Virus genome (UHGV): UHGV-0312702
DNA length: 64,000 bases
DNA from: a virus
Direction: 5' to 3' (one strand)
Shown here: positions 1-64,000 of the stretch, in pieces
How the letters are laid out: each line of letters starts with the position of its first letter
Position numbering within the stretch: the stretch's first letter is position 1
Made by a program: the position numbers and the translations under genes
The notes under the pieces: generated by a model
What the model was told of the DNA's origin: nothing
Databases searched by the model: none
The model's input: only the letters and a program-made list of their open reading frames with translations

Positions 1-7
1 TTAGAGA

Positions 8-862
8 TTAGTCTTCTGTATCGAAGTCTTCATCTTCTTCGTCATCTGGGTCTGGCAAGTCTTCATCATCGCCATCAGAATCATTCGAAGGTTTGTGGTC
101 TGTTGCATCTTCTTCAGTGATTTCACCGTTATCTTCAACACCATCAAGACCAAGCATAGCCAGTTCATCTTCATCCAGTTCAGGTTCGCCATTAGCACCG
201 TTACCACCAGTGTAAGGTACAAGAGTGTCAATGATGAACTGTTCCTGAATAGGTTTTGTCAGAACGTTATTCTCAAAAGTGTAGAAGTGAGTAGAAAGAA
301 TCACACTACCAAAAGAACCGTTACCGACTGCAATATCTGGATGAATTACATCATAGTTCTTATCATCTTCATGTTTGTCAGATGCTTGAGCTTTGATTTT
401 CTTCATCGGCTGTTTAACAGCTACACGCTTACCATTTACTTCTTCAATCAGCATTACAGGGAATGACTGTTTAGCTGTCCACACAGCACCATCTTTATAA
501 GCTGCTGCACGACTTACTTTCAAGATGTAGTAAGTATCTGCTTCAAATGGTGGTTTGCAACCAAACTTCTCTTCGAAGTCATCTGCATCAACTGCTTCAG
601 TAGTAACTTTATCCCAACCTTCTGGGTTTTTCTTAGACTTAGTAAACTCTTTAAACAGCTTGTTACCATCTTCTGCCAGAATTGAAACGCTGTAGTTACA
701 ATCTTTGCCTGGGAATTTCTTATCAATGGATTTACCTTTTCCCGGACGTGGTGAAGTGTTCAGGTAATAAAACCAGACATCTTTCAGAAGGTAACGCAGA
801 GTTTGACGTTCAGTGCCATTGTACTTCTCTACCGGAGCTTTCATTTTAACAACTTTAGACAT
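8..862 (-). CDS. hypothetical protein, possible ssDNA-binding protein
   Basis: 284 aa ORF; strongly acidic C-terminal tail (DDEDLPDPDDEEDEDFDTED) as in SSB-type proteins; sits in replication module. Confidence 0.35.
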   Translation of the reverse strand: MSKVVKMKAPVEKYNGTERQTLRYLLKDVWFYYLNTSPRPGKGKSIDKKFPGKDCNYSVSILAEDGNKLFKEFTKSKKNPEGWDKVTTEAVDADDFEEKFGCKPPFEADTYYILKVSRAAAYKDGAVWTAKQSFPVMLIEEVNGKRVAVKQPMKKIKAQASDKHEDDKNYDVIHPDIAVGNGSFGSVILSTHFYTFENNVLTKPIQEQFIIDTLVPYTGGNGANGEPELDEDELAMLGLDGVEDNGEITEEDATDHKPSNDSDGDDEDLPDPDDEEDEDFDTED

Positions 863-934
863 TATTTAAACCTCTATCTCAATTTATGAAGAGTACCAAT
901 TCTAATTTGTTGATACTCTATTGTCAAACATTAA

Positions 935-1084
935 TTACTGGAAGTTGTGCTTATCTTTAGAAGCTGCTTTACGTGCAGTTTTTCCAGTTCTTACACGCTT
1001 CTCTTCATAGTATTTCGCTGGTTTTCCAGCAGTGGCTTTTAAGGAATCCCCAAAAACTTTTTCAAATGCTTTAGAGTGTTTCAT
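935..1084 (-). CDS. small lysine-rich hypothetical protein (49 aa)
   Basis: ORF below track cutoff; ATG overlaps stop of upstream gene (ATGA); basic composition. Confidence 0.3.
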   Translation of the reverse strand: MKHSKAFEKVFGDSLKATAGKPAKYYEEKRVRTGKTARKAASKDKHNFQ

Positions 1085-1374
1085 GATATTCTCCGATATA
1101 CTTGATATTCAAACACATTTTCTTTTATTACAAACAGCCAACCAATATTATGTTTAGGTATAGTAATAGTGACTGTGATTATGCTGTGATGGGACTTTTC
1201 TTCTACCTCAACACCTCCATCACATTTCATGTAGAGCATTCTATAGAACCTATCAACCTTTGTCAAACACTCTGCCTGAAATTCATTTAAACTTTTTTCT
1301 TCAAAGAAGGGTATGAACCCCTCTCTTTTGTAACTATCACTCAGTTTCGAACGGGCAGTCATCTGCATCCTCAC
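1081..1374 (-). CDS. hypothetical protein
   Basis: 97 aa ORF, start overlaps 3' end of primase-helicase gene. Confidence 0.35.
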   Translation of the reverse strand: MRMQMTARSKLSDSYKREGFIPFFEEKSLNEFQAECLTKVDRFYRMLYMKCDGGVEVEEKSHHSIITVTITIPKHNIGWLFVIKENVFEYQVYRRIS

Positions 1375-3328
1375 TTAATACGGGTGGAATCGTTGAGCTT
1401 TGACGCTGCTCTTCAGTATAGACCTCACCAGTCTCACGGTCAAACACTTCATCCTCATAATGTGGCAAAGAGTCATCGTAATGGTCTTCGGCTTCACCAA
1501 TACCAAACTGTTGACGGATATTTTCTGCTGCACCATCAATGTCAACTCCACAACCAGATGCTTTAATGAGACGTCCTGTATCTGGATTGTACCAAGTGTG
1601 ACCAGCAATACCAGTTGACTTACCGTGGCGGCGACATTTAGTTAACTTGATTTTTGTCAAGTTTTTCTTAACAGGGTCTGGGTCAACTTTGTTACGCATT
1701 AACAGGATGTTGTTCATAGAAATCTGGAAGTATGCACCAGAACCCTTAATATCCTCTTCAGAGATGTCTCCACCTTCAGAGTTAGCTTTCTGACCACCTG
1801 CACTCTTACGAACGTGGCAGACGTTCACCTGTGCATACTGGTAGCGTTTACAACGACGCAATAGCTCAGACAAAACTTCCTCTTCATCCGTATCAGAGCG
1901 TGACAGAGCTAACGTAATAGGGTCAAGAATGATAATCTTACAATCTAAGCTGTTAACAAGATAGTCAACAAACTCCAGTAGGTTATCTTGGTCAATTGCC
2001 CCTTGATGGTCAACGATATGGATACGACGACCTTTAGACAGTTCTGCGTGTGCTCCTTTCAATTCGTCCCAATCACGTTCATCATAAGGAATCTCTGAAA
2101 TCTGTTTACTCAGATGGATTGCACAGAGCATTTCCATAAGTTCTTCGTAAGTGTCTTCTACAGGAATTACACCGATATTGTAGTCAGTCTCTTTCCAAGC
2201 TGAATAAATCATCTCACGAGTGTAAGCTGACTTGCCTACTGAAGATGGTGCTGCAATAGTTGTAATCTCACCTAAACCATAACCACCATAAGTTAGTCTG
2301 TTCAAATCTCCGAAAGATTCTGGGAAAGGAATCAATGGAATCTGACCACGATTCTTCATTGCCTCAAAACCATCTGCGAAGTTCTTGATACCAGCAGGGC
2401 AGTAACGAGGTGCATTGTAGATACGCTGCTTGAATCCTTCCAGAACTGTATCTTTCTCTTTATAGAACTTTGTCCACCATTCGTTAAGGTCTTTTACACC
2501 CTCTGGGTACTGGAATAAACGAACCTTTTCAATAGGTAGGATACCAGCAGCCTCTTTGGTAGCTTTAGCACCTGCTTCATCATTATCAAAGCACAAGTAA
2601 ATCTCATCAAATGATGTGATGTACTGATAGTTATCTTTGATAGACTTGATGTTTGCACCTGATGGAACAGATACGTGACAGTAATTCTTACGACGAGACT
2701 TATCTTTAATTGCTAAAGAAGTCATGTAGATTGCTGTAGCACATTCCATCTCACCTTCCCAGATGAACAGGCGGTTGCCACCTTCTGGAGCAATCCATGA
2801 ACCGAACATTGCCAGTTCACCTTTAATGTCTCCAACACCACCTGAAAAGTCTTTTAACTTCCCACGTAGGTGCTCTTTTGGATGGTCTTCTGGGTAACGG
2901 TGACGAACACGATAACCAACATGCTCTAACTTACCATCTTCATTACGTTTGTAAGTTGGGTAGAAATGTGCGTCAATTTCACCGTCACTGTCAATGTCAA
3001 CCTTGATACCTAAACGCTCAAGAACTTTTGCAGGAATCTTCCTGTCTTTCAAGTCCATTGCTTCTAGGTTTTCTTTTACATCATCTAAATCCATTCCACG
3101 GAAGGTACGGTTTTTATTGTCTGAACTAGTAGAATAAGTGCTCACGATTTGTCCTTTATCAAAATCCCACTCTGGGAAACCTTTATTACAGCTAAAGCAA
3201 GTCATCGAATAAGAATCATCATCATGATGGTAGATTGAACCAGCATCTGATGAACCACAACGTGGACATGCACAATGACCAACAAACTGACCAGCCTCTT
3301 TCAATTTACGACCTTTAGACATTAGCAC
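1337..3328 (-). CDS. DNA primase/helicase (zinc finger + Toprim-like + DnaB-like helicase)
   Basis: N-terminal Cys4 zinc finger (CACPRCG...CFSCNKG); acidic DNDEAG motif; Walker A GLGEITTIAAPSSVGKS; Walker B-like IIILDP. Confidence 0.8.
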   Translation of the reverse strand: MLMSKGRKLKEAGQFVGHCACPRCGSSDAGSIYHHDDDSYSMTCFSCNKGFPEWDFDKGQIVSTYSTSSDNKNRTFRGMDLDDVKENLEAMDLKDRKIPAKVLERLGIKVDIDSDGEIDAHFYPTYKRNEDGKLEHVGYRVRHRYPEDHPKEHLRGKLKDFSGGVGDIKGELAMFGSWIAPEGGNRLFIWEGEMECATAIYMTSLAIKDKSRRKNYCHVSVPSGANIKSIKDNYQYITSFDEIYLCFDNDEAGAKATKEAAGILPIEKVRLFQYPEGVKDLNEWWTKFYKEKDTVLEGFKQRIYNAPRYCPAGIKNFADGFEAMKNRGQIPLIPFPESFGDLNRLTYGGYGLGEITTIAAPSSVGKSAYTREMIYSAWKETDYNIGVIPVEDTYEELMEMLCAIHLSKQISEIPYDERDWDELKGAHAELSKGRRIHIVDHQGAIDQDNLLEFVDYLVNSLDCKIIILDPITLALSRSDTDEEEVLSELLRRCKRYQYAQVNVCHVRKSAGGQKANSEGGDISEEDIKGSGAYFQISMNNILLMRNKVDPDPVKKNLTKIKLTKCRRHGKSTGIAGHTWYNPDTGRLIKASGCGVDIDGAAENIRQQFGIGEAEDHYDDSLPHYEDEVFDRETGEVYTEEQRQSSTIPPVLSEDADDCPFETE

Positions 3329-3515
3329 CTCTTCGTTGTAGTTCTGCCTTCAATCCATTTTCAATCTTGTCCAGTTCATGAATCTCATCTGCAATCTCTT
3401 TCCTTCGTGATTCAACTCTCTTAAGACGTTCAATCATTACCTCATTGGAAAGAGATGAGAGTTCCACTAAACGATGGTCAATAACTTTGAAATTATCTTT
3501 TACTCTCATCTTCAT
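3315..3515 (-). CDS. hypothetical protein
   Basis: 66 aa ORF, charged/coiled-coil-like. Confidence 0.35.
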   Translation of the reverse strand: MKMRVKDNFKVIDHRLVELSSLSNEVMIERLKRVESRRKEIADEIHELDKIENGLKAELQRRGANV

Positions 3516-3523
3516 TCTCTCTT

Positions 3524-4267
3524 TTAAATTTTCAGGATAGCTCTTAACTTACTCTCAAGGTCTGCAAGAGTACCATTATTATGGATAATGTCACGCGCAT
3601 ATTTGGTAGAAATCCCATTTTCTGACACATGTGATGAAACCTTATCCACATTGTCTCTTTTTACTTCAATCATTTGGTGCGCAAATCTGCTCAGCCACTC
3701 AGCTTCAGAGTCAAACCTCAAGTCACTGATTAAAACAACACCTTCTTGATTTCTAAGTGAGCAAAGGTCAAAGAAATTCACCATTCGTTTTTCTAGGTCT
3801 TTAGCCCAGAACTTGTCACCCATAACTTTACGGATAACTTCAGTTCCCCAAATCTGTTGGATTTGTCTTGATGAGAATTTATACTTTTTACTAAATCCCA
3901 GACGAGTTAATAGAGTCGGTTTAGCAACCTTCTTCAGTTCCATGATTAATCGTCCGGTTAATTCTGACATAAGCTTGAAGTCAGTATGGTAACGTTCACC
4001 TCTGAAGGTAAACTCCATAGCTTCTGTAACTTTGAACAGAAGTTCAGAATATGATAAATCAAAAACCTGTGGAGTCTCTTTAGTTTCCCCATATAGGTCA
4101 TTCCAAGTCAGGTCAAATATCTTTGATGCAGAGAGTTTAAGATTGTCTGCATAGGCCATTACTGCAACATTGTAGCCATATTCATCTTCTAAGATGTTCT
4201 TCACAATAGAACATGAGGTATCTTTTCCAGAACGTGCCTTTCCAGTAAATGCAATAATATTACTCAT
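3524..4267 (-). CDS. P-loop kinase, possibly deoxynucleoside monophosphate kinase
   Basis: N-terminal P-loop FTGKARSGKDT typical of phage dNMP kinases. Confidence 0.5.
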   Translation of the reverse strand: MSNIIAFTGKARSGKDTSCSIVKNILEDEYGYNVAVMAYADNLKLSASKIFDLTWNDLYGETKETPQVFDLSYSELLFKVTEAMEFTFRGERYHTDFKLMSELTGRLIMELKKVAKPTLLTRLGFSKKYKFSSRQIQQIWGTEVIRKVMGDKFWAKDLEKRMVNFFDLCSLRNQEGVVLISDLRFDSEAEWLSRFAHQMIEVKRDNVDKVSSHVSENGISTKYARDIIHNNGTLADLESKLRAILKI

Positions 4268-4328
4268 TCTGTCTCCCTTAATTACTAAAAAGCCCCCAAC
4301 TAAGGAGGCTTGTAAGATTTATAAAAAC

Positions 4329-5141
4329 TCAGTGCAGTTGTTCAGTGGTAATCTGTGAGTGTTCTTTTTCAGCCATAGCTGTGATTTGCTTCACAAAATC
4401 GTCACCAAAGTTAATGCGCAGTTTCTCTTCAATGATTGAAGCTCCAATGCTAACCAAAACATCATTGATTGCTTGCATACTGACACCACCAGTCATACTC
4501 TCAATGAACTCGATGCTTGTACCCATCATCTGTGAAAGCTGGATTAGTGCAACGATATTCATCATCGTAGATATAGCTGGAATCATCAATGCAACTTTCA
4601 CCTGAAGTGGCTCTATATCAGCTACAGAGTCATTTTCAACAGCTTCTTCCAAAGAATCTTTAGTTTGCTGGATAATCTCTTTGATTCGTGGGCTTAGCTC
4701 TTCTACACCCCAATCAAGTTTTTCATATCGTGAAAGTTTCTCTTCCATGCGCTTCTCAAGAGCAGCCATAACAGCACTCGTTGATGAAATTAACAGGTCA
4801 ATTAGTTCATCATTACCTGCGAGTAGTAGCAAGTCTTTTTCTTCAGAGGTCATGGCAATATAGTCATTTTTCTGCATCTCCTTAAAGATGAACTCTGCAA
4901 GAGCATCAACACCTACAACGATAGATGCCAAAGCGAGCGTTTTGTCACACAGCATCATATTGACCTGTTCTGCAAAAGCACCGTTATCAGACTTATCTTC
5001 AGGCAAGTTGTAGCTTGCAGGCATAAACTGTTCTGTGTAGTTATTTCCACGAAGAATCATAGCCATGCTTTCTACTGCATTGATTAAGAATGCTTCATCA
5101 ACACCTTTCTCTTCAAGCATCTGTTCCACATTGATATTCAT
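4329..5141 (-). CDS. hypothetical protein
   Basis: 270 aa ORF in compact operon. Confidence 0.5.
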   Translation of the reverse strand: MNINVEQMLEEKGVDEAFLINAVESMAMILRGNNYTEQFMPASYNLPEDKSDNGAFAEQVNMMLCDKTLALASIVVGVDALAEFIFKEMQKNDYIAMTSEEKDLLLLAGNDELIDLLISSTSAVMAALEKRMEEKLSRYEKLDWGVEELSPRIKEIIQQTKDSLEEAVENDSVADIEPLQVKVALMIPAISTMMNIVALIQLSQMMGTSIEFIESMTGGVSMQAINDVLVSIGASIIEEKLRINFGDDFVKQITAMAEKEHSQITTEQLH

Positions 5142-5142
5142 A

Positions 5143-5565
5143 TTATTTCTCTCTCAGTTGGTTAAGTTTCTTTCTAGAACATTTTAAGTTTTCGGATGAA
5201 GAAAAGTCAAGTGTCTTTTCAGAACGTGGATAGTAATGTCTATCCCAAGAAGTTTCAACATCATTAATCAGTGACGCTAGATTACACAGGTCTGTACCAC
5301 TTTGCAACCTCTTTTTAAGAGAATCTAGTAAAGCAACTGTGTCTTTAGCTTTACGTCTAGCTGTAGCAACATCTTTCATATGCTCAAATACAGAGCATTT
5401 TAAGTCATCTTCGTAGTCTTCAGACAACTCTATTTCATGTTGTATATCAACCATTCTCCTGTGATGGTGAGCATATTCCCGTTGAGCAGCAATGTCAAGT
5501 TCTTCCAACTTCTGCAAAGCCCTAACAAAGTCAGCTATGTCTGGGTGAACAAACATTTTCTGCAT
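5143..5565 (-). CDS. hypothetical protein
   Basis: 140 aa ORF, first gene of the leftward operon. Confidence 0.5.
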   Translation of the reverse strand: MQKMFVHPDIADFVRALQKLEELDIAAQREYAHHHRRMVDIQHEIELSEDYEDDLKCSVFEHMKDVATARRKAKDTVALLDSLKKRLQSGTDLCNLASLINDVETSWDRHYYPRSEKTLDFSSSENLKCSRKKLNQLREK

Positions 5566-5743
5566 GTAAGCCTCTTTTAAGTAACTATTAAGTTTTAATC
5601 TTTTATCTTAACGTATTCTATACGTTATACTTTAAAGCTTTTTAAAAGCTATTAAATAATCTTTTAAGAGTTTTAAAGTATCTGTATAGTTAAACTGTTA
5701 AGTAACCTTTTAAGTAAAAACCCACTTCGCAAAGATTAACACC

Positions 5744-5795
5744 TTGTCAAGTACATTGTCAACTTGCTTTTTATAATTTTTTGCAGTAATGTATG
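5744..5795 (+). promoter_or_regulatory. putative promoter region upstream of DNA polymerase gene
   Basis: TTGTCA repeats and TATAAT/TAATGT hexamers in divergent intergenic region; exact -35/-10 spacing ambiguous. Confidence 0.3.
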
Positions 5796-5822
5796 GGGTT
5801 AATGATTTTAGAGGGAGTAAAA

Positions 5823-8522
5823 ATGGAAAACGTAGATTTTAAAAACTTACATTTAGTTGGTGATACAGAAACTGATGGTTTACTCCTTGAGTTCACTAAA
5901 GTGCACGTAATGGCTTTCGCAGACTATAAATCTGACGATGAAGAGCCACCTGTATGGGTCTTTACAGATGAGCCTATCCTCGGTCACAAATACACCAAGT
6001 ACATCAAGGGTGGGTTACGCGAAGGTGTTGAATTTGCGTTAAAGGCAAAACGTCTTTGCATCCATAATGGTCTCGGTTATGACTGGTGGGTTTTCAATCA
6101 CATTGCACCTGATTTATGGAACTTTGATAATCCAAAATGTAAGCCGTGGAGTAATTTCTTTCAGGATTCTCTTATCCAGTCTCGTGTTCAGTGGATGGAT
6201 AGGCCAACTCCAAAAGGCTATAAAGGTGCTCATGGCTTGGCAGCATGGGGTGCTCGTGTTGGTGTCCGTAAACCAGAGATTGAACATTGGGGTGTGTGGA
6301 ATGCAGAAATCTTCACTCGTGTTGTGGAAGATATCCGTATTAACGCCAAAACTAAACGTGCACTGGATAATGAATATCTCAAGCTAAAGAAGTGTGGCAT
6401 AGACACTTATGAAACCTACATGCGAGCTAAAGAAACATCTTTCTGGATGAGTCAACAGGCTATCAATGGTTGGAAGGCTGATAAAGAGCTTATGGAGTTC
6501 CATGTAAAGGAACTTGACAAGTTGACTAATGAGCTTGCTTCAGAAGTTGAACCACATCTTCCTCCAACTATTAAGACAAAAGGTAAAGTCACTGGAGAAG
6601 AGTTTGCAAAAGCTTGGAATGAGTATGTTGAATCGTTCGGTCATGCAGATGGACTGAAGAGAATTACCAAGTACCCTAAGACGAAGTACCGTCAGCAGGT
6701 ACGTAACGGTGAGATGCAGACATATGAAATCAAGCCATTTGGTAAGCCAACTACAAAGATTTTTAACATTGAAAAGAGAAATTGCTATACACCAACCAAC
6801 TCTGTAACTGGTGAAGAGTACAAGGAAGGTTTTGTAGCAATGAAGGATGCTCGTGCAATTTGCAACGAGTTGAATGCAAAGATTGGTAAGAAATGCAAAG
6901 ACTGGAAGCCAGTAAAAACTGTTAAAACTGTGAAGTACTATAACAGTCATGTTGTTAACCACTTTGAACTTGAGTCAAGTCGCTATACAGGTTTGATTGA
7001 TGCACCATATACACCAATTGAGTTTGAAGTTTCTCGTATGACTCAGGTAGCAGTTGTTAAAGACTACTTGAAATCAGTTGGTTGGATTCCAGATGACTGG
7101 AACTACAAGAAAGATTCAGATGGTCGCCCTGTCAAAGTTTGTCGTTTCAAAGACAACAAAAAGATGATTACAAAGCATCCTAAGTGGCAGGAGATGGTTG
7201 AACGGTGTGGCTTGAGTTATGTTGAACATGAAGGTGTCCAGTACATTGAGCATAACTGGTCTGTGAAGAAGTACACAGATTTGCTTGAGCCTTGTCTGAT
7301 TAGGACTTCACCAAAACTTACTGAATCATCTTATGATACGATTGAAGGTGAGCTTGGACAGAAGATTGCTAAGTACTATACTTTGATGCACCGACGCAGA
7401 ACTATTGAGAACTCAAAGGATGATGAAAAAGGTTGGTTGAACCAGATTCGTCCTGATGGTCGCCTTAGTGCTGGTGCAATGGTATTTGGTACTTCAACTG
7501 GACGTATGACACAATATGGTATTGTAAACGTACCGTCTGGTGCTGCTGTCTATGGGGAACCAATGAGGGCAGTGTGGATTTGTGAAGAAGGTACTAACGT
7601 TGTCTCTGTAGACATGAACTCAGCCCAGCTAGTTCTTCTTTGTAACTTTATGGGTGACAAAGACTTCACCAAAGCGGTAACGCAAGGTAAAGAAGAAATT
7701 GAGTTCATTCGTCAAGAAGATGGACGCTATTACTGTAAACACTTTGATGAGTACCTCAACCCAGAGATTGATAAGTACCTTCGCTATGACTCTGAGAATG
7801 ACCTGTACGTTGTCTATTCAGGGACTGATGCGCATACACTGAACAGTATTTACTTTAACTTGAACGATGAGCAGGATATCTTGACTTGCCGAGCTACTCA
7901 GGATGAGAATCTTCTTCATGAGATTAGTAAGGGTCGTAAGAAAGCTAAGAATGGTATCTATGCACTACTGTTCGGTGCAGGTGATGAGAAGTTTGCTAAG
8001 ACTATTAAAGCTGCAACCACTCAGGAAGGTGCACTGACTAAACAGACTTACTTTATTCGTTTGCCTAAAATTAAGAAGTTGCTGGATGATTTGGAAGCTG
8101 ACTACAAAGCAACTAAAAAGGCACTTGAAGAGGTGTTTGGTAAGACCGCTGCAATTTCTAAAGGGGGATTTGTAAAGGTTGCTGGAGCTTGGTTGTGGTG
8201 TAAATCTCCACACAAACTGTTGAACTATCTTTTGATGGGTTCAGAGGCTCAGATTCAAAATGAGGCAATCAACCTCGCTTGTCGTCGTATGATTGATGAA
8301 GGTTTGATGAAGTTGAATGGTCGTCAACCAGCTATTGGTGCTCGTTTACTCTGTGCATACCACGATGAAACAAGTTGGGAATGTCCAGAAAGTATGACGG
8401 CAGAGGTGAAAGCAGTTACTGACTGGTATTATGGACAAGCTTCTAAGAACTTAGGTCTTAAGAAAGAAACACTTGTCACAGGTACTGGTAAGGTTGGTAA
8501 AAGCTGGCTTGAAGTACACTAA
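5823..8522 (+). CDS. DNA polymerase, family A, with 3'-5' exonuclease domain
   Basis: Exo motif GDTETDGL; pol motif B-like KKAKNGIYALLFGAG; motif C YHDE; start set at ATG 5823 behind RBS GAGGGAG (track start 5793 lacks RBS). Confidence 0.85.
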   Translation: MENVDFKNLHLVGDTETDGLLLEFTKVHVMAFADYKSDDEEPPVWVFTDEPILGHKYTKYIKGGLREGVEFALKAKRLCIHNGLGYDWWVFNHIAPDLWNFDNPKCKPWSNFFQDSLIQSRVQWMDRPTPKGYKGAHGLAAWGARVGVRKPEIEHWGVWNAEIFTRVVEDIRINAKTKRALDNEYLKLKKCGIDTYETYMRAKETSFWMSQQAINGWKADKELMEFHVKELDKLTNELASEVEPHLPPTIKTKGKVTGEEFAKAWNEYVESFGHADGLKRITKYPKTKYRQQVRNGEMQTYEIKPFGKPTTKIFNIEKRNCYTPTNSVTGEEYKEGFVAMKDARAICNELNAKIGKKCKDWKPVKTVKTVKYYNSHVVNHFELESSRYTGLIDAPYTPIEFEVSRMTQVAVVKDYLKSVGWIPDDWNYKKDSDGRPVKVCRFKDNKKMITKHPKWQEMVERCGLSYVEHEGVQYIEHNWSVKKYTDLLEPCLIRTSPKLTESSYDTIEGELGQKIAKYYTLMHRRRTIENSKDDEKGWLNQIRPDGRLSAGAMVFGTSTGRMTQYGIVNVPSGAAVYGEPMRAVWICEEGTNVVSVDMNSAQLVLLCNFMGDKDFTKAVTQGKEEIEFIRQEDGRYYCKHFDEYLNPEIDKYLRYDSENDLYVVYSGTDAHTLNSIYFNLNDEQDILTCRATQDENLLHEISKGRKKAKNGIYALLFGAGDEKFAKTIKAATTQEGALTKQTYFIRLPKIKKLLDDLEADYKATKKALEEVFGKTAAISKGGFVKVAGAWLWCKSPHKLLNYLLMGSEAQIQNEAINLACRRMIDEGLMKLNGRQPAIGARLLCAYHDETSWECPESMTAEVKAVTDWYYGQASKNLGLKKETLVTGTGKVGKSWLEVH

Positions 8523-8583
8523 TTAGTATTGACAAGGTGCTCATGGAAGAGTACCTTATACAATATCTTATATAGGAGGTCAC

Positions 8584-8796
8584 ATGACACTTTCAGACGT
8601 TATTCAGCAACTTCATGACAACTGCTATACTCCAGAGTTGATTCAGGAGATGTCTATTGTGGTAATGCCTTGTAAGTTCGTAAAAGCTTTTAATGGCGAA
8701 TCTTTAAGGTCTGCACATATCCTTATTGTTGACGGCAAGATTGCAAGAGACCGTACAGGAGTCCTTAAGGGTGAACGTATTAGCATTGACATCTGA
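8584..8796 (+). CDS. hypothetical protein
   Basis: 70 aa ORF preceded by AGGAGG. Confidence 0.4.
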   Translation: MTLSDVIQQLHDNCYTPELIQEMSIVVMPCKFVKAFNGESLRSAHILIVDGKIARDRTGVLKGERISIDI

Positions 8797-8813
8797 TTAT
8801 TGGAGATACCAAA

Positions 8814-8969
8814 ATGAAACGCAAAGTAAAATTCTTTAGTTTATATGGAAGAGTCGGTAAAGGTTTTGATTGGCAACTTCTACGTTCAGATGTTAAAAGC
8901 AACGAGTTAGCACAGCTTATTATACATTATCGACGAACGTACAGAGAAGTAGAACATCGTGAACAGTAA
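8814..8969 (+). CDS. small hypothetical protein (51 aa)
   Basis: ORF below track cutoff with RBS GGAGA 7 nt upstream. Confidence 0.3.
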   Translation: MKRKVKFFSLYGRVGKGFDWQLLRSDVKSNELAQLIIHYRRTYREVEHREQ

Positions 8970-8983
8970 ATAGGAGAAGTATT

Positions 8984-9220
8984 ATGTGGAAAGCAGTAAT
9001 TGTGCTTGGTGTTATCTTTCTATCTGGCTGTAATCCCTCTTACGAGGACAAAAATGCTTCTTATAGTCTCCCACCAGAGATGCAAGATTGCAAAGTCTAT
9101 AAGTTAAATGGGGATGCAATAAGCAGAGATATTGTTGTTGTCAGATGTCCAAACTCTCAAACAACAACATCTTATAGCTATGGCAAAAATGGTCAATCAC
9201 ACACTACTGTTATTGAGTGA
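8984..9220 (+). CDS. small lipoprotein
   Basis: signal peptide with lipobox (VIFLSG-C) then short mature domain. Confidence 0.5.
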   Translation: MWKAVIVLGVIFLSGCNPSYEDKNASYSLPPEMQDCKVYKLNGDAISRDIVVVRCPNSQTTTSYSYGKNGQSHTTVIE

Positions 9221-9230
9221 GGTTTTCAAG

Positions 9231-9437
9231 ATGGAAGTCCTAGTAAACTATATCTACTGTTATGATGTTGTTCACTCCACCACAACCGTAGCTCAACGTA
9301 ACCCAATCGTCCCACGAGAAGGTGAGTTGGTTCGCATTGAGGGTTGGACTTACACTGTGGAAAGCATCATTCATAAGTTTGATGTTGCTGGCGATGTTCA
9401 AGTTATTGACGTAGAGATTGGTGGTAAGAGAAAATGA
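9231..9437 (+). CDS. hypothetical protein
   Basis: in-frame ATG with RBS; track ORF 9132 start would overlap upstream gene. Confidence 0.4.
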   Translation: MEVLVNYIYCYDVVHSTTTVAQRNPIVPREGELVRIEGWTYTVESIIHKFDVAGDVQVIDVEIGGKRK

Positions 9438-9652
9438 ATGTAGAAGATAAATTAAAGAACGCAGTTCTTACAGAAGATGGTGCGCTTGAAACATTCATTC
9501 TTCGTGTTGATGGTAAGTTATTCCGGTGTCGTTGTGGGTCAAACTGTTTCCATAAACCAGATAAAAACGACTTAGAGCTTTACGCATGTAATGCTTGCGA
9601 CACTTGGTATCACTCAGAGGTTAAAAATGACAATTCTATACAAACAAAATAA
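9434..9652 (+). CDS. zinc-ribbon protein
   Basis: CRCGSNC...CNACD Cys4 pattern. Confidence 0.4.
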   Translation: MNVEDKLKNAVLTEDGALETFILRVDGKLFRCRCGSNCFHKPDKNDLELYACNACDTWYHSEVKNDNSIQTK

Positions 9653-10727
9653 AGACGGCTCTTTCAACGTTTGGTCATGCGTTGCTGTAGGTGATAAAGT
9701 TGTTACAACCTACGGTAAAGAAAATGGCAAGATGATGTTTGAAGAGTATACAGCAGAACCTAAAAACATCGGTAAAAAGAATGAGCGTAACGCTGAACAG
9801 CAAGCTCTCTTTGAAGTTGCTGCAAAGTATAAAAAGCAGGTTGACCGCAAAGGTTATGCTTACACAAAAGAGTCTGCACAGAATACTGAGAAGGCAGGTG
9901 TACAGCTTGCTCATGATGCTGCAAAGGTTAGCCACGCAAAGTATTTGAAGTTCCCTGCTGATGCTCAACCAAAACTTGATGGTGTACGTTGCAGAATTTC
10001 AAGAGATGCTGATTCAGTTAGTTTCACAGCTTATTCTCGTGAGAATACTGTTTACAACGTTCCAGTAGAACTAATTCCAGATTTGCTTTTGTTGCTTAAA
10101 TTACATCCACAAGTTGAAGACTTTGATGGAGAGATTTATGCTCATGGTTGGGACTTAGAAGATATTGTATCCATGATTAAGAATGCTGACAATCCAGACC
10201 GTCACCTTCTTAAATTCTACTGGTATGATATCTGTGACAATTCAAAATCTTGGCCTGAGCGTCGTGAAGTTATTGATAGTTCACCTATTGTTGAGCTTGG
10301 GGATACCTGTAGAGTTGTTCCTGTACAGACTATCCGTGTAAATTCTTGGGAAGAGTTTGATGAAGCTCATGATAAGTGGGTTGAAGCTAAGTTTGAAGGT
10401 GCAATGTACCGTTCAATCTCTGAAGACTCCTTCTATGAGTGTTGTCACCGTTCATACTTCTTGATTAAGCACAAGAAGATGCACACTGAAGAGTTTAAAG
10501 TAACTGGTGTAAAGACTGATAAGCGTGGCCACGGTAAGTTCGTTGTAGAGACTCTTCCTAACGTCTTTGTAGATGTCTCATGGAAGACTACTCATGAGAA
10601 GAAACAGTATCTTGCTGAGCATCCTGAAGAGTTTATCGGGAAGCCTTTAACGGTTCAGTTCCAGAAGATGACTCGTAAGGGGTCTTTACAGTTTCCTGTT
10701 GGTCTCGTTATTAGGGATTATGAATAG
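9627..10727 (+). CDS. ATP-dependent DNA ligase
   Basis: motif I KLDGVR (adenylation lysine), FDGEIY, EGAMYR, LIKHKK; start at ATG 9627 with RBS. Confidence 0.75.
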   Translation: MTILYKQNKDGSFNVWSCVAVGDKVVTTYGKENGKMMFEEYTAEPKNIGKKNERNAEQQALFEVAAKYKKQVDRKGYAYTKESAQNTEKAGVQLAHDAAKVSHAKYLKFPADAQPKLDGVRCRISRDADSVSFTAYSRENTVYNVPVELIPDLLLLLKLHPQVEDFDGEIYAHGWDLEDIVSMIKNADNPDRHLLKFYWYDICDNSKSWPERREVIDSSPIVELGDTCRVVPVQTIRVNSWEEFDEAHDKWVEAKFEGAMYRSISEDSFYECCHRSYFLIKHKKMHTEEFKVTGVKTDKRGHGKFVVETLPNVFVDVSWKTTHEKKQYLAEHPEEFIGKPLTVQFQKMTRKGSLQFPVGLVIRDYE

Positions 10728-11897
<1,170 letters not shown>

Positions 11898-11899
11898 TT

Positions 11900-12340
11900 A
11901 TGAATACAAAAGCATTAGCAGCAAAGTTTAGTTACGGTGACACTGTATCACATTCTGAGATGGACACCTTCTTAGGTATTGTGAAGCCAACTTATCAAGG
12001 TGACATTGTTAAGTACGAAGATGAAATGAAGGCTTATGCGCTTACACGCCTAAACCGACTTGAGAAGTTTATTGAGAAGCTTCTTAAAGAAGAGAAGATT
12101 TATCTGGTTGCTTCAATGGGTGTTGGTTATCGTGTGGTTGAACCTAAGCATCAAGCAACTATTGCAAAACGTAAAATGTCTGGCAAGATTGGTCGAGCTT
12201 TAAAGCAAGCTACTCAAGCAATTGAGAATGTGAACACTATGGCACTTAGCCATCAAGAACGTTCACGACTAATTGAACAGCAAAACCATTTAGCTGCTAT
12301 GAAAGCTAACATTAACAAGCAACGTAGAAAACCTTTCTAA
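11900..12340 (+). CDS. hypothetical protein
   Basis: 146 aa ORF, basic C-terminus. Confidence 0.5.
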   Translation: MNTKALAAKFSYGDTVSHSEMDTFLGIVKPTYQGDIVKYEDEMKAYALTRLNRLEKFIEKLLKEEKIYLVASMGVGYRVVEPKHQATIAKRKMSGKIGRALKQATQAIENVNTMALSHQERSRLIEQQNHLAAMKANINKQRRKPF

Positions 12341-12722
12341 GTTGACTAGGTAGCCTCTTCGGAGGCTCCTTTTTAAAAGGTCTTTAAACAGGGTCTTTTA
12401 ATGAGGTATGGTGAGGTGTTGTATGGTAGTGTCTGGTCCGGTAGGGTGAGGTTCGGTCCGGTAGGGTCTGGTATGGGTAGTTAATCGGAGCTACATAAAA
12501 ATTCGATTACATCACTTAAGAGTCTTTTAAAAGGGTTTTTAAGTGTTGTGAGGTGATGTACGGTCGGGTATGGCTATGTCTTGTATGGTTTGGTATGGAA
12601 GGATGGCAGTAGCCTTATAAAAAATCTGCCAAATAAGCTATAAAATCTGTTGACAAGTCAGGTGTTATAGCTTATTTTTATACTCAATGCAATACAAAAT
12701 TTAATATAACTTTGAGGTCATT
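12341..12722. repeat. noncoding GT-rich region B (paralog of region A, modules rearranged)
   Basis: 5-nt periodic tracts approx 12405-12480 and 12549-12610; same boxes and hairpin as region A. Confidence 0.6.
12650..12678 (+). promoter_or_regulatory. putative sigma70-like promoter
   Basis: TTGACA at 12650-12655, 17-nt spacer, TATTTT; duplicated TATAAAA(A)TCTG boxes upstream. Confidence 0.4.
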
Positions 12723-13106
12723 ATGAAAAAGATTTTATTAGCTGCTGCAATGGTTATGGCAATGAATTTACCAGTCAATGCAACAGAACTCCCAAATGTG
12801 GACTTATCAGGTGTTCCAGAAGACACTTGCCAGATTGTTAAAGGTGTTGCTCTAGCTAATGGTGAGCTACTTAAACCAATCTCTGAAGAGTCTTTAACAG
12901 AGATGACTGACAAAGTGACTGACTATCAATATCGCGTTCTTGCAGAGTATTTCCTGCAATCTGCAAACATTAAAGAGAAGCACCCTGATGATATTGATGT
13001 ACAGACTATGCTCAATCATCGTATTCAGTTTAAAGAAGATTTGATGCAAAAAGCTATGTATGGTGTTGAGTATTTCTTAGAAAACAGAAGCTGCACAGGT
13101 ATTTGA
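12723..13106 (+). CDS. secreted/periplasmic hypothetical protein
   Basis: N-terminal signal peptide MKKILLAAAMVMAMNLPVNA. Confidence 0.5.
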   Translation: MKKILLAAAMVMAMNLPVNATELPNVDLSGVPEDTCQIVKGVALANGELLKPISEESLTEMTDKVTDYQYRVLAEYFLQSANIKEKHPDDIDVQTMLNHRIQFKEDLMQKAMYGVEYFLENRSCTGI

Positions 13107-13107
13107 T

Positions 13108-13320
13108 ATGGCTCTTAAAAAGTTACATCCCAGAAGCGGTTATGGTAAGATAATTGACGATACAGACGGCTTTACAGTCTTTACAGTCATCTGTCAAGAT
13201 GATTCACAGATTGAAAAGGCTCTTGATGATTATCTTAACGATGAACGTGAAAAGGTTAGGGCTACAAACATAGATTCATTGATTGACACTTCACGCAAAC
13301 GGAAGAAGAAAGATGAATGA
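13108..13320 (+). CDS. hypothetical protein
   Basis: 70 aa ORF. Confidence 0.4.
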   Translation: MALKKLHPRSGYGKIIDDTDGFTVFTVICQDDSQIEKALDDYLNDEREKVRATNIDSLIDTSRKRKKKDE

Positions 13321-13612
13321 GGTTTTTGACCCTTATGCCCCACAAGATGATTGGGAGGCTGATAGAGAGGCTGAAATGGAGAGTTATATTTGTCCAATGG
13401 ATGTAGACGAAATGAGAGACTTCGTTGCACATCGTTTTAAGAGAGAGATTAAATCCAGAGGTCTTTCTCAAGAGCAAGTTGCTAAAATTTGTGGTATCTC
13501 TCAGGCTCGTGTATCCAACATAATCCATCTCACTGGTAACGTCTCCCTTGAGTATATGTTGGAAGTATGTGAAAAATTTGGTGTTAATTTCAATTTAAGG
13601 TTGGCAGATTAA
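13313..13612 (+). CDS. helix-turn-helix DNA-binding protein
   Basis: HTH-like segment LSQEQVAKICGISQARVSNII; ATGA overlap with upstream stop. Confidence 0.45.
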   Translation: MNEVFDPYAPQDDWEADREAEMESYICPMDVDEMRDFVAHRFKREIKSRGLSQEQVAKICGISQARVSNIIHLTGNVSLEYMLEVCEKFGVNFNLRLAD

Positions 13613-13613
13613 T

Positions 13614-13973
13614 ATGAAACGTGAAAACATTATCCACTCTGAAAACTTCGCATTAGGCTTTTATGGCGTACCAACTCACCTTGAAAAGTATTATGGTGTG
13701 AAGATTCTATCCAATCTCATTATGGCTTACAAAGATGGTAAGATTAAGCACACTGAGAAGAAACGTGTCATGGGCTATATGGCTGTAGGCTCAGCAATCT
13801 CAAACATTAAACTGGAAACAACTAGCAGTCAGGTTGTGAAAGACCACTTCATCAAAGAGCTTTACCAGAATCTTGATGGTGTAGATGTTCAGGCTGTTTG
13901 GCTGGATGTTGACGGTCACAACTACACGAGTTTCGTTTTCAAAAATGATGACATTAAGTGTCTGTTCCCATAA
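13614..13973 (+). CDS. hypothetical protein
   Basis: 119 aa ORF. Confidence 0.45.
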   Translation: MKRENIIHSENFALGFYGVPTHLEKYYGVKILSNLIMAYKDGKIKHTEKKRVMGYMAVGSAISNIKLETTSSQVVKDHFIKELYQNLDGVDVQAVWLDVDGHNYTSFVFKNDDIKCLFP

Positions 13974-13986
13974 TAGGTGATTAACT

Positions 13987-14502
13987 ATGATTGATATCTA
14001 CTTACAAGATGCTCATGCAGATTTCCTTAAAGAAATGCTTAAAAAGTTTATGGCTTCACAGTATGAGAATGAAGCATCTTTTAAAATAGTTACATGTGGC
14101 GACGAAGCTGGTTTTGTTGAGATTGAACATGAAGGTACTGGAAAGACTGTTTGTAAGTTACCTGATAGTATGTTCTCTAACACGTTCTTAACAAAAACTA
14201 GTATAAATGTTAAGCTTGTACCTCAGATTGAAACATACTCTGGTACAGATTACCCTAAAGGCTTTAAGTCACTGATGAAGTACTTCTTAGATGACTTTGT
14301 GAGTAATCTTCTGAGAGAGGTAAAAGAAAGTCGTACAGTGTTGACTGTAGAGAATATGGGAGACACTATTAGGGTTACTTCTGACTGCTTTGTTATGAGC
14401 CTCTTCGACTTCGTTCCTAAGAACTTTGATGGTATTCTGGATGAAGAAGATGACTGTGTAGACTTTATATTGGCTCTTGAGCCAGTTTTTGAGGTTAAAT
14501 AA
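13987..14502 (+). CDS. hypothetical protein
   Basis: 171 aa ORF. Confidence 0.45.
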   Translation: MIDIYLQDAHADFLKEMLKKFMASQYENEASFKIVTCGDEAGFVEIEHEGTGKTVCKLPDSMFSNTFLTKTSINVKLVPQIETYSGTDYPKGFKSLMKYFLDDFVSNLLREVKESRTVLTVENMGDTIRVTSDCFVMSLFDFVPKNFDGILDEEDDCVDFILALEPVFEVK

Positions 14503-14763
14503 ATGAAAATTGAACACTGCTATGAGTCTGACGGAGCACCTATCCGTTGTCCACATTGTGGATGTACAGACTTACAAGGTGAGGTAAGTGAAATAGTCAA
14601 CGGTCATATTGCTGAAGAGAGTACAAGGTGTACAGGGTGTAGTGAAATTATTGCTTTCTGGGCTTATGGTTCATACCAACCAGCACCACACTTAATCTAC
14701 CATAGCAATAAAGCTGTGAAAAATGTTATCAACTGGTTCATTAAGAAAGGGTTTACAAAATGA
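14503..14763 (+). CDS. zinc-ribbon protein
   Basis: CPHCGC...CTGC motif. Confidence 0.4.
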   Translation: MKIEHCYESDGAPIRCPHCGCTDLQGEVSEIVNGHIAEESTRCTGCSEIIAFWAYGSYQPAPHLIYHSNKAVKNVINWFIKKGFTK

Positions 14764-15305
14764 TTAAATTAATCTTTGCAAGTGGTGAAAATGGTGAGTT
14801 TGGTACTCCAACTGGTATGCCGTGGCCTCGACATAAACAGGACATGCAAGAGTTTAAGAGACTCACTAAAAACAACTTAGTAGTGATGGGTAACGAGACT
14901 TTCAAGACTCTGGGGAATAAGCCTTTACCAGAACGTGCAAATCTCATCTTAACAAATTCTGTACCATATCTAGGCATAGACTTTGGCAAAGATGATGTGA
15001 TGTATGCTAAGGCCACTAAAGAGTCATTTGGAGCATTTTTGAAGTATCTTGATAGCTCTATTGATGAAGATGTCTTTGTAATTGGTGGTGCAGGTGTACT
15101 TGTCAATGCTTTACCGTATGCTGATGTAGTGTTCCATACAGTTTTCCATAAAGTTACTGAAGAGGCCACTGTGCATTTACCTTTTGAAAACTTCTTCGAT
15201 AAACTGTATGATAGCCGTGTATTTGCAAAGGTTCAGTCAAGACCATCAGATGATGGTAAAGCAACCTTTGAAATTTATGTTCCACAAGTAAAAGGACACT
15301 TTTGA
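14760..15305 (+). CDS. dihydrofolate reductase
   Basis: IFA...MPW...VVMGNETFKTLG...LILTNS pattern typical of DHFR. Confidence 0.85.
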   Translation: MIKLIFASGENGEFGTPTGMPWPRHKQDMQEFKRLTKNNLVVMGNETFKTLGNKPLPERANLILTNSVPYLGIDFGKDDVMYAKATKESFGAFLKYLDSSIDEDVFVIGGAGVLVNALPYADVVFHTVFHKVTEEATVHLPFENFFDKLYDSRVFAKVQSRPSDDGKATFEIYVPQVKGHF

Positions 15306-15306
15306 T

Positions 15307-16206
15307 ATGTCACAAGCAGATACAAGTTACAAAAATATCCTGAACCATGTTTTATCCGTTGGTGAACTGCGTACTACACGAACTGGAGATGTTATCTCTG
15401 CATTCGCTCCACCTAAGTTTCGTTTTGATATGAGAACTGGTTTCCCGCTCTTAACATCTAAACAGGTGTTTACACGGCAAGTTATTGGGGAAGCTTTATG
15501 GTTCCTGAACGGAGAGAATAAGCTTGGTGAACTCCGTTACCGTACTTGGGGTGAAAATGACGGAGAACGCTGGACTATCTGGTCAGATGATTTTAAACGC
15601 TGGTTAAGCTCTAATTATTCTTCTGAACAAGATTGGTTAGAGGATGCAGGTGGAAGAATCTATGGGGTTCAGTGGAGAAACTTTGAAGGTCATAATGGTT
15701 GTGTTGTAGACCAACTAGAGACCTTAGTAACGAAGATGAAGGGTGATATCACAGACCGTTACATGCTTGTTAATGCTTGGAATGCAGCAGATATTGCAGC
15801 AAACTCAATGGCTTTAGCACCTTGTCATGTTCTGTTTCAGATTTATATCACTAATGAGGGTGAAGTTGACTTACAATGGTATCAGCGTTCGGTAGACACC
15901 TTTTTAGGACTTCCATTTAATATTGCATCTTATGGTTTTATTCTGGAAGTTCTTTGCAAGATGACTGGATACACTCCACGATACTTGATAGGTGTCTTTG
16001 GGGATACTCAGATTTATCATAACCATATGAAGCAGGTTTATGAACTGATGAACAATCAAGAGTTCCATGCACCTACTTTTGAGATTGGTGTGCAGCTTAA
16101 CACACTAAGTGACCTTAAACATCTTACTGCAAGTGATTTTATTGGTGGTATTAACAACTACCAACACGCAGGGAAGATTGAAGCACCTCTGTCAGTAGGT
16201 AAGTAA
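15307..16206 (+). CDS. thymidylate synthase
   Basis: catalytic LAPCH motif and NAWNAAD motif; directly follows DHFR. Confidence 0.85.
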   Translation: MSQADTSYKNILNHVLSVGELRTTRTGDVISAFAPPKFRFDMRTGFPLLTSKQVFTRQVIGEALWFLNGENKLGELRYRTWGENDGERWTIWSDDFKRWLSSNYSSEQDWLEDAGGRIYGVQWRNFEGHNGCVVDQLETLVTKMKGDITDRYMLVNAWNAADIAANSMALAPCHVLFQIYITNEGEVDLQWYQRSVDTFLGLPFNIASYGFILEVLCKMTGYTPRYLIGVFGDTQIYHNHMKQVYELMNNQEFHAPTFEIGVQLNTLSDLKHLTASDFIGGINNYQHAGKIEAPLSVGK

Positions 16207-16214
16207 AAACAAAA

Positions 16215-16245
16215 AAGGCTCCCGTAAAAAGGAGCCTTAAAATTT
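16215..16245. terminator. bidirectional intrinsic terminator between convergent genes
   Basis: AAGGCTCC-cgtaaaaa-GGAGCCTT hairpin flanked by A/T tracts. Confidence 0.6.
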
Positions 16246-16616
16246 TATTTTTCAGTATTCTTTGTGTTCTTTTCAGTAATAGCTTGCAAGGCTGATACTG
16301 ATTGAGCCAGATTGTTCACACTGTCAGAGAATTTATCAAGAGTTTTGGTAAGTTTTGCGTTTTCGCCCTTAACGTTCTCTAACTGAACTTTCTGGTTCTC
16401 CATCCCTAACTGAAGCAATCTCATGTCAGACTGTAAATCACGAATAGCTGAGTAATTAGATTTACTGTAATTATCTAGCTGCTGTAATTTTGTTGTGATA
16501 GACACTTCTTGCTTACCATCCGAAACTTGCATGGTGGTATACATCCCAATAACACTAAAAATACCAACTACAATTGCACCAATATTATTTTTAAAAGCTT
16601 CCTCTAGCCACCTCAT
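16245..16616 (-). CDS. membrane protein with N-terminal TM helix and coiled-coil domain
   Basis: hydrophobic IGAIVVGIFSVIGMY then heptad-like Q/L-rich region. Confidence 0.45.
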   Translation of the reverse strand: MRWLEEAFKNNIGAIVVGIFSVIGMYTTMQVSDGKQEVSITTKLQQLDNYSKSNYSAIRDLQSDMRLLQLGMENQKVQLENVKGENAKLTKTLDKFSDSVNNLAQSVSALQAITEKNTKNTEK

Positions 16617-16811
16617 TTATTTCTCCCCCTTAAAAGCTTTTTCTAAGTTATCTACGAACTCATCATCAATAGGTGTGTCTGTTTTACTCGCAAGGTATCT
16701 TGCAAGCCTAAAGAACACTTTCTCAATCATGTATTCACTTAGAAGGGATAAAATGAGTTTCCAGAAGAAACTACCTAGATTTTTTAGAAGAATTGCTAGG
16801 ATTGTAGGCAT
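16617..16811 (-). CDS. small membrane protein
   Basis: 64 aa, one hydrophobic helix plus charged C-terminus. Confidence 0.4.
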   Translation of the reverse strand: MPTILAILLKNLGSFFWKLILSLLSEYMIEKVFFRLARYLASKTDTPIDDEFVDNLEKAFKGEK

Positions 16812-16889
16812 TTAATCACCTCATCAGCCAAGATGGTGAGAATACCCTAAAGAATATTAACACCATCTTAACAATCAGTCAATAAGGGA

Positions 16890-19451
16890 TTAAGCAGTTC
16901 TTACCCAAGCCATTAACTTGTAGAACTGGTTAGTAACACTAAATGCTGAACCAGAACCTGTACCACCAGTGTTACCACTAACTGTATGAGTGTGAGCACC
17001 GATACCTACAGAGTGGGTGTGAGCACCAGTGTTGCTTGTAGTACCAGACCATGTGTGTGTATGGTTACCAGTTGTGTTAGTGTTAGGGAACTTGTTATCA
17101 GTTCTGTCAAGCCAGTCAAGAGTCCTTGTCTTATTGTTACCAACTGTTGTATAACCGTACAAAGCATCACCACCATTAACTAATAACAAACCTAAGTGGT
17201 GAGCGTGGTTACCAGCAGCACTTGTTGTACCACTTACAGTGTGAGTATGACCACCAGTGCTATTAGTGCTCTTCGTACCATAATCAAAAGATGAAGTGGT
17301 AGCAGAAAAGCTGTGAGTGTGTGATGGTAAGTTACCAACAGCTAACGTCACAGAATCTGAACCACCTGTTGTAGCAACATCTGAACCATTTGCTGCTGCG
17401 ATTCTGATAGTTCTACCAACACCATTATTCAGGTACGTCCAAGTTAACCCAGGCAACGCTGTGTTAGGGTCAACATTGCTGTTAAACCATGTCACAATAC
17501 CTACTGGATAGATTTTATTAAGGTCTGTAGAGTCACTTACAGCCTGTGCAATCTTCTGGTCAGTCTCAGCTTTAGTATATGCACCAATATCTGAAGGGGT
17601 TGGTTTCAAGAGACTAGTATAATAATAAGCAATTGTCCCAGCAACATAGTCAGATGGAGCACTGTCAGATGTCTCTGGGATTTCAAACAGTTGTACTGTT
17701 GCGTTATCTGATGACTGAACCCTAGCTGTCGTAGCGTTTTGGTAGTTACCAGCTTTGCAATAGATATCATAATTATCGCCAGATGTATTAACATACCCAA
17801 TTTCCATCACAACACCATTCGGTGAGTTTTTCCATGCAACAACATTTAATCCTTTTGGTTTACCATTCCCTGCTCTAATAACAATCTCTGTTTTACATGC
17901 TTGGTCAGGCGTATTATAGTTGAACCCAGACCCACCAAACAGCTCAATTACCGCTGTCGATGTTGCCTGCGGCATAGTAACAGTTGCAATCTTAGCCCAT
18001 TTAGTCACACCATTAGTGTTAAAGCCAGCACTTCTTACCCTCAGATACCTATTATCAGCAGATGATTTGTTGTAGTATCTCCCATCAATGTTAGTCCAAT
18101 CAGAAGGTTGAACTTGACCAGTGATTCTAACTGTTTTGTTCAGTAAGAAGTCATCCTTCATGTAAATGGTAGTAGCAGTCCTGTCATTGTGGATAATGAA
18201 CCTTTCTGGGTTGCTTGGTTCCCCATTACCGATATACCACCTTCTAACACCATCAGCATTAAAACCAGCAAAGTATAACTCCCTGTCTTGTGCAGTATTC
18301 CTTAGTTGTAACAATAAGCCATTTTGATTAATAATCTGTGCAGACCTGAAATTGTTTACATCACTTAGCTTAGCAAGATTACTCAAAGTAGCTGCTGGGA
18401 TATATCTAGAGTCAATGTTAGCCCAATCAGAAGGTTGAACTTGACCACCAATTTGGACTGTTCTACTCATGGTAATGGTGTTACCTAGTGAGATTTGTGT
18501 TTTTGCTAAATAGTTATAGATGTTTACAATATTCTCATCACCGTCATTACCAATGTACCACTTATTAGTTCCGTCTGACTTTCTTGCTTGGATATACAAA
18601 GCCGCAGTTGTATCTACATTTTGAATAGTAATAGCATTAGCATTCTTCTTAATAACAAAATTAGTGAAAATATTAGAACCACTAAAAGTATTATTGCCAG
18701 CTAACTGTGCAAATCTCTGATTAGCAACTGTCTGAGTAAAATATCTAGCATCTAGGTTAGAGAAATCAGAAGGTTGAACTTGACCAGTGATTCTTAGTGT
18801 TTTATTGATAGCAATGTCGTTAGCAAGATTAACATATGCACCGGTCTTGTAGTTGGAGATAGTAACATCATCACTCCCTGAACCATTACCTACATACCAC
18901 CTATTATTACCAGCACTATCCTGACCTCTGATATACAACGGTGAGTTCTCAGAAGAGTTTTTTACCCTAAGAGCTTCACCATTTGCTTGGATAATTTGCT
19001 GGAAGGTGAAGATGTTATTTGCCGTTAATCTTGAGTATCTTGCATCATTCTCTTCATTAGTTCTCATCCCAAGTTCATTAGGGCTTGGTTTATTCAGAGT
19101 GTGATAAACAGTTGCTGACCTTGAAGCATCTGCAATAGTCAGTTTAAGACCATTTGCATTGATTTTAAAAGTCTTTAAAACATCCCCAATATTAATCTCA
19201 GAAGAACCTGTTGGGTTAAATACTACCTTACCACCATAAAGTAACTTAACAATCCCTAAGTCACCCGTCATAGTGCTACCAGCAATCTGAACAAATCTTT
19301 CAAGTTTAAAAGATGCTAAGAAGTCTTGATAGGTCATTCGACGGTCTTCATCACCAAGCATTTCAGGTCTCTTTTTAACTCTGACATGAAGAAGGTCGTC
19401 TGAACGGATTGTGTCGATTGAGTTTAATTCACTCAACTTGTAATCTGCCAT
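16890..19451 (-). CDS. tail fibre protein with internal repeats and His-x-His C-terminal tip
   Basis: three [10 protein letters not shown](x)N(I/L)D(x)RY modules; C-terminal GNHTHT/GAHTHS/GAHTHT repeats. Confidence 0.7.
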
Positions 19452-19497
19452 TATAAATTTTCCTCTAAAAAGGGGCTATAAAGCCCCTGTAAAGAAA

Positions 19498-20685
19498 TTA
19501 AGCTGTTCTCTGCCATACATACAGTACGAAGGATGGCTGCTCAATGTTGAAAGCTTGTCCACCACCAACACTATTAGTGTTCCCGCTATGCGTATGTTCA
19601 GAAGAAGAAACTGTTACAGTACCATTATGTGTATGCGAGCCAATACCAACTGTGTGGCTGTGAGCACCAATACCTACTGTATGGTTGTGGTTACCAGTTG
19701 TGTTGGTTGTGACACTGAAAGAGTGTGTGTGTGCACCAGCGACTTCACAGACAGCATCTGCTGAGTACCATGATTGGTCATTCCTTGTAGACCAAACCAT
19801 TGCAGGTCTTTCCGATAGACCACCACCTGCTTCATATGTCAATCTGTGGTTGTGAGCACCAGCAGTACTTGTTGACCCACTACCAACATGGTTGTGGTTA
19901 CCTGTTGTGTTAGTAGTCTTTGTTCCATAATCAAAAGAGTTGGTAGTCTTAGCTCCATAGTCAAAAGCTGAAATTGACACAGTTGCATTATGAGTGTGAG
20001 CACCACCACTAAGAGATACAGAGTGGGAATGCTGAGGCATATTATTAACTGACAAAGTAACAGTTGAAGCACCAAATACAGAACCTGCTGGTCTTGTGTC
20101 AGAGTCATAACCAACCAATGCTCTACCCTTTGAAACTAACTCCCAAGTACCTCCACAAATTAAATATGTAGAAGGGTTTGCAGAGTTCATAGAAAGATGA
20201 ATAGTACCTACCGGATAAGAAGCCTGAACAGCCTTGTACAAGTTATTTACTGCTCTTGCTGTAGCATACTTATTTGCATCTTCATTATAAAGGTCAGATG
20301 TTGTCCAGTTCTGAACATTACTTAAGCCAACCTGTGCCTTAGTTGTATTGTGTGGGTTACTCTTGTCCTTGATATGTTGTTGGACAAGATTATTAACCTC
20401 TTCTGAAGACATAATCTGTAGATTTGCTCTTGCTTCAGCCACATCAACAATATCTGATAAGTTATTTGCAGCGACTAACTGGAGAGCATTAATAACATTA
20501 TCTAAACCAATTTGTGTTTTAGTAACACCATGAGGGTTGTTTCTTAGGCTTGAGTGTGGAGCAAGTAATTGCTCAAGAGTACACCTTTTATCCTCAATAC
20601 CCTGCTTAAGATGGAAGATATCGCTAAGGTCAATTGGTAAGGCTGCTTGAGGCAAGGCACTAATTTGAATTTCACCTACTGCCAT
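19498..20685 (-). CDS. tail fibre protein with His-x-His C-terminal repeats
   Basis: NPH..TK.Q.GL.NV collar-like repeats; C-terminal GNHNH/GAHNH/GAHTH/GSHTH motifs. Confidence 0.65.
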   Translation of the reverse strand: MAVGEIQISALPQAALPIDLSDIFHLKQGIEDKRCTLEQLLAPHSSLRNNPHGVTKTQIGLDNVINALQLVAANNLSDIVDVAEARANLQIMSSEEVNNLVQQHIKDKSNPHNTTKAQVGLSNVQNWTTSDLYNEDANKYATARAVNNLYKAVQASYPVGTIHLSMNSANPSTYLICGGTWELVSKGRALVGYDSDTRPAGSVFGASTVTLSVNNMPQHSHSVSLSGGAHTHNATVSISAFDYGAKTTNSFDYGTKTTNTTGNHNHVGSGSTSTAGAHNHRLTYEAGGGLSERPAMVWSTRNDQSWYSADAVCEVAGAHTHSFSVTTNTTGNHNHTVGIGAHSHTVGIGSHTHNGTVTVSSSEHTHSGNTNSVGGGQAFNIEQPSFVLYVWQRTA

Positions 20686-20687
20686 TA

Positions 20688-28703
<8,016 letters not shown>

Positions 28704-28704
<1 letters not shown>

Positions 28705-28943
28705 TACATTTTTCCTGCTCTTCTAAGTTCATTGTAAGCAATTTCCTCTTTATACGACCTCTGAATTTCAAGAAATTGTCTCAATGATAATAAATCAGAG
28801 AATGTCATAGCAAAGAGTTGGTCAAGTGTCTCTTTACACCCTTCCATACCATAAATAGCAAGCACAAATTTCATCTCGTCTGCTTCTTCATAGGTTGCCT
28901 CTACAGCAGCATCAGTTAGTGGTGTCTGTAGAGTGTTACCCAT
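28704..28943 (-). CDS. tail assembly chaperone (downstream ORF)
   Basis: small ORF pair between tube and tape measure. Confidence 0.4.
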
Positions 28944-28945
28944 GT

Positions 28946-29344
28946 TTACTGAGAAGTTAGGCTTTTGAAAATGCTTGCTTCGAAAAAACTTCCGAAGTTT
29001 GCCTCCAGCGCAAATGCTAAGTAATCAATAAATTCACCATAGTTTGCTTGGAAGTACGTATCAATATTAAGTGGGAAGTCATCAACAGTTGCCCCTTGAA
29101 ATAACAAGGTAGCCATCTCTTCTAGGTTAATTTCTTCAATTCTGTCAAAACAAGCTTCAACAAGTTCTTTAAATGGAACCATTGGAGCTTCTTTCTTATC
29201 TTTATCAGTCAGACTTGACAGCATCTGTGCAAATGTTGGAACAACAATTTTACCCAACTTCATAGACATCTTAATACCATCTCTTGCCCCAAGCAGAACG
29301 ATATTTACTTTCTTACCATTAATTACTCTAGATTCTGTTTTCAT
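28946..29344 (-). CDS. tail assembly chaperone
   Basis: 132 aa ORF before tape measure. Confidence 0.4.
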   Translation of the reverse strand: MKTESRVINGKKVNIVLLGARDGIKMSMKLGKIVVPTFAQMLSSLTDKDKKEAPMVPFKELVEACFDRIEEINLEEMATLLFQGATVDDFPLNIDTYFQANYGEFIDYLAFALEANFGSFFEASIFKSLTSQ

Positions 29345-29359
29345 TGTGATTCCTTAATA

Positions 29360-29405
29360 CTTTTAAAAGAAACAAAAAAGGGGAAGACCTTTTAAAGTCT
29401 CCCCC
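29360..29405 (-). terminator. intrinsic terminator after tail tube gene
   Basis: minus strand GGGGAGAC...GTCTTCCCC hairpin followed by TTTTTT. Confidence 0.5.
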
Positions 29406-29417
29406 TTATAGGATTTA

Positions 29418-29864
29418 TTAAACACTTGACGCTGGAATTGTAGAAGTGTAGTCTAGCTTCTCACAACCAAAAATCCAAGTTTTAGAGTTCTGGTCACGAC
29501 CAAGTTCAATCTGCGGTAATTCCTGCAACCAAGCATTAATACCAGTTGCCAGAACAGAGCCTGATGGGTCGTAGATTACGAAGTTAGAAGAGATATCTTC
29601 TTCAAGTTCCATATTGTCTTGTTTAGCTTGAATTGCAGAAAGCATCTGGTTAGAGAGAGAAGTCTGCATTAACTCAATCTCAATAGTACCTGTCTTGTCT
29701 GCATTTCTTGTCAGAGCAACTTGACCACCTGCACCAACAACTGGTGTCACAAGCGGTGATGTTCTCTGTAGACGCAAGAATGAATCTGGGGCAAAGCCTT
29801 CAATGGCAATACCATTCCAGCTACATACAACGTCTTTAGGGGAATATTGCTGATACATAGCCAT
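29418..29864 (-). CDS. putative tail tube protein
   Basis: 148 aa directly after 450 aa gene, followed by terminator. Confidence 0.5.
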   Translation of the reverse strand: MAMYQQYSPKDVVCSWNGIAIEGFAPDSFLRLQRTSPLVTPVVGAGGQVALTRNADKTGTIEIELMQTSLSNQMLSAIQAKQDNMELEEDISSNFVIYDPSGSVLATGINAWLQELPQIELGRDQNSKTWIFGCEKLDYTSTIPASSV

Positions 29865-29879
29865 TCCAATTTACCTCTA

Positions 29880-31232
29880 TTATTCGTAAGCCACTGTACC
29901 TTTCAAGTCAACATCCAAGATAGCCCCTGCTAAGATACCTGCGAAGGTAACATCTTTCAGGATACGAGCTTTCTTGTCTGCCAAAGCAACTTGAGAGGCT
30001 TTAGGAACATTAACTGTGTAAGATGACAGGAAGTTTCTGTTGACTGCTCTTTGTAGAGAGGTTTCAATGACTTGACGAATACGGGTAATACCAGTATCAT
30101 CATAAGTAATCTTACCACCCTTCTGGTTAATTAGCAAGTCTCTCAGAGAAGTTTTCAGGTCTGATTCTAACCAGTCAACGCCACGGACGATATCAATCCA
30201 TTCCCCACCAGAAGTAATCCCTCTACGAACCACTGGAACACCACCATCAAGGTCAATAAAGTTACAGTGACGTACATCTAAAGCAGACTTCTGAATACTT
30301 GTCAGAGGTCTCTGATTAGATGGTTGTAGAGAAGCTGCTACACCAGTTAGCTGAGCATTACCCCAAGCAATTGAACCTGCATCATATGGAGCACCATAAG
30401 CAATGTATGCCATCTCTGGATAGTCTTCTGCTGCTGCGTGATGCCACAAGCAAACTGTACGAGTGTACATATTCTTAGCAAGCTGTGCTGGAACATCATT
30501 TGCACTGGCTAATTCTGTACCTTGCAGGGCTGTTACATCAGAGTTAGCTGTAAAGAAGATTTTCTTGCGAGCCTGAATCTCAGAAGCCATTGCTAAGACA
30601 AACTGTTGAGTTCTGTCTTCTGCTGCAATGAAATACCAGTCAGTAGAGTAAGCTTCGATAGCTGCCAGAGCAGTTGATGCTGTATCGGCAGTTGTACTTG
30701 CAATATACACAGTCTGTGCTGTAGTTGTTACTTTCACAAAGTCATTATCACCAGCTTTGGTAATAATCATTGTGGCAGAGCCATTGCTACCAGTTACGTT
30801 CACAGAAACCTTATCTTTGATTGTTGGGTCAGCTTCAATCTGTGTTTTAAACTGTTGCAACACGTTTTCAGCAGTGTCTTCAGCTTGCGCTGTATACTGA
30901 TATGGTTGAGAAATTCCACCGCCAGCAGCTACAGTAATTGAGTAGTCTGTACTTTCGGTAACAGCATCAGGAATTGATACAGTATACTGCATAGCACGTC
31001 TACCAATATAAAGCTGAGTTACTTTAGGAGTCTGACTCCAAAGTTGTTTAGCAGCCTTATATGCAGCAGTATTCTCATCGAAATCTTCAGCAACTTCAGT
31101 TAAGGAAGTGTAGCCACGCACTCTTTCTTCAAAGTTATCTGTTGAAGCTAAGAATAGTGGCAAACCAAAACCTTCTCTTGTAGTTCCTGCGGTGTTCAAT
31201 GTAATATCTACATTAACAATTGGATTCCACAT
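29880..31232 (-). CDS. putative tail sheath protein
   Basis: 450 aa preceding tube gene. Confidence 0.5.
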   Translation of the reverse strand: MWNPIVNVDITLNTAGTTREGFGLPLFLASTDNFEERVRGYTSLTEVAEDFDENTAAYKAAKQLWSQTPKVTQLYIGRRAMQYTVSIPDAVTESTDYSITVAAGGGISQPYQYTAQAEDTAENVLQQFKTQIEADPTIKDKVSVNVTGSNGSATMIITKAGDNDFVKVTTTAQTVYIASTTADTASTALAAIEAYSTDWYFIAAEDRTQQFVLAMASEIQARKKIFFTANSDVTALQGTELASANDVPAQLAKNMYTRTVCLWHHAAAEDYPEMAYIAYGAPYDAGSIAWGNAQLTGVAASLQPSNQRPLTSIQKSALDVRHCNFIDLDGGVPVVRRGITSGGEWIDIVRGVDWLESDLKTSLRDLLINQKGGKITYDDTGITRIRQVIETSLQRAVNRNFLSSYTVNVPKASQVALADKKARILKDVTFAGILAGAILDVDLKGTVAYE

Positions 31233-31832
31233 TTATTTTACCCCTTTGGAGTCTACATCTAGATGGATAGTATATTCTGGTGGCTCTTGTCCTTCTTCAT
31301 AAACCAACTCACCATCAACAATGACACGCTCAATAATACTTCCACGTTCATCTTTCAGGACTGAATTTTTTACAAGAGTTACAACAAGAGGCGCAGAATT
31401 TTCGAAATCTGTATTGAGATAAGTGTAGTCATTAGGGATTGCTCCAGTGTCCAGCACTGTAGCTCCTGTTTCTTCAAGGATTAAATCTCTGACTGAACTC
31501 ATCTCTAATCGTTGTTTAAGCTCAAGCATAACACTGTGAGCACCTTTACCATTTACCGTAATCAATACAGGAATCTGAAAAGCAATTCTGTAACAAACTA
31601 CATCATCTTCAACAAACTTATCAAGAACCCAACCATAAGGTGTTGCAGCATCTTGACAATATACGGTAATAAATGGCTGGTCAGGTTTTAAACCTTTGTC
31701 ATTTGAGTTATCAGAAGGGTAAGCTCTAATTACGTTTGGTCTATTATTTTTATCACGAGCTAATCTGTGACCAATAACATCCACTAAGGTTCTAACTAGA
31801 CCTTTTTCAAGTTCTGCTGTTTCTAACTGCAT
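31233..31832 (-). CDS. hypothetical head-tail joining protein
   Basis: position. Confidence 0.35.
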   Translation of the reverse strand: MQLETAELEKGLVRTLVDVIGHRLARDKNNRPNVIRAYPSDNSNDKGLKPDQPFITVYCQDAATPYGWVLDKFVEDDVVCYRIAFQIPVLITVNGKGAHSVMLELKQRLEMSSVRDLILEETGATVLDTGAIPNDYTYLNTDFENSAPLVVTLVKNSVLKDERGSIIERVIVDGELVYEEGQEPPEYTIHLDVDSKGVK

Positions 31833-32208
31833 TCATTTTATCCCTTCTAATAATGATATATTCATAATGGGACGTATGGGCTAATTGCTGTGACCAATCC
31901 ATAGTCATAAATACTTCATACTCATGACCATCAATCATAACAATATCAGACTCATTCCACTCTACATCATCTGAAGTTCTAAGTTTATATGTAGTATACA
32001 GGATTCTTGTATCGGTTAGCCTAATACCTTCCGGTAAAGCAATCTGTGTACCGTTCTTTACAGAACCTTTGATATATGGCTGGATATTACCTTTGCAGTT
32101 AACCTCTACAATATCTTGTGAAGCTACCCAATCACCATCATCATTATAATAACCGTCTTCAGAGACTTTACGCTTTACTACAAAGCTGTGTCTGTTTAAG
32201 AGTCTCAT
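31807..32208 (-). CDS. hypothetical head-tail joining protein
   Basis: position. Confidence 0.35.
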   Translation of the reverse strand: MRLLNRHSFVVKRKVSEDGYYNDDGDWVASQDIVEVNCKGNIQPYIKGSVKNGTQIALPEGIRLTDTRILYTTYKLRTSDDVEWNESDIVMIDGHEYEVFMTMDWSQQLAHTSHYEYIIIRRDKMNAVRNSRT

Positions 32209-32687
32209 TTTTTAATACCCTTCTTAGTAGAAATTTTATAAGCAAGGTTATCCCTTAAGTCACCTGTCTCAACAAGAGGTGCATTAAAGCCTTTTTTCTT
32301 GACTGTGGAAGGTGCGTTAGGAGGGAGGATAGCAGAATTACCAAAACCTCTTTTAATTGCCTTCTGAGCATTCTTTGCAAATGCTTCTAAGGTATTTGAA
32401 GGGTCTACGTTGAGACTGCTAAGTTGCTTATATAGATTCTTCTTAGTCTGCTCTAACAAGGTCTGTCTGTTTAGCATCATAGTGATTTCAAACAACCTAC
32501 GATATACTTTACCAGAAGCTGAGGGAACCCCAATAACTTCTTGTAAATACATTAAAGCAGGATAAGAAAAACCAGAGCTATGTTGACCTTGTTCTTGAAA
32601 ATACCCAACTTGAGCATTAGCCGTTTGCAAGTTCTTCATAGCCCCGACTAATTTTGCTCTAGCGGGGTGAATAACCCTTTTAACCAT
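32205..32687 (-). CDS. hypothetical head completion protein
   Basis: position. Confidence 0.35.
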   Translation of the reverse strand: MVKRVIHPARAKLVGAMKNLQTANAQVGYFQEQGQHSSGFSYPALMYLQEVIGVPSASGKVYRRLFEITMMLNRQTLLEQTKKNLYKQLSSLNVDPSNTLEAFAKNAQKAIKRGFGNSAILPPNAPSTVKKKGFNAPLVETGDLRDNLAYKISTKKGIKK

Positions 32688-33136
32688 TATTCATCTCGCT
32701 CGATAATAAATACGCCATTAACACGGTTGCAGTAATCTCTGCCCTCGTATCTGGCAGCATCACCATATTCTGTGTATTTCTTGACAGAGCAAGGATTTTG
32801 ACGACGCATGTCAATATCGCACTGGTTAATACCACCTGCATAGGGTAGTCCTGAAACAGAGCTTTTAACAAGGTCATCATAAACAGCTTTCAGAGATTTG
32901 AATCTGGAAGAGTTACGTAAATAAACACCACCAACCTTCTCATCTCCCATCTTGGCTACTTGAAAGAGTAAATATTTAAGAGCTTTGATGGCTGCTTTCT
33001 TTTCATCCTTTCCAGATTCTAGATAGAACCACTCTAGCACAGACTGCTCAATAAGAATTTCATCATTATTGGTGTCTGTGCAGAGGATTCTTACTCTATC
33101 AAGAGGGTTATTGGCTGGGTCGCCTGTATAACACAT
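32687..33136 (-). CDS. hypothetical protein
   Basis: position. Confidence 0.35.
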   Translation of the reverse strand: MCYTGDPANNPLDRVRILCTDTNNDEILIEQSVLEWFYLESGKDEKKAAIKALKYLLFQVAKMGDEKVGGVYLRNSSRFKSLKAVYDDLVKSSVSGLPYAGGINQCDIDMRRQNPCSVKKYTEYGDAARYEGRDYCNRVNGVFIIERDE

Positions 33137-33157
33137 TCATAACCCTCCTTAAGAATA

Positions 33158-34264
33158 TTATTCGCCTTTAGCATCAGCGCGAACATCTACCAGCAACTGA
33201 GGACGAGTACAGTATGGCAGCATGTAAGAGTGAGCTTCGAAGTCAATACCTTCGTCACGGTCTTTTTCGTATTCGAATACGTACAGTTCCTGACCAAGTG
33301 TATTTGCGTAACCCATCTTAGGACATGGACCATATGCAACTTCGAAGATGTTGTTAGCTTCACCCAGCATAGATACGTTAGGGAAAGCATGACCAACACC
33401 AACAGTGTCTGCTACGCTGTCAATGCTCACCAGAGTGTGAACCTTACCACGCTTGTCTTTGAACTTACCGTTGTACTGGACAAACTTAACACCACCGTAG
33501 TAGAAAGTGTTCATGTGAGCCTGAACGCCGTCAGTACCACCAGTTCTCAGAGAACCAGTAATCTGTTGCCAAGCCAGCGGAGTCTGCTGTGCAAGATAAG
33601 CGTCACGAATCTTAGGATGCTTAGTCAGCTTGCTGAAGAATACACGGTCAACAACTACGTGAATTTCTTCACCGTTGATTACAGTGCCAGTCTTAGCTTC
33701 GTCTTCCATGTGCATACGAAGTTCTTCAATAGAAGCGTCGATGTCAGCATTAGGGTTGTCAAGGTCGAAGTAAATAGTCTTCTTCTCAACGTCGAACTGC
33801 TTGTACAGGTCAGCGTACAGAGTACCACGAGCATCAACAACTTTACCCTTCAGAGCTTGCATGAACAGGAACTCACGAGTAATATCGAACTTGGTACGAA
33901 TCTTCATCAGCTTCTTAGCACGTACTACAGCTTCAGTAGTCAGTTCGTTTGCAGTGCCTGGCTGACGTACACCCTGAATTTCATCAGGAGTAATGCTTTC
34001 AACTTCTTTGAAGTACATCATTGGGAAGCTGATTTGACGAACACGCTCAGGTGCGCTAGTCTCTGCTTTACGGCTGTCACGGTCTACCGCATCAAGCAAG
34101 CTAACATCCCAATCAGTCAAGTCCATAAGGAAAGTAGTTTGGGTGATTGGTGCTGAACGGAACAGACCTAAGTTGGAAATATACCCATAAGTATTTGGGA
34201 TAGACTGGACTTCACCAGTCAGGTCAGCAAGGAAAAATCTGCTTTTTTCAGAATTAGTCAACAT
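33158..34264 (-). CDS. putative major capsid protein
   Basis: 368 aa, follows protease/scaffold and small decoration-like gene. Confidence 0.55.
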   Translation of the reverse strand: MLTNSEKSRFFLADLTGEVQSIPNTYGYISNLGLFRSAPITQTTFLMDLTDWDVSLLDAVDRDSRKAETSAPERVRQISFPMMYFKEVESITPDEIQGVRQPGTANELTTEAVVRAKKLMKIRTKFDITREFLFMQALKGKVVDARGTLYADLYKQFDVEKKTIYFDLDNPNADIDASIEELRMHMEDEAKTGTVINGEEIHVVVDRVFFSKLTKHPKIRDAYLAQQTPLAWQQITGSLRTGGTDGVQAHMNTFYYGGVKFVQYNGKFKDKRGKVHTLVSIDSVADTVGVGHAFPNVSMLGEANNIFEVAYGPCPKMGYANTLGQELYVFEYEKDRDEGIDFEAHSYMLPYCTRPQLLVDVRADAKGE

Positions 34265-34297
34265 TGTAAAATTCTCCAGAATGTCTTATTATTGTTA

Positions 34298-34675
34298 TTA
34301 CAGGCCAGTTGGTACGAAATCAATACCTTTAGCAGCCAGAGCTGTCTTGACTGCATCAGCATCAACACCTGATTCAAGAGTAAGCAGGTCTTTTAGCTCT
34401 GCGTCACGGTAGATACCAACAACTTTCAACTGACCGTGGTAAGACAGTTGCAGGTCTGCATAAAAGTTAACGATACATACTGAATCAGCCTGAGCTTCTT
34501 GCCCTGCTGTAACCTTAGTACCGTCTGCTTTCAGAACTTCACCTACACGGTATTCTGTTGAAGCAACCGGAGTGTACTCTTTACGAGAGTGGCCTGTTGG
34601 GGTAATCTGTTCCCAAAGAATGATATCATTCAGAGGTTCTCTTTTACCTAACTTAGTAAAACCTTGATATGCCAT
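34298..34675 (-). CDS. hypothetical head protein
   Basis: 125 aa between protease and capsid genes. Confidence 0.4.
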   Translation of the reverse strand: MAYQGFTKLGKREPLNDIILWEQITPTGHSRKEYTPVASTEYRVGEVLKADGTKVTAGQEAQADSVCIVNFYADLQLSYHGQLKVVGIYRDAELKDLLTLESGVDADAVKTALAAKGIDFVPTGL

Positions 34676-34686
34676 TATTGTGTTCC

Positions 34687-36033
34687 TTATTTGATAAGAG
34701 ATTTTAGAGCATTCTGGAGAGCCAGTTTGCGTTGTTCAGCGGTGTCTTCGGAAGCATTCTTAGCTGGTTCTTTTTCTTCTTCAACCAAATCAGCTTCGCC
34801 GTCATTACCCACTTCTTCCATAGCATTGGAATGTTCAAGAACAGCACCAGCAGTTTCTTTCAGCTTGGTAATTTCTGATTCTTTTTCTTCCATTGCAGAA
34901 GCATGGGACGCGATAGTTTCATTAAGTTTCTGGTTAGCACCTTCCATAGCATTCATAAACAGAACACTCAGAGGGTTATCAAGACCAGCACCTAAAATAG
35001 TCGTTGCAGCTTCTTTTGCGTCAAATCCAAAAGCTTCAGCAGAAGCAGAAATCTTATTAGTCAAATCTGACAAAGCAGCTTCCTGTTCTTTAGCTTTCAT
35101 TTGAGCAACCTGAAGACGCAAAGCTTCTAGTTCTTGCTTTTCTTGTTCAGTCATTTCTTCACCTGAATTGTTAACGTTTAAACTTACAGGAGCCTCTTCA
35201 GAACCTTGTAAGTAATTTAAGAAATCATCTTGAGACATGATTGAGTTAATTAAACCAAGTTCAAGAGCTTCCTGAGCAGAATAAACATTCGCCTCAGTAT
35301 TCTTTACAGCTTCTTCAGAGAGATTACGCGATTCAGCTACAAAGCCTGTAAAGGTTGCGTAGGTATCATTAATTCTCTTTTGAAGTCTTTCTTTGCTTTC
35401 TTCTGAAAGTGCTTGGAATGGTGAACCCATACCTTTAAACTCACCAGCTTTGATGACGTTAATTGTTACGCCATTCTTTTCAAATGCCTTAGTTAATTCC
35501 TGATGAACCATGATTACACCAATAGAACCAACATCTGCATCTGGTGATGCAATAATTTCTTCAGCAGAAGATGCAAGAGCGTATGCAGCGGAACAAGCGA
35601 ACTCATCTACATAGGCAATAATTTTCTTTTGGCCTCTTGAAGCCATGATGTGACGTGCTAATTCAAAGCAACCTGAAGCTTCACCACCACCAGAATCAAT
35701 GTGCAGAACAATAGTCTTGATTGACTCATCTGCTAAAGCTTCGTCAAAGCCTCTACGTAAACCCTCATAAGAGCTTAAGCCACCTGTACACATTGCATCA
35801 ATGAATGTCATACGATGGGTTAAACCACCCATAATAGGGATAATAGCAATATCATCTTTTACTTTTAAAAGACTTCTTGCTTCACCTTTGGGTTTATCAA
35901 AGTTTACTGCTGCTTGGACATCACCCAGCAATCTGTTATTCACATAAGTTGCTGCTGAGTGAGCTAATGATTCAGTGGCTAGTAAAGGTTGGTTGAATAA
36001 TCTATCAGCAAGTCTGAAGATATTCGAACTCAT
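34687..36033 (-). CDS. prohead protease (S49/SppA-like) fused to scaffold-like C-terminal domain
   Basis: S49-like core GGGEASGCFELARHI...SAAYALASSAEEI...GSIGV; coiled-coil Glu/Lys-rich C-terminus. Confidence 0.65.
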   Translation of the reverse strand: MSSNIFRLADRLFNQPLLATESLAHSAATYVNNRLLGDVQAAVNFDKPKGEARSLLKVKDDIAIIPIMGGLTHRMTFIDAMCTGGLSSYEGLRRGFDEALADESIKTIVLHIDSGGGEASGCFELARHIMASRGQKKIIAYVDEFACSAAYALASSAEEIIASPDADVGSIGVIMVHQELTKAFEKNGVTINVIKAGEFKGMGSPFQALSEESKERLQKRINDTYATFTGFVAESRNLSEEAVKNTEANVYSAQEALELGLINSIMSQDDFLNYLQGSEEAPVSLNVNNSGEEMTEQEKQELEALRLQVAQMKAKEQEAALSDLTNKISASAEAFGFDAKEAATTILGAGLDNPLSVLFMNAMEGANQKLNETIASHASAMEEKESEITKLKETAGAVLEHSNAMEEVGNDGEADLVEEEKEPAKNASEDTAEQRKLALQNALKSLIK

Positions 36034-36044
36034 TTTTACTCACC

Positions 36045-36377
36045 CTATTTGTTTAAATCTACAGAGACTGAAGAGATAACATAGATACCTTCTTCAGCAA
36101 AGAATTGAGGTTTGCTAAGAGCACCAGTTGCCACGCATTTATCGTTAGCATCCCACAAGCTATAGTGTGAGACCGTTGCAGAAGCTGGAACAGTAATATT
36201 AACTGTGTCTTCTGAGGCAATTAAGCCGTTATCCGGTTCAGAAAAATAAATAGCCACTGGCTGAGTAACCTTATTTGCTGTAGGGTCTGCCGTTGGGTCT
36301 ACATTGTGTAAAATAATAGTCGTTGGGGTTAGCGTGGCGAGGATTTTATTCTTACCATCAATAGTTAATGTTCCCAT
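36045..36377 (-). CDS. hypothetical protein
   Basis: 110 aa. Confidence 0.4.
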   Translation of the reverse strand: MGTLTIDGKNKILATLTPTTIILHNVDPTADPTANKVTQPVAIYFSEPDNGLIASEDTVNITVPASATVSHYSLWDANDKCVATGALSKPQFFAEEGIYVISSVSVDLNK

Positions 36378-36877
36378 TAATTAAACCTTACTTTTTGTTT
36401 AAGGACTGTTGAATGGTTACCAGATTCATCTACCACATTTACAATCATATCATATACTTTACCTTTGACAAGTACTTTGTAATCATTTTGTGAAAAAATG
36501 TATTCAAGTCTGTTTGTTTCTTTATTAACTGTCATTGGAGATTGAAATGCAGTGTCGAGGGTAATGAAAGCGGCTTCAATGCTATTAACATTGATACGTT
36601 TATTCTCGCAGTTATATAACTTTACACCCAAAAGGCATGAACTGTCAAATGGAATTTTAACAATTTCACTACAATTTCCTGAAATAAACGATTTTCCACT
36701 CATTGGTGCATCAAGTAACCTACAAATAGTGAAAACGTCAGAGGTTCCACCATCACTAACATAACCTGAAAGGTTGACCCTTGAGCCAACCTCTACAGAT
36801 AACTTGTCAGTGATGATAAGAACACCTCTATACGAATGCACTCGTGTAGCATTTGAAATAGAGATAACTTCAGCCAT
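36377..36877 (-). CDS. hypothetical protein
   Basis: 166 aa. Confidence 0.4.
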   Translation of the reverse strand: MAEVISISNATRVHSYRGVLIITDKLSVEVGSRVNLSGYVSDGGTSDVFTICRLLDAPMSGKSFISGNCSEIVKIPFDSSCLLGVKLYNCENKRINVNSIEAAFITLDTAFQSPMTVNKETNRLEYIFSQNDYKVLVKGKVYDMIVNVVDESGNHSTVLKQKVRFN

Positions 36878-38352
36878 TATTTATTTGCCTTATTTGCTGT
36901 GCTTGGGTCTTTCGCTGAAGGTGTCTTTGCGGTACCTTCTCCAGCGGTCTTATAACCATCTCCTGAGCGGCTTTGGCTATTTGGAGAAAGTTTCTCAGAT
37001 ACTGGCTGAGACTCATCAGCAGGAGGAAGACCAATATGCTCTCTAAGCTTGTTAGATAGTTCCTTATCAACTTCCAAAGCACCCACTGCAACAGTCTTCT
37101 GAATATAAGAACCAATTACTTCAAGGTCTGGAGTTTCGATATCATCATATGTAATCTGCACATGTTCTTCATCATCCCACATATTAAGAGCATAAGTCTG
37201 TGCAACTAAATCGCGGTTAATTACGTTCTTAATTTGCTTCAGCAGAATATCTACTGACATTGCCAGTAAGCTTGTCTTAGAATCTGCAAGAGAGAATGAA
37301 CCATATTTTGACTGACCCATAGCAAGAACATCTGACATGAATGCCATCATAATCTGCTTGGAATATCTGTCAATAATAGAACCTGTGTCATATGCTTTAG
37401 CACCCTGTCTAGAAACTAATGAGAACTCAAAAATATCCTCTTTAGTATCTGGGTCGATATATCTAGGCCAGATTAAACCTGCTCTATCATTAGCAATCAT
37501 GTCATTGACAACAGTTTTGCAGTATTGTACGAAAGCTTTCTTTTCAGGTTCTGCGTTTTCATCGAGATAATCTGGTGGCAAACCAATCTTTGGCATACCT
37601 ACCAAGTCTCTTGAAACACCAACAGCTTCATACTCTTCAATCTGTACTTTATACTTCCACGGTACATAGGCATTAAGTAATGGTGAACGACCTTCTGGGT
37701 TTCCATATTCATCATCATACTTAAACAGCATGAATTTAGCTCGTGGAAGTTTTCTTGTTAGTGGTCTTTCTCCGAGATTAATTGCTCCAGCAATATGTGA
37801 AACATTTCTCAGATTCTGTCTAACACCAGTAACTTTTCTAAAGTCTTCGTCAAAATACCACTTATCAAGTGTTGACTGGTTTCTGATTGGTAATTTAGCC
37901 CATCCAATTAAACCGTCATCAAATTTTGACTGGTACTTTCCTTTCTTACCCTGACGTTTCTTATAAACCTTTTCATTAACACAGAACCCATAAGTGCAGA
38001 ATGACATTACAGAATTAATAAAATCTGCCCAATCATGCTCCATGTCATCCATTAAAGAATTAAAGAAGTCTGCTCTTTCAAGCATTTTAGGGTCTTGCTC
38101 TTTTCCCTTTGGAGGTACGAATCTCCAGTTGACTTTTCTGACAAACATCTTAATAATATTTACAGATGCTGCTACAGCAGGGTCACGCATCATTAATTGG
38201 AAAGTTTTAATACTTTCAGGGAACCTTAGTGCCTGACGAGGTTCTTCATAGATTCTTCCATTCTTAACCTTCAGACCCAAAGAACCTACTTCACCCATTC
38301 TAAATGGTGGTAAGCTTTCTTGTGTTTCTGTAATATCTGCCATTCTTCTCAC
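36877..38352 (-). CDS. putative portal protein
   Basis: 491 aa immediately downstream of large terminase. Confidence 0.6.
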   Translation of the reverse strand: MRRMADITETQESLPPFRMGEVGSLGLKVKNGRIYEEPRQALRFPESIKTFQLMMRDPAVAASVNIIKMFVRKVNWRFVPPKGKEQDPKMLERADFFNSLMDDMEHDWADFINSVMSFCTYGFCVNEKVYKKRQGKKGKYQSKFDDGLIGWAKLPIRNQSTLDKWYFDEDFRKVTGVRQNLRNVSHIAGAINLGERPLTRKLPRAKFMLFKYDDEYGNPEGRSPLLNAYVPWKYKVQIEEYEAVGVSRDLVGMPKIGLPPDYLDENAEPEKKAFVQYCKTVVNDMIANDRAGLIWPRYIDPDTKEDIFEFSLVSRQGAKAYDTGSIIDRYSKQIMMAFMSDVLAMGQSKYGSFSLADSKTSLLAMSVDILLKQIKNVINRDLVAQTYALNMWDDEEHVQITYDDIETPDLEVIGSYIQKTVAVGALEVDKELSNKLREHIGLPPADESQPVSEKLSPNSQSRSGDGYKTAGEGTAKTPSAKDPSTANKANK

Positions 38353-38359
38353 CTAGCTA

Positions 38360-39976
38360 TCAACGTCTAAGCCCCTCATATGGGTTTCCTCTCACTAAGT
38401 CTGTGTGAGCACCCATTGATGGTGGCTTGAATAATTTAACTTCGTTAAGACTGTTGAAAGCATCACTGGTAGCATCCACTTGGTCATCTTTAGTTTTACC
38501 ATCACCACAAAAGCCTTCAAGCTCTTGGAAGTAAGCTTCATTCCAACTACCTCTCAAGACTTTTACAAGCCCAGCTTCAGAAGCAGCAGAAAACCCCGCA
38601 AATCGGGTAACTTTGTCTTTGTTTGTTGGTTTAGCTCTTGCTCGATAACCTTTCTCGGCAAGTTTCCTGATGAGGGATGTTGCGTAGGATTTACCAGCAG
38701 CGCCTGGGTCTTGAGGGATAAAAATACCAGTTCGCTTACCGTCACTTTCAGCAGTCAAATTAATTTGTGTTTCGACTCCAGAGGGTCTATCTCTAAATCT
38801 TACTACATCAATGATATAATAGCAACCGTCTTTTTTAGATTTACCCATCTTAACACCTGCTGTCCAGTCTGGATTAGGGTTAATCTCAGATGGTAAAGTT
38901 GCTGCTAAGTCCCATGCCCTGACATCGAATACGTCTTCTGGGAGTGAATCAACAATCTCACACCACTGTCTTTGCCAATAGTTTGAACCTTCTGCACGAG
39001 CCTTCCAGTTACCGAAACGAAGTCTTGCAACGTTTACAGGAGTGTTGTTTTCCAACTTACCACGATACTTTGGTTCTAAGAAGTCAAGAATTGGGTTATC
39101 ATCAATCGTACCGGAGATGAAGGTGTATGTTTGAGGAATCTCAAGAGGGAACATTTCAAGAATCTTGTCTCTTTCCCAATCAGAAACCATCACACCATCA
39201 TTCATCACATACCAACGAATACGACCACACTTTTCAGGGTCTGGATAACCTTCTTCATCTAAGAATGGTTCTACCCAATCATAAATAAAATGGTCCCTGT
39301 CTGGGTTCATGGAAATCTTCATGTATGAGTCACCTTCAGCACCAGAACGTAGACGAGTCTGTAGGTATGAAATCTGTGAAGCAGAGAAGTGTGTACCTTC
39401 GTCAAAGTAAATAGCTGAGTATTCAATACCCTGATGACCTTCAGCGTGCTTTTCAAGTTCTAGGTAGGTAAACTTGATAGTTGCCCCAGAAGGGAATGTG
39501 ATAGTCATCTTCTGCTCGTGAGGAACCCCACCAAACTTACCAAACAGTTTCTTTGCAGCAGGCCACAAACCACCTTGTAACTGTGTCGTATTTCGACGGA
39601 AATATACAGCATTATAATTAGGGTCTTCAATAAATCTTAAAGAGTCCATTAATAATGCAGCAGTTTTACCAGCACCAGCAGCACCACCATATAGAACCAA
39701 GTCAGCATTGGTGTTTAAAAAGACCTCTTGAGAACCCGGCTGAGGGGCTACATAATTCTTATCAGTCATTAATTTGAAGATAAGTCTAACTTGGTCTGGT
39801 GTGTATCTTAATAAAGTCAGAATTTGAGTTGGAAGGAATTTAGAGGGGTCTTTACCGAATGATTTAATAATTTCTTTTACTTCATCAGAAAGCCCCAACT
39901 CTCCAGCTAGGACTTTCCTAACATCTTCCACTCGCTTCTGCTTAACAGCGTTTAAGTCCATTAAGCACCTCCGCAA
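38360..39976 (-). CDS. terminase large subunit
   Basis: Walker A LYGGAAGAGKT, Walker B-like AIYFDEGTHF, C-terminal nuclease-like region. Confidence 0.85.
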   Translation of the reverse strand: MRRCLMDLNAVKQKRVEDVRKVLAGELGLSDEVKEIIKSFGKDPSKFLPTQILTLLRYTPDQVRLIFKLMTDKNYVAPQPGSQEVFLNTNADLVLYGGAAGAGKTAALLMDSLRFIEDPNYNAVYFRRNTTQLQGGLWPAAKKLFGKFGGVPHEQKMTITFPSGATIKFTYLELEKHAEGHQGIEYSAIYFDEGTHFSASQISYLQTRLRSGAEGDSYMKISMNPDRDHFIYDWVEPFLDEEGYPDPEKCGRIRWYVMNDGVMVSDWERDKILEMFPLEIPQTYTFISGTIDDNPILDFLEPKYRGKLENNTPVNVARLRFGNWKARAEGSNYWQRQWCEIVDSLPEDVFDVRAWDLAATLPSEINPNPDWTAGVKMGKSKKDGCYYIIDVVRFRDRPSGVETQINLTAESDGKRTGIFIPQDPGAAGKSYATSLIRKLAEKGYRARAKPTNKDKVTRFAGFSAASEAGLVKVLRGSWNEAYFQELEGFCGDGKTKDDQVDATSDAFNSLNEVKLFKPPSMGAHTDLVRGNPYEGLRR

Positions 39977-39982
39977 ATAGAA

Positions 39983-40183
39983 TTATTCAGAGTCTGTAGC
40001 AGTCTCTTCTTTCTTAACTTCGAACTTTGCATCAACAGCATCAAGAAGTTCATCCATAGATGCTTCTTTGATATCGATACCAGTGGCTACAGATAGTCTG
40101 TCTGCAATTGCCATGATAGTATTCTGCATAAACTCTAACTTCTTGTTAGCTTCATAAAGTTCTTTATAAACGGTCTCGCTCAT
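39983..40183 (-). CDS. hypothetical small protein
   Basis: 66 aa acidic ORF upstream of terminase. Confidence 0.4.
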   Translation of the reverse strand: MSETVYKELYEANKKLEFMQNTIMAIADRLSVATGIDIKEASMDELLDAVDAKFEVKKEETATDSE

Positions 40184-40215
40184 TATGTTTTCTCCAAATA
40201 ATTAATTTTGTTTCT

Positions 40216-40256
40216 CCTTAAAAAAGACGGCACAGAGACCGTCAAGGAGAAACCAC
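40216..40256 (-). terminator. palindromic hairpin with T-tract, putative terminator/attenuator
   Basis: TTCTCCTT...GACGG-cacagaga-CCGTC...AAGGAGAA; minus strand reads hairpin + TTTTTT. Confidence 0.4.
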
Positions 40257-40405
40257 AATGTACGTCAGAGACATACTGTATAAGGCTTCTTATAAAGTAT
40301 AACTCTGTAAAAAAGCCCTGTCTAAAAATACTCTTCGGTAGCGAAAGGAAGAATACTTATAGCAGGGCATTATTATTATTTTAATTGAGAGAGAGTAAAA
40401 TAACT

Positions 40406-40481
40406 TGGAGAATCCGAAGGGACTCGAACCCTTATAAACCTGTTTTGCAGACAGGCACATAGCCATTTCTGTCACGGATTC
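40406..40481 (-). tRNA. tRNA-Cys (anticodon GCA)
   Basis: manual fold: acceptor GAATCCG/CGGATTC, T-loop GGTTCGAGTCC, loop CTGCAAA, CCA encoded. Confidence 0.65.
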
Positions 40482-40485
40482 AAAT

Positions 40486-40578
40486 TGGAGGAAGATACCA
40501 GACTTGAACTGGTACACCGATTTCTCAGCTACTGGCAGTTTAGCAAACTGCTCCCTTACCTTTTAGGGTTAATCTTCC
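40486..40578 (-). tRNA. tRNA-Ser (anticodon GCU), long variable arm
   Basis: 93 nt; acceptor GGAAGAT/ATCTTCC; anticodon loop TTGCTAA. Confidence 0.65.
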
Positions 40579-40579
40579 A

Positions 40580-41314
40580 TTATTTCTGTAATGCGCTCTT
40601 CATTTCTGGTGTTGCAATAGTGTCAATCACACCAGTTTTACAAGCATCATCAAACCAGTCTGGTAAGATACCTGCTAAGAACCCATTGATATTCGTTTTA
40701 AGGTACTCTGCAATAAGGGCAGCTTCTTCTTCAATCATCTGCACAACTTCATCTGCATAAGCTGTAATCTTTGAGATACCTTCATTAATCTTACTAACAG
40801 CCTGATTAGCTAAATCAGAAACAGTATCAAGACCCTTATCAATAGCATCTTGTAAGTCACTTAATACATCATTAACGCTGTCTAGTGTATCATTAATAGC
40901 ATCAATAGCTTTTTGACCATACTCTGTAGCAACACCCATAATACCGCTGAATGGTGTACAACCAACTTGTTCTCCCGCTGCACCCATAACATTGGAATAT
41001 CCCTTTGCTACCTGCATACGTGATGAAAACTCGTCAATAGACTTTTGACCGTAGTCTGTTAGGGTCTTAGTAGTTGCTGTAGTGCTTGTCAGACTCGTTG
41101 TAAAGCTGTTTAGAAGGACTGTTGTAAGTCCAGCAGCAACAAGTTTTTCCTTCATTGCAGGGTCTGTTACAGAGCTAATAGAGCTTACAAGTGATGTAGA
41201 GGCAGCTACGGTTCCACCTAGAACTGCTGCACCAGTAATAAGGGGGTTAGAAAACCCTTTACCAGTTTTTAAGAGATTAAAAATCTCCTTACCTTGTCCT
41301 GTCATCTCTTTCAT
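40580..41314 (-). CDS. hypothetical protein inside tRNA cluster
   Basis: start set at ATG 41314 with RBS AAAGGTG; track start 41377 runs through tRNA-Phe. Confidence 0.45.
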   Translation of the reverse strand: MKEMTGQGKEIFNLLKTGKGFSNPLITGAAVLGGTVAASTSLVSSISSVTDPAMKEKLVAAGLTTVLLNSFTTSLTSTTATTKTLTDYGQKSIDEFSSRMQVAKGYSNVMGAAGEQVGCTPFSGIMGVATEYGQKAIDAINDTLDSVNDVLSDLQDAIDKGLDTVSDLANQAVSKINEGISKITAYADEVVQMIEEEAALIAEYLKTNINGFLAGILPDWFDDACKTGVIDTIATPEMKSALQK

Positions 41315-41330
41315 TAAGCACCTTTGAAAT

Positions 41331-41407
41331 TGGTAGTCCAGTGGGATTTGAACCCTCTTCTCATGTTTTTCAGACACGCGCTTTAACCATATAAGCTACT
41401 TGGACTA
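41331..41407 (-). tRNA. tRNA-Phe (anticodon GAA)
   Basis: acceptor TAGTCCA/TGGACTA; loop CTGAAAA; T-loop GGTTCAAATCC. Confidence 0.65.
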
Positions 41408-41412
41408 TAAAT

Positions 41413-41489
41413 TGGGGTGACCTACGGGATTTGAACCCGTATAGACCATGTTCACAGCATGGGTCATTACCATTTATGATAAGGCCACA
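41413..41489 (-). tRNA. tRNA-His (anticodon GUG)
   Basis: loop CTGTGAA, discriminator C. Confidence 0.6.
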
Positions 41490-41519
41490 TTTAAGGACTC
41501 TCGTAAGAACCCTTAGAAG

Positions 41520-41595
41520 TGGCAGCGGCATAAGGATTTGAACCTTAATAGGACAGCTTCAGAGACTGTTGCATTGCCAGTTATGCTATACCGCT
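41520..41595 (-). tRNA. tRNA-Gln (anticodon CUG)
   Basis: loop CTCTGAA, discriminator G. Confidence 0.6.
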
Positions 41596-41600
41596 AAATT

Positions 41601-41679
41601 TGGTACTCCATATCGGATTCGAACCGATACATAACACAGATTTTAAGTCTGGCCTCTCTGCCAATTGGAGTAATGGAGC
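41601..41679 (-). tRNA. tRNA with anticodon UAA (Leu codon UUA) but short variable loop
   Basis: loop CTTAAAA; T-arm ATCGG-TTCGAAT-CCGAT; discriminator A; no long variable arm. Confidence 0.45.
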
Positions 41680-41681
41680 AT

Positions 41682-41756
41682 TGGCGGGGGATGTTGGAAT
41701 TGAACCAACTTCTTCGATTTCAAAGACCGAGGTTTTAACCTTGTAAACTAATCCCC
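41682..41756 (-). tRNA. tRNA-Gln (anticodon UUG)
   Basis: loop CTTTGAA, discriminator G. Confidence 0.6.
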
Positions 41757-41765
41757 TTTAAATCT

Positions 41766-42323
41766 TTACTTTCTTAGTGGATGAATAAAGAATGCCAACA
41801 TAACTCTTTCCCTTGAGAATGCTCTTTCTTCTGGGACAACACTTTTAAGTTTCCACCCAACATAAATTCTCCAGTAAAATTGTTTACCAAAGACTTTAAT
41901 TGATGGGATAAAAGCAAATAATCCCCAAGCATTGCTGTTCCACATTAGGAGATAACCTGTCTGATTATCTTCAGGGTTAGAACTTACGTTGATATTACCT
42001 TTCCACTTAGTAACATCTTTTACATCTCTTCCTAACACATGGTAAGAGAAGTTATAAGCTTTGTTTCTCCAGAGCCATCCAACTCTCTGCATATAAACAC
42101 CGAGCTTACCAATCTTTCTAATCTTAGCCCATCGTTTGATATGACCTGCATCACCATCAATTGGGTTGTCATAAGTCTCCATCCATCTGAAACCAAAAGG
42201 CAGATGACCTTTCTTCTCACTGTAGAATGGGACTACGAAAGGTGCTAAGATAACTGCCAAGATTGCTGCAAATGGCTCTAACAAAGCTAAGAAAATCCAT
42301 GAAGCATACTTCAAATATCTCAT
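41766..42323 (-). CDS. membrane protein
   Basis: hydrophobic N-terminus WIFLALLEPFAAILAVILAPFVVPF. Confidence 0.5.
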   Translation of the reverse strand: MRYLKYASWIFLALLEPFAAILAVILAPFVVPFYSEKKGHLPFGFRWMETYDNPIDGDAGHIKRWAKIRKIGKLGVYMQRVGWLWRNKAYNFSYHVLGRDVKDVTKWKGNINVSSNPEDNQTGYLLMWNSNAWGLFAFIPSIKVFGKQFYWRIYVGWKLKSVVPEERAFSRERVMLAFFIHPLRK

Positions 42324-42562
42324 TGTCTAATCCTAGTAAGGAGGTAAACATTATTATTTGTTTCTGAGTTTTCTGGTAAAGCTGTCTCAAAATTGACGCT
42401 TTTAAATTGTCTCCCACCAAAGTAATGACCAATAAATTTTTGTACTTTTATTGGGTCACATTCCCAGCCAACTTTCAAGAAAATGTGGGTATCTATAGTG
42501 GGAACCCTTACAAACTCAATACTATTGGAATTTTCATGTTCAACGACGATTAATGTTTGCAT
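42320..42562 (-). CDS. hypothetical protein
   Basis: 80 aa coupled ORF. Confidence 0.35.
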   Translation of the reverse strand: MQTLIVVEHENSNSIEFVRVPTIDTHIFLKVGWECDPIKVQKFIGHYFGGRQFKSVNFETALPENSETNNNVYLLTRIRQ

Positions 42563-42580
42563 AAATCTCTCTTATTTATC

Positions 42581-42656
42581 TGGCGCAGGATAAGGGACTT
42601 GAACCCCTATTAACAGCTTCGTAGACTGTTGCTCTATCCATTTGAACTAATCCTGC
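42581..42656 (-). tRNA. tRNA-Arg (anticodon ACG)
   Basis: acceptor GCAGGAT/ATCCTGC; loop CTACGAA. Confidence 0.65.
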
Positions 42657-42661
42657 AAAAT

Positions 42662-42739
42662 TGGTGTTCCAAGACGGATTCGAACCGTCACTAGTACAAG
42701 GTTTGAGCTTGCATCCTCTGCCAATTGGGATACTGGAAC
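42662..42739 (-). tRNA. tRNA with anticodon CAA (Leu codon UUG) but short variable loop
   Basis: loop CTCAAAC; T-arm GACGG-TTCGAAT-CCGTC; discriminator A. Confidence 0.45.
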
Positions 42740-42740
42740 A

Positions 42741-42815
42741 TGGTACTCACTAAAGGACTTGAACCTTTTTCTTCATCTTGTAAGGGTGATGTTTTACCAT
42801 ATAAACTAAGCGAGT
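42741..42815 (-). tRNA. tRNA-Val (anticodon UAC)
   Basis: loop CTTACAA. Confidence 0.55.
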
Positions 42816-42911
42816 GTGAAAGAGGTCTGAAGTTGTGCCACTAACTCAACTCCGTGGAATTTGTTACGGTCTTCAGTTGACTCAAAGTGGTCTTTCACTT
42901 GACCTCTGAAT

Positions 42912-42987
42912 TGGTGCTCCCACAAGGATTCGAACCCTGATAAGTTGCTTACAAGGCAACCGTAATAGCCAATTATACGATAGGAGC
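42912..42987 (-). tRNA. tRNA-Thr (anticodon UGU)
   Basis: stem GTTGC/GCAAC, loop CTTGTAA. Confidence 0.65.
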
Positions 42988-42994
42988 ATTAATT

Positions 42995-43069
42995 TGGAGC
43001 ATCCAGAGGGAATCGAACCCTCAACCTCAGTTTGGAAGACTGTAATTTTCCCGTTTAAACTATGGATGC
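42995..43069 (-). tRNA. tRNA-Gly (anticodon UCC)
   Basis: acceptor GCATCCA/TGGATGC; loop CTTCCAA; discriminator U. Confidence 0.6.
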
Positions 43070-43075
43070 ACTAAT

Positions 43076-43151
43076 TGGTGGAGAAGCAGGGAATTGAACC
43101 CTGTACTTAAGTTTGCAAAACTTATGTTTTAACCATGTAAACTACATCCCC
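43076..43151 (-). tRNA. tRNA-Ala (anticodon UGC)
   Basis: G3:U70 wobble in acceptor stem; loop TTTGCAA. Confidence 0.6.
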
Positions 43152-43157
43152 AATGTT

Positions 43158-43233
43158 TGGTACAGGTGGAGGGAATTGAACCCATCGTCTTACTGATTAA
43201 GAGTCAGCCGCATAACCATTTTGCTACACCTGC
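43158..43233 (-). tRNA. tRNA-Lys (anticodon CUU)
   Basis: loop CTCTTAA. Confidence 0.55.
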
Positions 43234-43240
43234 ATTAATT

Positions 43241-43316
43241 TGGTACACCTAGAGAGATTCGAACTCACACTGAGCAGATTCTAAGTCTGCTGCCTCTACC
43301 AGTTGGGCTATAGGTG
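43241..43316 (-). tRNA. tRNA with anticodon UAG (Leu codon CUA) but short variable loop
   Basis: 6-bp anticodon stem AGCAGA/TCTGCT; loop CTTAGAA; discriminator A. Confidence 0.45.
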
Positions 43317-43563
43317 CATTAAATCTTTTTAGAGAACTTCTAAGAACCTAAGCAACAAGGTTCCACAACAAGCTGTAATAACCTTAGAAGCCCTCTAAAA
43401 AGACCTAAAAAGGTCTTTGCATAGTCTTGTTTAATCCGGTGACTAGAACCTTTGGAGAGCTTGATATTATCTCTTCTCCGTGACACCTACTAGGTGCTTT
43501 ACTGTGCGTGTACGACAATACACGAGGGATACCAAAGCAACATCCGAATGAAGCTTGGCTTTA

Positions 43564-43653
43564 AATCTTATTAGGCGGTAAGTAAAGGAGTCGAACCCTC
43601 ACCGTATCTCTACAGTGGCAACTGTTTTCAAGACAGTTTGGCTACCATTAGCC
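43564..43653 (-). tRNA. tRNA-Ser (anticodon UGA), long variable arm
   Basis: acceptor GGTAGGT/ACTTACC; loop CTTGAAA; discriminator G; CC but no terminal A encoded. Confidence 0.55.
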
Positions 43654-43676
43654 GCTACCTACCCCTAATAAGACTT

Positions 43677-43759
43677 TGGCATGGGACGGAGGAGTTGAAC
43701 CCCTTTGAAACGGTTTTGGAGGCCGTTGCTCATGCCTTAGAGTCTTAACATCGTCCCAC
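43677..43759 (-). tRNA. atypical tRNA-like gene, candidate tRNA-Trp (anticodon CCA)
   Basis: acceptor GTGGGAC/GTCCCAT; loop CTCCAAA; about 7 extra nt in D-arm region. Confidence 0.4.
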
Positions 43760-43901
43760 ACTATAATTCGAAACTTACCGTATTATCTCAACACTGTAAA
43801 GCCCCTTCTCAGATTATTTACATGTTCTGGAAAACATGAGATACAGACCACCTCCCTACAGGAAGACCCGCTTAGGTCGTCTAAGTAATCTGCTAACTAA
43901 T

Positions 43902-43978
43902 TGGCACACCCTACAGGATTCGAACCTGTAACTAACGATTTAGAAGACCGTTGCTCTATCCAATTGAACTAAGGGTGC
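43902..43978 (-). tRNA. tRNA-Arg (anticodon UCU)
   Basis: acceptor GCACCCT/AGGGTGT; loop CTTCTAA. Confidence 0.65.
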
Positions 43979-44271
43979 ATTAATCTTTAAAGACTCTCTT
44001 AGAAAGCCCTTAAAGATGCCCACCTTATTAATCATACCGTGGGCTAGTACGCCAAATTCTTTGATGAGGGATTGGAAGACCTCACTGGTGTTTAGCCTAT
44101 CAAGCTACTGCCAGAAAAACATTGTCGTTTGCATTTATTTTAAATTTGCAAAATAGACGCTACGCAACGAAAACTATTCAGAATATGTACAACAAATTTC
44201 CCCACATTGTGTTACGTCTAACGCTCATGTATTGGTGTTTGAATTATACATATTATGAATTATTTTTAGTT

Positions 44272-44300
44272 ACTATAAAGTAGTCACATCTCAATGTCAA
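44272..44300 (-). promoter_or_regulatory. strong sigma70-like promoter inside tRNA cluster
   Basis: minus strand TTGACA (44295-44300), 17-nt spacer, TATAGT (44272-44277). Confidence 0.55.
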
Positions 44301-44315
44301 CAACTTTATTGAAAT

Positions 44316-44390
44316 TGGTTGTAGGTGAGGGTATCGAACCCTCTTCTAACGGTTATCAGCCGTTTGCATTACCATTTATGCTAACCCACA
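44316..44390 (-). tRNA. tRNA-Ile (anticodon GAU)
   Basis: loop CTGATAA. Confidence 0.6.
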
Positions 44391-44392
44391 AT

Positions 44393-44469
44393 TGGAGGTT
44401 CAGGTGGGAATCGAACCCACATTCATAGGGCTTATGAAACCCCTGCATTACCTTATCTGCGACTGAACC
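44393..44469 (-). tRNA. tRNA-Met (anticodon CAU)
   Basis: loop TTCATAA; G-C-rich anticodon stem. Confidence 0.55.
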
Positions 44470-44473
44470 ATAT

Positions 44474-44549
44474 TGGTAGAAGTGGAGGGATTCGAACCCA
44501 TCGCCTGTCAGATTAAAAGTCTGCCGCATCACCATTCTGCTACACTTCC
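44474..44549 (-). tRNA. tRNA-Lys (anticodon UUU)
   Basis: loop CTTTTAA. Confidence 0.55.
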
Positions 44550-44698
44550 ATTAAATTATCTTTGTAGATAAGCTACCCAGACTTGCTTAAGGTCTGTAGC
44601 GATGTGCCTTGTTGGGTTTAAATCTAGAATTTACCCTTTCACCCTTTGTGGTCGCATACTCACAGGTAAGCTTAATAGCTCACCTACAAAGATAATTA

Positions 44699-44830
44699 CC
44701 AGACCGTTGTTTATCATCTTAAGTGCTACCATTACACCAACTCGACATCTGCCGAGTGAAGGAATCGAACCTTCGCCTTTTCTTTACCGGAGAAATAGAT
44801 TGTTTAAGTTTTGCTGTAAACGGTCTTCTG
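44699..44830 (-). ncRNA. candidate Y-RNA-like ncRNA E1 with tRNA-like module
   Basis: 5' box CAGAAGACC; terminal helix AGACCGTT/AACGGTCT; internal T-arm GAAGG-TTCGATT-CCTTC, acceptor-like hairpin ACTCGGC-AGAT-GTCGAGT, D-arm-like TGGTGTAATGGTAGCAC. Confidence 0.4.
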
Positions 44831-44843
44831 TAAATTTGTTGAG

Positions 44844-44917
44844 CCAGACCAAGTTTTAAATTTTCAAAATTAAATTGGCTTGAAATTTCATACATTCTTG
44901 CTGAATTTGGTCTTCTG
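44844..44917 (-). ncRNA. candidate Y-RNA-like ncRNA E2
   Basis: same 5' box; terminal helix AGACCAA/TTGGTCT (covaries with E1/E3). Confidence 0.35.
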
Positions 44918-45004
44918 CTCCTTTAAAGAATACTCGCAAGAACTCTTTAAGGGAGGGGCTAAATAGCCCTCTCAAAACATCATTTTGAAATACTTATTAT
45001 AATT

Positions 45005-45082
45005 TGGCGGTTACGAAGGGATTTGAACCCTCATCATCTCCCGTGACAGGGGAGTATTTTAACCAGATTAAACTACATAACC
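45005..45082 (-). tRNA. tRNA-Asp (anticodon GUC)
   Basis: stem CTCCC/GGGAG, loop CTGTCAC, discriminator G. Confidence 0.65.
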
Positions 45083-45087
45083 TTTAT

Positions 45088-45175
45088 TGGTGTGCCGTGT
45101 AGGAGTCGAACCTACCGAGTCTCAATGACAAGGGATTTACAGTCCCCACCGCTACCATCTACGGGATAACGACAC
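45088..45175 (-). tRNA. tRNA-Tyr (anticodon GUA), long variable arm
   Basis: 88 nt; loop CTGTAAA. Confidence 0.6.
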
Positions 45176-45184
45176 ATTTTAATT

Positions 45185-45261
45185 TGGCGGTTAGTCAGGG
45201 ATTCGAACCCTGTGCCATTCGCTTAACAGGCGACCGCACATACCTTATGTGCTTCCTAACC
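45185..45261 (-). tRNA. tRNA-Asn (anticodon GUU)
   Basis: loop CTGTTAA. Confidence 0.6.
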
Positions 45262-45272
45262 TTAATACATTG

Positions 45273-45331
45273 CCAGACCGTGTTTTTCTTTTATCCGCAA
45301 AAAGTAGTTTGTTGCTGAATACGGTCTTCTG
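45273..45331 (-). ncRNA. candidate Y-RNA-like ncRNA E3
   Basis: 5' box; terminal helix AGACCGT/ACGGTCT; begins about 6 nt after a tRNA 3' end. Confidence 0.35.
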
Positions 45332-45337
45332 CAAAAT

Positions 45338-45413
45338 TGGAGGCGGGTGCAGGAGTCGAACCTGCCGATACCATGCTAATGAGACATGTGAGACGCCCTT
45401 TCTCTATACCCGC
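45338..45413 (-). tRNA. tRNA-Met (anticodon CAU), second copy
   Basis: loop CTCATTA; possible 1:72 mismatch. Confidence 0.55.
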
Positions 45414-45425
45414 AATTCTTAATGA

Positions 45426-45498
45426 CCAGACCAAATCTCTTCTTTGTCCGATTGAATGTCAGATGAATAAGATTAAATTTGCTGTAATTGGTCTTCTG
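45426..45498 (-). ncRNA. candidate Y-RNA-like ncRNA E4
   Basis: 5' box; terminal helix AGACCAA/TTGGTCT. Confidence 0.35.
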
Positions 45499-45505
45499 TC
45501 AAAAC

Positions 45506-45580
45506 TGGTGTCGTAGACAGGATTCGAACCTGCGAGCAACTGATTGAAGGTCAGGTGGCTAACCATTTGCCTTCTACGAC
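45506..45580 (-). tRNA. tRNA-Glu (anticodon UUC)
   Basis: acceptor GTCGTAG/CTACGAC; loop CCTTCAA. Confidence 0.6.
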
Positions 45581-45581
45581 A

Positions 45582-45938
45582 TTAAACCATTGTAATTCCA
45601 CTATGAACCTCTCTGTGGCAATTAGCGCATAGCAAAACACATTTATCAAGTTCTTTTTTAACCTTTTCCCAAGATGCACCCATAAGTTTTGATGGTGTAT
45701 TCTCTTTTTCGTTTGGGTTAAGGTGATGCCATTCTAAAGCATTTTTACATTTATTATAGCCACAAATTATGCAACTATCGCCATAAAGCTTATATGCTTT
45801 CTCCCTATTGGCATCCTCTCTAAGTTTTGTCCTTAATGCACAACATTTTAGACAATTTACTCTATTACCGGCGTTACCATTCTTATGAATGCTATGTTCA
45901 GTTAAACCATGAACTGGACATTCTTTTAAAAATCTCAT
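45582..45938 (-). CDS. HNH endonuclease
   Basis: EWHHLNP and CANCHREVH motifs plus Cys pairs; start at ATG 45938 with RBS AAGGGG; track start 46016 runs through tRNA-Pro. Confidence 0.7.
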   Translation of the reverse strand: MRFLKECPVHGLTEHSIHKNGNAGNRVNCLKCCALRTKLREDANREKAYKLYGDSCIICGYNKCKNALEWHHLNPNEKENTPSKLMGASWEKVKKELDKCVLLCANCHREVHSGITMV

Positions 45939-45955
45939 AGTAACCCCTTTAAATT

Positions 45956-46032
45956 TGGTCTCTGTTGGAGGACTTGAACCTCCGGCCTTACCGCCCCAAA
46001 CGGAACGCTCTACCAAGCTGAGCTAAACAGAG
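45956..46032 (-). tRNA. tRNA-Pro (anticodon UGG)
   Basis: acceptor CTCTGTT/AACAGAG; loop TTTGGGG. Confidence 0.6.
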
Positions 46033-46140
46033 ATAAACTTTTCAAACTCTATGTAACCACTTTAACATTATTTTTTAGTGGTTGTCAAGAACTTTTTTAA
46101 AATATTTTTCAGTATCTTAGAAAAGCTCTCATTTCGTTTC

Positions 46141-46169
46141 TATGTAGAACATATTAAAGGGTATCAAAC
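46141..46169 (-). promoter_or_regulatory. sigma70-like promoter at head of tRNA cluster
   Basis: minus strand TTGACA (46164-46169), 17-nt spacer, TAATAT (46141-46146); embedded in AAAGGGTA/TACCCTTT hairpin. Confidence 0.5.
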
Positions 46170-46197
46170 ACATTGTCAATACCCTTTTTAAAACTTT

Positions 46198-47613
46198 TTA
46201 CCAGATGTAACGGTCAATCATTACTGCTTTGAGCATTACGCTGATTGGGTCAAACTTCTCACCACCAAGCAGGGCTTTTAAAGTGGCTGGGGAGAACCCT
46301 GATACCATTGCTACACCGTTATCCTTAACAGACACTTCGCAAGTACCACTACGGTTTGCTAAGTACCAGAATACCAGTTGTGGCATTTCGTATCCAGCTT
46401 TTTTGTACTTACTACGAATTGCTTCAAAGTTTGTACGACCATTTGCACCATCAACCTGATTGAACTCCATATCAGAGAAGATGATAAGCTTACTTGGCAT
46501 ATCTTTCTGAGTCAAGTTGTTTCTCTTGCCTGTCTCAAGAATACGGTCAAAAGCTGCTTGTAAGTTGGTTGAACCATATTCAACATGACGCATTACCTGA
46601 CGGTGACGGTTTCGTAAATCACCACTCAGTTCGATGAAATGAGGGTTTGTTGAATAAACCATTAACTCGTTCTTAAAGCAACCTGTATTGCGTTCTGCTA
46701 CATACAAGGCAAGTGATACACCAATATCGAGGGCAGTAATTGAGCCAAGATTCACCCAAGACATTGAGCTTGAAACATCAGTCATACACAAGATGTTTTC
46801 ACCTTCTGCCATCCAGTTTGGTAGTGCTTTCCACTGCTCATTAGCAACATCTGCATTACCATACTTGATAGATTTAATCACATCGTATGGATAAACAGCA
46901 CCAGCATTAATCTTAGTCTCACCCTTTGATAAGGACTCAACGTAAGCTTTGTAGCGTTCTCCATCTTTACGGTTAAATAATTTTTGGTAACGTGCAGCAG
47001 CAAGTGAAGGAATCTTACTGTAGTCAATCTTACCAAACTCATTAGCAGAGATTTTTTGTTCAACTGTATCAGATAGTGCAGACAGCAGTGTGCGGTACTC
47101 TTTCTCGCTCAAGTTTGCAAACTTACAGAAACGTTTTACAAACTGTTTGTGACGTGGTTTTACTCGTGGTAACCACTTAGCTGCTAAACCTGCTGTTGCA
47201 GGGTCTAGTAAAGCTGCTTCTAAATGTTTGAAGGCATCTGTCTCAAAACGAGTACCTACAAAGATTTTGAAGTCATCAAAGCGACCAAGCTCTGCAATCT
47301 TATCCATAATGCGAAGAACCTGTGTAGGCTCTAAAACTTTATCTTCAATCGCTTGAAGTAAAACAGTTCGGAAAGCCTTACGCTCACCCATACCTTCTCG
47401 TACATCTCGCATATGCAGTAAAATACGAACTGCAACATCAACATCCTCATGCAAAGCTTTGTAGAACAAGTCTGGTAAGATTTCTACATTGCTACGGCTA
47501 GAACCAGCAGCTTTGTAAAAGTCTACAAGAGCAGACATTGATGAAGTATGGTTTACAGCACCATTTTCAGTTCGACCTGCATGAAGGTGCGCATGTTTAA
47601 ATAATTCGCTCAT
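46198..47613 (-). CDS. Ro60/Rsr-like protein (TROVE-like N-terminus + vWA domain)
   Basis: MIDAS DVSSSM plus LGSI, GSTN...IIFSDMEF segments resembling Ro60 vWA as recalled from memory. Confidence 0.55.
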   Translation of the reverse strand: MSELFKHAHLHAGRTENGAVNHTSSMSALVDFYKAAGSSRSNVEILPDLFYKALHEDVDVAVRILLHMRDVREGMGERKAFRTVLLQAIEDKVLEPTQVLRIMDKIAELGRFDDFKIFVGTRFETDAFKHLEAALLDPATAGLAAKWLPRVKPRHKQFVKRFCKFANLSEKEYRTLLSALSDTVEQKISANEFGKIDYSKIPSLAAARYQKLFNRKDGERYKAYVESLSKGETKINAGAVYPYDVIKSIKYGNADVANEQWKALPNWMAEGENILCMTDVSSSMSWVNLGSITALDIGVSLALYVAERNTGCFKNELMVYSTNPHFIELSGDLRNRHRQVMRHVEYGSTNLQAAFDRILETGKRNNLTQKDMPSKLIIFSDMEFNQVDGANGRTNFEAIRSKYKKAGYEMPQLVFWYLANRSGTCEVSVKDNGVAMVSGFSPATLKALLGGEKFDPISVMLKAVMIDRYIW

Positions 47614-47694
47614 ATTTTACTCTCTTCTCTCATTTGTTGTTTGATGTGACAGACTTTAGAGCAACTTTGTAGAGTCTGTCAACACCTTTTAAAA

Positions 47695-48066
47695 TTATTT
47701 TTTAAGAGTCGCTACAGCAGAGAACGTTGGTTTGTTATCTGTCTGAGGTTGACCACCGTTATCGGGGGTCTTCTTAGTGTCTGCTGCAAGTGCTTTCATC
47801 TCACCTGCTGAGTGAGTAAAGATAGTTTTACCAACTTCAATCATGCTCTTGATGGTTACGTCATCTGTATTTAACCCGAACTCTGCAAGCTTAGCAGCAT
47901 CCCTTGTAACAATCGCTTCAAATAACTTTGCAGCAAACTCAGCAGAATTGTCAATGGTCAGTTGAGCTTTTACAAGTGAGCTTTTGTTACGAGAGCCTTT
48001 TGGTCTTCCAGATGGGTTTCCAGATTGGCCTTTTTTAAACTGGCCTTTGTTTGTTCTGTTTTTCAT
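47695..48066 (-). CDS. small basic protein with AT-hook-like motif
   Basis: N-terminal KGQSGNPSGRPKGSRNK. Confidence 0.45.
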   Translation of the reverse strand: MKNRTNKGQFKKGQSGNPSGRPKGSRNKSSLVKAQLTIDNSAEFAAKLFEAIVTRDAAKLAEFGLNTDDVTIKSMIEVGKTIFTHSAGEMKALAADTKKTPDNGGQPQTDNKPTFSAVATLKK

Positions 48067-48294
48067 TGCTATGCCTCTTATAAGACCTCTTAAAAGGCTT
48101 TTAAGATAAAAGATAGATATCCAGAAAGATATCTGTTTAAATAGCCTTTTTAGAGGAACCTTTTAAGTTATCTTCTAAGTATTTATAAGCCTATACCTTG
48201 TCAAGCCCTTTGTCAACAACTTTTTTAACTTGCAATAGTTCTTGACTTGTTGTATGGATTACTGTACCATCTTACTTAAAGCTGTAGGTCTGCC

Positions 48295-48477
48295 TTGTTC
48301 TACAAAGGAGACTTAATGAGAAAATCAAACAACCCGAAGAAAGGTAAGAATACCAATCACTGTAAGGAATCAAAAAGGGTAGAATTAATCTACTATTCAT
48401 CCTCTGAAATTGGTCTGTACCTGTTCTTTCAAAATTACAGAAGACAAGAGGATTATCTATGTGTAGTTCCCAATTAG
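48295..48477 (+). CDS. hypothetical protein
   Basis: 60 aa ORF with RBS AAGGAG. Confidence 0.35.
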   Translation: MFYKGDLMRKSNNPKKGKNTNHCKESKRVELIYYSSSEIGLYLFFQNYRRQEDYLCVVPN

Positions 48478-48692
48478 AAATCGCAGATATTATAGATTTA
48501 TATCAAACTGCAAAGAGTCATGGCTATATAACCTCAATTGGAAAGAATAGTCACTATGATGCTTTGACTGGAATGTATTTCAGGGCAATGGCTCAATCTA
48601 GTGAACAGCACTTGATGGTTTCTTCCAGTGAGTTTACTTCGTTTCTCTATTGCAGCAAAATTATAAATCGCAGGAGAACTGAAAAATGTTAA
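48459..48692 (+). CDS. hypothetical protein
   Basis: 77 aa ORF, start uncertain. Confidence 0.3.
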   Translation: MCSSQLEIADIIDLYQTAKSHGYITSIGKNSHYDALTGMYFRAMAQSSEQHLMVSSSEFTSFLYCSKIINRRRTEKC

Positions 48693-49276
48693 CAGTAAGT
48701 TTTAATTACAATAGTGACGGCTCTGTATCAATTAATTCACCATATGCAAATGACCTATTGAAAGAGCTAGTTAATCAGTGTGATAGAGGTCTTCACTATG
48801 TTCCAAATTCTTTTAAGCAGAAGACTATTGCTAATAACTTGATGCGCGTGACGGTTACAACATCAAACCCAAACTATGACATTGATAGTGAAAGTCCTTA
48901 CTCTTTAGTGGCTCTTGGAGAATGTAGTCAATTCAAACTTGTATGTCACGACTCAGAAACATTTCTTAAGGTGTTTTCAAACCTTATTCATAATAACAAG
49001 TATGGGTATGTTGATGGGAGTGTTAACTTCTATCCAGCGAACTATACCTGTCTATTAATTGATAATATGAGAAGTAGCAAGCAAGAACCTACAGAGATTT
49101 CATTTGATGTGAACTCTAGTCCAGACGCAGAAACAAGTAATAACTTTGATATGAGTTACGCATTATCACTTAGCAAGAAATCCGAGTTCATTGATTATGT
49201 CAATGGATTTGGTTTTAAGTTTGACGAGAGCATGAATCTCAAAAAGCTTAAGAACCTACTTAAGACCAAAGCTTAA
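48686..49276 (+). CDS. hypothetical protein
   Basis: 196 aa ORF. Confidence 0.45.
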   Translation: MLTVSFNYNSDGSVSINSPYANDLLKELVNQCDRGLHYVPNSFKQKTIANNLMRVTVTTSNPNYDIDSESPYSLVALGECSQFKLVCHDSETFLKVFSNLIHNNKYGYVDGSVNFYPANYTCLLIDNMRSSKQEPTEISFDVNSSPDAETSNNFDMSYALSLSKKSEFIDYVNGFGFKFDESMNLKKLKNLLKTKA

Positions 49277-49323
49277 GTATAAACAGGGGCTAATGCCCCT
49301 TTATCTATTTATAAGGATATTTA

Positions 49324-49695
49324 ATGAAGGCTAAGAGTGCAAAAGACTTTTATTGCTTCCTACAATCCTATATTAATTCCGTGGAGAAAGGTGAGAGATA
49401 TAATCTTAACGATGTTATTGCATCACCTTTAACATGGAGACTAAGTAGATGGCCTGAAGAAGATATCACACCAACTAGTGAACACCCTACCTACAAACCA
49501 GATATTAATCTCCCAGATTCAGAAAAGTTACTATACCCAATGTTCCACATTGTTGGGCTTGGTACGTTTCTTATGGATATTCAGTATGTAATTGGTAAGG
49601 GTTATAAGGTAGAAGGTATTGTTGTTGGTGATGTATCTCCACAACATAAAGGCTATTTTAGATTAAACGCACGTTTAGAGGCTAAAAAGAAATGA
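49324..49695 (+). CDS. hypothetical protein, paralog of N-terminal domain of next gene
   Basis: shares KAK..DF..F..G.RY...YKPD...LLY...MD(I/L)QY with 49692-50825. Confidence 0.5.
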   Translation: MKAKSAKDFYCFLQSYINSVEKGERYNLNDVIASPLTWRLSRWPEEDITPTSEHPTYKPDINLPDSEKLLYPMFHIVGLGTFLMDIQYVIGKGYKVEGIVVGDVSPQHKGYFRLNARLEAKKK

Positions 49696-50825
49696 TTAAA
49701 GCAAAGACTTACCCAGACTTCAAAGAGTTTGTAAAGGGCTTCGTTGCAAATGTAAAGGCTGGTAAGAGATATGATTTTAGAACATATCAAGAAGCTATTT
49801 TGCCACTTACCTATAGTTCATATTGGCCTGAAGCTGATATCGCAGAAGTTGAGAAGTTTGACTACAAACCAGACTACAAAGTACCTTTTAGTGATGATTT
49901 GCTTTACAGCATCGGTGCTCAAATGAGAACTTCTGACTTCTTCATGGATTTACAATATGCAATTGTCAATGGTAAAGATGTTGATACAGTGTATTGTGAA
50001 TGGTTGGCAAGAGTTAAGCCGTTCTCAATGTTAAATGCTAAGTTGAAGGATGCTATCAAACCACCATCAATCACTCAGCAACCAACCAATCAGACAGTTA
50101 ATGAGGGCGGTACACTTACCTTAAGCATTGTTGCAGCTAATGCCACAGGGTATCAGTGGAAGAAGGGTGATGAGGATATCACTAGTGCTACCTCTGCAAC
50201 TTACACAAAACAGTCAGTTGTTCCTTCTGATGCTGGTTCATACACTTGCGTTGTGTCTGGAGAGGGTGGAACAAGTGTAACTTCAGATGCAGCAACAGTC
50301 ACTGTGAATGCCTTACCAGTGATTACCAAGCAACCTTCTAACCAGACCATTAATGAAGGTGGAAACATCAGCTTAGCAGTTACTGCAACAGGTGCAACTG
50401 GTTATCAATGGAAGAAAGATGGTTCTGACATCCCTTCAGCTACAAATGCCACATATAGCAAATCTGGTGCACTTCCAGCAGATGCTGGTTCATACACTTG
50501 CGTTGTAACAGGTGCGGGAGGTTCTGTAACTTCTAACCCTGCAACAGTTACTGTGAAAGCTCTACCAGTTATCACTCAACAACCAACCAATCAGGAAATC
50601 ACTGAAGGTGAGACCTTAACGCTGAATGTTGTGGCAACAGGTGCAACAGGTTATCAGTGGAAGAAGGGTGGGGAAAACATCCCAGATGCAACGACTGCAA
50701 CTTACACCAAAGAGGGTGCAACTGCTGCTGATGCAGGAAGCTACACTTGTGTAGTTACTGGCGCAGGTGGCTCTGTAACATCTAGTGCGGCAACAGTTAC
50801 AGTTAACCCAGCAGGGGAGGCATAA
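49692..50825 (+). CDS. protein with three tandem Ig-like domains
   Basis: three ~90 aa repeats with YQWKK and GSYTCVV(T/S)G motifs. Confidence 0.6.
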   Translation: MIKAKTYPDFKEFVKGFVANVKAGKRYDFRTYQEAILPLTYSSYWPEADIAEVEKFDYKPDYKVPFSDDLLYSIGAQMRTSDFFMDLQYAIVNGKDVDTVYCEWLARVKPFSMLNAKLKDAIKPPSITQQPTNQTVNEGGTLTLSIVAANATGYQWKKGDEDITSATSATYTKQSVVPSDAGSYTCVVSGEGGTSVTSDAATVTVNALPVITKQPSNQTINEGGNISLAVTATGATGYQWKKDGSDIPSATNATYSKSGALPADAGSYTCVVTGAGGSVTSNPATVTVKALPVITQQPTNQEITEGETLTLNVVATGATGYQWKKGGENIPDATTATYTKEGATAADAGSYTCVVTGAGGSVTSSAATVTVNPAGEA

Positions 50826-51289
50826 TGCAACTCTCAAGAAAAGGTTTAGAAGCTATTAAGTTCTTCGAAGGTCTGAAGTTAGAGGCTTACGAAGACTCTG
50901 CCGGAATCCCAACAATCGGGTATGGGACAATCCGTATTAACGGAAAACCTGTTAAGATGGGTATGAAAATTACTGCTGAACAAGCTGAACAGTATCTTCT
51001 CGCGGATGTTGAGAAGTTTGTTGCAGCAGTGAACAAAGCTATCAAGGTTCCAACTACTCAGAACGAGTTCGATGCACTTGTAAGTGAAACATACAACATT
51101 GGTATCACAGCTATGCAGGATTCCACATTTATCAAGCGCCACAACGCTGGTAATAAGGTAGGTTGTGCAGAAGCTATGCAGTGGTGGAACAAGGTTACAG
51201 TCAAAGGTCAGAAGGTCACTTCAAACGGACTGAAAAACAGACGTAGAATGGAAGCTAACATTTATCTTGACAGTGTATATCCAAAGTAA
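50825..51289 (+). CDS. endolysin, T4-lysozyme-like (GH24)
   Basis: LEAYEDSAGIPTIGYGT catalytic region. Confidence 0.85.
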   Translation: MQLSRKGLEAIKFFEGLKLEAYEDSAGIPTIGYGTIRINGKPVKMGMKITAEQAEQYLLADVEKFVAAVNKAIKVPTTQNEFDALVSETYNIGITAMQDSTFIKRHNAGNKVGCAEAMQWWNKVTVKGQKVTSNGLKNRRRMEANIYLDSVYPK

Positions 51290-51298
51290 TATCTTCAT

Positions 51299-51322
51299 AG
51301 GCTCCTTCGGGAGCCTTTTTTA
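51299..51322 (+). terminator. intrinsic terminator after endolysin
   Basis: AGGCTCC-ttcg-GGAGCCT followed by TTTTTT. Confidence 0.7.
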
Positions 51323-51340
51323 TTTTCTAAGGAGAAAACT

Positions 51341-51739
51341 ATGAAACTTTGGGCTAGTGACTTTGGGACTTTTAAATACACTCGCAATGGCTCAATGGTG
51401 AGAATCATTGGCAGCCAGATTGTAGTAAATGGAGATGAGGTTTCTACAAAGTTCACTGTAGAGTTAGCTGAGCTATCACCTATTACCCGTGCTAAAGATG
51501 GGCTTTTCAGGTTCGAGATTTACAAAGTAGATGAGTATGGTCGTTTCAACCCTCTTGGAGAAAGTGGATTAGATATTATTTCTGAACACCCATTGACAGC
51601 AGAGCAATTGTCAGGTTACTATAAAACCATCCTTGAAAGAGAGTTAGCAACCCATGAATGTGAAGCAAGATACCACATCGAACGTTGTGAAACACTCAAA
51701 GAAAAGATAAAACTAGCAGAGAGAGGTTTTTATGAATAA
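51341..51739 (+). CDS. hypothetical protein
   Basis: 132 aa ORF with RBS GGAGAA. Confidence 0.45.
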   Translation: MKLWASDFGTFKYTRNGSMVRIIGSQIVVNGDEVSTKFTVELAELSPITRAKDGLFRFEIYKVDEYGRFNPLGESGLDIISEHPLTAEQLSGYYKTILERELATHECEARYHIERCETLKEKIKLAERGFYE

Positions 51740-52127
51740 TAACAGTCATATCCACGTTAAAGTTGATGTCAGTCGTTACAGCGAAAATGAAGAATTAGAC
51801 CTGAAAGATGCTCTTCTCTTTGAGAAGAATGGTAACCTTCATTTGCATTTTGAAGGCACAAATACATATCTCCACAGATGCCGAGATGATGCAGATGGTT
51901 GTCCTGTTTTTGCTTGGTATAATTTAGAGTTCCCTCTTTATGCAATCCACTACCCAGATGGTGGAGAGGACTGGACTACTCAATCAATCTTTGATGAGCT
52001 TAATGGTGTTCCAGTTGAGCAAGAAGAGCAAGAACCTGTTGAACTAACCTTTACCTTCATCAAAGAAGAGAAGGTAGGTGATTTATCTGTAACTGAAGCA
52101 ATTCAAGTCTCACAGGTTATTCGTTAA
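51732..52127 (+). CDS. hypothetical protein
   Basis: 131 aa, coupled. Confidence 0.45.
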   Translation: MNNNSHIHVKVDVSRYSENEELDLKDALLFEKNGNLHLHFEGTNTYLHRCRDDADGCPVFAWYNLEFPLYAIHYPDGGEDWTTQSIFDELNGVPVEQEEQEPVELTFTFIKEEKVGDLSVTEAIQVSQVIR

Positions 52128-52420
52128 TGAGCAAAGTACAGGTTATTTTCCCTATTTGTGACTTCTCACTAGAGCGTGAACTTGACCTGTACGAAGAGAT
52201 TACTGACGAAATCATCTGGTCTGTTGTAGAAGAGGCTATCAAGAAACTGTATGGTGGCCTCTTAAACCCATCAAGTAAAAAGCTCACTACTAAGCAAGTA
52301 GCTGATACGTATACTTCATATGATGCCTACAACAAACCTTTTGAAAATACCTGCTTTGACCTTATGGTAGGTAATAATAAAGTCAACTATTTCTTCGTCA
52401 GAGAGTTTAACGATGAGTAA
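52127..52420 (+). CDS. hypothetical protein
   Basis: 97 aa, coupled. Confidence 0.45.
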   Translation: MSKVQVIFPICDFSLERELDLYEEITDEIIWSVVEEAIKKLYGGLLNPSSKKLTTKQVADTYTSYDAYNKPFENTCFDLMVGNNKVNYFFVREFNDE

Positions 52421-52757
52421 GCTCCATGTCACAGTGTACAAAAACTTCTCAGATATCAAAGAGTCTTTGACAAATAAGCTAGATATGCAGCGTAAAAGAC
52501 TCTTTTTGATGTATGACATCGACAACTACAACCATCCTAAAGAGTTTAACTACAAAGATGGTACAAAGGTCGTTGAATTTGAAGATTCTGTAACGGTGTA
52601 TGTTAAACACGACTTACCAGCAAAGTACATAGGGATGTTAGAGTACTATATATTCAAACATACTGGTATGCGTGGTGAGTCTGTCAAGATATCTTCTATA
52701 GAAGTTTTTGAGAAACCAAACACACAACTTAAAAAGTATTTAATGAGGAAACTGTAA
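52413..52757 (+). CDS. hypothetical protein
   Basis: 114 aa, coupled. Confidence 0.45.
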   Translation: MSKLHVTVYKNFSDIKESLTNKLDMQRKRLFLMYDIDNYNHPKEFNYKDGTKVVEFEDSVTVYVKHDLPAKYIGMLEYYIFKHTGMRGESVKISSIEVFEKPNTQLKKYLMRKL

Positions 52758-53338
52758 TGCCCGAAGAGCAACAAAGTATCACTCCACAAGTGACATTAGT
52801 ACAACATTTTGGAAACATTGAAGGGTGTATTGCACTTTTTCAACCAAACATCAATTCTCCTGCAAAAGTCTGTAAGTTGACTATGAATGTCAACAATATC
52901 AGTGTTTGTCTTGTTGATGAAGTCCAATACTTCAAATTCAATGACAGAGAGGTTGATGCTGCACTATTGAAGTATCGAGCAAGCCTCGAAAAAGACATTG
53001 ACCATAAAGAGCTTGTAACACTGTTTGGTGACCTACACAAGCTTCTTGAAAAGGTTATGAAGCGTACATACTACATGAACAACGGTTCAATTATCACAAC
53101 TTTGATTTCACCATGTATCTCAGAACCTATCCTGACTGATGACGGTGGGTATTACGTGGTAGCATCAGCAGATTCTGACTGGTGGATGAAAAATACAGCA
53201 CTGAAGACGGTTATTGAGGCTATTCGTGAACACATACCTTCATTCAGCCCGTGGAAAGGTAAAGGTGACGAATTTATCGCACTTTTGAGTGAAGAGAGCA
53301 ACAAACGCAGTGCATTACTGCCTAAAAAATACTCTTGA
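52757..53338 (+). CDS. hypothetical protein
   Basis: 193 aa, coupled. Confidence 0.45.
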   Translation: MPEEQQSITPQVTLVQHFGNIEGCIALFQPNINSPAKVCKLTMNVNNISVCLVDEVQYFKFNDREVDAALLKYRASLEKDIDHKELVTLFGDLHKLLEKVMKRTYYMNNGSIITTLISPCISEPILTDDGGYYVVASADSDWWMKNTALKTVIEAIREHIPSFSPWKGKGDEFIALLSEESNKRSALLPKKYS

Positions 53339-53421
53339 CCGAGTATACAGTACTGATTATGATGGGAGCTATCGAGAGGTAGTTCCCTTTTTAGTTTCTA
53401 GAGAAACGTTACGGTGAAAGA

Positions 53422-53640
53422 ATGAAAAAACTAACTACAGTTGAAGATTACTACAAACTGTCTTTATTAGAACAGTATCGTAGAAGCCAGAACATAAGAA
53501 AGTGCTACGGTAAACACGCTGAAGGTGACTTCTACCATTGCTACGATGCAGATTTAAAAGGTGTAACACCTAGAGGAAAAGTCCTACAAAGACTTGTTGA
53601 CCTTGAGTGGAACAAACGATTGAGAGGGATTGGAAAATGA
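53422..53640 (+). CDS. hypothetical protein
   Basis: 72 aa ORF. Confidence 0.4.
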   Translation: MKKLTTVEDYYKLSLLEQYRRSQNIRKCYGKHAEGDFYHCYDADLKGVTPRGKVLQRLVDLEWNKRLRGIGK

Positions 53641-54140
53641 TTTATGAAGAAAGATACAAAATAGACTATCAAGATACTCGTCATCACACCTCTTTGAGAG
53701 TAACCAAACCAAATGGGGATACCGGTATCATAGCACACTTTGGTGGTGATTATTGGTACGGTACAGGTTGCTTTGAAGGCTACACTCAAGAATACTTGAA
53801 AGCTTTCTACAGAGACTTTACAAATGACTACAACAGAGTTGTTGAAGAGAAGAATAAGTGCATTAAGCATGAATACCATGCCAGAGGTTGTCTGAATATT
53901 GCTATGATACTGGTTTTCTTCTTAGCAACATTACTAGCCGTATCAGCAATCAGCTACATAGCTCAAGACTTGACCATTACACAGATTACCGCAAAGGTAT
54001 ATGATGTTTGGTACTTGTATGCTGTTCCTTTAGCTGGTATCATCATCTCACTACTAAGATTCAGAGTTCATAAGAAACGACTTAAGGACTCGGAGATTAA
54101 ACTTGAAGAGGTAAGTAAAGAATGCAACCTACAATTATAG
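53637..54140 (+). CDS. membrane protein
   Basis: TM segment NIAMILVFFLATLLAVSAISYI plus a second hydrophobic stretch; ATGA-coupled start. Confidence 0.45.
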   Translation: MIYEERYKIDYQDTRHHTSLRVTKPNGDTGIIAHFGGDYWYGTGCFEGYTQEYLKAFYRDFTNDYNRVVEEKNKCIKHEYHARGCLNIAMILVFFLATLLAVSAISYIAQDLTITQITAKVYDVWYLYAVPLAGIIISLLRFRVHKKRLKDSEIKLEEVSKECNLQL

Positions 54141-54216
54141 CTGTATGTGTTCGTTTTGCAATCGCTGAAATGATTAACAAGGCAATCTTAAAAGATGCCT
54201 ATGGAGAGACTAAGTA

Positions 54217-54441
54217 ATGATTAAGACACCTGTACCAATTTTTGGATTTCCTTCTATTGAAGAGTTCAAAGTTTATCTTGACAAAAACTTCTACAATGAG
54301 CAGCCTGTTACTTTGCTGAAGAGTGACCTATCAGAGCTTCTTGATATGGTTATCAAGGCAACTTCTGAGAAGGAACCTGAGCAGAAAGCTGAGAAGAAGA
54401 CTAGTAAGAAATCCGATAAGAAGACTGAAAAGTCTGAGTAG
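54217..54441 (+). CDS. hypothetical protein
   Basis: 74 aa, Lys/Glu-rich C-terminus. Confidence 0.4.
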   Translation: MIKTPVPIFGFPSIEEFKVYLDKNFYNEQPVTLLKSDLSELLDMVIKATSEKEPEQKAEKKTSKKSDKKTEKSE

Positions 54442-54494
54442 TAGCTTGAGGGGTTATTTGATAGCCCCTTTATAGAAACTTAGAAGGTAGCGAA

Positions 54495-54959
54495 ATGAAA
54501 GTTAAAGTAGTAGTTCAAAAAGCAATGCTTAACAACTCAACTAAAGATAAAATGTACAAAGAGATTTGTGATAAGTTGAATTGTTCAAGACATGCTGCTA
54601 AGGCTCTTGTACATTGCTTTATCTTGGAATGCTCAGAAGCTTATATGAAACATGTAGCTTTTGAAAGTTCTAGCTTACTAGGTGATGTAGAAGTTGGTGA
54701 GAAGCTAAAAGAGCCTGAGATGAAAACAGTTCCTAAAGTTGGTAATGTATACCGCCTTAAAGACTTCAAGACTGGAGAGGTTGTTGCAAAAGGTGTAGTA
54801 GAATCTGTTTATCATGACGGTAAATACCTATTTAAGATATTTGAGTGTGATAGCATCTATTTACATTTGTTTGGGCTTACATTCTTAGTAACAGAAGAAG
54901 ACCTCATTAAGAACAACGGCAACAAGTTTGCAGTTCCAGCTTACCAAGTTTTACGATAA
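54495..54959 (+). CDS. hypothetical protein
   Basis: 154 aa ORF. Confidence 0.45.
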   Translation: MKVKVVVQKAMLNNSTKDKMYKEICDKLNCSRHAAKALVHCFILECSEAYMKHVAFESSSLLGDVEVGEKLKEPEMKTVPKVGNVYRLKDFKTGEVVAKGVVESVYHDGKYLFKIFECDSIYLHLFGLTFLVTEEDLIKNNGNKFAVPAYQVLR

Positions 54960-54972
54960 TGGTGTGATAGAT

Positions 54973-55521
54973 ATGGAAAAAGATAACTTAAAAGATGTTG
55001 AAGGTAACTATCTAGTCCTTGATTGGAGTGATGCTCAAGAAGCACTCTCTGAAGAAAGTCTTGACAGATTAAAACAGATTGTTTTTGCAGTACGGGGTTA
55101 CAGAGAAGTTAAAAATGGTAAAGACCCACTTGAAGGAGTCTTTGTAGAGAAATCTTATCCGTTCTATGAAGACACTTTGCAGAAAGTCAAGATGTACTTT
55201 AGACAGAAGAACCGTAAAGTGGTCACTATGGTATCTCTTGGTGGACAGAGTATGTCTGTGATGGAAGATATCAACCCTAAGAGACCGAGTAAAGGTGTTT
55301 GTATAAAAACCACAGGTCATGAAGAGTACATCTCAGTGGATGATTTTAGTTCATTCTGTAGTGGTTCTTGTGTCTTTAATGGTTTTCACTATGATATCCG
55401 AGTGTACCCAATCAAGGGAGATGATATCATGATGCAGGTATTCGATAATAACAATGGATTTACTCATTTTTATCAGACAACCAAGTCATCGCTGAAGACA
55501 GTTCTGGAAACACTGATTTAA
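54973..55521 (+). CDS. hypothetical protein
   Basis: start set at internal ATG 54973 to avoid overlap. Confidence 0.4.
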   Translation: MEKDNLKDVEGNYLVLDWSDAQEALSEESLDRLKQIVFAVRGYREVKNGKDPLEGVFVEKSYPFYEDTLQKVKMYFRQKNRKVVTMVSLGGQSMSVMEDINPKRPSKGVCIKTTGHEEYISVDDFSSFCSGSCVFNGFHYDIRVYPIKGDDIMMQVFDNNNGFTHFYQTTKSSLKTVLETLI

Positions 55522-55532
55522 AATATCTTAAG

Positions 55533-55560
55533 AGCCTCCTTAATCGGGGGCTTTTTAATT
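55533..55560 (+). terminator. intrinsic terminator ending the plus-strand block
   Basis: AGCCTCC-ttaatc-GGGGGCT followed by TTTTTAATTTTT. Confidence 0.65.
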
Positions 55561-57115
55561 TTTATAAAATTTTATCGGTTGTCCCAACCTCTGGGTCACC
55601 ATCATATGTGAACAAAATATCTACCCTCTTAATAACCTTCTTAATCTTACTCTCTATATAGTTATATAGTACTATATAGTATCTTAGTACCTATCTAGTG
55701 GTTTTAATAGCCCCTCTGTATAGCCCTTCTAAACACTCTTCTAACAAGCCTTTTTAACAACCTATACAATCACCTTAACCACCTCTCTATACACTCTTAG
55801 AAGCTCCTATACACATCTTAATCTCTATGTCAGCTATGATACCCTCTATAGGTGTTCACTAGGTATTACTAAGCCTCTATATAGACTGTTTTAACAAACT
55901 TAACAGGAATATCTTCACAGACCTTATCTCACAAGGTCTAACACGGTACTAACAAGGTATCTTATAAGCCTGTTTCTACCTGTATTTTTAAAAGACTGTC
56001 TAGGTAATTATTCAGAATTTTAAAATTTTTATAAAATAGGACTATCAAGTCATTTTTTAGGGTCTTTGAAGGAACTGAAAAATATCTGTCTAGGATGTAT
56101 ATCTGCTTGGTAGCCCTTAACATCCCTGTAACATCCCCTTTGCAGAATTTTAAAATATCCTTAACAATCTCTTAACAGCTCTTACATCTTCTTAACATCT
56201 CTTCAGAGGTCTTAACAGATTCTTAACAGAACTAACAAGGATGTAACAAGTTCTTAACAGTCGATACATAGGCTTTACAGAGTCTTAACAGATGACTAAC
56301 AAGAGCTAACAAGTTAATTTTTAAGAGTTATTTTGTTAAGATAATTAACAAGTTTCTAACAAGTGTTTAATCTTTTTAACAAGCTATTAACATGGTCACT
56401 ACTCTTTTCTTATCGTTCCCTCTACCTTCTTAGTGATTCTCTAAACATACCTCTTAAAAGCTCTCTATAGCTACTTATAAGCCCTTTTAAGCCTCTTCCT
56501 AGTAACTACACCCCAACTATACAGACACCTATTTATAGAGCTTTACAGGAGCTTTTAAGGCTATGCCAAAGGTTCTTACAAGTCTTTTACGTGGTCTTAA
56601 CAGAGATTTAACAAGGGGCTAACAAGTTGCTAACAAGTGCCTTAAAAGCATAACTATGTAGGGATTGTTAAGAAATTGTTAAGAAAATGTTAAGGGGGCT
56701 AGCATTTACGTAACTTTATAGCCTCTTTTACGTAACTTTTAAGCTACTTCAGAGTAACTTTATAGCCCCTATAACATACTTTTTAGTGACTATCAAGGGG
56801 ATTGTTTAACTATTCACAAGATACTAACGAGATAATAAAGCTCATAACCTTATAAGATTCTTTTAAGCCTCTATAAAGCCCTGTAAAGAGCTTTTAAGGG
56901 TGAGTTAATGCAATCCCTTAAGTTAGATTGATAAGGCTGTTATAGCGCTTTATAGAGCGTTTAAACGGTTGCCCTTCCCTTTCGGGTTATGGGCTTATAT
57001 TTAAGTTGATTTGATAAGGGGCTATAGAGTAAGCTATAGAGTTATTACTTTTAAGGTATGAGATAGATTCTATCGAATCAGTGGGAAAGATTCTGGGAAG
57101 GGATTGGATAGACGT
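55561..57115. repeat. 1.6 kb noncoding iteron-rich region
   Basis: no ORF of 60 aa or more; dense short repeats (TCTTAACAG, CTAACAAG, TTGTTAAG inverted copies, TATAGCC/TTAAGCC families), densest approx 56150-56340 and 56590-56700. Confidence 0.6.
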
Positions 57116-57170
57116 AAAAAAGCCCCTATAAGAAGGAGCTTTTCAGGTATCTGGGGCTATTTAGCCCCGT
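57115..57170 (-). terminator. terminator hairpins after the small-gene array
   Basis: GGGGCT-AAAT-AGCCCC and downstream GGGGCT + TTTTTT on minus strand. Confidence 0.5.
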
Positions 57171-57178
57171 TGCGTCGA

Positions 57179-57427
57179 TTAGTTGTAACCTTGTTTGCTG
57201 TAGTATAGGGAGACGATTTTTTCTCCCCAGTAGTGGTAGTGATATTCCTCGTTTATGGCTTCTTTTACAGCATCCTTCCAAAAGTCATCGGTAGGGTTAT
57301 AATCTGGTAGCACCTGCTGAATCAGCATTTTGATAAGGTCAAAGGTGTTATCTGTGCCACCGATATCGAATTTTGCATCAAGTTCGTGGCAGCCATAAGC
57401 ATTAACAGTTACGCGGATAGTTGACAT
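57179..57427 (-). CDS. hypothetical small protein
   Basis: 82 aa behind conserved cassette. Confidence 0.5.
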   Translation of the reverse strand: MSTIRVTVNAYGCHELDAKFDIGGTDNTFDLIKMLIQQVLPDYNPTDDFWKDAVKEAINEEYHYHYWGEKIVSLYYSKQGYN

Positions 57428-57494
57428 AATTTAGATTCTCCAGTTTAGGACTTTATTTAGTGGGAAGGTTAATCCCTCCCCGTTGATTAGTAAT
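57428..57494 (-). promoter_or_regulatory. conserved upstream cassette, type B
   Basis: GGGGAGGG...CCCC hairpin, CACTAAAT box, GGAGA RBS. Confidence 0.55.
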
Positions 57495-57758
57495 TTACTG
57501 CATGTTGGCGTATGTTGCAAGCCTTTTTTCGTTGTATTTTGTCAGAATCTCACAAGATAAAACATCATATTTTGTAACCGCTTTGCCTTTGTCGAGGTCA
57601 AAGAATCCGAACGCTTTACCGTCTTTGAATCCGACAACCTCGTAAGACTCTTTGATGATTTCACCATTGAACAAATCACTTTCGATACGGTGGAATAGTG
57701 CTACATCCTCTTTGTCGGATGCAATTTGTAAAAGTGTGGTCAGTTCGACGTGTTCCAT
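57495..57758 (-). CDS. hypothetical small protein
   Basis: 87 aa behind cassette. Confidence 0.5.
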   Translation of the reverse strand: MEHVELTTLLQIASDKEDVALFHRIESDLFNGEIIKESYEVVGFKDGKAFGFFDLDKGKAVTKYDVLSCEILTKYNEKRLATYANMQ

Positions 57759-57819
57759 TTTGAATCTCCAGTTTAGGATTTTATTTAGTGGGGGAGGTCA
57801 TCCCCCGTTGATTGACAAT
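57759..57819 (-). promoter_or_regulatory. conserved upstream cassette, type B
   Basis: GGGGGATGACCTCCCCC hairpin + CACTAAAT + GGAGAT. Confidence 0.55.
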
Positions 57820-58350
57820 TTACAGATTTTTGATTGTCTCGTCAATATCTTTTTCAATATCTTTTAAAGTTTTTTCTAAGTTCTTGATATTAAACGTTAA
57901 ACCTTCACCGAGAGTCTTAGAATAACCGCTAGGACGTAAACCATATAGCTCGATTTCTTCCACTTCAAAGAGGTTAACAGTCCAACCGCCTACGCCATAG
58001 GCTGAAGCAACAGTATTTGCAGGTGCGTTGTAAAACTTGTTCAAATTATGAATAGAACGTTCATAAGCCATTTTATAGCTATTTAAAAGGTTTTTAACGT
58101 GGCTGTGAACGTTTTTACACTCATCTAAGTAAAGACCTAAAAACATCGGGAGAAGTTCCGCGACAGCTTGCATAAAGTGAGAGACTACCACGGTTGCAAC
58201 ATTACGACGATGAACGTAATAAGCCCCGTTTCCTGATTTGGTAATGGTTGCAAAGTGTACCCCATTACAACGGAATTCATAGGTATCTTTAACAGGCTTA
58301 GACATTACATTATTTGAACGAATATAGTTGATAGCTTTGAACTTGTTCAT
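57820..58350 (-). CDS. hypothetical protein
   Basis: 176 aa behind cassette. Confidence 0.5.
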   Translation of the reverse strand: MNKFKAINYIRSNNVMSKPVKDTYEFRCNGVHFATITKSGNGAYYVHRRNVATVVVSHFMQAVAELLPMFLGLYLDECKNVHSHVKNLLNSYKMAYERSIHNLNKFYNAPANTVASAYGVGGWTVNLFEVEEIELYGLRPSGYSKTLGEGLTFNIKNLEKTLKDIEKDIDETIKNL

Positions 58351-58430
58351 TTTAGAATCTCCTAGTTTAAGGACTTTATTTAGTGGGGAAGGTCATTCCC
58401 TCCCCGTTGATTAGTAATTTACTTGTTTTG
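58351..58430 (-). promoter_or_regulatory. conserved upstream cassette, type B
   Basis: GGGGAGGGAATGACCTTCCCC hairpin + CACTAAATAAAG + GGAGAT. Confidence 0.55.
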
Positions 58431-58573
58431 ATAGTTGATTGCAAGCAATTTTTTAAGTTTATCTATAAAGAATCTTTTAAGTAAATCCCTTTTAGATAAA
58501 CCCCCTCGAACAAATGTACTATTGTCAAGGGGTATCGTCAAGTAATTTTTTAAAGTTTTTTGTAAGTTATTGA

Positions 58574-58915
58574 TTAACTGATGAATATTTTTTCAGGTTT
58601 TACATAGCTGATACGCTGGCTTTTTAGCAGGTCATCCCAGATTAGCGCGGCAATATGAGAATAACCGGATTCACGTAAGAGCTTCATTGCTTTACTTCTC
58701 GTTTCAAAACGGCTTGCGTAGTACTCGCTATTCAGTGTCGTTTTATTCCCTTCGTTATCTGTATGGATGATTTGCATCACTTGAAAGGGGCTGACATCCT
58801 CGCCTTTGTTCCACTGCTCAAAGTATTTTAGGCACTGCATAGGTGACATCTTATCACTGACTTGAGTTGACCAAGATGAATCTTCTTTATTGGTAATTAC
58901 AGTTACATAAGCCAT
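58574..58915 (-). CDS. hypothetical protein
   Basis: start set at ATG after cassette RBS; track start 58981 reads through the cassette. Confidence 0.5.
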   Translation of the reverse strand: MAYVTVITNKEDSSWSTQVSDKMSPMQCLKYFEQWNKGEDVSPFQVMQIIHTDNEGNKTTLNSEYYASRFETRSKAMKLLRESGYSHIAALIWDDLLKSQRISYVKPEKIFIS

Positions 58916-58990
58916 TTTAGAATCTCCTAGTTTAAGGACTTTATTTAGTAGGGAGGTTATTGCCTCCCCGTTGATTGGCAATTTACAGAC
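58916..58990 (-). promoter_or_regulatory. conserved upstream cassette, type B
   Basis: GGGGAGGCAATAACCTCCC hairpin + CTAAATAAAG + GGAGAT. Confidence 0.55.
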
Positions 58991-59005
58991 TTTTATCAGG
59001 CTTGT

Positions 59006-59239
59006 CTAGTCTTTTTCAATGATAATTTCATATTGACCATCGACACTGTCAAAATAGACGCCGTCTTCATCTTCTGTCTTAAAGTAGCATTGAATATCAT
59101 CACTGGCGGGATAGTCTTGTCTTGCTATCTGGCAAACTTGAATAGCATTTTCTTTACTCCCTGTAAACTCCTCAAGCCCTTTAAAATCACATGAATGACC
59201 ATTACAAATAGAAAGGATAAGATAAACGGTTGTAAGCAT
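59006..59239 (-). CDS. small secreted Cys-containing protein
   Basis: hydrophobic N-terminus MLTTVYLILSICNG; no canonical cassette upstream. Confidence 0.45.
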   Translation of the reverse strand: MLTTVYLILSICNGHSCDFKGLEEFTGSKENAIQVCQIARQDYPASDDIQCYFKTEDEDGVYFDSVDGQYEIIIEKD

Positions 59240-59302
59240 GATTTAAGCCCTTTAAATGGCCCTGTATGGGCCTTAAGTTGGAAGTTGGTGTCTTTGTACT
59301 GA

Positions 59303-59866
59303 TTAACCTAAAAAGTCTTTTAAATTGCGCTCTGTGATGTTTGCCGTGATTTTATCCAGCAAGTCACAAAACACGGAACTATCACCGCTATTCTGTACAA
59401 TTTTCGCCATACTTAACAAATCATCGTCAACATAGCCTAAATTGCGGTTAGTTGCATCTGGTACAAAGAAAGGTGCATACATCGCACTAAATTTCGTCGA
59501 GTGAAGGCCAATAATCCAATTTTTATCAAAGTGTCCGGTAAAGCTGGCGATATCGCTCATGTTGTCACAAGAATAATCATCCTCTAGCTCTTCCTCTGGG
59601 ATATCCATCTCAATGACAATTACGTCCTGCGTTTCCATTTGGAAAGCTGCCGTAATAAGCCCAGATTCTAAAGCGTTTTGAATGCAGCGTTCACGAATGT
59701 AAGAATCTTCCTCATCTTCCAGACATTCCGTTTTGATAATCTTGTTCATTGGGTAAACGTAGAAACAATCATCCATGTAGGAGCAGTTCCAGATTCCTTC
59801 TGGCTTGTCACCACCATTCAGCAAGTTTACAAAGTTTTTGAGGGTAGTGCCGTGATAGCATTTCAT
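59303..59866 (-). CDS. hypothetical protein, possible H-Y-E type ADP-ribosyltransferase
   Basis: N-terminal CYHGT motif followed by YVY; weak motif-level evidence only. Confidence 0.3.
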   Translation of the reverse strand: MKCYHGTTLKNFVNLLNGGDKPEGIWNCSYMDDCFYVYPMNKIIKTECLEDEEDSYIRERCIQNALESGLITAAFQMETQDVIVIEMDIPEEELEDDYSCDNMSDIASFTGHFDKNWIIGLHSTKFSAMYAPFFVPDATNRNLGYVDDDLLSMAKIVQNSGDSSVFCDLLDKITANITERNLKDFLG

Positions 59867-59951
59867 TTTTGAATCTCCAGTTTAGGATTTAGTGGTAAAG
59901 CTCTTTATCTGGGGCTTAAGATATCAACTTTTAAGCCCCCTGTAAAGTACT
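59867..59951 (-). promoter_or_regulatory. conserved upstream cassette, type A
   Basis: GGGGCTTAA-aagttgatatc-TTAAGCCCC hairpin + CCACTAAATCCTAAACTGGAGAT. Confidence 0.55.
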
Positions 59952-60200
59952 TTATTTAACTTTCTTTGAGAAAATTAGTTTAACTGCAACCGTAGGAATC
60001 TCGTCAGCGCTTGTAACCAGCATTACTTTTTGGGTAACCAACTTATAACCGTTCTTTGCAGCATATGCGGTAAAACGGTTAACATTGTAACTATAAGTTT
60101 TTGGTGTGCTATCTGGCATGTGGTAAAGAAAAGGTTTACCCAAATTTTCTTCTTGTGTCAACAGTCGGCAGGTATCAGGGATATTGAAATAGTTCATCAT
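59952..60200 (-). CDS. hypothetical small protein
   Basis: 82 aa behind cassette. Confidence 0.5.
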   Translation of the reverse strand: MMNYFNIPDTCRLLTQEENLGKPFLYHMPDSTPKTYSYNVNRFTAYAAKNGYKLVTQKVMLVTSADEIPTVAVKLIFSKKVK

Positions 60201-60292
60201 TTTTGAATCTCCAGTTTAGGATTTAGTGGTAAAGCTCTTTATCTGGGGCTTAAGATATCAACTTTTAAGCCCCCTGTAAAGTACTTTATCAG
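60201..60292 (-). promoter_or_regulatory. conserved upstream cassette, type A
   Basis: identical to 59867-59951 element. Confidence 0.55.
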
Positions 60293-60490
60293 TTATTTTT
60301 TGACAACTTTTAAAACTGCAAGATAACCTAAGCAATAAGAATCACCGAAGAGAGTTCTGCCCATGAAAGAATCCTCTTTGATATCCTTTGCAGTGACAGT
60401 TTTTTCTACGCCGTGGGAAAGGACTACATCACCGACTTTGATGTCTTTGATGTGTGTTGTTTCAATGGTTAAGCCGTTAATAATAGCCAT
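60293..60490 (-). CDS. hypothetical small protein
   Basis: 65 aa behind cassette. Confidence 0.5.
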   Translation of the reverse strand: MAIINGLTIETTHIKDIKVGDVVLSHGVEKTVTAKDIKEDSFMGRTLFGDSYCLGYLAVLKVVKK

Positions 60491-60593
60491 TTTAAAATCT
60501 CCTAGTTTAAGGACTTTATTTAGTGGGGAAGGTCATTCCCTCCCCGTTGATGTGTAATTTAGCCTATCTAAAAATCAGTGTCAATAATTTTTT
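60491..60593 (-). promoter_or_regulatory. conserved upstream cassette, type B, with extension
   Basis: type B hairpin plus GATGTGTAATTTAGCCTATCTAAAAATCAGTGTCAA block repeated at 61542-61630. Confidence 0.55.
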
Positions 60594-60998
60594 TTAGAGT
60601 TCTGCGTAAATTGCATCACAGATATTACGGAAGTCATGATTTGACAAATTACGTTGTAACCAAGTGGCGAAGAAATCAGCGATTGCAAAATTAGCATCAT
60701 ACTCGACAGATAGCCACACTTTAACAGCAAATCGGAACATTTTCAAGTCTAACTCTTTATTCATTACCTTAGATTTGCCTAACATGTCGGACATCTCATA
60801 TTGTGCACCGTCTAGCGTGATACCTGCTGCAACGTCAGACAATGAGTTTTTTACGTTTTCAACGTCTAAGATAACACTTTGAATCTTCCCGATAATGTTG
60901 TGCAATGTTTCATCCGGTGCTGATGATGTAATAACATTAATCCGGTTAACGGTCAAACGTGCTTTTAAAATTGATAACTCACGGTTATTAATAGCCAT
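60594..60998 (-). CDS. hypothetical protein
   Basis: 134 aa behind cassette. Confidence 0.5.
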   Translation of the reverse strand: MAINNRELSILKARLTVNRINVITSSAPDETLHNIIGKIQSVILDVENVKNSLSDVAAGITLDGAQYEMSDMLGKSKVMNKELDLKMFRFAVKVWLSVEYDANFAIADFFATWLQRNLSNHDFRNICDAIYAEL

Positions 60999-61084
60999 TT
61001 TTTAGTTCTCCAATTTAGGATTTAGTGGTAAAGCTCTTTATCTGGGGCTTACTTTATCGAACTATAAGCCCCTTGTAAAGTACT
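60999..61084 (-). promoter_or_regulatory. conserved upstream cassette, type A variant
   Basis: stem GGGGCTTA/TAAGCCCC kept, loop sequence differs. Confidence 0.5.
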
Positions 61085-61357
61085 TTATACTAAATGCAGC
61101 TTTTTACCTTTTACTATGATGTAACTAGATGCGCTATTGCTGCATACATCTTGGTAAATTCTGCGCAAACGCCCTTCATAGTGTACTTTCCAACTGGTTG
61201 GAATCTTTTTCCCGTATCCTGTAGCAGTTTTTTGGAGTCCTGCAACTTGCCAATCCAAAATGTGCTGTTCAGCTTGTAAATCCTCGAAGTGCATTACACC
61301 GTTCACATAGTGGCGTAGGGTTACGTTTAAAGTGCGACCGTTGTTAGTAGTGTACAT
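61085..61357 (-). CDS. hypothetical protein
   Basis: start set at ATG 61357 (MYTTNNGR) behind RBS AAGAG. Confidence 0.45.
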   Translation of the reverse strand: MYTTNNGRTLNVTLRHYVNGVMHFEDLQAEQHILDWQVAGLQKTATGYGKKIPTSWKVHYEGRLRRIYQDVCSNSASSYIIVKGKKLHLV

Positions 61358-61382
61358 TTTAAAAGCTCTTAGTTTAAGGGTT

Positions 61383-61541
61383 TTATTTTGACAGTTCACT
61401 AATTAAGACATCAAAGATTATATCATTATCTGCTACAGTTGCAACACCAGTGATATAATCAATTTCTAGGATAACAACAACTTTCGTACATAAACCGTCA
61501 TCTATATCATTCCAGACAACTTTATCACCTGCACAAAACAT
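61383..61541 (-). CDS. small hypothetical protein (52 aa)
   Basis: ORF below track cutoff, preceded by canonical cassette and GGAGAT RBS. Confidence 0.45.
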   Translation of the reverse strand: MFCAGDKVVWNDIDDGLCTKVVVILEIDYITGVATVADNDIIFDVLISELSK

Positions 61542-61630
61542 TTTCAGAATCTCCAGTTTAGGACTTTATTTAGTGGGGAAGGTCATTCCCTCCCCGTTGA
61601 TGTGTAATTTAGCCTATCTAAAAATCAGTG
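61542..61630 (-). promoter_or_regulatory. conserved upstream cassette, type B, with extension
   Basis: near-identical to 60491-60593. Confidence 0.55.
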
Positions 61631-61963
61631 TCAAACACTTTGTTTTCGTTTGCTCAATTCTTGAACAATTACAGCGTAGTAGTCTTTTAAGTCACTGATA
61701 TTTAAAGCATTTATTAGTGAATTATAATCATCGACTAACTGAAAATCATCTTTGAAGATGTCACTTATCTGATAGGTGTTAGCTTTGTATCTGAAGCTCA
61801 TTTCTAACCGTTTTATTTGTTCATCACTTAAACGCTCCAGAAAACTCATTACAAGGCTATTATTGACCTGTTGCGTGATTGCCTTACTTGCCAGATTGTA
61901 GGCGCTGTACGCCTTATATAGCGCCATAATAGCAATGATTGCAGTGACTCCCATCATTAACAT
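61631..61963 (-). CDS. small membrane protein
   Basis: N-terminal TM MLMMGVTAIIAIMALY; coupled to upstream gene, no cassette. Confidence 0.5.
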   Translation of the reverse strand: MLMMGVTAIIAIMALYKAYSAYNLASKAITQQVNNSLVMSFLERLSDEQIKRLEMSFRYKANTYQISDIFKDDFQLVDDYNSLINALNISDLKDYYAVIVQELSKRKQSV

Positions 61964-62253
61964 GGTGTTACCTCTTTACGTGACACTTTGCCATTTACAG
62001 ATATCTCATAAGATTCTAATAAATCACTTTTAGACTTTACTGGACTTTTAAAAGTATCATCATAAATATTAACTTGCAATACAGGTTTTTTATACTCCCT
62101 GCAACTGTTCCATAAACAAATCACTACACGACGGCCTTTTATTTTGCCGTGTAACCATTCCATAACATCATGACTATTCCTTGATGTTTCAATGAAATCA
62201 ATTTTATTAAGTAACTTGCTTAGATTTTCACGAACTTTATTTGATAATTTCAT
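61957..62253 (-). CDS. hypothetical small protein
   Basis: 98 aa behind cassette. Confidence 0.5.
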   Translation of the reverse strand: MKLSNKVRENLSKLLNKIDFIETSRNSHDVMEWLHGKIKGRRVVICLWNSCREYKKPVLQVNIYDDTFKSPVKSKSDLLESYEISVNGKVSRKEVTPC

Positions 62254-62346
62254 TTTAGAATCTCCTAGTTTAAGGGCTTTATTTTGATAAATCTTTTTAT
62301 CTGGGGCTATCCTACCAGCTTGATAACCCCGTGTAAAGAAATCTAT
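62254..62346 (-). promoter_or_regulatory. conserved upstream cassette, type A variant
   Basis: GGGGTTATCAAGCTGGTAGGATAGCCCC hairpin variant + RBS. Confidence 0.5.
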
Positions 62347-62859
62347 TTAGTTCTTAAAGATATTCATCACTGAGTCTTTCAACGATTCCAAACGTTCTAA
62401 TACTTCAGTTTCTGCGTCTGAATTGCTCACCTCTTCTTTTAGTCTATCCTCTAAATCATCACCGTCACGATAGCACCAATCGAAAGCATAACCAAGATAA
62501 AAACTTTCTAAAACCGTGTTACCGTTTGCATCCACAACTTTCGCGGCAAGGTTGTACTCTGAAGCCTCTAAATCTCTTTCTAGTTCTTTCTGTAAGCTGG
62601 TGTAAGCCTCTTTTGATGGATTTTCCCGACCTTGTTTTGCATAGTCACTAGAAAGCTGTTTAAGGCTGTAATGTAAAGGGATTGCATATTTAAACTCATT
62701 ATGCTGATGGTTAGGATTTTTAATAGTTACACCGCCTTGATGGTCATCTGTAAACTGCCAATTATCAAGGTTATGGCTTGCTTCAAAGCAATTAACAGCC
62801 TCATAGATGATAGAAAATTTTTCTTTTACAACTTCAAAGGTAGCGTCTACAGTTTTCAT
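62347..62859 (-). CDS. hypothetical protein
   Basis: 170 aa behind cassette. Confidence 0.5.
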   Translation of the reverse strand: MKTVDATFEVVKEKFSIIYEAVNCFEASHNLDNWQFTDDHQGGVTIKNPNHQHNEFKYAIPLHYSLKQLSSDYAKQGRENPSKEAYTSLQKELERDLEASEYNLAAKVVDANGNTVLESFYLGYAFDWCYRDGDDLEDRLKEEVSNSDAETEVLERLESLKDSVMNIFKN

Positions 62860-62947
62860 TTTTGAATCTCCAGTTTAGGATTTAGTGGTAAAGCTCTTTA
62901 TCTGGGGCTTAAGATATCAACTTTTAAGCCCCCTGTAAAGTACTTTA
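62860..62947 (-). promoter_or_regulatory. conserved upstream cassette, type A
   Basis: identical to 59867-59951 element. Confidence 0.55.
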
Positions 62948-63205
62948 TCAGATTAAATTGCCAGTTAATGATAAGTGCATTTTATAGCCTTTTTTGGTAA
63001 AAACGTTCACTTTACCTAGTGTTTTTACACCTTTAAAAAGGTTGTTTGAACTGCGTTTTAAAGTTAACTGCTTATCAACCTTCACGCCCCACCTTACAGC
63101 AGATTGTTTCCCGTTGTCAATCACTTTACCGCATAACTTTTTAGCCATGTTGCGAGCGTCATCACGAGTCTTTGCAGTAATTACAACGTTTTTGATAATA
63201 GCCAT
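62948..63205 (-). CDS. hypothetical small basic protein
   Basis: start set at ATG 63205 (MAIIKN) behind cassette RBS. Confidence 0.45.
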   Translation of the reverse strand: MAIIKNVVITAKTRDDARNMAKKLCGKVIDNGKQSAVRWGVKVDKQLTLKRSSNNLFKGVKTLGKVNVFTKKGYKMHLSLTGNLI

Positions 63206-63291
63206 TTTTAAGTTCTCCAATTTAGGATTGAGTGGTAAAGTTCTTTATCTGGGGCTTACTTTATCGAACTATAAGCCCCTTGTAAAGTACT
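63206..63291 (-). promoter_or_regulatory. conserved upstream cassette, type A variant
   Basis: same variant as 60999-61084. Confidence 0.5.
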
Positions 63292-63672
63292 TTATTTAAT
63301 TTTGAAAATTGTTACATAACCATCACTACCGATTATTTGAGACACTCCAGCTTTTTCTACTTGATAGCCCATATTTTCAAGATGATAAACAGCATCATCA
63401 TAACCATATGCGCCGCCTTGATAACGTCTCTTATCACATCTTACTAATACCTTTCCACGTCCAGCAAGTGCATTCAGTACAGCTTTTTCACTTGAGAGTG
63501 TGCCATCTAACATGGTTGCCGTGTAATGGTTGATTCTATTCCCGTTAATATCATACTTAAAATTGAATGCGTGAACAACAATCAATTTGCCGTTAAATTT
63601 TTCATCAAGTGACTTCTCCAGTGCGTTGCGGAAGTTGTCTTTGTTGATGAATTTTGGTGCACGATAAGCCAT
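63292..63672 (-). CDS. hypothetical protein
   Basis: 126 aa behind cassette. Confidence 0.5.
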   Translation of the reverse strand: MAYRAPKFINKDNFRNALEKSLDEKFNGKLIVVHAFNFKYDINGNRINHYTATMLDGTLSSEKAVLNALAGRGKVLVRCDKRRYQGGAYGYDDAVYHLENMGYQVEKAGVSQIIGSDGYVTIFKIK

Positions 63673-63761
63673 TTTGAATCTCCTAGTTTAAGGGTTAATT
63701 TAGTAAAGCTCTTTATCTGGGGCTTAAGATATCAGCTTTTAAGCCCCCTGTAAAGTACTTT
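63673..63761 (-). promoter_or_regulatory. conserved upstream cassette, type A
   Basis: GGGGCTTAAAAGCTGATATCTTAAGCCCC hairpin + RBS. Confidence 0.55.
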
Positions 63762-63968
63762 TTATTTATCGTAGTAGTAAATTGCTGTCTGTCTTGTAAA
63801 CTTCTTAGTGTTTATTGTAAGGTAGCAATTAGAATTAATAGCCGTTTCTACATAGTTGCAATAGTCAGCTTCTGAAATTCTACGCCATGCGCCGCACACT
63901 TGCATGTAAAAACGTTTTACATTTGTATTAACGTTGGTTGTAACCATCAATTCACGACTGTAAAGCAT
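63762..63968 (-). CDS. hypothetical small protein
   Basis: 68 aa behind cassette; next cassette truncated by window end. Confidence 0.45.
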   Translation of the reverse strand: MLYSRELMVTTNVNTNVKRFYMQVCGAWRRISEADYCNYVETAINSNCYLTINTKKFTRQTAIYYYDK

Positions 63969-64000
63969 TTTTGATTCTCCAGTTTAGGAAGTGGGCTTGA

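Follow-up and report, generated by a model that had tools for sequence, protein, structure and literature searches.

The known phage exclusion lipoproteins (Llp, Cor and Rtp45) each turn off one receptor. Llp acts on FhuA and Rtp45 on LptD (PMC9586334, PMC12685063), and the characterised exclusion lipoproteins sit at the receptor-binding-protein locus (PMC11990801). The exclusion genes of T4 are small ORFs inside replication clusters, in the orders 43-imm.1-imm-42 and 41-...-sp-...-61. The gene considered here encodes a small lipoprotein of the DUF4884 family and lies among the replication genes of a phage genome. Our best guess, to which we assign a probability of about 0.4 on circumstantial support, is that its product has a receptor-independent role after adsorption, either in exclusion or in protection of the envelope.

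The window, that is, the whole stretch of 64,000 nt that was analysed, is a Felixounavirus genome according to sequence matches to phage records. In a DNA search, the 1.2 kb round the lipoprotein gene matched 254 phage records, with the best matches at 96-97% (Escherichia phage EcoM2, ECP2307 and Salmonella phage PK6), and all of the matching records belong to Felixounavirus or other Ounavirinae. The orthologue in Bas63 (JohannRWettstein) is bas63_0042, annotated as 'hypothetical protein'; the gene is thus already catalogued and is an ordinary member of an uncharacterised family. Some records named as Campylobacter phage A126, a 'Staphylococcus' phage or Pseudomonas phage vB_PSGBLB0006 (MG065668.1, PV654520.1 and others) carry Felixounavirus or T4 sequence at 77-99% identity and are probably mislabelled or contaminated. 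Elsewhere in the window, an array of 25 tRNA genes, two of them for tRNA-Met, occupies 40406..46032 on the - strand.

A 227-nt divergent gap precedes a same-strand block whose first long gene encodes the DNA polymerase (5793..8522, + strand; 98% identical to bas63_0047). The lipoprotein gene follows, with the DNA ligase gene (9591..10727) on its 3' side on the same strand. It is flanked by polymerase and ligase in three Felixounavirus genomes (Bas63, PK6 and 35FD) and in two Mooglevirus genomes (Sf15 and Moogle), and a fixed slot in the replication-gene block of Ounavirinae is therefore well supported. A scan from polymerase to ligase found no terminator-like sites, the first on the + strand being at 12352, and promoter-like sites were no commoner than in shuffled sequence in a promoter scan. 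The preliminary description had placed the gene among early genes. As to position this holds, since polymerase and ligase flank it on its own strand and no terminator-like site intervenes; the timing itself we infer from position only, such that the lipoprotein would be made alongside the DNA-replication proteins, early or middle in infection.

Bas63 carries a homing-endonuclease gene (bas63_0046) after its DNA polymerase gene, and in 35FD an HNH gene adjoins a split polymerase gene. The window has just a 61-nt gap at 8522..8584, as compared with the relatives' regions 11216..11743 and 11047..12343, and alignments of the window to these relatives fall into two pieces because the relatives carry homing-endonuclease genes after or inside the polymerase gene. 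A second exported protein is encoded 3.5 kb downstream of the lipoprotein gene (12723..13106, + strand; 127 aa, phrog_4332) and has a Sec-type signal peptide (MKKILLAAAMVMAMNLPVNA-TE). It is 96-98% identical within Felixounavirus and only 33% identical in Mooglevirus Sf15, and so diverges much faster than its neighbours.

The coding sequence, taken from the ORF list and matching phrog_902, runs from ATG to TGA at 8984..9220 on the + strand, stop codon included, and encodes a 78-aa prolipoprotein (MWKAVIVLGVIFLSGCNPSYEDKNASYSLPPEMQDCKVYKLNGDAISRDIVVVRCPNSQTTTSYSYGKNGQSHTTVIE). A Shine-Dalgarno sequence, AGGAG, could be read 7 nt 5' of the ATG (8972..8976), and the stop codon of the preceding ORF is at 8967-8969. 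A rule-based test delimits a signal peptide of residues 1-15 (MWKAVIVLGVIFLSG; 8984..9028) with an n-region made positive by K3 and an uncharged hydrophobic core; the lipobox is L13-S14-G15-C16 (9020..9031). Cys16 (codon 9029-9031) is invariant in both family alignments and is predicted to be the lipid-modified first residue of a mature protein of 63 aa (9029..9217) with Asn at +2. The PROSITE PS51257-type rule asks for K or R within the first 7 residues, six non-charged residues, [LIVMFWSTAG]2-[LIVMFYSTAGCQ]-[AGS]-C, and the Cys at 15-35; the protein has K3, uncharged residues at I6-I11, and F12-L13-S14-G15-C16. The six reading frames of the whole window contain 494 Met-initiated frames of 50 aa or more, and 8984..9220 alone among them fits this rule; a looser lipobox scan of the window added one match, a spurious antisense ORF.

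Orthologues show the gene to be under constraint. In the mature part, dN/dS is 0.19 versus Bas63, 0.02 versus 35FD and 0.06 versus PK6, and from these values across three Felixounavirus orthologues we conclude that the gene is real and under purifying selection. The protein is identical (100%) to that of phage KEP2 and 73-97% identical to those of other Ounavirinae (tblastn). In the comparison with Mooglevirus Sf15, where synonymous sites are saturated, 7 of the first 16 residues are identical as against 52 of 62 in the mature part; to judge by sequence, this variable N-terminus with a preserved mature part is the usual pattern of a signal peptide joined to a functional domain. In alignments of homologues, the lipobox Cys and two more Cys are invariant down to ~30% identity. 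The preliminary description of a small lipoprotein with a classic LSG-C lipobox is thus borne out, both by the rule that singles out this frame and by the selection acting on the gene, and the prediction that the 78-aa protein is a genuine phage lipoprotein is well supported.

By established lipoprotein biogenesis, Sec would export the protein, Cys16 would receive the lipid and signal peptidase II would remove the signal peptide; the Asn at +2 would direct the product to the outer membrane. Asp at +2 is the inner-membrane retention signal in E. coli. The +2 residue varies in the family (Asp in 34/192, the jumbo coliphages included), so an outer-membrane location may not hold for every member.

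AlphaFold2, run with a 75-sequence alignment, models a signal helix followed by a small five-strand beta domain, at moderate confidence (mean pLDDT 78 over the full length and 73 over the mature part). Cys36 (9089..9091) and Cys55 lie at the base of the beta2-beta3 hairpin in the model and are predicted disulfide partners. Both are invariant in 75 sequences, as are C16 and P56, and D35, V52, V53 and G67 are nearly so. Cys55 and Pro56 belong to a signature motif, V52-V53-R54-C55-P56-N57-S58 (9137..9157), whose columns are invariant or nearly so. The residues next to the two Cys include invariant polar ones (D35-C36-K37 and R54-C55-P56-N57-S58), which look more like a candidate binding site than merely a structural core. 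Sequence and comparative evidence together support well a conserved, exported and lipid-anchored mini-domain of 62 residues, presumably stapled by a Cys36-Cys55 disulfide. Foldseek searches of the PDB with the full-length and mature-only models returned nothing below E=1, although the tool is weak on 60-residue models of moderate confidence. Against BFVD, Foldseek returned family members only, all unnamed or called 'lipoprotein'. Searches of PDB sequences with phmmer and the family profile at E<=10 gave only one unrelated enzyme and one signal-peptide match.

The protein matches phrog_902, a family annotated as of unknown function, over residues 1-76 (profile search, E=6e-17). Homologues 55-95% identical, and nearly all of 102 relatives, bear the precomputed tag PF16225 (DUF4884). 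A local Pfam scan did not return PF16225 for any family member, and it may be that the local Pfam copy lacks DUF4884 or has retired it. All hallmarks of DUF4884 are present here, namely a length of ~75-110 aa, an N-terminal lipobox, two conserved Cys and a Cys-Pro motif (VVRCPNS). An exhaustive search with the family profile recovered 1,231 clusters at E<=1e-3, 697 of them at E<=1e-10, and all 150 proteins among the matches listed of the 1,231 are 71-154 aa long. The lipobox is found in 192/197 family members having the core motif, and the mature part of these contains three Cys in 164/192 and five in 25/192, i.e. one or two pairs in addition to the lipid-bearing Cys. When scanned against Pfam, NCBIfam and PADLOC, the lipoprotein had matches only at the level of the signal peptide, such as TrbK, LptM and LPAM_1. 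In the literature searched there was no experiment and no function paper on any DUF4884 member, and 'DUF4884' appeared only in two annotation tables.

By tblastn the family occurs in 586-601 phage records. Its carriers comprise Ounavirinae, ~290 T5-like Vibrio phages, Acinetobacter phages (Obolenskvirus and the T4-like Acj61), Aeromonas phages (including the T4-like Aeh1 and phiAS5), phages of Pectobacterium, Serratia, Cronobacter and Klebsiella, and jumbo coliphages. DNA matches to the gene numbered zero in 5,426 complete E. coli genomes and one in plasmids, and the motif VVRCPNS[SQD]T was found in 1 of 185,579 species genomes, a lower bound as it is a single strict motif. Metagenomic contexts of family members are phage-like, and the family appears nearly confined to virulent phage genomes. 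The single motif-bearing species genome is that of Hylemonella gracilis ATCC 19624, in which a typical member (5983..6261; 92 aa, lipobox LAGC) has as neighbours, from translations read by eye, a possible helix-turn-helix regulator, a further ORF whose N-terminus resembles a lipobox and a large secreted protein; the neighbourhood looks like a small genomic island. We found no conserved partner gene, the neighbours being unrelated in six phage lineages. In the jumbo phage Turkey3 a second small lipoprotein (MIKKLLTVVFVFCTMFLTAC...; 3614..3889), unrelated to the family, is encoded two genes 3' of the DUF4884 gene, and the DUF4884 copy of Turkey3-type jumbo coliphages has Asp at +2.

Two neighbourhoods, in phage lineages unrelated to each other, connect the family with exclusion genes. 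In T4-like phage Acj61, the DUF4884 gene (p058) immediately precedes p057, and 61.1 and 61 come next. Acj61p057 (a 'hypothetical protein', 7274..7585 of the region examined) matches the Pfam T4_Spackle profile (PF25676) over its full length with E=2.3e-4 and a score of 22.1 bits, which is below Pfam's 27-bit cut-off, and shares with T4 Sp a C-terminal YCDxxF. From its sequence, Acj61p057 thus looks like a divergent Spackle homologue, and since the gene order in T4 is sp-61.2-61.1-61, the p058/p057 region corresponds to the T4 sp neighbourhood. The same cluster upstream of gene 61 encodes another small lipoprotein, Acj61p062 (5661..5936 of the region examined). In Obolenskvirus QH4, the DUF4884 gene lies three genes upstream of one for a clear Imm_superinfect protein (E=8e-14). 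Such an association with sp or imm was seen in 2 of ~9 lineages examined. The other lineages show no exclusion-gene neighbour, so the neighbourhood evidence is suggestive only, and the association could also be due to chance because these regions are crowded with small early ORFs. The lipoprotein itself has no match to the Spackle (PF25676) or Imm (PF14373) profiles in Pfam, and tblastn found neither T4 Sp nor T4 Imm in the window. Homology to T4 Sp was rejected, as hhalign aligns the signal peptide only, and so was homology to T4 Imm.1, for which signal peptides alone align (hhalign probability 17%). Since DUF4884 co-occurs with Sp and Imm, it seems to have a function of its own that adds to theirs.

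The preliminary description had favoured exclusion by masking of the receptor. In that case the lipoprotein would attach, from the periplasmic side, to the outer-membrane receptor that the phage itself uses and turn it off, as Llp and Rtp45 do. We keep the exclusion-type role as a best guess; masking we consider improbable, even though a small, probably early phage lipoprotein about the size of Llp and Rtp45 (PMC9586334, PMC12685063) would suit it. Felixounaviruses recognise LPS, not protein receptors (PMC8594841), whereas a periplasm-facing lipoprotein reaches surface loops only through an outer-membrane protein (PMC9586334, PMC12685063). The fibre genes (16890..20685) also belong to another gene block, 8-11 kb away and on the other strand. 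Within the genus no proteins vary more than the fibres (PMC12609058), and here the genes for the long tail fibre (16890..19451, - strand; 68% identity to Bas63 over part of its length) and the short tail fibre (19498..20685, - strand; 74% to Bas63) are far more divergent than the backbone, Salmonella phage 35FD having no long-fibre orthologue at this locus. The lipoprotein does not co-vary with them: its identity is 94-96% in comparisons that give 68% or 40% for the long fibre and 74% for the short one. Moreover, members of the family are carried by Vibrio, Acinetobacter, Aeromonas, Pectobacterium and Serratia phages, as well as by jumbo coliphages, and the adsorption organs of these are unrelated. 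Comparisons by sequence, profile or fold gave no similarity to any solved structure, with Llp, Rtp45 and Spackle absent among the matches listed. What marks the Llp/Rtp45/Cor type (similarity to a characterised member, a place at the receptor-binding-protein locus with co-variation, and an outer-membrane protein as terminal receptor) is lacking here. Had a T5-like Vibrio phage with a DUF4884 gene also encoded an Llp-like protein next to its fibres, the two functions would have been shown to be separate; no such gene turned up, which speaks neither for nor against masking. The lipoprotein probably alters the envelope of the infected cell, and almost certainly does so otherwise than by masking the phage's own receptor. 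A function in lysis, as the outer-membrane subunit of a spanin or as a periplasmic regulator of lysis timing, is highly improbable. Outer-membrane lipoproteins of such a size are typical of o-spanins, and rII genes are present in Felixounaviruses. Nevertheless, no i-spanin gene adjoins or overlaps the lipoprotein gene, the neighbours of which encode small, cytoplasmic-looking proteins that lack a membrane anchor, and the genes for holin (16245..16616) and endolysin (50825..51289) are distant. Spanins of the lambda Rz1 type are mostly unstructured and proline-rich, whereas this domain is predicted to be a folded beta structure. The o-spanin identity, which the preliminary mention of lysis would have implied, is ruled out by a separate overlapping i-/o-spanin pair in Ounavirinae (Moogle121/122), which is kept in 319 records and is located outside the window; the whole Moogle genome encodes two credible lipoproteins, namely its o-spanin and the DUF4884 protein.

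The main rival to a post-adsorption exclusion or protection role is that the periplasmic domain inhibits or redirects a conserved host envelope factor and so keeps the infected cell intact and productive until lysis. Such a factor could be a protease or nuclease of the periplasm, an enzyme that degrades the cell wall, the machinery for outer-membrane biogenesis, or a defence or stress sensor located in the envelope. We regard this takeover as somewhat unlikely, though several observations are in keeping with it: the spread of the family over unrelated phages and hosts implies a general target, the gene is nearly confined to virulent phages and has no fixed partner, conserved polar residues surround the predicted disulfide, and most lineages have no exclusion gene nearby. 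On the other hand, the protein shows no likeness to known inhibitor families, with no Pfam hits and no PADLOC match, and both of the existing neighbourhood clues point to exclusion genes. A Foldseek match to the lysozyme inhibitor Ivy was not significant (E 4.8-6.4, TM 0.36-0.38), and among the periplasmic lysozyme inhibitors Ivy, MliC/PliC and PliG there was no Pfam profile match at E<=10 and no significant fold match.

In the preferred reading, a role after adsorption in exclusion or envelope protection, the beta domain, stapled by the Cys36-Cys55 disulfide, would hang in the periplasm and bind a target conserved across Gram-negative envelopes or incoming phages. Since the family is found in phages with unrelated tails and hosts, this target should be general; candidates are peptidoglycan, some other constituent of the periplasm, or the machinery at the tail tip of a second phage. 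Binding would shield the infected cell, either by blocking envelope penetration or genome delivery by a superinfecting phage or by preventing lysis from without. Such an action would resemble that of T4 Spackle and Imm and differ from that of Llp, which disables the phage's own receptor.

The interest of the gene rests on the breadth of its family. Because the family is common to Felix O1-like, T5-like, T4-like, rV5-like and jumbo phages that infect several host genera, a single-receptor mechanism is impossible. The target of such a family would be a vulnerable point shared by Gram-negative envelopes or by the ways in which phages enter, and its identification could reveal a new principle of exclusion and matter for the design of phage cocktails, as phages of the Felix O1 type are widely used against Salmonella and E. 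coli. It is conceivable, though we think it rather doubtful, that DUF4884 proteins form a pan-phage group of early periplasmic lipoproteins, with a fold unseen in solved structures, that act on a common component of the Gram-negative envelope or of the phage tail. If this is true, DUF4884 would be a third type of receptor-independent exclusion or envelope-protection factor beside Spackle and Imm, and its retention by virulent phages across many families and hosts would be accounted for.

Compared with the described systems, the protein shares with T5 Llp, Rtp45 of phage Rtp and Cor of T1/phi80-type phages the character of a small virulent-phage lipoprotein, probably early, with a predicted anchor in the outer membrane and its domain turned to the periplasm, and with the Llp type a mature part of ~60 residues with extra Cys. 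It differs from them in giving no match, in lying away from the receptor-binding protein with no co-variation, and in a phage that uses LPS instead of a beta-barrel receptor (PMC8594841); furthermore, the Llp-type proteins are receptor-specific, whereas DUF4884 spans many phage families and hosts. The o-spanins lambda Rz1 and T4 PseT.3 likewise have an outer-membrane lipoprotein signal and a small size, but here an i-spanin gene to pair with is missing, and a folded beta domain is predicted for the periplasmic part. T4 Imm.1 (DUF5481) is an uncharacterised small lipoprotein (MKIAILVIALGLAGC...) whose gene lies just 3' of the DNA polymerase gene and adjoins imm, a strikingly similar position, although it belongs to a different family and is unrelated in sequence. 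The imm.1 gene itself (NC_000866; 11637..12014 of the region examined), located between gene 43 and imm, specifies an N-terminus of the lipoprotein type, and with only 125 aa the product seems misnamed as 'iduronate sulfatase' in RefSeq. T4 Spackle (Sp, gp61.3) and Imm are, like the DUF4884 protein, small exported or membrane proteins encoded among replication genes, and they act after adsorption; Spackle is soluble in the periplasm and Imm resides in the inner membrane, whereas the DUF4884 protein is predicted to be lipid-anchored and has no homology to either beyond the signal peptide.

Follow-up and report, generated by a model that had tools for sequence, protein, structure and literature searches.

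Two adjacent genes of the window, by which we mean the whole 64,000-nt stretch of viral DNA analysed (UHGV virus genome UHGV-0312702), encode tail fibre proteins whose C-terminal regions carry repeated His-x-His (HxH) motifs. We asked whether these proteins form needle-like tips held together by metal ions, as the long tail fibre of phage T4 does. Our analysis indicates that this is very probably the case, and that the window encodes a Felixounavirus fibre pair, each fibre of which ends in a metal-stabilized needle tip of the T4 gp37 type. Metal-needle tips have already been described in this genus and are not new. Similarity to gp37 was reportedly noted for Felix O1 in 2010 and for VpaE1 in 2015, and a 2025 study of phage Bas63 (PMC12609058) described collar, needle and head, with HxH motifs, at the tip of either fibre. 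As a discovery, the tips add little beyond this literature of 2010, 2015 and 2025. Specific to the window are only its combination of head types, the nine-motif needle of its short fibre (the prevailing variant in the genus) and the long form of the mid domain in its long fibre. Such tips matter because they determine which bacteria the widely used FelixO1-type phages can attack.

The fibre region found its home in Felixounavirus by megablast (241 records), which identifies the phage of the window as a FelixO1-like myophage. Both fibre ORFs lie on the minus strand, at the positions given in the original prediction (Table 1). They belong to a series that runs from baseplate wedge protein 2 through wedge protein 1, the long tail fibre (LTF) platform protein, the short tail fibre (STF) and the LTF (489, 285, 100, 395 and 853 aa, respectively) to two small ORFs, thymidylate synthase and DHFR. 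The order is identical to that of gp23 to gp31 in Bas63 (Escherichia phage JohannRWettstein, MZ501086). By sequence, Bas63 gp26 and Felix O1 gp76 are the orthologues of the STF, and Bas63 gp27 and Felix O1 gp77 those of the LTF. The platform protein is the attachment point of the long fibre on the baseplate. For the two small, conserved ORFs downstream of the LTF (16617-16811 and 16245-16616), PHROG and Pfam scans returned nothing beyond function-unknown families and spurious coiled-coil matches. Folding of T4 gp37 requires gp38 and gp57A, whereas no gp38 homologue follows the fibre gene of the window and a tblastn search detected no gp38-type chaperone gene anywhere in the 64 kb (E 0.09). Fibre assembly must therefore differ somehow from that of T4.

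Table 1. Fibre genes of the window, their baseplate neighbours and the domains assigned to each fibre (HxH motifs are given by residue number; # denotes the corresponding motif of T4 gp37)
Feature	Residues	Positions	Strand	Remarks
LTF gene	1-853	16890..19451	-	853 aa; PHROG 4277 'tail fiber protein', E 0, full length
LTF conserved N-terminal part	1-134	19050..19451	-	87-94% identity across 25 distinct LTFs
LTF three tandem rod modules	135-468	18048..19049	-	each a PF20744 'gp37_trimer' domain
LTF module 1	135-246	18714-19049	-	PF20744, E 4.7e-27, 94.3 bits
LTF module 2	247-359	18375-18713	-	PF20744, E 8.6e-14, 51.8 bits
LTF module 3	360-468	18048-18374	-	PF20744, E 1.8e-18, 66.8 bits
LTF variable mid domain	469-600	17652..18047	-	identity to relatives 0.19-0.34
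LTF linker and collar domain	601-705	17337..17651	-	aligns to gp37 collar 811-861; 87-94% conserved in relatives
LTF needle, ascending strand	706-752	17196..17336	-	HxH 711, 735, 749 (last as HAHH), matching #1-3 (883, 915, 929)
LTF head insert	753-794	17070..17195	-	position of T4 gp37 head; identity to relatives 0.27-0.42
LTF needle, descending strand and C-terminus	795-853	16893..17069	-	HxH 797, 811, 820, matching #4-6 (966, 980, 989); #7 absent
STF gene	1-395	19498..20685	-	395 aa; PHROG 2097, E 4.8e-136
STF collar domain	136-213	20047..20280	-	
STF needle, ascending strand	214-280	19846..20046	-	HxH 219, 230, 264, 278; duplicated FDYGxKTTN unit
STF head insert	281-316	19738..19845	-	identity to relatives 0.24-0.36, least conserved part of the STF
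STF needle, descending strand and C-terminus	317-395	19501..19737	-	HxH 319, 333, 342, 351, matching #4-7; extra motif at 364
LTF platform protein	1-100	20688..20990	-	100 aa; phmmer vs PDB 9ndy_S 'LTF platform protein (gp025)' of Bas63, E 3.1e-64, full length
Baseplate wedge protein 1	1-285	20990..21847	-	285 aa; phmmer vs PDB 9ndy_J 'Wedge protein 1 (gp024)' of Bas63, E 1.9e-181

The LTF contains six HxH motifs, five of them within GxHxH, and 13 of its 16 histidines fall within residues 711-822. The STF contains nine, seven within GxHxH. Both counts are far above chance: in 5000 composition-preserving shuffles, the LTF sequence gave a mean of 0.29 motifs (maximum 3) and the STF sequence a mean of 1.39 (maximum 7). 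The presence of histidine repeat arrays at both C-termini, as originally predicted, was thus borne out, but not their proposed extent of about 80 residues, since the arrays occupy the last 143 residues of the LTF and the last 177 of the STF. Within the last 80 residues, the more specific pattern G[NAS]H[TNS]H had been expected four to six times per fibre; it occurs four times in the STF and only three times in the LTF, seven in total. Each array is bipartite. In the LTF two groups of three motifs flank a His-poor insert of 44 aa, and in the STF groups of four and five motifs flank one of 38 aa. A 30-nt tandem duplication in the ascending part of the STF (19909-19967) was called by Tandem Repeats Finder.

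We compared both proteins with the crystallized tip of T4 gp37 (residues 785-1026, PDB 2XGF; Bartual et al. 2010). In phmmer searches this structure was matched by residues 706-832 of the LTF (E 2.1e-20) and 145-367 of the STF (E 1.5e-26), and a profile of 56 homologues matched it with E 4.1e-33; gp37 898-994 and LTF 718-825 are 54.6% identical. Both fibre C-termini are accordingly sequence homologues of the gp37 tip. Two later papers that cite Bartual et al. 2010 state that the seven HxH motifs of gp37 coordinate seven iron ions (PMC12609058, PMC11705849), and further T4 structural facts used here come from PMC7289586. These motifs lie at gp37 residues 883, 915, 929, 966, 980, 989 and 998. 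In a three-way alignment all six LTF motifs fell on gp37 motifs 1-6, while the STF covered all seven and added two, at residues 230 and 364. The likeness extends to the order of parts (collar, HxH half-array, head, HxH half-array), to ascending strands with FDYGTK and descending strands with (I)GAHxHxV units, and to a C-terminus that comes back to the collar end. A collar of the gp10/gp11/gp12 type immediately precedes the needle in both window tips; Pfam Gp10_C matched with E 8e-19, and its match in the LTF, at residues 645-759, was weak. The needle-like design of the T4 long fibre proposed for these tips is hence upheld by matches to 2XGF and by motifs in register with gp37, with metal binding itself inferred from that homology. 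There are also differences. T4 gp37 has seven HxH layers versus six in the LTF and nine in the STF, and its head has 33 aa between the flanking histidines versus 44 and 38 aa, with unrelated sequences.

The comparison originally proposed with the tips of T4 gp37 and gp12 held for gp37 only. No gp12 chain was among the PDB matches for the LTF, the STF or the family profile, even at E ≤ 1. T4 gp12 is a trimeric fibre whose axial Zn2+ is held by the HxH motifs of three chains, and it shares a related collar-type domain with gp10 and gp11. It has one metal site where the window proteins have arrays. The STF is therefore 'short' by position only, with a tip of the gp37 type that is unlike gp12. The STF tip matched 863 database proteins at E ≤ 1e-5, many of which carry PF07484 (Collar) and PF03335 (Phage_fiber). 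Side tail fibres with HxH motifs, from lambdoid prophages and other enterobacterial phages, are like the window fibres in the tip but differ in their N-terminal parts and attachment to the virion.

From these homologies we infer a trimer geometry, a metal content and a receptor for the two tips. Each fibre protein would trimerize into its own fibre, the STF as a short fibre binding the baseplate wedge and the LTF as a long fibre binding the 100-aa platform protein, whose gene lies directly upstream of that for the STF. From the globular collar, the chain would run out along the fibre axis as the ascending strand, form the small distal head and return as the descending strand, so that three doubled-back chains would make a six-stranded needle. 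Every HxH motif of either strand would point to the three-fold axis, where three copies would offer six histidines to one metal ion in octahedral geometry. In T4 the axial ion is Fe2+. The LTF needle is predicted to hold up to six ions and the STF needle up to nine, which would rivet the thin needle together. Motif spacing is consistent with this hairpin topology: the ascending and descending arrays span 46 and 32 residues in T4, 59 and 45 in the STF, 38 and 23 in the LTF, and 24 and 9 in LTF variants with two motifs on each strand. Although both spans change, their difference stays at 14-15 residues, as should be expected if the chain doubles back. An AlphaFold2 monomer model of the STF was mediocre (pLDDT 68), with values below 50 in the head insert.

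Conservation points to the same residues. The glycines and histidines of the HxH motifs dominate the invariant or nearly invariant columns in 56 diverse homologues; these columns are invariant at identities down to 31%, while adjacent columns vary. We also compared 28 Felixounavirus loci, comprising 25 distinct LTFs and distinct tips of 24 LTFs and 27 STFs. The collar-adjacent motifs (STF 219 and 230, LTF 711 and 735) are invariant in all 28 loci, and so are all five descending columns in the 27 distinct STF tips. In the 24 distinct LTF tips, motifs 811 and 820 are invariant, and 797, like 749, is lost in five relatives. Head-proximal motifs occur in most but not all relatives. The full set of nine STF motifs is present in 24 of the 28 loci and seven in the remaining four, without those at 264 and 278.

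One alternative keeps the gp37-like fold but places another metal (e.g. Zn2+, as reported for T4 gp12) in the HxH sites, or fills only some of them; the additional pair of STF motifs and the LPxHxH next to the collar would then be structural only. Sequence does not distinguish iron from zinc, and neither 2XGF nor any other solved structure has a match for STF motifs 230 and 364. In addition, (Y/F)DYG units stand in place of ascending-strand motifs in three loci (L018, L021 and L022) and in Bas63 gp26, so individual sites are dispensable. Against this, most relatives keep all nine STF motifs, the seven T4-matched motifs align with proven iron ligands at 36-55% identity, and the extra STF motifs stand in the same repeat context as the rest (GGAHTHN and SSEHTHS). 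We therefore consider another metal or partial occupancy unlikely.

A gp37-type needle on each of two separate fibres agrees with the structure of Bas63. By cryo-EM, gp26 forms the STF and gp27 the LTF as two separate trimers, each with collar, HxH needle and head (Sci Adv 2025; PMC12609058). The same study supports a baseplate-binding role of the fibre N-terminal parts, which in the window are 96% identical to their Bas63 counterparts (STF residues 1-135 versus gp26, LTF residues 1-134 versus gp27). By analogy, the N-terminal part presumably includes a baseplate-binding domain in the STF and probably does so in the LTF. Both phages have three PF20744-type modules in the LTF, and collar-needle-head tips with HxH on both fibres. 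We counted seven HxH motifs in gp26 and six in gp27, in agreement with the published counts (PMC12609058). The six LTF motifs are common to both phages, as is an extra histidine beside the head-proximal motif, present as HxHH (749/751/752) in the window and as HHxH (692/693/695) in Bas63. In contrast, the heads are unrelated (29% identity over the STF and 14% over the LTF head segment), the STF has nine motifs (4+5) versus seven (2+5) in Bas63, where the ascending strand has YDYG units instead, and the LTF has 853 aa versus 784, because the mid domain of the window is the long form. Density of the Bas63 fibres was too poor for side-chain modelling (PMC12609058).

The suggestion that the window encodes two distinct fibres with a common tip design is thereby supported, as the orthologous Bas63 proteins were described in this way and share gene order and N-terminal sequence with ours. 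The two genes are adjacent and co-oriented, and GenBank annotates both products simply as 'tail fiber protein', so that the STF and LTF might be the two halves, proximal and distal, of a single composite fibre like that of T4 gp34-gp37. We regard this as highly improbable: a separate conserved N-terminal part and a complete collar-needle-head tip are present in each of the two proteins, the Bas63 trimers sit at different baseplate sites (PMC12609058), and the window encodes both the LTF platform and wedge protein 1. While the T4 tip belongs to the most distal of the four proteins that build its fibre, those of the window would be on single-protein fibres (853 and 395 aa) bound directly to the baseplate.

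The His-poor inserts, STF residues 281-316 and LTF residues 753-794, are the predicted receptor-contacting tips. The T4 head binds OmpC and LPS, whereas Felixounaviruses are reported to depend on LPS, and the heads of the window would most likely touch LPS core sugars as in other members of the genus. LPS core dependence has been reported for Bas63 (PMC8594841) and VpaE1 (PMC4690856). The two tips predict two independent specificities in the phage of the window. That the histidines are a compositional by-product without specific role in a tip where G, S, T and H abound, or an iron bait for host siderophore receptors (the 'Ferrojan horse', an idea put forward for marine phages; PMC11705849), is barely credible, as shuffles never reached the observed counts, the columns of H and G stay invariant among variable neighbours, the T4 ions are buried on the axis rather than exposed, and Felixounaviruses rely on LPS and not on siderophore receptors (PMC8594841, PMC4690856).

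In both fibres, the head segment between the half-arrays was the least conserved part, with many distinct head types among the 28 loci. In three loci (L013, L014 and L019) the STF carries the same head as the LTF, and LTFs of the VpaE1 type carry a head nearly identical to that of T4. The head segment is hypervariable and exchanged as a cassette, with the conserved His-box DNA on either side as the probable recombination sites. His-box recombination is a known concept in T-even phages. It is quite possible, though we would not yet call it probable, that needle length is set in quanta, each step adding or removing a pair of HxH units, one on either strand, that the nine predicted metal sites of the STF exceed the seven of T4 gp37 and Bas63 gp26, and that the head-flanking His-box DNA is a portable recombination site through which heads pass from one fibre gene to the other within a genome and from one phage family to another. 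According to a remark in the Bas63 study, longer needles may have more motifs (PMC12609058). Quantal needle length and His-box head transfer extend that remark and the T-even concept, and do not constitute a new kind of system. A head cassette within a conserved, metal-riveted scaffold would show cut-and-paste sites for phage re-targeting.

Finally, we analysed the shaft of the LTF, for which three modules of ~110 aa, repeated at the DNA level about every 335 bp, had been predicted. The three modules were recovered, each exceeding the PF20744 gathering threshold (21.7 bits) alone. As a DNA repeat, the period was found in short cores only (spacings of 327/339 and 321/339 nt, core identity 65-79%), whereas whole modules share 36-41% of residues and 52-56% of nucleotides pairwise. 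Because of this low DNA identity, Tandem Repeats Finder made no call at the ~335-nt period, its sole call being the duplication in the STF. An HMM built from the modules detected exactly three copies in the LTF and likewise in Bas63 gp27, and no further diverged copy was significant in the LTF, the STF, T4 gp34 or T4 gp37; sequence therefore does not reveal every one of the 'five beta-helix domains' named in the Bas63 paper. PF03335 matched the LTF marginally (21.9 bits, cut-off 20). The mid domain that follows the modules occurs among relatives in two unrelated forms, a long one and, in three loci (L001, L002 and L006), one ~60 aa shorter. Tequatrovirus gp37 shares 33-39% identity with part of LTF residues 386-635.

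Both fibre genes of the window (table) lie in a region assigned to Felixounavirus by megablast (241 records; best 82% query coverage and 93% identity, in several pieces). These are FelixO1-like myophages that infect Escherichia, Salmonella and Shigella. The baseplate genes beside the fibres share 92-96% identity with those of many Felixounavirus phages, and the gene order is colinear with gp23-gp31 of the Felixounavirus Bas63: wedge 2, wedge 1, platform, the 395-aa short tail fibre (STF), the 853-aa long tail fibre (LTF), two small ORFs and then, on the opposite strand, thymidylate synthase and DHFR. STF matches Bas63 gp26 at 96% identity over its first 135 residues, and LTF matches gp27 at 96% over its first 134. 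By cryo-EM, the Bas63 STF sits on the wedge and the LTF on the platform, as separate trimers (PMC12609058). Since these orthologues were identified as separate fibres, we conclude that the two ORFs encode two distinct fibres and not parts of one.

Features of the fibre region and its neighbourhood
Feature	Position (nt)	Strand	Size or residues	Remark
DHFR	14760-15305	+		as in Bas63
Thymidylate synthase	15307-16206	+		as in Bas63
Strand switch	~16210-16245			end of minus-strand structural module
Second small ORF	16245-16616	-	123 aa	PHROG 4038; Bas63 gp29
First small ORF	16617-16811	-	64 aa	directly 3' of LTF; PHROG 402; Bas63 gp28
LTF ORF	16890-19451	-	853 aa	
LTF modules (three)			aa 135-246, 247-359, 360-468	~110 aa each
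LTF mid domain	17652-18047	-	aa 469-600	long form
STF ORF	19498-20685	-	395 aa	adjoins LTF ORF
STF tandem duplication	19909-19967	-	aa 240-259	30 nt, 2 copies, 86% identical
STF shaft motif, twice	20488-20541, 20308-20361	-	aa 49-66, 109-126	NPHxxTKxQ(I/V)GLxNV(I/Q)N
LTF platform protein gp25	20688-20990		100 aa	Bas63 baseplate structure 9ndy, E 3.1e-64
Wedge protein 1, gp24	20990-21847		285 aa	9ndy, E 1.9e-181
Spike/puncturing-apex protein	23738-24361	-	207 aa	baseplate centre

Thirteen of the 16 histidines of LTF fall within aa 711-822, where six His-x-His (HxH) motifs occur (711, 735, 749, 797, 811, 820). Five of these read GxHxH, as do seven of the nine in STF (219, 230, 264, 278, 319, 333, 342, 351, 364). 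Shuffled proteins (5000 each) contained a mean of 0.29 and a maximum of 3 motifs for LTF, and a mean of 1.39 and a maximum of 7 for STF; because the real counts exceed these, the arrays are not a compositional accident. The original prediction of His-x-His arrays at both fibre ends was thus borne out, but their extent had been underestimated at ~80 residues: they cover the final 143 (LTF) and 177 (STF). Where 4-6 repeats of G[NAS]H[TNS]H had been described, the final 80 residues hold the strict pattern only three (LTF) and four (STF) times. Each array consists of two halves around a His-poor insert of ~40 residues.

Both tips are homologous to the receptor-binding tip of T4 gp37, with the motifs in register and paired variation in length. 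The gp37 tip structure 2XGF was matched by LTF aa 706-832 (E 2.1e-20), by STF aa 145-367 (E 1.5e-26) and by a profile of 56 homologues (E 4.1e-33); LTF aa 718-825 are 54.6% identical to gp37 898-994. In a three-tip alignment, the six HxH of LTF align to the first six of the seven in the gp37 needle (883, 915, 929, 966, 980, 989, 998), and STF has counterparts to all seven plus two extra at aa 230 and 364. FDYGTK units on the ascending strand and IGAHxHTV units on the descending strand are common to all three. According to two papers citing Bartual 2010 (PMC12609058, PMC11705849), gp37 binds one iron ion per HxH motif, seven motifs in all, on the three-fold axis, and its chain turns back at a small receptor-contacting head. 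The expectation of two distinct fibres sharing a tip design held. The proposed likeness to the T4 short fibre gp12 did not: no gp12 chain was among the PDB matches of LTF, STF or the family profile, leaving a functional analogy at most. A part of Tequatrovirus gp37 also shares 33-39% identity with LTF aa 386-635, so the likeness to T4-type distal fibres extends beyond the tip.

A chain that runs out and back requires its two half-arrays to change length together. With the first and last HxH of each half-array as end points, the ascending and descending spans were 46 and 32 residues in T4 gp37, 59 and 45 in STF, 38 and 23 in LTF, and 24 and 9 in LTF variants with 2+2 motifs, a constant difference of 14-15 residues. 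An AF2 monomer model of the STF tip reached a pLDDT of 68 (head <50). The arrangement of the histidines for coordination is predicted from in-register homology at 36-55% identity to the crystal structure, and leans also on AlphaFold models and cryo-EM of the orthologues as interpreted in the literature. The 30-nt duplication in STF codes for FDYGAKTTNS/FDYGTKTTNT in the ascending strand; FDYG-type units number 2 to 4 in relatives, and T4 gp37 has an equivalent pair.

Among 28 related loci from IMG/VR, an invariant HxH scaffold near the collar and the C-terminus frames a hypervariable head. The fibre genes are in tandem in all 28 where the contig permits; STF has seven or nine motifs (nine in 24 of the 28) and LTF 4-7. 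Invariant columns are STF 219/230 and LTF 711/735 on the collar side, and all five descending STF motifs and LTF 811/820 on the C-terminal side; head-proximal columns are present in most relatives and missing in some. Between the half-arrays, conservation is lowest in each fibre, with many unrelated types: identity to the window residue is 0.24-0.36 in STF aa 281-320 and 0.27-0.42 in LTF aa 741-800, against 0.9 at the N-termini. Across the wider set of 56 homologues, with identity as low as 31%, the motif residues G and H dominate the invariant columns. The STF tip matched 863 database proteins at E ≤ 1e-5, among them side tail fibres of prophages that carry the Pfam domains Collar and Phage_fiber. 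Through the region of the STF shaft motif, the family profile matched three stretches of the 'short tail fiber gp92' chain of PDB 9zd7 (E 3.8e-15).

In two of these loci (L005, L009) the LTF head and flanking needle are almost identical to the T4 gp37 head (IEAWNGTG.GG.KMSSYA.SYR.GGSNTNAAGNHSHTFSF). Their tip is 72% identical to gp37 over 144 aligned residues, compared with 49% for the window LTF, as if phage families had exchanged a receptor-binding head. In L013, L014 and L019 the STF head equals the LTF head (GGRYGGDSIGGKQRVQVSGTNQ.SS; ~24/25 identical in L013), implying that within a single phage the head was copied from one fibre gene to the other. The two heads in the window are unrelated to each other.

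Judged by its sequence, LTF is a cassette mosaic, its rod modules, mid domain and head having different nearest relatives. The three ~110-aa modules were as predicted, each singly above the Pfam threshold for PF20744. The claimed ~335-bp repeat at the DNA level applies to conserved cores only (spaced 327/339 and 321/339 nt): the modules share 36-41% amino-acid and 52-56% overall nucleotide identity, and Tandem Repeats Finder made no call on them. PF20744 is named 'gp37_trimer', but T4 gp37 does not match it (it matches Collar, Phage_fiber and, weakly, Gp34_trimer), making the name misleading for T4 comparisons. The mid domain has two unrelated forms in relatives, long and short, ~60 aa apart; this accounts for the 853 aa of the window LTF, against 792-795 aa in phages whose STF is closest to that of the window.

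The fibre tips are a known feature, correctly read. Likeness of the C-termini to gp37 was reported for both Felix O1 fibres in 2010 (PMC3185647) and for VpaE1 in 2015 (PMC4690856). The 2025 Bas63 study described collar, needle with conserved HxH motifs and head in both fibres, counted seven and six motifs, compared them with 2XGF, and noted the variability of the tips and LTF repeat domains (PMC12609058); our recount on the Bas63 sequences gave exactly these numbers. The window differs from the Bas63 model only in detail: nine HxH in STF instead of seven, different heads, the long LTF mid domain, and HxHH instead of HHxH beside the LTF head.

Felixounaviruses are reported to depend on the LPS core (Bas63, PMC8594841; VpaE1, PMC4690856). 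One metal ion per HxH triplet, up to six per LTF and nine per STF, would steady the thin needle of six strands. Receptor binding would fall to the head insert, and two unrelated heads may give the phage two specificities. Conserved His-box DNA flanking the head could enable cassette exchange.

The two small ORFs occupy the place of the T4 fibre chaperone gp38 and then holin. They belong to PHROG families of unknown function and show no similarity to gp38, of which no homologue was found within the 64-kb window. The first is hydrophobic; the second has an N-terminal hydrophobic segment followed by a coiled coil. The strand switch beyond them coincides with a sign change in GC skew. The spike protein contains one HxH, H188/H190 (FNEHTHHYY), and the Bas63 spike tip has a probable iron site at the same residue numbers (PMC12609058).

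What the first reader, a model, noticed from the sequence alone, without database searches (positions are those of the whole stretch)
41601..43316. Three tRNAs with leucine anticodons but class I (short variable loop) architecture
tRNAs at 41601-41679 (UAA), 42662-42739 (CAA) and 43241-43316 (UAG) have canonical acceptor stems, T-loops, U33, A37 and discriminator A73, but are only 76-79 nt, with no room for the long variable arm of bacterial tRNA-Leu. No class II tRNA-Leu was found in the cluster. If the manual folds are right, they are either unusual Leu isoacceptors or tRNAs whose identity is decoupled from the anticodon, which could recode host translation.
Basis: seen in the sequence. Interest (0 to 1): 0.6.

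Follow-up and report, generated by a model that had tools for sequence, protein, structure and literature searches.

The report
Short-armed leucine tRNAs of a phage
Three leucine tRNA genes in this Felix O1-like phage really do lack the long extra arm that bacterial leucine tRNAs carry, yet keep every other leucine hallmark. They belong to a widespread, little-noticed short-armed leucine tRNA design found in many phages and some Actinobacteria.

Summary
ARAGORN and Rfam find tRNA-Leu(UAA), (CAA) and (UAG) on the minus strand at 41601-41679, 42662-42739 and 43241-43317. They are 79, 78 and 77 nt including an encoded CCA, with variable loops of 7, 6 and 5 nt. The cluster has no class II Leu, while its Ser and Tyr tRNAs keep long arms.

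The window is a Felixounavirus. These genes have been annotated as tRNA-Leu since 2010, but no searched paper comments on their architecture.

All three carry the full E. coli LeuRS identity set: A73, U8-A14, A15-U48, G18G19, A20a, and the Leu-type 3-bp D stem with an 11-nt loop. A covariance model built from bacterial Leu tRNA bodies prefers them. Published tRNAscan-SE isotype scores for homologues in phage Sf14 put Leu on top.

Leu-UAA and Leu-CAA are nearly invariant across relatives, and their codons sit at invariant Leu positions. So they are most likely true Leu acceptors, not recoders.

The design is common in viral contigs (23 of 120 sampled loci against 0 of 120 bacterial loci). It shows full stem covariation and a remodelled core (A9, C12-G23, C13.A22).

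Charging by E. coli LeuRS is untested. E. coli LeuRS failed on the Streptomyces type I tRNALeu.

The parts
41601..41679 (-). tRNA-Leu(UAA), class I. It is 79 nt including CCA, with variable loop GUUAUGU (7 nt), A9, C12-G23, C13.A22, A15-U48 and A73.
   Evidence: ARAGORN; Rfam 47.5 bits; parse; Leu-body model 48.8 bits. It shows 0 differences in 5 Felixounavirus genomes compared and 1/79 in Mooglevirus. It is 100% identical in 216 records.
42662..42739 (-). tRNA-Leu(CAA), class I. It is 78 nt including CCA, with variable loop ACUAGU (6 nt) and the same core signature.
   Evidence: ARAGORN; Rfam 43.6 bits; parse; Leu-body model 48.5 bits. It shows 0-1 differences in 78 nt across Felixounavirus, Mooglevirus and Felix O1.
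43241..43317 (-). tRNA-Leu(UAG), class I. It is 77 nt including CCA, with variable loop UCAGU (5 nt). It has A37 rather than the bacterial G37, and a U50.U64 mismatch.
   Evidence: ARAGORN; Rfam 57.3 bits; parse; Leu-body model 63.4 bits, the best in the window. This is one of two unrelated class I alleles that occupy this slot in Felixounavirus genomes. The closest relatives outside the genus are tRNA-Leu genes of actinophages.
40406..46032 (-). The tRNA gene cluster that holds the three Leu genes. ARAGORN finds 25 tRNAs, and Rfam adds tRNA-Glu(UUC) at 45509-45580. Small ORFs and an HNH endonuclease gene are interspersed.
40486..40578 (-). tRNA-Ser(GCU), class II (21-nt variable arm). This is an internal contrast.
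43574..43663 (-). tRNA-Ser(UGA), class II (20-nt variable arm). This is an internal contrast.
45088..45175 (-). tRNA-Tyr(GUA), class II (15-nt variable arm). This is an internal contrast.
44272..44300 (-). Promoter-like site (TTGACA-17-TATAGT, 11 of 12) upstream of the tRNA block that contains the Leu genes. The evidence is weak.
   Evidence: The total number of promoter-like sites is not above the shuffled expectation.
40226..40243 (-). Terminator-like hairpin plus T run downstream of the last tRNA (Cys). The evidence is weak.

Best explanation
The three genes encode working leucine tRNAs built on a class I (short variable loop) scaffold. They are made with the other roughly 23 tRNAs of the cluster, with the CCA end encoded, and are matured by host enzymes. 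They are charged with leucine by the host LeuRS. In E. coli that enzyme reads the discriminator A73 and the shape of the D/T-loop corner and core (A14, A15-U48, G18G19, A20a). It does not read the anticodon or the long arm. The tRNAs then read UUA/UUG, UUG and CUA (plus CUG, and possibly other CUN codons). These codons are frequent in this 39% G+C phage and rare in the host. The long arm has been replaced by a 5-7-nt loop ending in U48, and the core has been re-tuned to A9, C12-G23 and C13.A22, where class II Leu has G9, G12-C23 and G/A13.A22. Ser and Tyr tRNAs keep their arms because their synthetases need them. Shown here: the fold, the identity elements, conservation, covariation, the distribution and codon use. 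Inferred: transcription and processing, charging by host LeuRS, and the decoding range.
For: The fold and anticodons are confirmed by two programs. The D arm has the same architecture as host leuZ, leuX and leuW: a 3-bp stem and an 11-nt loop reading xAAYUGGYAGA. A15-U48, the T loop UUCGAAU and A73 are present. These are exactly the E. coli determinants listed in the review PMC9976931, which also states that the long arm and the anticodon are not needed.

A model built from 64 bacterial class II Leu bodies, with anticodon and variable region masked, ranks the three tRNAs 1st, 3rd and 4th of 26. They are the only tRNAs scoring above their general-tRNA score. In 99 viral loci, 113 of the 122 top hits of that model have Leu anticodons. 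Published tRNAscan-SE isotype scores for the Sf14 homologues put Leu first: 67.4, 49.1 and 60.2.

Purifying selection is strong. Leu-UAA and Leu-CAA differ at 0-1 sites, while neighbouring ORFs differ by 3-23% and intergenic DNA by about 8%. The wider class I family of 159 unique sequences covaries in every stem: 98.2% of cells are paired, 20 of 20 pairs show compensatory changes, and the score is 1.035 against 0.25 for shuffles. The tertiary 15-48 pair also covaries, from A-U to G-C.

TTA, TTG and CTA make up 53% of Leu codons and sit at invariant Leu positions of ThyA. In the same viral loci Ser and Tyr remain class II, as expected if charging by standard synthetases is the constraint.
Against: There are no aminoacylation or expression data for these tRNAs. 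E. coli LeuRS did not charge the type I tRNALeu(CAA) of S. coelicolor in vitro, and its leucine-specific domain is reported to favour large variable loops. That tRNA has C48, whereas the phage tRNAs have the A15-U48 pair that E. coli LeuRS requires, so the result may not transfer. Leu-UAG has A37 where bacterial NAG Leu tRNAs have G37 in 64 of 65 cases. Two stems carry a mismatch. The Leu-body model also gives the phage tRNA-Cys a high score of 54.4 bits. It was trained on tRNAs picked with a pattern that shares the GGTAGA D-loop motif, so the test is partly circular for Leu-UAG. Single-sequence MFE folding does not recover the cloverleaf for two of the three and is not better than shuffles.
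Confidence: 0.8

Rival explanations
1. The tRNAs accept Leu as above, but loss of the long arm is an adaptation rather than a tolerated simplification. It would make the phage's Leu tRNAs a poor substrate for a host factor that recognises class II Leu tRNAs through the arm or the class II core, such as a defence tRNase, a toxin or a modifying enzyme. Leu decoding would then survive host shut-down.
For: Class I Leu is strongly enriched in viral contigs over bacterial genomes: 23 of 120 loci against 0 of 120, p = 7e-8. No similar sequence exists in 5,426 E. coli genomes. The anticodon loops also differ from the host's, with C32 and A37/A38 in Leu-UAG. That is the kind of change linked to escape from anticodon nucleases (PMC10264068, listed). 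Eukaryotic SLFN11 is described as cleaving type II tRNAs (title cited).
Against: I could find no bacterial defence nuclease known to pick Leu tRNAs by the long arm. The bacterial Schlafen studied cuts the anticodon arm and shows no class II preference. Ser and Tyr tRNAs in the same clusters keep their arms. Some Actinobacteria use the same design as an ordinary chromosomal tRNA. T5 carries a class II Leu.
Confidence: 0.15
2. The anticodon says Leu, but the tRNAs are charged by another synthetase or not at all. They would then recode or perturb UUA/UUG/CUA decoding during infection.
For: E. coli LeuRS did not charge the one bacterial type I tRNALeu that has been tested. For the Sf14 Leu-UAG homologue the runner-up isotype scores are close: Ile2 65.7 and Lys 63.4 against Leu 67.4. 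One GenBank record labels a homologue 'tRNA-OTHER'.
Against: All Leu determinants are present, and there is no G3.U70 or other obvious foreign determinant. The codons concerned account for 4.3% of all phage codons and 53% of Leu codons. They occupy invariant Leu positions of ThyA, for example TTA in MALAPCH and FLG. They align to Leu at a rate of 9/19, no lower than the 10/26 of the other Leu codons. The same design is charged with Leu in S. coelicolor.
Confidence: 0.03
3. The genes are decaying tRNA-Leu pseudogenes that lost their arm by deletion and no longer function.
For: The architecture is atypical, two stems carry mismatches, and Felix O1's own paper flags two other tRNAs of the cluster as pseudo.
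Against: The genes are near-invariant across hundreds of genomes while their flanks diverge. Compensatory changes occur in every stem across 159 unique relatives. The CCA is encoded and the T and D loops are intact.
Confidence: 0.02

Closest known systems
Bacterial class II tRNA-Leu (E. coli leuZ, leuX and leuW, the host isoacceptors with the same anticodons)
   Same: Shared features are the anticodons, A73, U8-A14, A15-U48, G18G19, A20a, and the 3-bp D stem with a 13.22 mismatch and an 11-nt D loop. The T-loop elbow contacts and the encoded CCA are also shared.
   Different: The variable region is 5-7 nt instead of 13-15 nt with a helix. The phage tRNAs have A9, C12-G23 and C13 where the host has G9, G12-C23 and G/A13. 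They have C32, and Leu-UAG has A37 instead of G37.
Type I tRNALeu(CAA) of Streptomyces coelicolor (Fan et al. 2019, PMC6614811) and the chromosomal class I tRNA-Leu found here in Nocardia farcinica and Tsukamurella
   Same: All are bacterial-type Leu tRNAs with a 5-nt variable loop of the NCAGY kind. The Nocardia and Tsukamurella genes share the U8 A9 / GCC-CAAUUGGCAGA-GGC D arm and A73 with the window's tRNAs. The Streptomyces tRNA is shown to be leucylated by its own LeuRS.
   Different: Those are host genes in Actinobacteria. The S. coelicolor tRNA has C48, and E. coli LeuRS did not charge it. Here the genes sit in a phage of Enterobacteria whose hosts have only class II Leu. The S. coelicolor sequence itself could not be obtained for comparison.
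Animal mitochondrial tRNA-Leu (type I)
   Same: It has a short variable loop and Leu identity resting on A73 and A14.
   Different: It belongs to a different translation system with its own LeuRS and floppy, reduced structures. There is no evidence of relatedness. The phage tRNAs keep canonical bacterial D and T loops.
tRNA clusters of large virulent phages (T5, T4, Bixzunavirus, Vequintavirinae)
   Same: They share dense arrays of about 20-25 tRNA genes with interspersed HNH endonuclease genes and encoded CCA, and are presumed to supplement codons rare in the host.
   Different: T5's Leu(UAG) is class II at 85 nt. Koguma, KaOmega and StarPlatinum carry class I Leu like this window.

Membership tests
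tRNA (Rfam RF00005) | The covariance model score is above the gathering threshold of 29 bits. | tested here: met
   Scores are 47.5, 43.6 and 57.3 bits. ARAGORN calls all three.
Bacterial tRNA-Leu (substrate of an E. coli-type LeuRS) | A Leu anticodon (NAG or YAA). | tested here: met
   The anticodons are UAA, CAA and UAG, in 7-nt loops with U33.
Bacterial tRNA-Leu (substrate of an E. coli-type LeuRS) | Discriminator A73. | tested here: met
   All three have A73. So do 154 of 157 viral class I Leu tRNAs.
Bacterial tRNA-Leu (substrate of an E. coli-type LeuRS) | The core and elbow determinants: U8-A14, the A15-U48 Levitt pair, G18G19 placement, A20a, G18:U55, G19:C56 and U54:A58. | tested here: met
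   The D loop reads C-AAYUGGYAG-A, U48 is the last variable nucleotide, and the T loop is UUCGAAU in all three. The determinant list comes from PMC9976931.
Bacterial tRNA-Leu (substrate of an E. coli-type LeuRS) | A long variable arm (class II, more than 10 nt with a helix). | tested here: not met
   The variable loops are 7, 6 and 5 nt. All 112 sampled bacterial Leu tRNAs have 11-18 nt. The arm is characteristic of the family but is reported to be dispensable for E. coli LeuRS.
Bacterial tRNA-Leu (substrate of an E. coli-type LeuRS) | An isotype-specific model prefers Leu. | tested here: met
   My own Leu-body model ranks them 1st, 3rd and 4th of 26, and they are the only tRNAs scoring above the general model. 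tRNAscan-SE isotype scores for the Sf14 homologues put Leu on top. Caveats are the high score of tRNA-Cys and the partial circularity of the model.
Bacterial tRNA-Leu (substrate of an E. coli-type LeuRS) | G37 (m1G37 site) in CUN-reading isoacceptors. | tested here: not met
   Leu-UAG has A37. Bacteria have G37 in 64 of 65 cases, while viral class I NAG tRNAs have A37 in 46 of 80.
Bacterial tRNA-Leu (substrate of an E. coli-type LeuRS) | The tRNA is leucylated by host LeuRS. | not testable with these tools
   This needs biochemistry. The only related datum is negative, and it concerns a C48 actinobacterial type I tRNA.
Class I tRNA-Leu design of phages and Actinobacteria (as delimited here) | A 4-8-nt variable loop ending in U48 (or C48 paired with G15), a Leu-type 3-bp D stem with an 11-nt loop, A73, and usually A9, C12-G23 and C13.A22. 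| tested here: met
   All three window tRNAs carry the full signature. Of 165 class I sequences, 106 have A9 plus C13. Nocardia and Tsukamurella have the same signature.
Animal mitochondrial type I tRNA-Leu | An organellar origin and reduced D/T-loop interactions. | tested here: not met
   The D and T loops are canonical and bacterial, and the context is a phage genome.

The most novel reading that the evidence does not exclude
Class I tRNA-Leu is a mobile, largely phage-borne tRNA lineage. Loss of the arm, seen in at least two independent designs, would be selected because it uncouples phage Leu decoding from a host factor that recognises class II Leu tRNAs, such as a defence tRNase or toxin. 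The actinobacterial chromosomal type I tRNALeu, including the S. coelicolor UUG reader, would share ancestry with this phage lineage.
Probability: 0.15. Interest if true: 0.8.

Novelty: new variant of a known kind. Interest (0 to 1): 0.5.

Why it matters
[quoted passage not shown] The only bacterial exception studied so far, in S. coelicolor, was presented as rare. The sampling here suggests that a sizeable share of phage-encoded Leu tRNAs are class I with a coherent, covarying core redesign. This includes phages of Proteobacteria, Actinobacteria, Firmicutes and Bacteroidota.

If host LeuRS enzymes charge them, bacterial LeuRS tolerance of armless substrates is general. That bears on identity rules, on the evolution of class II tRNAs, on the design of orthogonal or minimal Leu tRNAs, and on annotation pipelines, which sometimes label these genes 'tRNA-OTHER'.

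It also gives a clean natural experiment. Only the class II family whose synthetase ignores the arm has lost it. If E. coli LeuRS does not charge them, something more unusual is going on in a very common group of coliphages.

Tried and rejected
1. Single-sequence MFE folding did not return cloverleaves for two of the three tRNAs, and z-scores were weak (-1.6, -1.5 and -0.2). I judged this uninformative for tRNAs and relied on covariance models and comparative data instead.

2. Nearest-neighbour classification of window tRNAs by whole-body identity to bacterial tRNAs did not discriminate. The reference set was 112 Leu against 1-10 of each other isotype.

3. I tested for a link between the phrog_850 RNA-binding protein next to the cluster and the Ro-like protein next to the tRNA cluster of Streptomyces phage StarPlatinum. 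BLASTP gave E = 0.61, so there is no detectable homology.

4. I looked for a bacterial nuclease that selects class II tRNAs. The bacterial Schlafen paper reports cleavage in the anticodon arm and no class II preference.

5. Larkin et al. 2002 could not be read, and the supplement of Fan et al. 2019 is not held. I therefore could not compare the S. coelicolor tRNA sequence itself, only its variable loop, ACAGC.

7. Nine literature searches found no paper that describes class I tRNA-Leu in phages. That is an absence in the searchable library, not proof that none exists.
Full report
**What is there**

ARAGORN finds 25 tRNA genes on the minus strand between 40406 and 46032. They include tRNA-Leu(UAA) at 41601-41679, tRNA-Leu(CAA) at 42662-42739 and tRNA-Leu(UAG) at 43241-43317. 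Rfam's tRNA model matches all three at 47.5, 43.6 and 57.3 bits, and adds a 26th tRNA that ARAGORN misses.

With the encoded CCA the three are 79, 78 and 77 nt long. A positional parse gives:
- a 7-bp acceptor stem, then U8 and A9
- a 3-bp D stem with a C13.A22 mismatch and an 11-nt D loop (CAAUUGGCAGA, CAAUUGGCAGA, CAACUGGUAGA)
- a 5-bp anticodon stem and a 7-nt loop with U33 and A37
- variable loops GUUAUGU, ACUAGU and UCAGU
- a 5-bp T stem with loop UUCGAAU, and A73

There is no class II tRNA-Leu in the cluster. The two Ser tRNAs and the Tyr tRNA next to them have 15-21-nt variable arms. The strand is minus, and the last gene ends at 43317.

**Where the window comes from**

The region is 94-97% identical to Felixounavirus genomes, the Felix O1-like myoviruses of E. 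coli, Salmonella and Shigella. The three genes are annotated as tRNA-Leu in most of these records. The 2010 Felix O1 genome paper lists them at 78, 78 and 79 nt without comment on their shape.

A 2025 paper on the related Mooglevirus Sf14 tabulates tRNAscan-SE isotype-specific scores. Leu is the top isotype for all three homologues: 67.4 for TAG, 49.1 for CAA and 60.2 for TAA. That paper never mentions the variable region. So the genes are known, but I found no comment on their architecture in any paper I searched.

**Are they leucine tRNAs?**

The review of tRNA identity (PMC9976931) summarises the E. coli rules. A73 is crucial. The A15-U48 pair, G18G19, A20a and the D/T-loop tertiary pairs are essential. 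The anticodon and the long variable arm are not, and variants lacking the arm stay active.

All of these determinants are present in all three phage tRNAs. Their D arm has the same unusual architecture as the host isoacceptors leuZ, leuX and leuW, which I fetched from E. coli K-12.

As a stand-in for isotype scoring I built a covariance model from 64 bacterial class II Leu tRNAs, with the anticodon and variable region masked. In the window it scores Leu-UAG 63.4, Cys 54.4, Leu-UAA 48.8 and Leu-CAA 48.5, and everything else lower. The three Leu tRNAs are the only ones that score higher with this model than with the general tRNA model. Over 99 viral loci, 113 of its 122 best hits carry Leu anticodons.

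Two caveats apply. The training and target sets were both collected with a pattern containing GGTAGA. The phage tRNA-Cys also scores well.

**Are they functional, and do their codons mean Leu?**

I compared the window with Felix O1, four other Felixounavirus genomes and two Mooglevirus genomes.
- Leu-UAA shows 0-1 differences.
- Leu-CAA shows 0-1 differences.
- The two neighbouring ORFs differ by 3-23% in the Felixounavirus comparisons.
- Intergenic DNA differs by about 8% (pooled over four Felixounavirus genomes).

Leu-UAA is 100% identical across 216 phage records.

The window's ORFs have 39% G+C. Their Leu codons are TTA 28%, CTT 27%, CTG 14%, TTG 14%, CTA 11% and CTC 6%. The three tRNAs therefore directly cover 53% of Leu codons.

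In the phage thymidylate synthase, aligned to two solved homologues, TTA/TTG/CTA codons align to Leu in 9 of 19 cells and to L/I/V/M/F in 15 of 19. For CTT/CTC/CTG the figures are 10 of 26 and 21 of 26. TTA encodes the invariant Leu residues of the MALAPCH and FLG motifs. The sample is small, but nothing suggests recoding.

**The wider picture**

A BLAST of Leu-UAG gave ungapped matches through the variable region to annotated tRNA-Leu genes of phages infecting Mycobacterium, Streptomyces, Gordonia, Pseudomonas, Klebsiella, Cronobacter and Enterococcus, and of a crAss-like phage. Fetching three of these confirmed Leu tRNAs of 74-80 nt. T5, in contrast, has a class II Leu of 85 nt.

I then scanned two collections with one pattern that spans the Leu D loop, the anticodon loop and the T loop and allows any variable-region length.
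- Among the first 120 viral loci, 23 held a class I match.
- Among the first 120 bacterial-genome loci, none did; all 121 matches had 11-18 nt. Fisher's exact test gives p = 7e-8.
- The length distribution is bimodal, at 4-7 nt and 9-18 nt.
- Leu tRNAs that were bystanders in class II-seeded viral loci split 10 class I to 10 class II.
- Viral loci holding only class I Leu have a median of 7 tRNAs. Those holding only class II have a median of 3, and 20 of 87 have a single tRNA. Class I is therefore typical of genuine phage tRNA clusters.
- In the same viral loci Ser tRNAs (95 of 100) and Tyr tRNAs (36 of 38) stay class II. [quoted passage not shown]

**Anatomy of the class I family**

Among 157-165 viral class I Leu tRNAs (159 unique):
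- A73 is present in 154 of 157, and A15-U48 in 144 of 157.
- Four sequences have switched together to G15-C48.
- Every stem pair shows 4-7 pair types with 91-100% canonical pairing.
- The formal count gives 98.2% paired cells, compensatory changes in 20 of 20 pairs, and a covariation score of 1.035. Shuffles give 0.25 and slid registers 0.11-0.19.

Compared with class II Leu, the family has a concerted core change. It has A9 instead of G9, C12-G23 instead of G12-C23, and C13.A22 instead of G/A13.A22. All three window tRNAs carry this signature.

A minority of class I sequences keep the class II core (G9, G13). The alternative Leu-UAG allele of Felix O1 itself is of this kind. It differs from the window's allele at about 45% of positions yet also has a 5-nt loop. 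Arm loss has therefore probably happened more than once. Body-only nearest neighbours of class I sequences are class I in 76 of 98 cases.

CUN-reading class I tRNAs often have A37 (46 of 80), whereas bacteria have G37 in 64 of 65 cases.

**Not only phages**

The window's Leu-UAG has no BLAST match in 5,426 complete E. coli genomes. In the plasmid collection it hits three actinobacterial records; the two I fetched look like chromosome pieces. Nocardia farcinica has a 75-nt tRNA-Leu(UAA). Tsukamurella has a 77-nt tRNA-Leu(CAA) lying next to an integrase and a prophage. Both carry the same UA / GCC-CAAUUGGCAGA-GGC D arm and an NCAGU loop.

This matches the one published bacterial case. S. coelicolor has a type I tRNALeu(CAA) with variable loop ACAGC, which its own LeuRS charges efficiently.

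In that study E. coli LeuRS did not charge the Streptomyces type I tRNA. This is the main reason for caution. The Streptomyces tRNA has C48, while the coliphage tRNAs have the A15-U48 pair that E. coli LeuRS needs. The negative result may therefore not apply, but that is inference.

**Verdict**

The three genes are best explained as functional Leu isoacceptors of a class I design, charged by host LeuRS and supplying UUA, UUG and CUA decoding for an AT-rich phage (confidence about 0.8).

Why the arm is missing is open. The simplest reading is that it is lost because LeuRS, alone among the class II synthetases, does not need it. An adaptive reading, escape from a host factor that recognises class II Leu tRNAs, is not excluded and has no direct support.

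The recoding idea is not supported.

The genes themselves are already annotated. What seems new is the recognition that they belong to a widespread, covarying, core-remodelled class I Leu family that is enriched in phages and shared with some Actinobacteria.

Noticed in passing
window 45509-45580 (-): This is a 26th tRNA, tRNA-Glu(UUC) by its anticodon loop CCUUCAA. Rfam finds it at 55.4 bits and my Leu-body model at 37.5 bits, but ARAGORN does not report it. It corresponds to the tRNA-Glu listed for Felix O1.
   Followed up: partly
window 43683-43757 (-): This is a weak tRNA-like sequence with a GGGACG/CGUCCC acceptor-like pairing, a GGUUCAACUCC T arm and a possible CCA (Trp) anticodon. It scores only 19 bits with my model and 23 bits (E = 0.21) with Rfam tRNA-Sec. 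It may be a degenerate tRNA remnant.
   Followed up: partly
window 43241-43317, 43076-43151, 42912-42987, 42581-42656 (-), compared with L345 and L348-L353: Several tRNA slots (Leu-UAG, Ala, Thr, Arg-ACG) hold two very different alleles among otherwise 92-97% identical Felixounavirus and Mooglevirus genomes. The alleles differ at 18-37 of about 76 positions. This suggests cassette-like replacement of single tRNA genes.
   Followed up: partly
window 45582-45938 (-): An HNH endonuclease ORF (Pfam HNH, phrog_2255) sits inside the tRNA cluster. T5's tRNA region has homing endonuclease genes in the same way.
   Followed up: partly
window 46198-47613 (-): A 471-aa protein with DUF2828 and DUF7788 (phrog_850, 'RNA-binding protein') lies directly upstream of the tRNA cluster. 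Streptomyces phage StarPlatinum has a 'Ro-like RNA-binding protein' in the matching place, but the two show no BLASTP similarity (E = 0.61).
   Followed up: partly
GenBank GU169904.1 (hit H17/H151): The record named Staphylococcus phage SA1 (147 kb) contains a stretch 94.6% identical to this enterobacterial Felixounavirus tRNA region. This suggests a chimeric or contaminated assembly.
   Followed up: no
L011 1326-1397, L072 2386-2457, L074 993-1064, L032 9592-9665, L107 10969-11041; L038 8187-8259, L146 10786-10857: A few viral contigs carry class I tRNAs with Ser (UGA) or Tyr (GUA) anticodons, 4-5-nt variable loops and mostly A73. These might be identity-switched or otherwise unusual tRNAs, unlike the Ser and Tyr tRNAs of this window.
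   Followed up: no
window 43241-43317 and viral loci L005-L221: Phage CUN-reading Leu tRNAs often have A37 instead of the G37 (m1G37 site) that is almost universal in bacteria. The counts are 46 of 80 in class I and 15 of 60 in viral class II, against 1 of 65 in bacterial genomes.
   Followed up: partly
L346 4001-4075 (Nocardia farcinica), L347 5994-6070 (Tsukamurella tyrosinosolvens): These are class I tRNA-Leu genes in actinobacterial replicons labelled as plasmids; the Tsukamurella record carries chromosomal-type genes (the Nocardia record is 2.66 Mb and unannotated here). The Tsukamurella gene abuts an integrase and prophage genes, so it may be a phage attachment site.
   Followed up: partly

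Follow-up and report, generated by a model that had tools for sequence, protein, structure and literature searches.

What lies between the genes for tRNA-Ser(UGA) and tRNA-Leu(UAG) in a Felix O1-like phage, and does it act as RNA? The window analysed here, a 64-kb stretch of DNA taken in full, belongs to a Felix O1-like myovirus. Phages of this kind are widely used for typing and biocontrol of Salmonella and E. coli, and hundreds of their genomes are public. The 25 tRNA genes that ARAGORN finds in the window span 40406-46032 and are all minus-strand, and Rfam adds another at 45509-45580. The gap between the Ser and Leu genes, called the spacer below, is embedded in a 2.1-kb stretch that matches 360 phage records at 90-99% identity, chiefly Escherichia and Salmonella Felixounavirus. 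A preliminary description had reported a gap of 247 bp extending to 43563 that contained two hairpins, no open reading frame (ORF) and no recognisable tRNA, and had proposed that it may encode a small RNA or processing signals. The gap is real; its size, taken from the tRNA ends called by ARAGORN, is 256 bp (43318-43573) rather than 247 bp. It is bounded by two genes:

43241-43317, minus strand: tRNA-Leu(UAG; Leu-tag), called by ARAGORN
43574-43663, minus strand: tRNA-Ser(UGA; Ser-tga), called by ARAGORN

The order of transcription on the minus strand is tRNA-Ser(UGA), spacer, tRNA-Leu(UAG).

Folding and coding content of the spacer

Both hairpins of the preliminary description were found in the sequence, the first as AAGACC (43400-43405), taaaaa and GGTCTT (43412-43417), the second as CGTGTA (43507-43512), cgacaa and TACACG (43519-43524). 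The spacer is also structured when measured against dinucleotide-preserving shuffles. Its minus-strand fold has an energy of -73.6 kcal/mol, compared with -57.0 +/- 4.3 kcal/mol for the shuffles (z = -3.85), and the plus-strand fold gives z = -3.10. Perfect 6-bp hairpins with loops of 3-8 nt occur in five registers against a mean of 0.46 in the shuffles (P about 0.003), an excess of about tenfold. In addition, the gap holds a 26-bp inverted repeat (43319-43344 / 43383-43408), which is the second-longest local inverted repeat of the window. The two hairpins first described are minor parts within this larger architecture; the 26-bp repeat, which is the largest structure, and the minus-strand sense of the tRNAs and of the relevant RNA had been omitted.

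The absence of a tRNA was borne out, as ARAGORN in default, relaxed and intron-aware modes returned nothing in 43318-43573 and the Rfam tRNA model gave no match up to E = 10. Pseudo-tRNAs were rejected with the relaxed (-ps80), intron and mitochondrial modes, the sole exception being a spurious mtRNA call inside the long hairpin. The Rfam scan that had been recommended was run three times, including a permissive scan on 301 nt, and no family reached its gathering threshold, whether riboswitch, ribozyme, sRNA, tmRNA, 6S or Y RNA. The sub-threshold matches were microRNA-shaped only; the best, with Rfam 15, scored 30 bits (plant MIR473 precursor, threshold 52), and the others were weaker. These plant microRNA-precursor matches are attributable to the long hairpin shape.

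No protein-coding gene was recognized either. The mechanical ORFs do not exceed 48 aa, and the two of them on the minus strand (37 and 48 aa) are broken among relatives by indels of 1, 2, 4 and 5 nt. The aligned relatives have no conserved start codon in these frames, and the few substitutions in the conserved core described below show no third-position bias. Judged from sequence, the spacer is a conserved, folded, non-coding RNA segment outside every described RNA family.

Distribution and architecture of the element

Searched alone, the spacer matches 254 phage records (Felixounavirus, Mooglevirus and Suspvirus) with identities from 100% down to about 79%, and in 253 of these the match spans 80% or more of its length. 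All the records inspected have it flanked by tRNA-Ser(tga) and tRNA-Leu(tag). Further copies occur in 27 IMG/VR contigs (about 87 kb) and in 20 metagenome stretches. A more distant metagenomic lineage (L077 and L081), reached through its Ro60-like protein (62-63% amino-acid identity), carries the spacer between the same two tRNAs. No RNA feature is annotated at the spacer in the records inspected; the listed records show nothing there, spurious hypothetical proteins, the adjacent tRNAs or, once, a 'tRNA-OTHER'.

A covariance model built from the spacer core (R1) detected no copy in Erwinia phage phiEa21-4, in Yersinia P778-like phages, though these keep the flanking gene order, or in five more distant phages with a Ro60-like gene. 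Nothing similar to the spacer was found in 5,426 complete E. coli genomes at E values up to 10. A search of the window with an nhmmer profile revealed no paralogs, with weak matches to A/T-rich hairpin words only. Four relatives of the phage (L078, L079, L082 and L083) keep the tRNA cluster and the Ro60-like gene with the spacer absent, and phiEa21-4, which also keeps both, lacks it as well. The spacer is therefore dispensable for the tRNA cluster as such.

Read 5' to 3' on the minus-strand RNA, the element has the following parts:

43560..43573, minus strand: 5' leader UAAUAAGAUUUAAA, 14 nt, A/U-rich, directly after tRNA-Ser(UGA), nearly invariant in the alignments
43531..43559, minus strand: hairpin Ha, hypervariable in sequence, its stem-loop always at the same position
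43507..43524, minus strand: hairpin Hb, CGUGUAU-UGUC-GUACACG, nearly invariant (the CGTGTA/TACACG hairpin of the preliminary description)
43418..43500, minus strand: ultra-conserved core of about 83 nt, comprising hairpins c1, c2 and c3 and the invariant single-stranded linkers CAC and AAAGGUUC
43483..43497, minus strand: hairpin c1, GCACCU-AGU-AGGUGU, 6 pairs, all formed in both sets of distinct sequences (34 and 21)
43454..43479, minus strand: hairpin c2, GGAGA...UCUCC, with an inner GAU-AAU-AUC hairpin and invariant stems
43422..43445, minus strand: hairpin c3, UAGUC and GACUA around a 14-nt loop, ACCGGAUUAAACAA, with a compensatory change
43399..43418, minus strand: hairpin Hd, AAAGACC-UUUUUA-GGUCUUU (the AAGACC/GGTCTT hairpin of the preliminary description)
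43320..43407, minus strand: long helix He, 26 bp plus an apical insert, stopping 3 nt short of tRNA-Leu(UAG)
43351..43358, minus strand: apical motif UUGUUGCU of He, without variation in any alignment, L077 and L081 included

Sequence constraint is distributed very unevenly over these parts. Compared with two Mooglevirus genomes, 16-nt segments within 43414-43493 are 0.81-1.00 identical, mostly 0.94-1.00, whereas identity in the flanks of the spacer falls to 0.19-0.75, with 0.19-0.50 in the segments at 43366-43381 and 43526-43557. The window and L077 share 92% identity in the core and 94% in Hb, values close to the 92-100% of five tRNAs; the terminase gene stands at 79%, the Ro60-like gene at 68%, the arms of He at 64-74% and Ha at 59%. 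By these comparisons the core evolves like tRNA, while the flanks evolve like coding DNA or faster. Length differences between the genera are found in the Hd loop (1 or 2 nt) and in the linker between Hb and c1 (1-7 nt); both lie within the two mechanical ORFs. The spacer is more extensive and more constrained than was first described.

Ha is retained as a shape. It exists in at least five unrelated allelic versions, with an identity of 0.38-0.50 to Mooglevirus, and all 21 of the 21 distinct variants fold at the same place with energies of -7 to -16 kcal/mol. A U-rich tail follows Ha in some alleles only.

The changes observed in the smaller stems preserve pairing. Two point changes in the Hb stem (U-A to U-G and A-U to G-U) keep it paired on the minus-strand RNA only, and the closing G-U of c1 is replaced by A-U in several sequences. 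Hairpin c2 varies only in its 3-nt apical loop (A/G, U/C), apart from one G-C to G-U change. In c3, a U-A to C-G double change occurs in three distinct aligned sequences, including L077 and L081. An alternative pairing of c3 preferred by RNAfold, UAGUC/GAUUA, was rejected as it is broken by this change in L077 and L081. The six one-sided changes found in Hb, c1, c2 and Hd all leave a standard pair on the minus strand, and the positions that vary in the core otherwise sit in loops. The loop of Hd varies in both sequence and length (UUUUUA, AAUUUA, GUUUA, AAUA). In minus-strand sense the non-Watson-Crick pairs are all G-U; plus-strand RNA would have C-A mismatches in their place. Since the wobble pairs are valid on the minus strand only, they indicate selected structure in RNA of the tRNA sense.

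Judged from the alignments, He has strong support and c3, Hd and Ha have moderate support; for c1, c2 and Hb the support is weak and consists of invariance and wobble changes. The core contains just one covarying pair, probably from a single evolutionary event. Its unpaired nucleotides are invariant, which argues for sequence-specific recognition by a partner.

Pairing in He is conserved in 98.4% of cells in 37 sequences, compared with 34-66% in controls with slid partners. Both partners have changed in two of its pairs (nine sequences have G-C for U-A), and ten pairs vary through wobble. Within the window, 20 of the 26 pairs are contiguous Watson-Crick or G-U pairs. In L077 and L081, RNAfold predicts an uninterrupted 23-bp helix despite the low arm identity given above, with several more compensatory changes and a G-C pair in place of a U-C mismatch of Mooglevirus. 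Folded alone, He has z = -6.5. The apical sequence around the invariant UUGUUGCU is 19-62% conserved. As a separate observation, the words CTTTTTAGAGG and CTTAGAAG recur in other non-coding regions of the genome, and part of He could reflect a repeat family at the DNA level.

Hairpin Hd and helix He share a strand. GGUCUUU serves both as the 3' arm of Hd and as the base of He, and only one of the two pairings can form at a time. The U run after Hd becomes UUUGUAG in L077 and L081, where the G so gained is paired to a C of the He 3' arm; because this change restores a pair of He, the conserved feature is the He pairing and not the U tract. Hd seems to matter too, since all three kinds of change in its 5' arm, which is not part of He, are wobble-compatible. 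The two helices fit two successive states of one RNA. Another competing fold, the anti-terminator pairing AAAGGUU/GACCUUU of the minimum-energy structure, is not kept in Mooglevirus and was set aside.

With at least about 20 bp (about two turns) of near-perfect duplex in the precursor, the length expected of an RNase III site, He is a candidate RNase III processing site. Other tRNAs in the same cluster also have hairpins against their 5' ends:

43983-44017: hairpin abutting the 5' end of tRNA-Arg(tct)
44554-44697: hairpin abutting the 5' end of tRNA-Lys(ttt)
41494-41514: hairpin abutting the 5' end of tRNA-His, AAGGGUUCUU-loop-GAGAGUCCU

Nearly identical copies of the tRNA-His leader hairpin precede a tRNA-Leu of phiEa21-4 and T4 tRNA-Gln, the first tRNA of the T4 cluster. 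This recurrence indicates that leader hairpins before tRNA blocks are common to these phage clusters. He has the look of an elongated relative of these hairpins.

Proposed processing, predicted product and alternative explanations

A scan of the minus strand for sites resembling promoters or terminators found none inside the spacer. Upstream, at 44300-44272, is a near-consensus promoter that is annotated as a promoter in phage ASO1A; its sequence is that of promoter P45 of the Felix O1 genome paper, TTGACA(17)TATAGT (PMC3185647). With a promoter upstream and no promoter-like site within, co-transcription of the spacer with the tRNAs is the simplest assumption.

The explanation preferred here, and held with moderate confidence, is that the spacer is a functional non-coding segment of the minus-strand tRNA operon that combines a probable RNase III-type processing helix with a small stable RNA. 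The spacer would be transcribed together with the tRNAs on the minus strand. The precursor would then be cut in the A/U-rich leader a few nucleotides past tRNA-Ser, probably by RNase E. The leader UAAUAAGAUUUAAA includes AG|AUUU, an A/U-rich single-stranded stretch of the kind that RNase E cuts. RNase E is described as preferring a U two nucleotides downstream in single-stranded RNA (PMC5222698), and the sequence AAG|AUUUAA after tRNA-Ser fits both the single-strandedness and the U at plus 2. Beside tRNA-Leu, host RNase III would cut the 26-bp He, and RNase P would then trim the short leftover leader of tRNA-Leu. E. coli RNase III is reported to participate in T4 tRNA maturation (PMC4810235). 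Once He is cut, GGUCUUU could re-pair as Hd. The RNA released in this way would begin with hairpin Ha and end with hairpin Hd, a design suited to stability, and would accumulate as a small stable RNA of roughly 150-170 nt, or of about 250 nt if He were left uncut. Its core, with Hb, c1, c2, c3 and the invariant linkers and loops, would be recognised sequence-specifically by a partner. Weighing against this explanation are the relatives that do without the spacer, the single covarying pair of the core, the recurrence of He words in other non-coding regions and the empty search of E. coli genomes. In addition, a search of the 64-kb window for a complementary partner of the spacer found exact 10-12-mers at chance level, and a search of the literature on Felix O1 transcriptomes or small RNAs yielded nothing relevant.

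The early proposal of a small RNA or processing signals is supported in part. Core conservation of tRNA grade, stem changes that keep pairing and wobble pairs of minus-strand sense point to a functional element at the RNA level rather than a neutral spacer, and the 26-bp helix at tRNA-Leu fits a processing signal.

A rival explanation, which we consider less likely, is that the spacer acts only in cis: its fold would ensure correct, ordered excision of the tRNAs and would then be degraded, giving no stable or trans-acting product. The position of He against the 5' end of tRNA-Leu and its maintenance by compensation speak for such a role, as do the comparable leader hairpins before other tRNAs here, in T4 and in phiEa21-4. 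The conservation of Ha as shape only and the relatives that manage without the spacer are equally in keeping with it. However, action in cis leaves unexplained the tRNA-like invariance of about 83 nt, loops and linkers included, while the sequences of Ha and He drift, and other junctions of the same tRNA cluster need only 2-10 nt.

The opposite extension, that the core is released as a trans-acting phage small RNA whose invariant ACCGGAUUAAACAA, AAAGGUUC and UUGUUGCU bind a specific host or phage factor, is regarded as unlikely. If it were so, the factor might be an RNA-processing or tRNA-targeting defence protein, or the phage Ro60-like particle through a non-canonical contact, and the spacer would then stand for a new family of RNAs, concealed in tRNA clusters, that serve phages in regulation or counter-defence.

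It is improbable that the constraint acts on the DNA, in the form of palindromic protein-binding sites, a weak promoter for the tRNA-Leu block (TTGCTT-N17/18-CTAAAA/TAAAAA, with its end 8-9 bp from the tRNA), or a conserved site that the homing endonucleases invading this cluster would use as target or landing place. Hb, c1 and Hd are palindromic in DNA too, similar A/T-rich palindromic words recur in other non-coding regions, and the invariant apical TTGTTGCT resembles the GTTGTTGACA context in which two strong promoters of this phage (44300 and near 48215) are set. Phage Michonne has an HNH endonuclease gene inserted precisely at the junction between the spacer and tRNA-Leu. Against this, the non-Watson-Crick pairs of He and the one-sided changes in the small stems are all G-U on the minus strand and would be C-A mismatches in a DNA palindrome. 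The promoter scan, as noted, is empty for the minus strand of the spacer, and the putative -10 element of the tRNA-Leu promoter is without a conserved final T and differs in spacing between genera. A sigma-70 promoter inside the spacer was accordingly rejected; the candidates picked by eye have a poor -10 element and variable spacing.

The presence of a Ro60-like gene raised the further question of whether the spacer is a second Y-like RNA bound by its product. This gene (46198-47613, on the same strand as the spacer and 2.6 kb upstream) encodes a protein with DUF2828 and DUF7788 domains that belongs to PHROG 850, 'RNA-binding protein'. By structure prediction, this protein is structurally homologous to Ro60: its AlphaFold model (pLDDT 86, pTM 0.87) has full-length Foldseek matches to Ro60 structures and to the Ro60 of Thermus phage phiLo, with E values of 2e-8 to 9e-7 and TM scores of 0.53-0.65. 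Y RNAs are encoded next to a Ro60 (TROVE + vWA) gene, usually one or two of them (PMC4201824, PMC12135203); the spacer likewise has the Ro60-like gene nearby, and it includes large loops and a long helix. Y RNAs of bacteria and phages are marked by a GNCGAA(N)G motif, in most cases together with a tRNA-like module (PMC4201824; PMC12135203); the motif, GNCGAA(N0-1)G, is the Ro60-binding site near the Y RNA 5' end (PMC4201824). The conserved parts of the spacer lack this motif, and the core has no T-arm/D-arm module (T-loop, D-loop). Moreover, the Ro60-like gene is found with no spacer in the four relatives and five more distant phages mentioned above. The identification of the spacer as a Y RNA is thus very unlikely.

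A regular-expression search of both strands from 39.9 to 48.8 kb found a single match to GNCGAA(N)G, at 44770-44777, outside the spacer. There it adjoins a T arm and two hairpins, one of them acceptor-like, closed and of 7 bp, the other D-arm-like, within a further feature:

About 44690-44810: YrlA-like candidate with motif and tRNA-like module, in the gap between tRNA-Asp and tRNA-Lys(ttt)

From this arrangement, the element at about 44690-44810, rather than the spacer, is likely the Y RNA of the cluster.

Finally, a decayed tRNA remnant, a small protein gene or an attenuator with Hd as its terminator might be suspected from the location inside a tRNA array, the minus-strand ORFs of 37 and 48 aa and the UUUUU that follows Hd in most genomes, and is highly improbable, as a remnant would decay, yet the core is conserved like live tRNAs and nothing tRNA-like was detected, the reading frames are broken by 1- and 2-nt indels and share no conserved start codon, and Hd was rejected as an intrinsic terminator because it has only three G-C pairs, failed the consensus scan, has a U tract that is broken in L077 and L081 by the change restoring the He pair, and has its 3' arm in common with He.

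Comparison with known systems

By position, the closest analogs of the spacer are rnaC (species 1) and rnaD (species 2) of phage T4, which are likewise non-tRNA sequences inside a phage tRNA cluster and on the tRNA strand. They are 119-139 nt long, lie beside a homing endonuclease gene and are annotated as small stable RNAs; rnaC is structured (z = -4.6), and neither of them is in Rfam. To our knowledge, a role for rnaC or rnaD has never been established. The resemblance does not extend to sequence or structure, since no relation of either to the spacer core was detectable: with R1 and the filters of cmsearch turned off, the best match in the T4 tRNA region scored 7.3 bits (E = 0.2) and fell off rnaC and rnaD. 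T4 rnaC also has a tRNA-like T-arm (GGGUUCGAAUCCCGG), whereas the spacer core has none. Accumulation is annotated for the two T4 RNAs, whereas that of a spacer product is a prediction.

RNase III processing helices are known in the T4 tRNA precursor, in rRNA operons and in T7 early RNA. He is similar to them in being a long, near-perfect duplex (23-26 bp) beside a mature end in what would be a multi-gene stable-RNA transcript. Unlike them, it carries the conserved apical UUGUUGCU, which an RNase III site does not need, and its cleavage is a prediction. Hd likewise resembles intrinsic terminators and the 3' hairpins of sRNAs, being a 7-bp hairpin followed in most genomes by UUUUU; it differs from terminators in the small number of its G-C pairs, in the interrupted U run of L077 and L081 and in lending its 3' arm to a competing helix. 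With the Y RNAs (YrlA/YrlB and Yrl1/2 of phiLo) the spacer has in common that it is a structured non-coding RNA near a Ro60-type phage gene, amid tRNA-related sequence, and it is set apart from them by lacking both the GNCGAA(N)G motif and the T/D-arm module.

Conservation of tRNA grade with no tRNA identity marks an unrecognised function in the translation and RNA-processing toolkit of these phages. The covariance model R1 would allow the element to be annotated, and through the 26-bp He the cutting of long phage tRNA arrays can be tested directly. If a stable RNA is indeed produced, it would join T4 rnaC and rnaD as a second, experimentally tractable example. Taking these comparisons together, the spacer is best placed among the non-tRNA RNAs and processing helices embedded in phage tRNA clusters, as a new member of that class with an occurrence restricted to its clade.

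A Ro60-like protein and its putative RNA partner

The tRNA cluster is headed by a gene for a protein of the Ro60 type, and a candidate for an RNA of the kind bound by Ro60 lies within the cluster itself.

Ro60-like gene and candidate Y RNA
46198-47613 (-): gene of the Ro60-like protein (471 aa; DUF2828 and DUF7788; PHROG 850 'RNA-binding protein'), heading the tRNA cluster
about 44690-44810 (-): candidate YrlA-type Y RNA between the genes of tRNA-Asp and tRNA-Lys(ttt), with motif and tRNA-like arms

As modelled, the DUF2828/DUF7788 protein is structurally homologous to the Ro60 autoantigen, with a TROVE ring and a vWA domain. The AlphaFold model has a pLDDT of 86 and was matched over its full length by Foldseek to 2i91, 1yvp, 9nep and the Ro60 of phage phiLo (9l5y), at E values of about 1e-8 and TM scores of 0.55-0.65; a sequence search of the PDB returned no match. 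Homologs of this protein are common in large phages with many tRNAs.

The candidate Y RNA contains GGCGAAGG, which corresponds to the Ro60-binding motif GNCGAA(N)G and is its sole match within 39.9-48.8 kb. The motif is followed first by the T arm GAAGG-UUCGAUU-CCUUC, then by ACUCGGC-AGAU-GUCGAGU, a closed acceptor-like hairpin of 7 bp, and last by GGUGU-AAUGGUA-GCACU, a hairpin resembling a D arm. In Rfam, only a partial tRNA match of 22 bits was obtained for this region. The Ro60-like protein likely has this putative Y RNA as its partner.

Hairpins ahead of tRNA genes and of the Ro60-like gene

A leader hairpin of the form AAGGGUUCUU-loop-GAGAG(U/C)C(C/U)U was found directly 5' of a tRNA in three phages, and longer hairpins adjoin two further tRNAs of the window.

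Leader hairpins and operon leader (window coordinates unless a phage is named)
41494-41514 (-): AAGGGUUCUU-type leader hairpin, directly 5' of tRNA-His
Erwinia phage phiEa21-4 (L076), 24258-24278: the same type, directly 5' of a tRNA-Leu
Phage T4 tRNA region (L084), 3542-3564: the same type, directly 5' of tRNA-Gln, which opens the T4 cluster
43979-44017 (-): long hairpin of 17 bp, adjoining the 5' end of tRNA-Arg(tct)
44550-44697 (-): long hairpin with 22-nt arms 100 nt apart, adjoining the 5' end of tRNA-Lys(ttt)
48067-48230 (-): operon leader ahead of the DUF5681 and Ro60-like genes, with tandem TTGACA boxes

The AAGGGUUCUU-type hairpin is a conserved tRNA-leader element common to unrelated phage groups. 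The tRNA-Arg(tct) and tRNA-Lys(ttt) hairpins share AUCUUU...AAAGAU at their base with He, the 26-bp helix of the non-coding spacer between tRNA-Ser(tga) and tRNA-Leu(tag). The operon leader also carries a long hairpin (arms 48086-48102 and 48140-48156), which has the words CUCUAAAAAG and CUUAGAAG in common with the same spacer helix. A word similar to the AAGGGUUCUU-type leader hairpin is present at 56566-56590.

Further tRNAs and mobility within the cluster

Additional tRNA, tRNA-like sequence and HNH ORF
about 43680-43759 (-): tRNA-like sequence, recognized by eye and missed by ARAGORN
45509-45580 (-): tRNA, a good Rfam match (55 bits), absent from the ARAGORN output
45582-46016 (-): HNH ORF, between a tRNA and tRNA-Pro

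By eye, the tRNA-like sequence shows an acceptor stem of 7 bp, G as the discriminator, CCA and a T arm with UUCAACU. With a C-A mismatch closing the stem, its anticodon loop would read CCA (Trp); without it, the loop has 9 nt. Its best Rfam score, to the tRNA-Sec model, is only 23 bits, and it is 84-91% conserved between Mooglevirus and the window. The 3' end of tRNA-Ser(tga) (43574-43663, -) reads ...ACCGCC followed by U, without the encoded CCA that almost every other tRNA of the cluster has.

The tRNA cluster is subject to invasion by homing endonuclease genes. In Citrobacter phage Michonne (L010, 235-687), an HNH gene is inserted precisely at the junction of the spacer with tRNA-Leu(tag), and several relatives carry additional endonuclease genes close to the spacer. 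Closely related phages differ in some tRNA genes: compared with momo or Sf13 at the same positions, the genes of tRNA-Leu(tag) (43241-43317), tRNA-Ile (44316-44390) and tRNA-Arg(tct) (43902-43978) show only 53-56% identity, while the identity of their neighbours is 99-100%. It appears that tRNA genes are exchanged whole, as cassettes.

Repeats and other non-coding regions

The 28-nt direct repeat TTGCTGTAAACGGTCTTCTGTAAATTTG occurs in four copies (68-86% identity) in gaps within the upstream half of the tRNA cluster.

Repeats and non-coding region
44811-44838, 44898-44925, 45312-45339 and 45479-45506: copies of TTGCTGTAAACGGTCTTCTGTAAATTTG
55522-57178: non-coding region of about 1.6 kb, with dense short repeated words and long inverted repeats

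The repeated words of the non-coding region are TCTTAACAG, CTAACAAG, CTTTTAAG and CTTTATAG; the region resembles either an origin or a divergent early control region. Between 59896 and 63761, a hairpin of some 55 nt (TAAAGCTCTTTATCTGGGGCTTAA ... TTAAGCCCCCTGTAAAGTACTTTA) occurs at least six times. The Felix O1 genome paper mentions 57-bp repeats (PMC3185647), to which these hairpin copies probably correspond.

Follow-up and report, generated by a model that had tools for sequence, protein, structure and literature searches.

We identified a small-RNA gene, inferred from sequence alone, that copies the message-carrying half of bacterial tmRNA (the ribosome-rescue RNA) but lacks its tRNA-like half. 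The gene lies within a tRNA cluster of the virus genome UHGV-0312702, of which the whole 64,000-nucleotide stretch analyzed is referred to here as the window, and all features of the RNA are on the minus strand. The same core module is found in at least 615 phage records, many from unrelated phages of enteric bacteria, and where the cross-family search listed annotation under the match, there was none or "hypothetical protein". This distribution suggests that these phages interfere with or exploit ribosome rescue.

The original prediction pointed to a strong promoter driving about 290 nt of noncoding sequence, and this observation was confirmed. The promoter consists of TTGACA (44300-44295), a 17-nt spacer and TATAGT (44277-44272), scores 11 of 12, and is the best match in 40000-47000, although the number of promoter-like sites in that region as a whole is no higher than in shuffles. 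It lies just 3´ of tRNA-Ile(GAU) (44390-44316), is kept in relatives, with the -35 hexamer identical in Moogle and other Felixounavirus loci, and places the inferred start site near 44265, based on spacing. The downstream stretch, 44271-43979, holds only short ORFs and no plausible protein gene, and ends at tRNA-Arg(UCU) (43978-43902). The predicted 16-codon ATG ORF starts at 44228 (MSVRRNTMWGNLLYIF). The inverted repeat GCCCAC (44044-44039) and GTGGGC (44023-44018) is also real, but the arms are 15 nt apart rather than 17. The 30 nt before tRNA-Arg(UCU) and before tRNA-Leu(UAG) do resemble each other, with an alignment score of 9 against a maximum of 7 in 1000 shuffles, and this is the best match among the 25 tRNA leaders in the window. 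Structure prediction for the 287-nt transcript showed that it folds far better than chance (-80.7 kcal/mol; z = -5.7; 0 of 200 shuffles as good).

The proposed interpretation, an sRNA or a structured leader that controls downstream tRNA expression, was only partly supported. The sequence does have the properties of a promoter-driven structured RNA, with a conserved promoter and covarying helices. A generic sRNA or a tRNA-controlling leader is not supported, however, since the conserved core is a portable module with the layout of the messenger part of tmRNA, and the same module occurs in phages and prophages with no tRNA downstream, for example in Ackermannviridae and in lambdoid prophages between the Q gene and the holin gene. 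The promoter probably does also drive tRNA-Arg, given that no terminator-like site lies between them, but nothing points to a regulatory role over the tRNAs.

The 5´ part of the RNA is variable. An optional hairpin domain (44254-44182), with closing stem AAUAUGUAUAA/UUGUACAUAUU and a tip hairpin with a GACG loop at 44224-44209, contains the 16-codon ORF. This domain is absent from Moogle and, judging by the coverage pattern (73% coverage in two pieces in listed rows), from many Felixounavirus relatives. It is present in the Chaseviridae phage SKA49 with compensatory changes, as 7 pairs changed on both sides, though from only 4 sequences. The conserved 5´ motif UAGUUUUCGU (44176-44167) follows, and in relatives without the 5´ domain the RNA starts at this point. 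GUUUUCG is kept in nearly all family groups, with a few rows differing by one base, and a promoter lies directly upstream of the motif in four or more unrelated lineages. The motif is the perfect complement of E. coli ssrA nt 97-106 (ACGAAAACUA, tag codons 3-6), but a match of that length or longer arose in 5-9.5% of shuffles of each RNA.

The tmRNA-like messenger part begins with an A-rich tract, AAAAUAAAU (44141-44133), that aligns to the Rfam tmRNA consensus AAAAAAUAAuU followed by GCaAAC. The tag reading frame (44132-44103), GCA AAC GAC AAU GUU UUU CUG GCA GUA GCU, encodes ANDNVFLAVA, has no start codon, begins with a GCA "resume" codon, and is followed by the tandem stop codons UGA UAG (44102-44097). 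The last tag codons are held in an H5-like hairpin (44114-44085), CUGG-CAG-UAGC-UUGAUAG-GCUA-AACA-CCAG, with the stops in its loop. Two H-type pseudoknots follow. In the PK2-like pseudoknot (44084-44052), stem 1 is UGAGG/CCUCA and the loop CCAA pairs with downstream UUGG. In the PK3-like pseudoknot (44051-44018), stem 1 is CGUAC/GUAUG, stem 2 is GCCCAC/GUGGGC, corresponding to the inverted repeat, and the loop AUUAAUAA is conserved. The RNA ends with a terminal hairpin AUCUUUAAGGGCUUUCUAAGAGAGUCUUUAAAGAU (44017-43983), then UAAU, directly before tRNA-Arg(UCU), whose 5´ end should set the 3´ end of the RNA through inferred RNase P cleavage. The 3´ part of this terminal region resembles the tRNA-Leu(UAG) leader, and Moogle-type relatives have a different helix module here. 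In pIS4-A and VLCpiS10a a tRNA likewise abuts the element.

The helices are backed by compensatory changes. Across the family alignment, 98.1% of cells pair, against 35-39% when partners are slid; seven pairs change on both sides, and 0 of 500 shuffles reach the observed score. The outer helix of the H5-like hairpin pairs in 100% of cells and the inner helix in 89%. Both stems of the first pseudoknot pair in 100% of cells, with three pairs in stem 1 and two in stem 2 changing on both sides (CCAA/UUGG, CCGA/UCGG, CCAG/CUGG). Stem 1 of the second pseudoknot also pairs in 100% of cells (CGCAC/GUGUG, CGUAC/GUAUG, CGCAU/AUGUG and CGCAG/CUGUG), giving covariation in three of the four pseudoknot stems; pairing in stem 2 (GCCC/GGGC, CCCUGA/UCAGGG) was seen by eye and left out of the count because of indels. 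A third pseudoknot is absent in the window version. Where pseudoknot 1 would be, the family shows, without a formal pair count, a nested hairpin (CUUUG...CAAAG, compensated as UUAUG...CAUAA in family loci L163, L218 and L231) and no evident pseudoknot; the window's version differs again.

The tag frame is 10 codons in 124 of 126 loci, and searches with other spacings between the anchors gave 6 hits, which are unrelated coding sequences, and 0 hits; no true family member was found with another spacing. Eleven such 10-codon tags fit AN[DE]x x[YF]LAVA. Part of this conservation is built in by the search pattern, as codons 1-3 and 7-10 were anchors. A harvest that did not use the tag found ANDDVVLMAA, ANSDQYLAVA and ANDSEMRVAA, again 10 codons ending in a stop, and in the LMAA-type members the hairpin is rebuilt by compensatory changes as CUGA/UCAG and GGCU/AGCC. 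Relatives have UAA, UAG or UGA at the same codon, although with a transition bias, keeping a stop codon is only weak evidence of decoding. C-terminal -LVA tags are potent ClpXP degrons (bioRxiv 10.1101/2024.01.29.576913).

Similarity to tmRNA was also detected with covariance models. At gathering thresholds, only tRNAs were returned for the window by Rfam 15, but in permissive scans the tmRNA models aligned only to this region, with 15.2 bits for RF00023 (E = 3.6e-4 in a 501-nt search) and 22.7 bits for RF04321, both far below the gathering score of 47. The strongest part of both alignments is AAAAUAAAU-GCAAACGACAAUGUUU. Conversely, a model built from the phage family hits E. coli ssrA exactly at its A-rich tract and resume region (16.5 bits, E = 7e-4 within the ssrA locus). 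This family model scores 58-149 bits on the family members searched, including lineages not used to build it, and gives one strong hit in the window.

In addition to the at least 615 phage records, the module occurs in at least 120 IMG/VR viral contigs, the two sets together covering Felixounavirus, Ackermannviridae, Chaseviridae, Cyrano-like phages, and Klebsiella and Aeromonas siphoviruses. It is also present in 139 of 5426 E. coli genomes, where it sits in a lambdoid prophage just after the Q gene. It is essentially absent from bacterial chromosomes outside prophages, and only 7 of 185,579 species genomes match the tag-anchor pattern. The core is conserved at 72-87% identity across unrelated phage families while its flanks differ. 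A T5-like label for the roughly 108-kb contigs was dropped, since the phage-database search shows they are Cyrano/GArcari-like and does not list T5. Literature searches on the tag sequences, phage or viral tmRNA, and tmRNA-like, ssrA-like or fragmentary tmRNAs found no description of this family, only ARAGORN calls mentioned in two genome announcements (PMC4319497, PMC4392139). Phage annotation pipelines currently miss the gene or, in a few genomes, mislabel it as a complete tmRNA.

No tRNA-like domain, with a 7-bp acceptor stem closed by the 5´ and 3´ ends, a T arm and a 3´-CCA, accompanies the module. ARAGORN calls no tmRNA in the window or within -500/+700 nt of any of 126 loci; across all loci examined only the Moogle-type loci give a call, a permuted one that borrows a permuted tRNA-like element 0.5 kb upstream. 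Orphan T arms lie at inconsistent positions or are absent, and searches for an acceptor partner by complementarity or by orphan T arm plus NCCA turned up nothing consistent. The only non-tRNA T arm in the window is at 44774, 0.5 kb upstream, in a permuted tRNA-like element (44807-44720). The alanine identity elements of tmRNA are G3:U70 and A73, and G3:U70 was not found in neighboring candidates: tRNA-Ile has U3-A70, tRNA-Arg has A3-U70, and the permuted element has C3-G70 in the window and A3-U70 in Moogle. A G3:U70 tRNA-like gene exists only in sister phages. We considered whether tRNA-Ile supplies the acceptor piece, as the RF04321 alignment suggests (UGUGGGG against the tRNA-Ile 5´ strand UGUGGGU), but the segment lies in the optional 5´ domain, which is missing in Moogle and probably many relatives, and forms its own covarying hairpin. 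The spacer after the permuted element (44740-44550) is not supported as a degenerate copy of the messenger module, as local alignments do not exceed shuffles. A tblastn search with E. coli SmpB found no homolog in the window or in any locus retrieved.

We suggest that 44265-43979 is a small-RNA gene derived from tmRNA, belonging to a portable module spread by horizontal transfer among unrelated phages of Enterobacteriaceae and Aeromonas. In this model, the RNA is transcribed from its own sigma-70-type promoter and should be released at its 3´ end by RNase P when the adjoining tRNA-Arg is cut out. It would then work through the host's trans-translation machinery as an alternative tag template, such that rescued ribosomes add a phage-specified tag (AN..LAVA) in place of the host's ANDENYALAA, with the alanine-accepting, SmpB-binding function coming from a separate molecule that we could not identify. 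The promoter, the structure, the family, the tmRNA-like layout and the lack of a tRNA-like domain rest directly on our analysis, while transcription, processing, decoding on stalled ribosomes, any action with SmpB, and the partner are inferred. We are confident in the identity of the element, but the tag-template mechanism is tentative, and the explanation as a whole falls somewhat short of even likelihood. No known tmRNA works with a messenger part that is not tethered to a tRNA-like domain.

The strongest alternative, though we consider it less likely than a tag template, is that the RNA is a decoy that imitates the messenger and pseudoknot region of host tmRNA and soaks up a host factor that would bind there, such as ribosomal protein S1, RNase R, or SmpB at secondary sites. 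This would damp or retune host trans-translation or translation, and the frame would never be decoded. A self-contained module that has no tRNA-like domain or phage SmpB and moves freely between unrelated phages fits a binder better than a substrate, and the strongest conservation is at the nucleotide level, in the A-rich/resume tract and the pseudoknot loops. There is a converse precedent in mycobacteriophage DS6A, which carries little more than the tRNA-like domain, and a similar molecule inhibits tmRNA, perhaps by titrating SmpB (PMC4131195). However, a decoy has no need for an exact 10-codon frame, for a stop of any of the three kinds at codon 11, or for tag-like C-termini (LAVA, LMAA, RVAA) preserved while the hairpin sequence changes.

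It is unlikely that the ARAGORN gene model is right and that this is the coding piece of a permuted, two-piece tmRNA whose acceptor piece is the element at 44807-44720 (T arm, 3´ acceptor strand, loop, 5´ acceptor strand). In Moogle-type genomes ARAGORN does call a permuted tmRNA at 669-1417 with the tag ANDNVFLAVA and two stops, as repeated in the announcements for Moogle and Felix O1, and in Moogle the acceptor hairpin carries GCCA and its stem shows compensatory changes relative to the window. However, three complete tRNA genes (Lys, Met, Ile) and a strong promoter lie inside the proposed gene, and the RNA that starts with the 5´ acceptor strand would be cut at tRNA-Lys and would not be joined to the tag frame. 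The window copy also lacks the encoded CCA and G3:U70 and is not called, and the longest complements between the two RNAs, 8-10 nt, are at chance level. The element is confined to Ounavirinae and was not detected by BLAST in Erwinia relatives or in the other phage families that carry the module. A curated survey of RefSeq viruses reported ssrA only in mycobacteriophages, with Bacillus phage G and DS6A named from outside that dataset (PMC4131195).

Equally doubtful is an antisense regulator, in which the 5´ motif (UAGUUUUCGU; ancestrally GUAGUUUUCGUC) pairs with codons 3-6 (GAC GAA AAC UAC) of the host tmRNA tag frame to block or cleave host tmRNA, or to tether the phage module to it. In 8 of the 9 family members tested, the longest perfect complement to E. 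coli ssrA, the only host ssrA compared, is this motif against ssrA nt 96-107; different lineages keep different parts of the same 12-nt complement, and the motif is the most conserved element 5´ of the resume region. Each match is nevertheless short (7-10 nt) and individually weak, as matches as long as the 10-mers arose in 5-9.5% of shuffles and the 8-mers are not significant, and the lineages share ancestry, so the matches are not independent. A duplex-energy scan against E. coli ssrA was uninformative, giving long, meaningless global duplexes. The motif could equally be the counterpart of the tmRNA D-loop analog GGAUUCGAC, or an RNase E site. A related possibility, also unlikely, is that the phage RNA is decoded after docking, perhaps through this motif, onto the host's own alanyl-tmRNA-SmpB on rescued ribosomes, so that the ANDENYALAA degradation tag is swapped for a phage-specified tag or host tagging is shut off. 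This would be the first case of trans-translation reprogrammed in trans by a virus.

An ordinary transcribed spacer or leader providing only processing hairpins, with the promoter there to drive tRNA-Arg and the downstream tRNAs, is improbable. The lack of a terminator-like site, the hairpin-plus-AAAGAUUUAAU leaders of both tRNA-Arg and tRNA-Leu(UAG), and the tRNAs abutting the element in several phages are consistent with this view, but the conservation of the core across families with differing flanks, the covariation in pseudoknots, and the occurrence without any nearby tRNA in lambdoid prophages and Ackermannviridae argue against it. Least likely is a decaying, functionless remnant of a once complete phage tmRNA gene, since, although the tRNA-like domain is missing and the Felixounavirus version is the shortest in the family with 5´ and 3´ modules that come and go, four of the five counted helices are kept fully paired by compensatory changes across lineages, the tag frame length and dedicated promoters are maintained, and the module is retained in at least 615 phage genomes from several families.

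Among known systems, bacterial tmRNA (SsrA; RF00023) has the same order of elements in its central part: A-rich tract, GCA resume codon with no start codon, a 10-codon tag beginning AND, stops in the loop of hairpin H5, and H-type pseudoknots. The phage RNA has no acceptor stem, CCA end, T arm or G3:U70, so it cannot be charged as it stands; a hairpin seems to stand where pseudoknot 1 would be, only two pseudoknots follow before a hairpin and a tRNA gene, and the gene is carried by phages, not by the bacterial chromosome. Two-piece (permuted) tmRNAs of alphaproteobacteria, some cyanobacteria and betaproteobacteria (RF04321, RF01849, RF01850) would share a messenger part separate from the acceptor part, and the permuted models give the best, still weak, Rfam hits. 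In true two-piece tmRNAs, the coding piece begins with the 5´ acceptor strand and pairs extensively with the acceptor piece made from the same precursor, whereas here the conserved RNA begins at GUUUUCG just after its own promoter and no complementary acceptor RNA was found. Other phages, namely the mycobacteriophage Bxz1 group, Bacillus phage G and mycobacteriophage DS6A, carry all or part of a tmRNA; the Bxz1-type genes are complete and detected by standard tools, and DS6A, which shows that half a tmRNA can be kept, keeps the opposite half (PMC4131195), while the present family keeps the messenger half and infects enteric bacteria. Small stable RNAs encoded in phage tRNA clusters, for example T4 species 1 and 2 (RNAs C and D), likewise come from non-tRNA genes embedded among phage tRNA genes and are probably matured by the tRNA-processing enzymes, but they have no known likeness to tmRNA.

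tmRNA is defined by having transfer and messenger functions in one particle, and no messenger-only relative is described in the literature we could search. The conserved, covarying, promoter-driven module documented here is shared by Felix O1-type, ViI-type, Chaseviridae, Cyrano-like and lambdoid/P22-like phages (including HK620 and Felix O1 themselves) and by Klebsiella and Aeromonas siphoviruses, a distribution that implies strong selection for something that touches ribosome rescue during infection. If the module is decoded, the rules for how a template reaches a stalled ribosome change; if it is a decoy or an antisense RNA, it is a new class of phage counter-measure against a host quality-control system.

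The window comes from a Felix O1-like myovirus (Felixounavirus), and the 1.3 kb around the finding matches 305 phage records at 80-99% identity. The finding lies inside a minus-strand tRNA cluster (40406-46032), where ARAGORN finds 25 tRNAs and Rfam adds one more, and sits between tRNA-Ile(GAU) (44390-44316) and tRNA-Arg(UCU) (43978-43902). Two tRNA genes, at 43683-43757 and 45509-45580 (minus strand), are missed by ARAGORN; one is a tRNA-Trp(CCA)-like gene with an enlarged D region, seen only as a weak Rfam tRNA-Sec hit of 23 bits, and the other is a tRNA found by Rfam at 55.4 bits. The cluster also contains an HNH endonuclease ORF (45582-46016, minus strand; weak Pfam HNH hit) next to tRNA-Pro, as expected for a homing endonuclease.

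The observation that a strong promoter points into a noncoding stretch inside this cluster holds. The promoter is where it was originally predicted, with TTGACA (44300-44295), a 17-nt spacer, and TATAGT (44277-44272). It scores 11 of 12, the best in 7 kb, although the total count of promoter-like sites in the region is no higher than in shuffles. The stretch down to 43979 has only short ORFs, including the noted 16-codon ORF at 44228, and no terminator-like site lies between the promoter and tRNA-Arg. The inverted repeat GCCCAC/GTGGGC is present, but its arms are 15 nt apart rather than the 17 nt originally given. As also proposed, the 30 nt before tRNA-Arg and before tRNA-Leu(UAG) resemble each other, more than any shuffle and more than any other pair of tRNA leaders in the window. 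The second of these leaders ends another noncoding spacer of 256 nt (43318-43573, minus strand), which closes with a long hairpin (about 43412-43318) directly before tRNA-Leu(UAG); both tRNAs begin GCACC with a G1-U72 pair, which suggests a duplicated leader-plus-tRNA unit. The 287-nt putative transcript folds with z = -5.7. The interpretation offered with the observation, an sRNA or a structured leader that controls downstream tRNA expression, is only partly supported, since the RNA is structured and promoter-associated but a plain tRNA leader is unlikely.

On the minus strand, 44141-44097 reads AAAAUAAAU GCA AAC GAC AAU GUU UUU CUG GCA GUA GCU UGA UAG, that is, an A-rich tract, a frame with no start codon encoding ANDNVFLAVA, and two stops. 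E. coli tmRNA reads AAAAAAUAGUC GCA AAC GAC GAA AAC UAC GCU UUA GCA GCU UAA UAA, encoding ANDENYALAA. Permissive Rfam scans place their only non-tRNA hits of note here, RF00023 tmRNA at 15.2 bits and RF04321 permuted tmRNA at 22.7 bits; both are far below the gathering score of 47, and both align best on the resume region. ARAGORN calls no tmRNA in the window. In the relative Moogle, however, ARAGORN reports a permuted "tmRNA*" with the tag ANDNVFLAVA followed by two stops, and this is the "ssrA" mentioned in the Moogle and Mushroom genome announcements (PMC4319497, PMC4392139).

A BLAST search with 44315-43979 finds 615 phage records. The segment 44141-44017, from the resume region to the second pseudoknot, is 72-87% identical in the cross-family hits listed, which are Ackermannviridae (about 157 kb), Klebsiella and Escherichia siphoviruses (46-60 kb), Aeromonas phage pIS4-A, and the 108-kb phage Cyrano, in which the aligned stretch is 44174-44078. 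The features annotated under the match in this search were "none" or "hypothetical protein", with one "promoter". A later search showed the module in Felix O1 itself and in the P22-like phage HK620, and the 5' part matches the Chaseviridae phage SKA49. An exact pattern spanning the tag (GCAAACGA-N10-CTGGCAGTAGC) finds at least 120 IMG/VR contigs, but only 7 of 185,579 species-representative genomes; three of these are enteric bacteria, where the matches are probably in prophages, and the other four are outside the enterics and were taken to be chance. The module is carried by 139 of 5426 complete E. coli genomes. In the one example inspected it sits in a lambdoid prophage between the Q antiterminator gene and the holin gene, in an unannotated gap, and the viral contigs that show this arrangement place it directly after the late terminator. 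A covariance model built from 29 family members scores 58-149 bits on the family members searched, including the Cyrano-like and SKA49 lineages that were not used to build it, and gives one strong hit in the whole window (132.5 bits at 44146-44014). The same model hits E. coli ssrA only at its resume region (16.5 bits; E = 7e-4 within the locus, the E-values from this model being rough).

In 124 of 126 pattern-defined loci the tag frame is 10 codons. Eleven such tags fit AN[DE][NEDT]x[YF]LAVA, and synonymous third-base changes are seen in the alignments. Because the family was harvested with patterns that fix part of the sequence, here codons 1-3 and 7-10, this is only partly independent evidence. 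Searches allowing other spacings gave six unrelated coding sequences and nothing else. A harvest through the second pseudoknot, which ignores the tag, found further members with ANDDVVLMAA, ANDDAVLMAA, ANSDQYLAVA, and ANDSEMRVAA; all are 10 codons long, all end in a stop inside the hairpin loop, and the hairpin is rebuilt by compensatory changes (CUGG/CCAG to CUGA/UCAG; UAGC/GCUA to GGCU/AGCC). The stop is UAA, UGA, or UAG in different lineages. This pattern is the one used to recognise real tmRNA tags and is our main reason to think that the frame is decoded, although it is not proof. C-terminal -LVA tags are strong ClpXP degrons (bioRxiv 10.1101/2024.01.29.576913), though -AVA itself was not reported there.

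Pairs were counted on an alignment of 28 distinct sequences. The proposed hairpin (44114-44085), the pseudoknot at 44084-44052 (stem UGAGG/CCUCA; loop CCAA with UUGG), and stem 1 of the pseudoknot at 44051-44018 (CGUAC/GUAUG) form standard pairs in 98.1% of cells, compared to 35-39% when the partners are slid. Seven pairs change on both sides, and none of 500 shuffles reaches the observed covariation score. The GCCCAC/GUGGGC repeat is stem 2 of the second pseudoknot; it varies by compensation (GCCC/GGGC, CCCUGA/UCAGGG) but was left out of the count because of indels. The order of tract, frame, hairpin with stops, and then pseudoknots is the order in tmRNA.

The ends of the putative RNA differ between lineages. 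In Moogle, pIS4-A, the Cyrano-like phages, and others, a sigma-70-type promoter lies directly upstream of a conserved motif, (A/U)AGUUUUCGU; 39 of 125 loci, spread over four lineages, pass a strict 9-of-12 test. In lambdoid prophages the module instead follows the late terminator. The window, and the 92 records that cover at least 80% of the query, carry an extra 5' hairpin domain (44254-44182) between the promoter and the motif, whereas listed rows at about 73% coverage, and Moogle, lack it. SKA49 has the same domain with compensatory changes. At the 3' end, the window version goes from the second pseudoknot through one hairpin (44017-43983) straight into tRNA-Arg, and in pIS4-A and VLCpiS10a a tRNA also abuts the element. 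RNase P cleavage is therefore the likely 3' maturation step, as inferred from this arrangement. Other lineages have much longer 3' parts, built around a covarying helix (CACAACAGGUAAGAGCAUU ... AGUGCUCUUUCCGUUGUGG). In the long versions of the family (loci L009, L022, L004, L002, and L003) this helix recurs, with one to three copies per RNA, before or after the tag module. It is fully compensated in the Cyrano-like phages (GUUGAGGCC/GGCCUCAAC), and its tip carries variable inserts, some with a T arm (GGGUUCGAAUCCC). The window version lacks the helix, while Moogle keeps one copy.

No tRNA-like domain comes with the module. ARAGORN finds none within -500/+700 nt of 126 loci, and orphan T arms are at inconsistent positions or absent. 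In eight loci of sister Felixounaviruses (L020, L023, L032, L054, L080, and three further loci), the tRNA-Arg(UCU) just 3' of the tmRNA-like RNA is replaced by a tRNA-like gene without a D arm, at about +160 to +245 nt from the resume codon in L023. It has anticodon loop CUUCUAA, a long variable region, acceptor stem CGGGGCG/CGCCUCG (G3:U70), A73, and an encoded CCA, which are alanine identity elements on a UCU anticodon, and ARAGORN misses it. In two Ackermannviridae loci (L001, at about 1238-1307, and L101), a mini tRNA-like gene with an acceptor stem, D arm, and T arm, but only a 4-bp stub in place of the anticodon arm and no encoded CCA, lies about 210 nt upstream of the tmRNA-like RNA. 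The two phages differ by compensatory changes (C3-G70 against U3-G70; A6-U67 against G6-C67), and more than 2 kb around the gene carries no annotated gene.

The window itself has one non-tRNA T arm, at 44774, which belongs to a circularly permuted tRNA-shaped element at 44830-44700 (minus strand). In order, this element has an anticodon-arm-like hairpin (UUUCU-CCGGUAA-AGAAA), T arm GAAGG-UUCGAUU-CCUUC, 3' acceptor strand ACUCGGC, the 4-nt loop AGAU, 5' acceptor strand GUCGAGU, and a D arm, all enclosed by the longer helix AGACCGU/ACGGUCU. Moogle has GCCA+AACA in the loop and a compensated stem (ACCCUUC/GAAGGGU), and it is this element that ARAGORN uses as the acceptor piece in Moogle. We do not accept that gene model. 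Three tRNA genes and the promoter lie inside it, the RNA beginning with the 5' acceptor strand is not joined to the tag frame, there is no G3:U70, the window copy lacks CCA, and complementarity between the two RNAs is at chance level. In addition, the element was found only in Ounavirinae of E. coli, Salmonella, Shigella, and Citrobacter (252 records), whereas the module is not confined to Ounavirinae. Just upstream of the tRNA cluster, 46198-47613 (minus strand) encodes a 471-aa protein with DUF2828 and DUF7788 domains, an architecture that resembles Ro60 (TROVE plus vWA), which partners with tRNA-like Y RNAs. A link to the permuted element is possible; the Rfam YrlA model gave no hit there. 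No SmpB homologue is encoded in the window or in any of the loci retrieved. A curated survey of RefSeq viruses reported ssrA only in mycobacteriophages, with Bacillus phage G and DS6A named from outside that dataset (PMC4131195).

We tentatively favor a model in which the RNA is decoded as an alternative tag template, because of the constraints on the frame, the stop, and the tag-like sequence. This model needs an acceptor partner, which our searches did not find, and no precedent is known for an untethered template. The main rival, which we consider less likely, is that the RNA is a decoy for factors that bind the messenger and pseudoknot region. A third idea comes from the 5' motif. In 8 of the 9 family members tested, the longest perfect complement to E. 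coli ssrA is this motif against nt 96-107, which are tag codons 3-6, and different lineages keep different parts of a 12-nt complement. Each match is short and statistically weak, and the lineages are not independent, such that an antisense or docking role seems improbable. A plain tRNA leader and a dead relic are unlikely, given the covariation, the cross-family conservation, and the occurrence without tRNAs.

The only published traces of this family that we found are the two ARAGORN-based mentions; literature searches for the tag sequences and for phage tmRNA-like RNAs, in an incomplete collection, found nothing else. tmRNA is already known, and what appears to be new is a messenger-only derivative of it borne by phages. 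Our analysis establishes a conserved, structured, promoter-associated RNA module with the layout of the tmRNA messenger part, which has spread horizontally among phages of enteric bacteria. Its expression, its decoding, and its action through the trans-translation system of the host are inferences from sequence, and in this view the module would allow these phages to act on the ribosome rescue machinery of their hosts.
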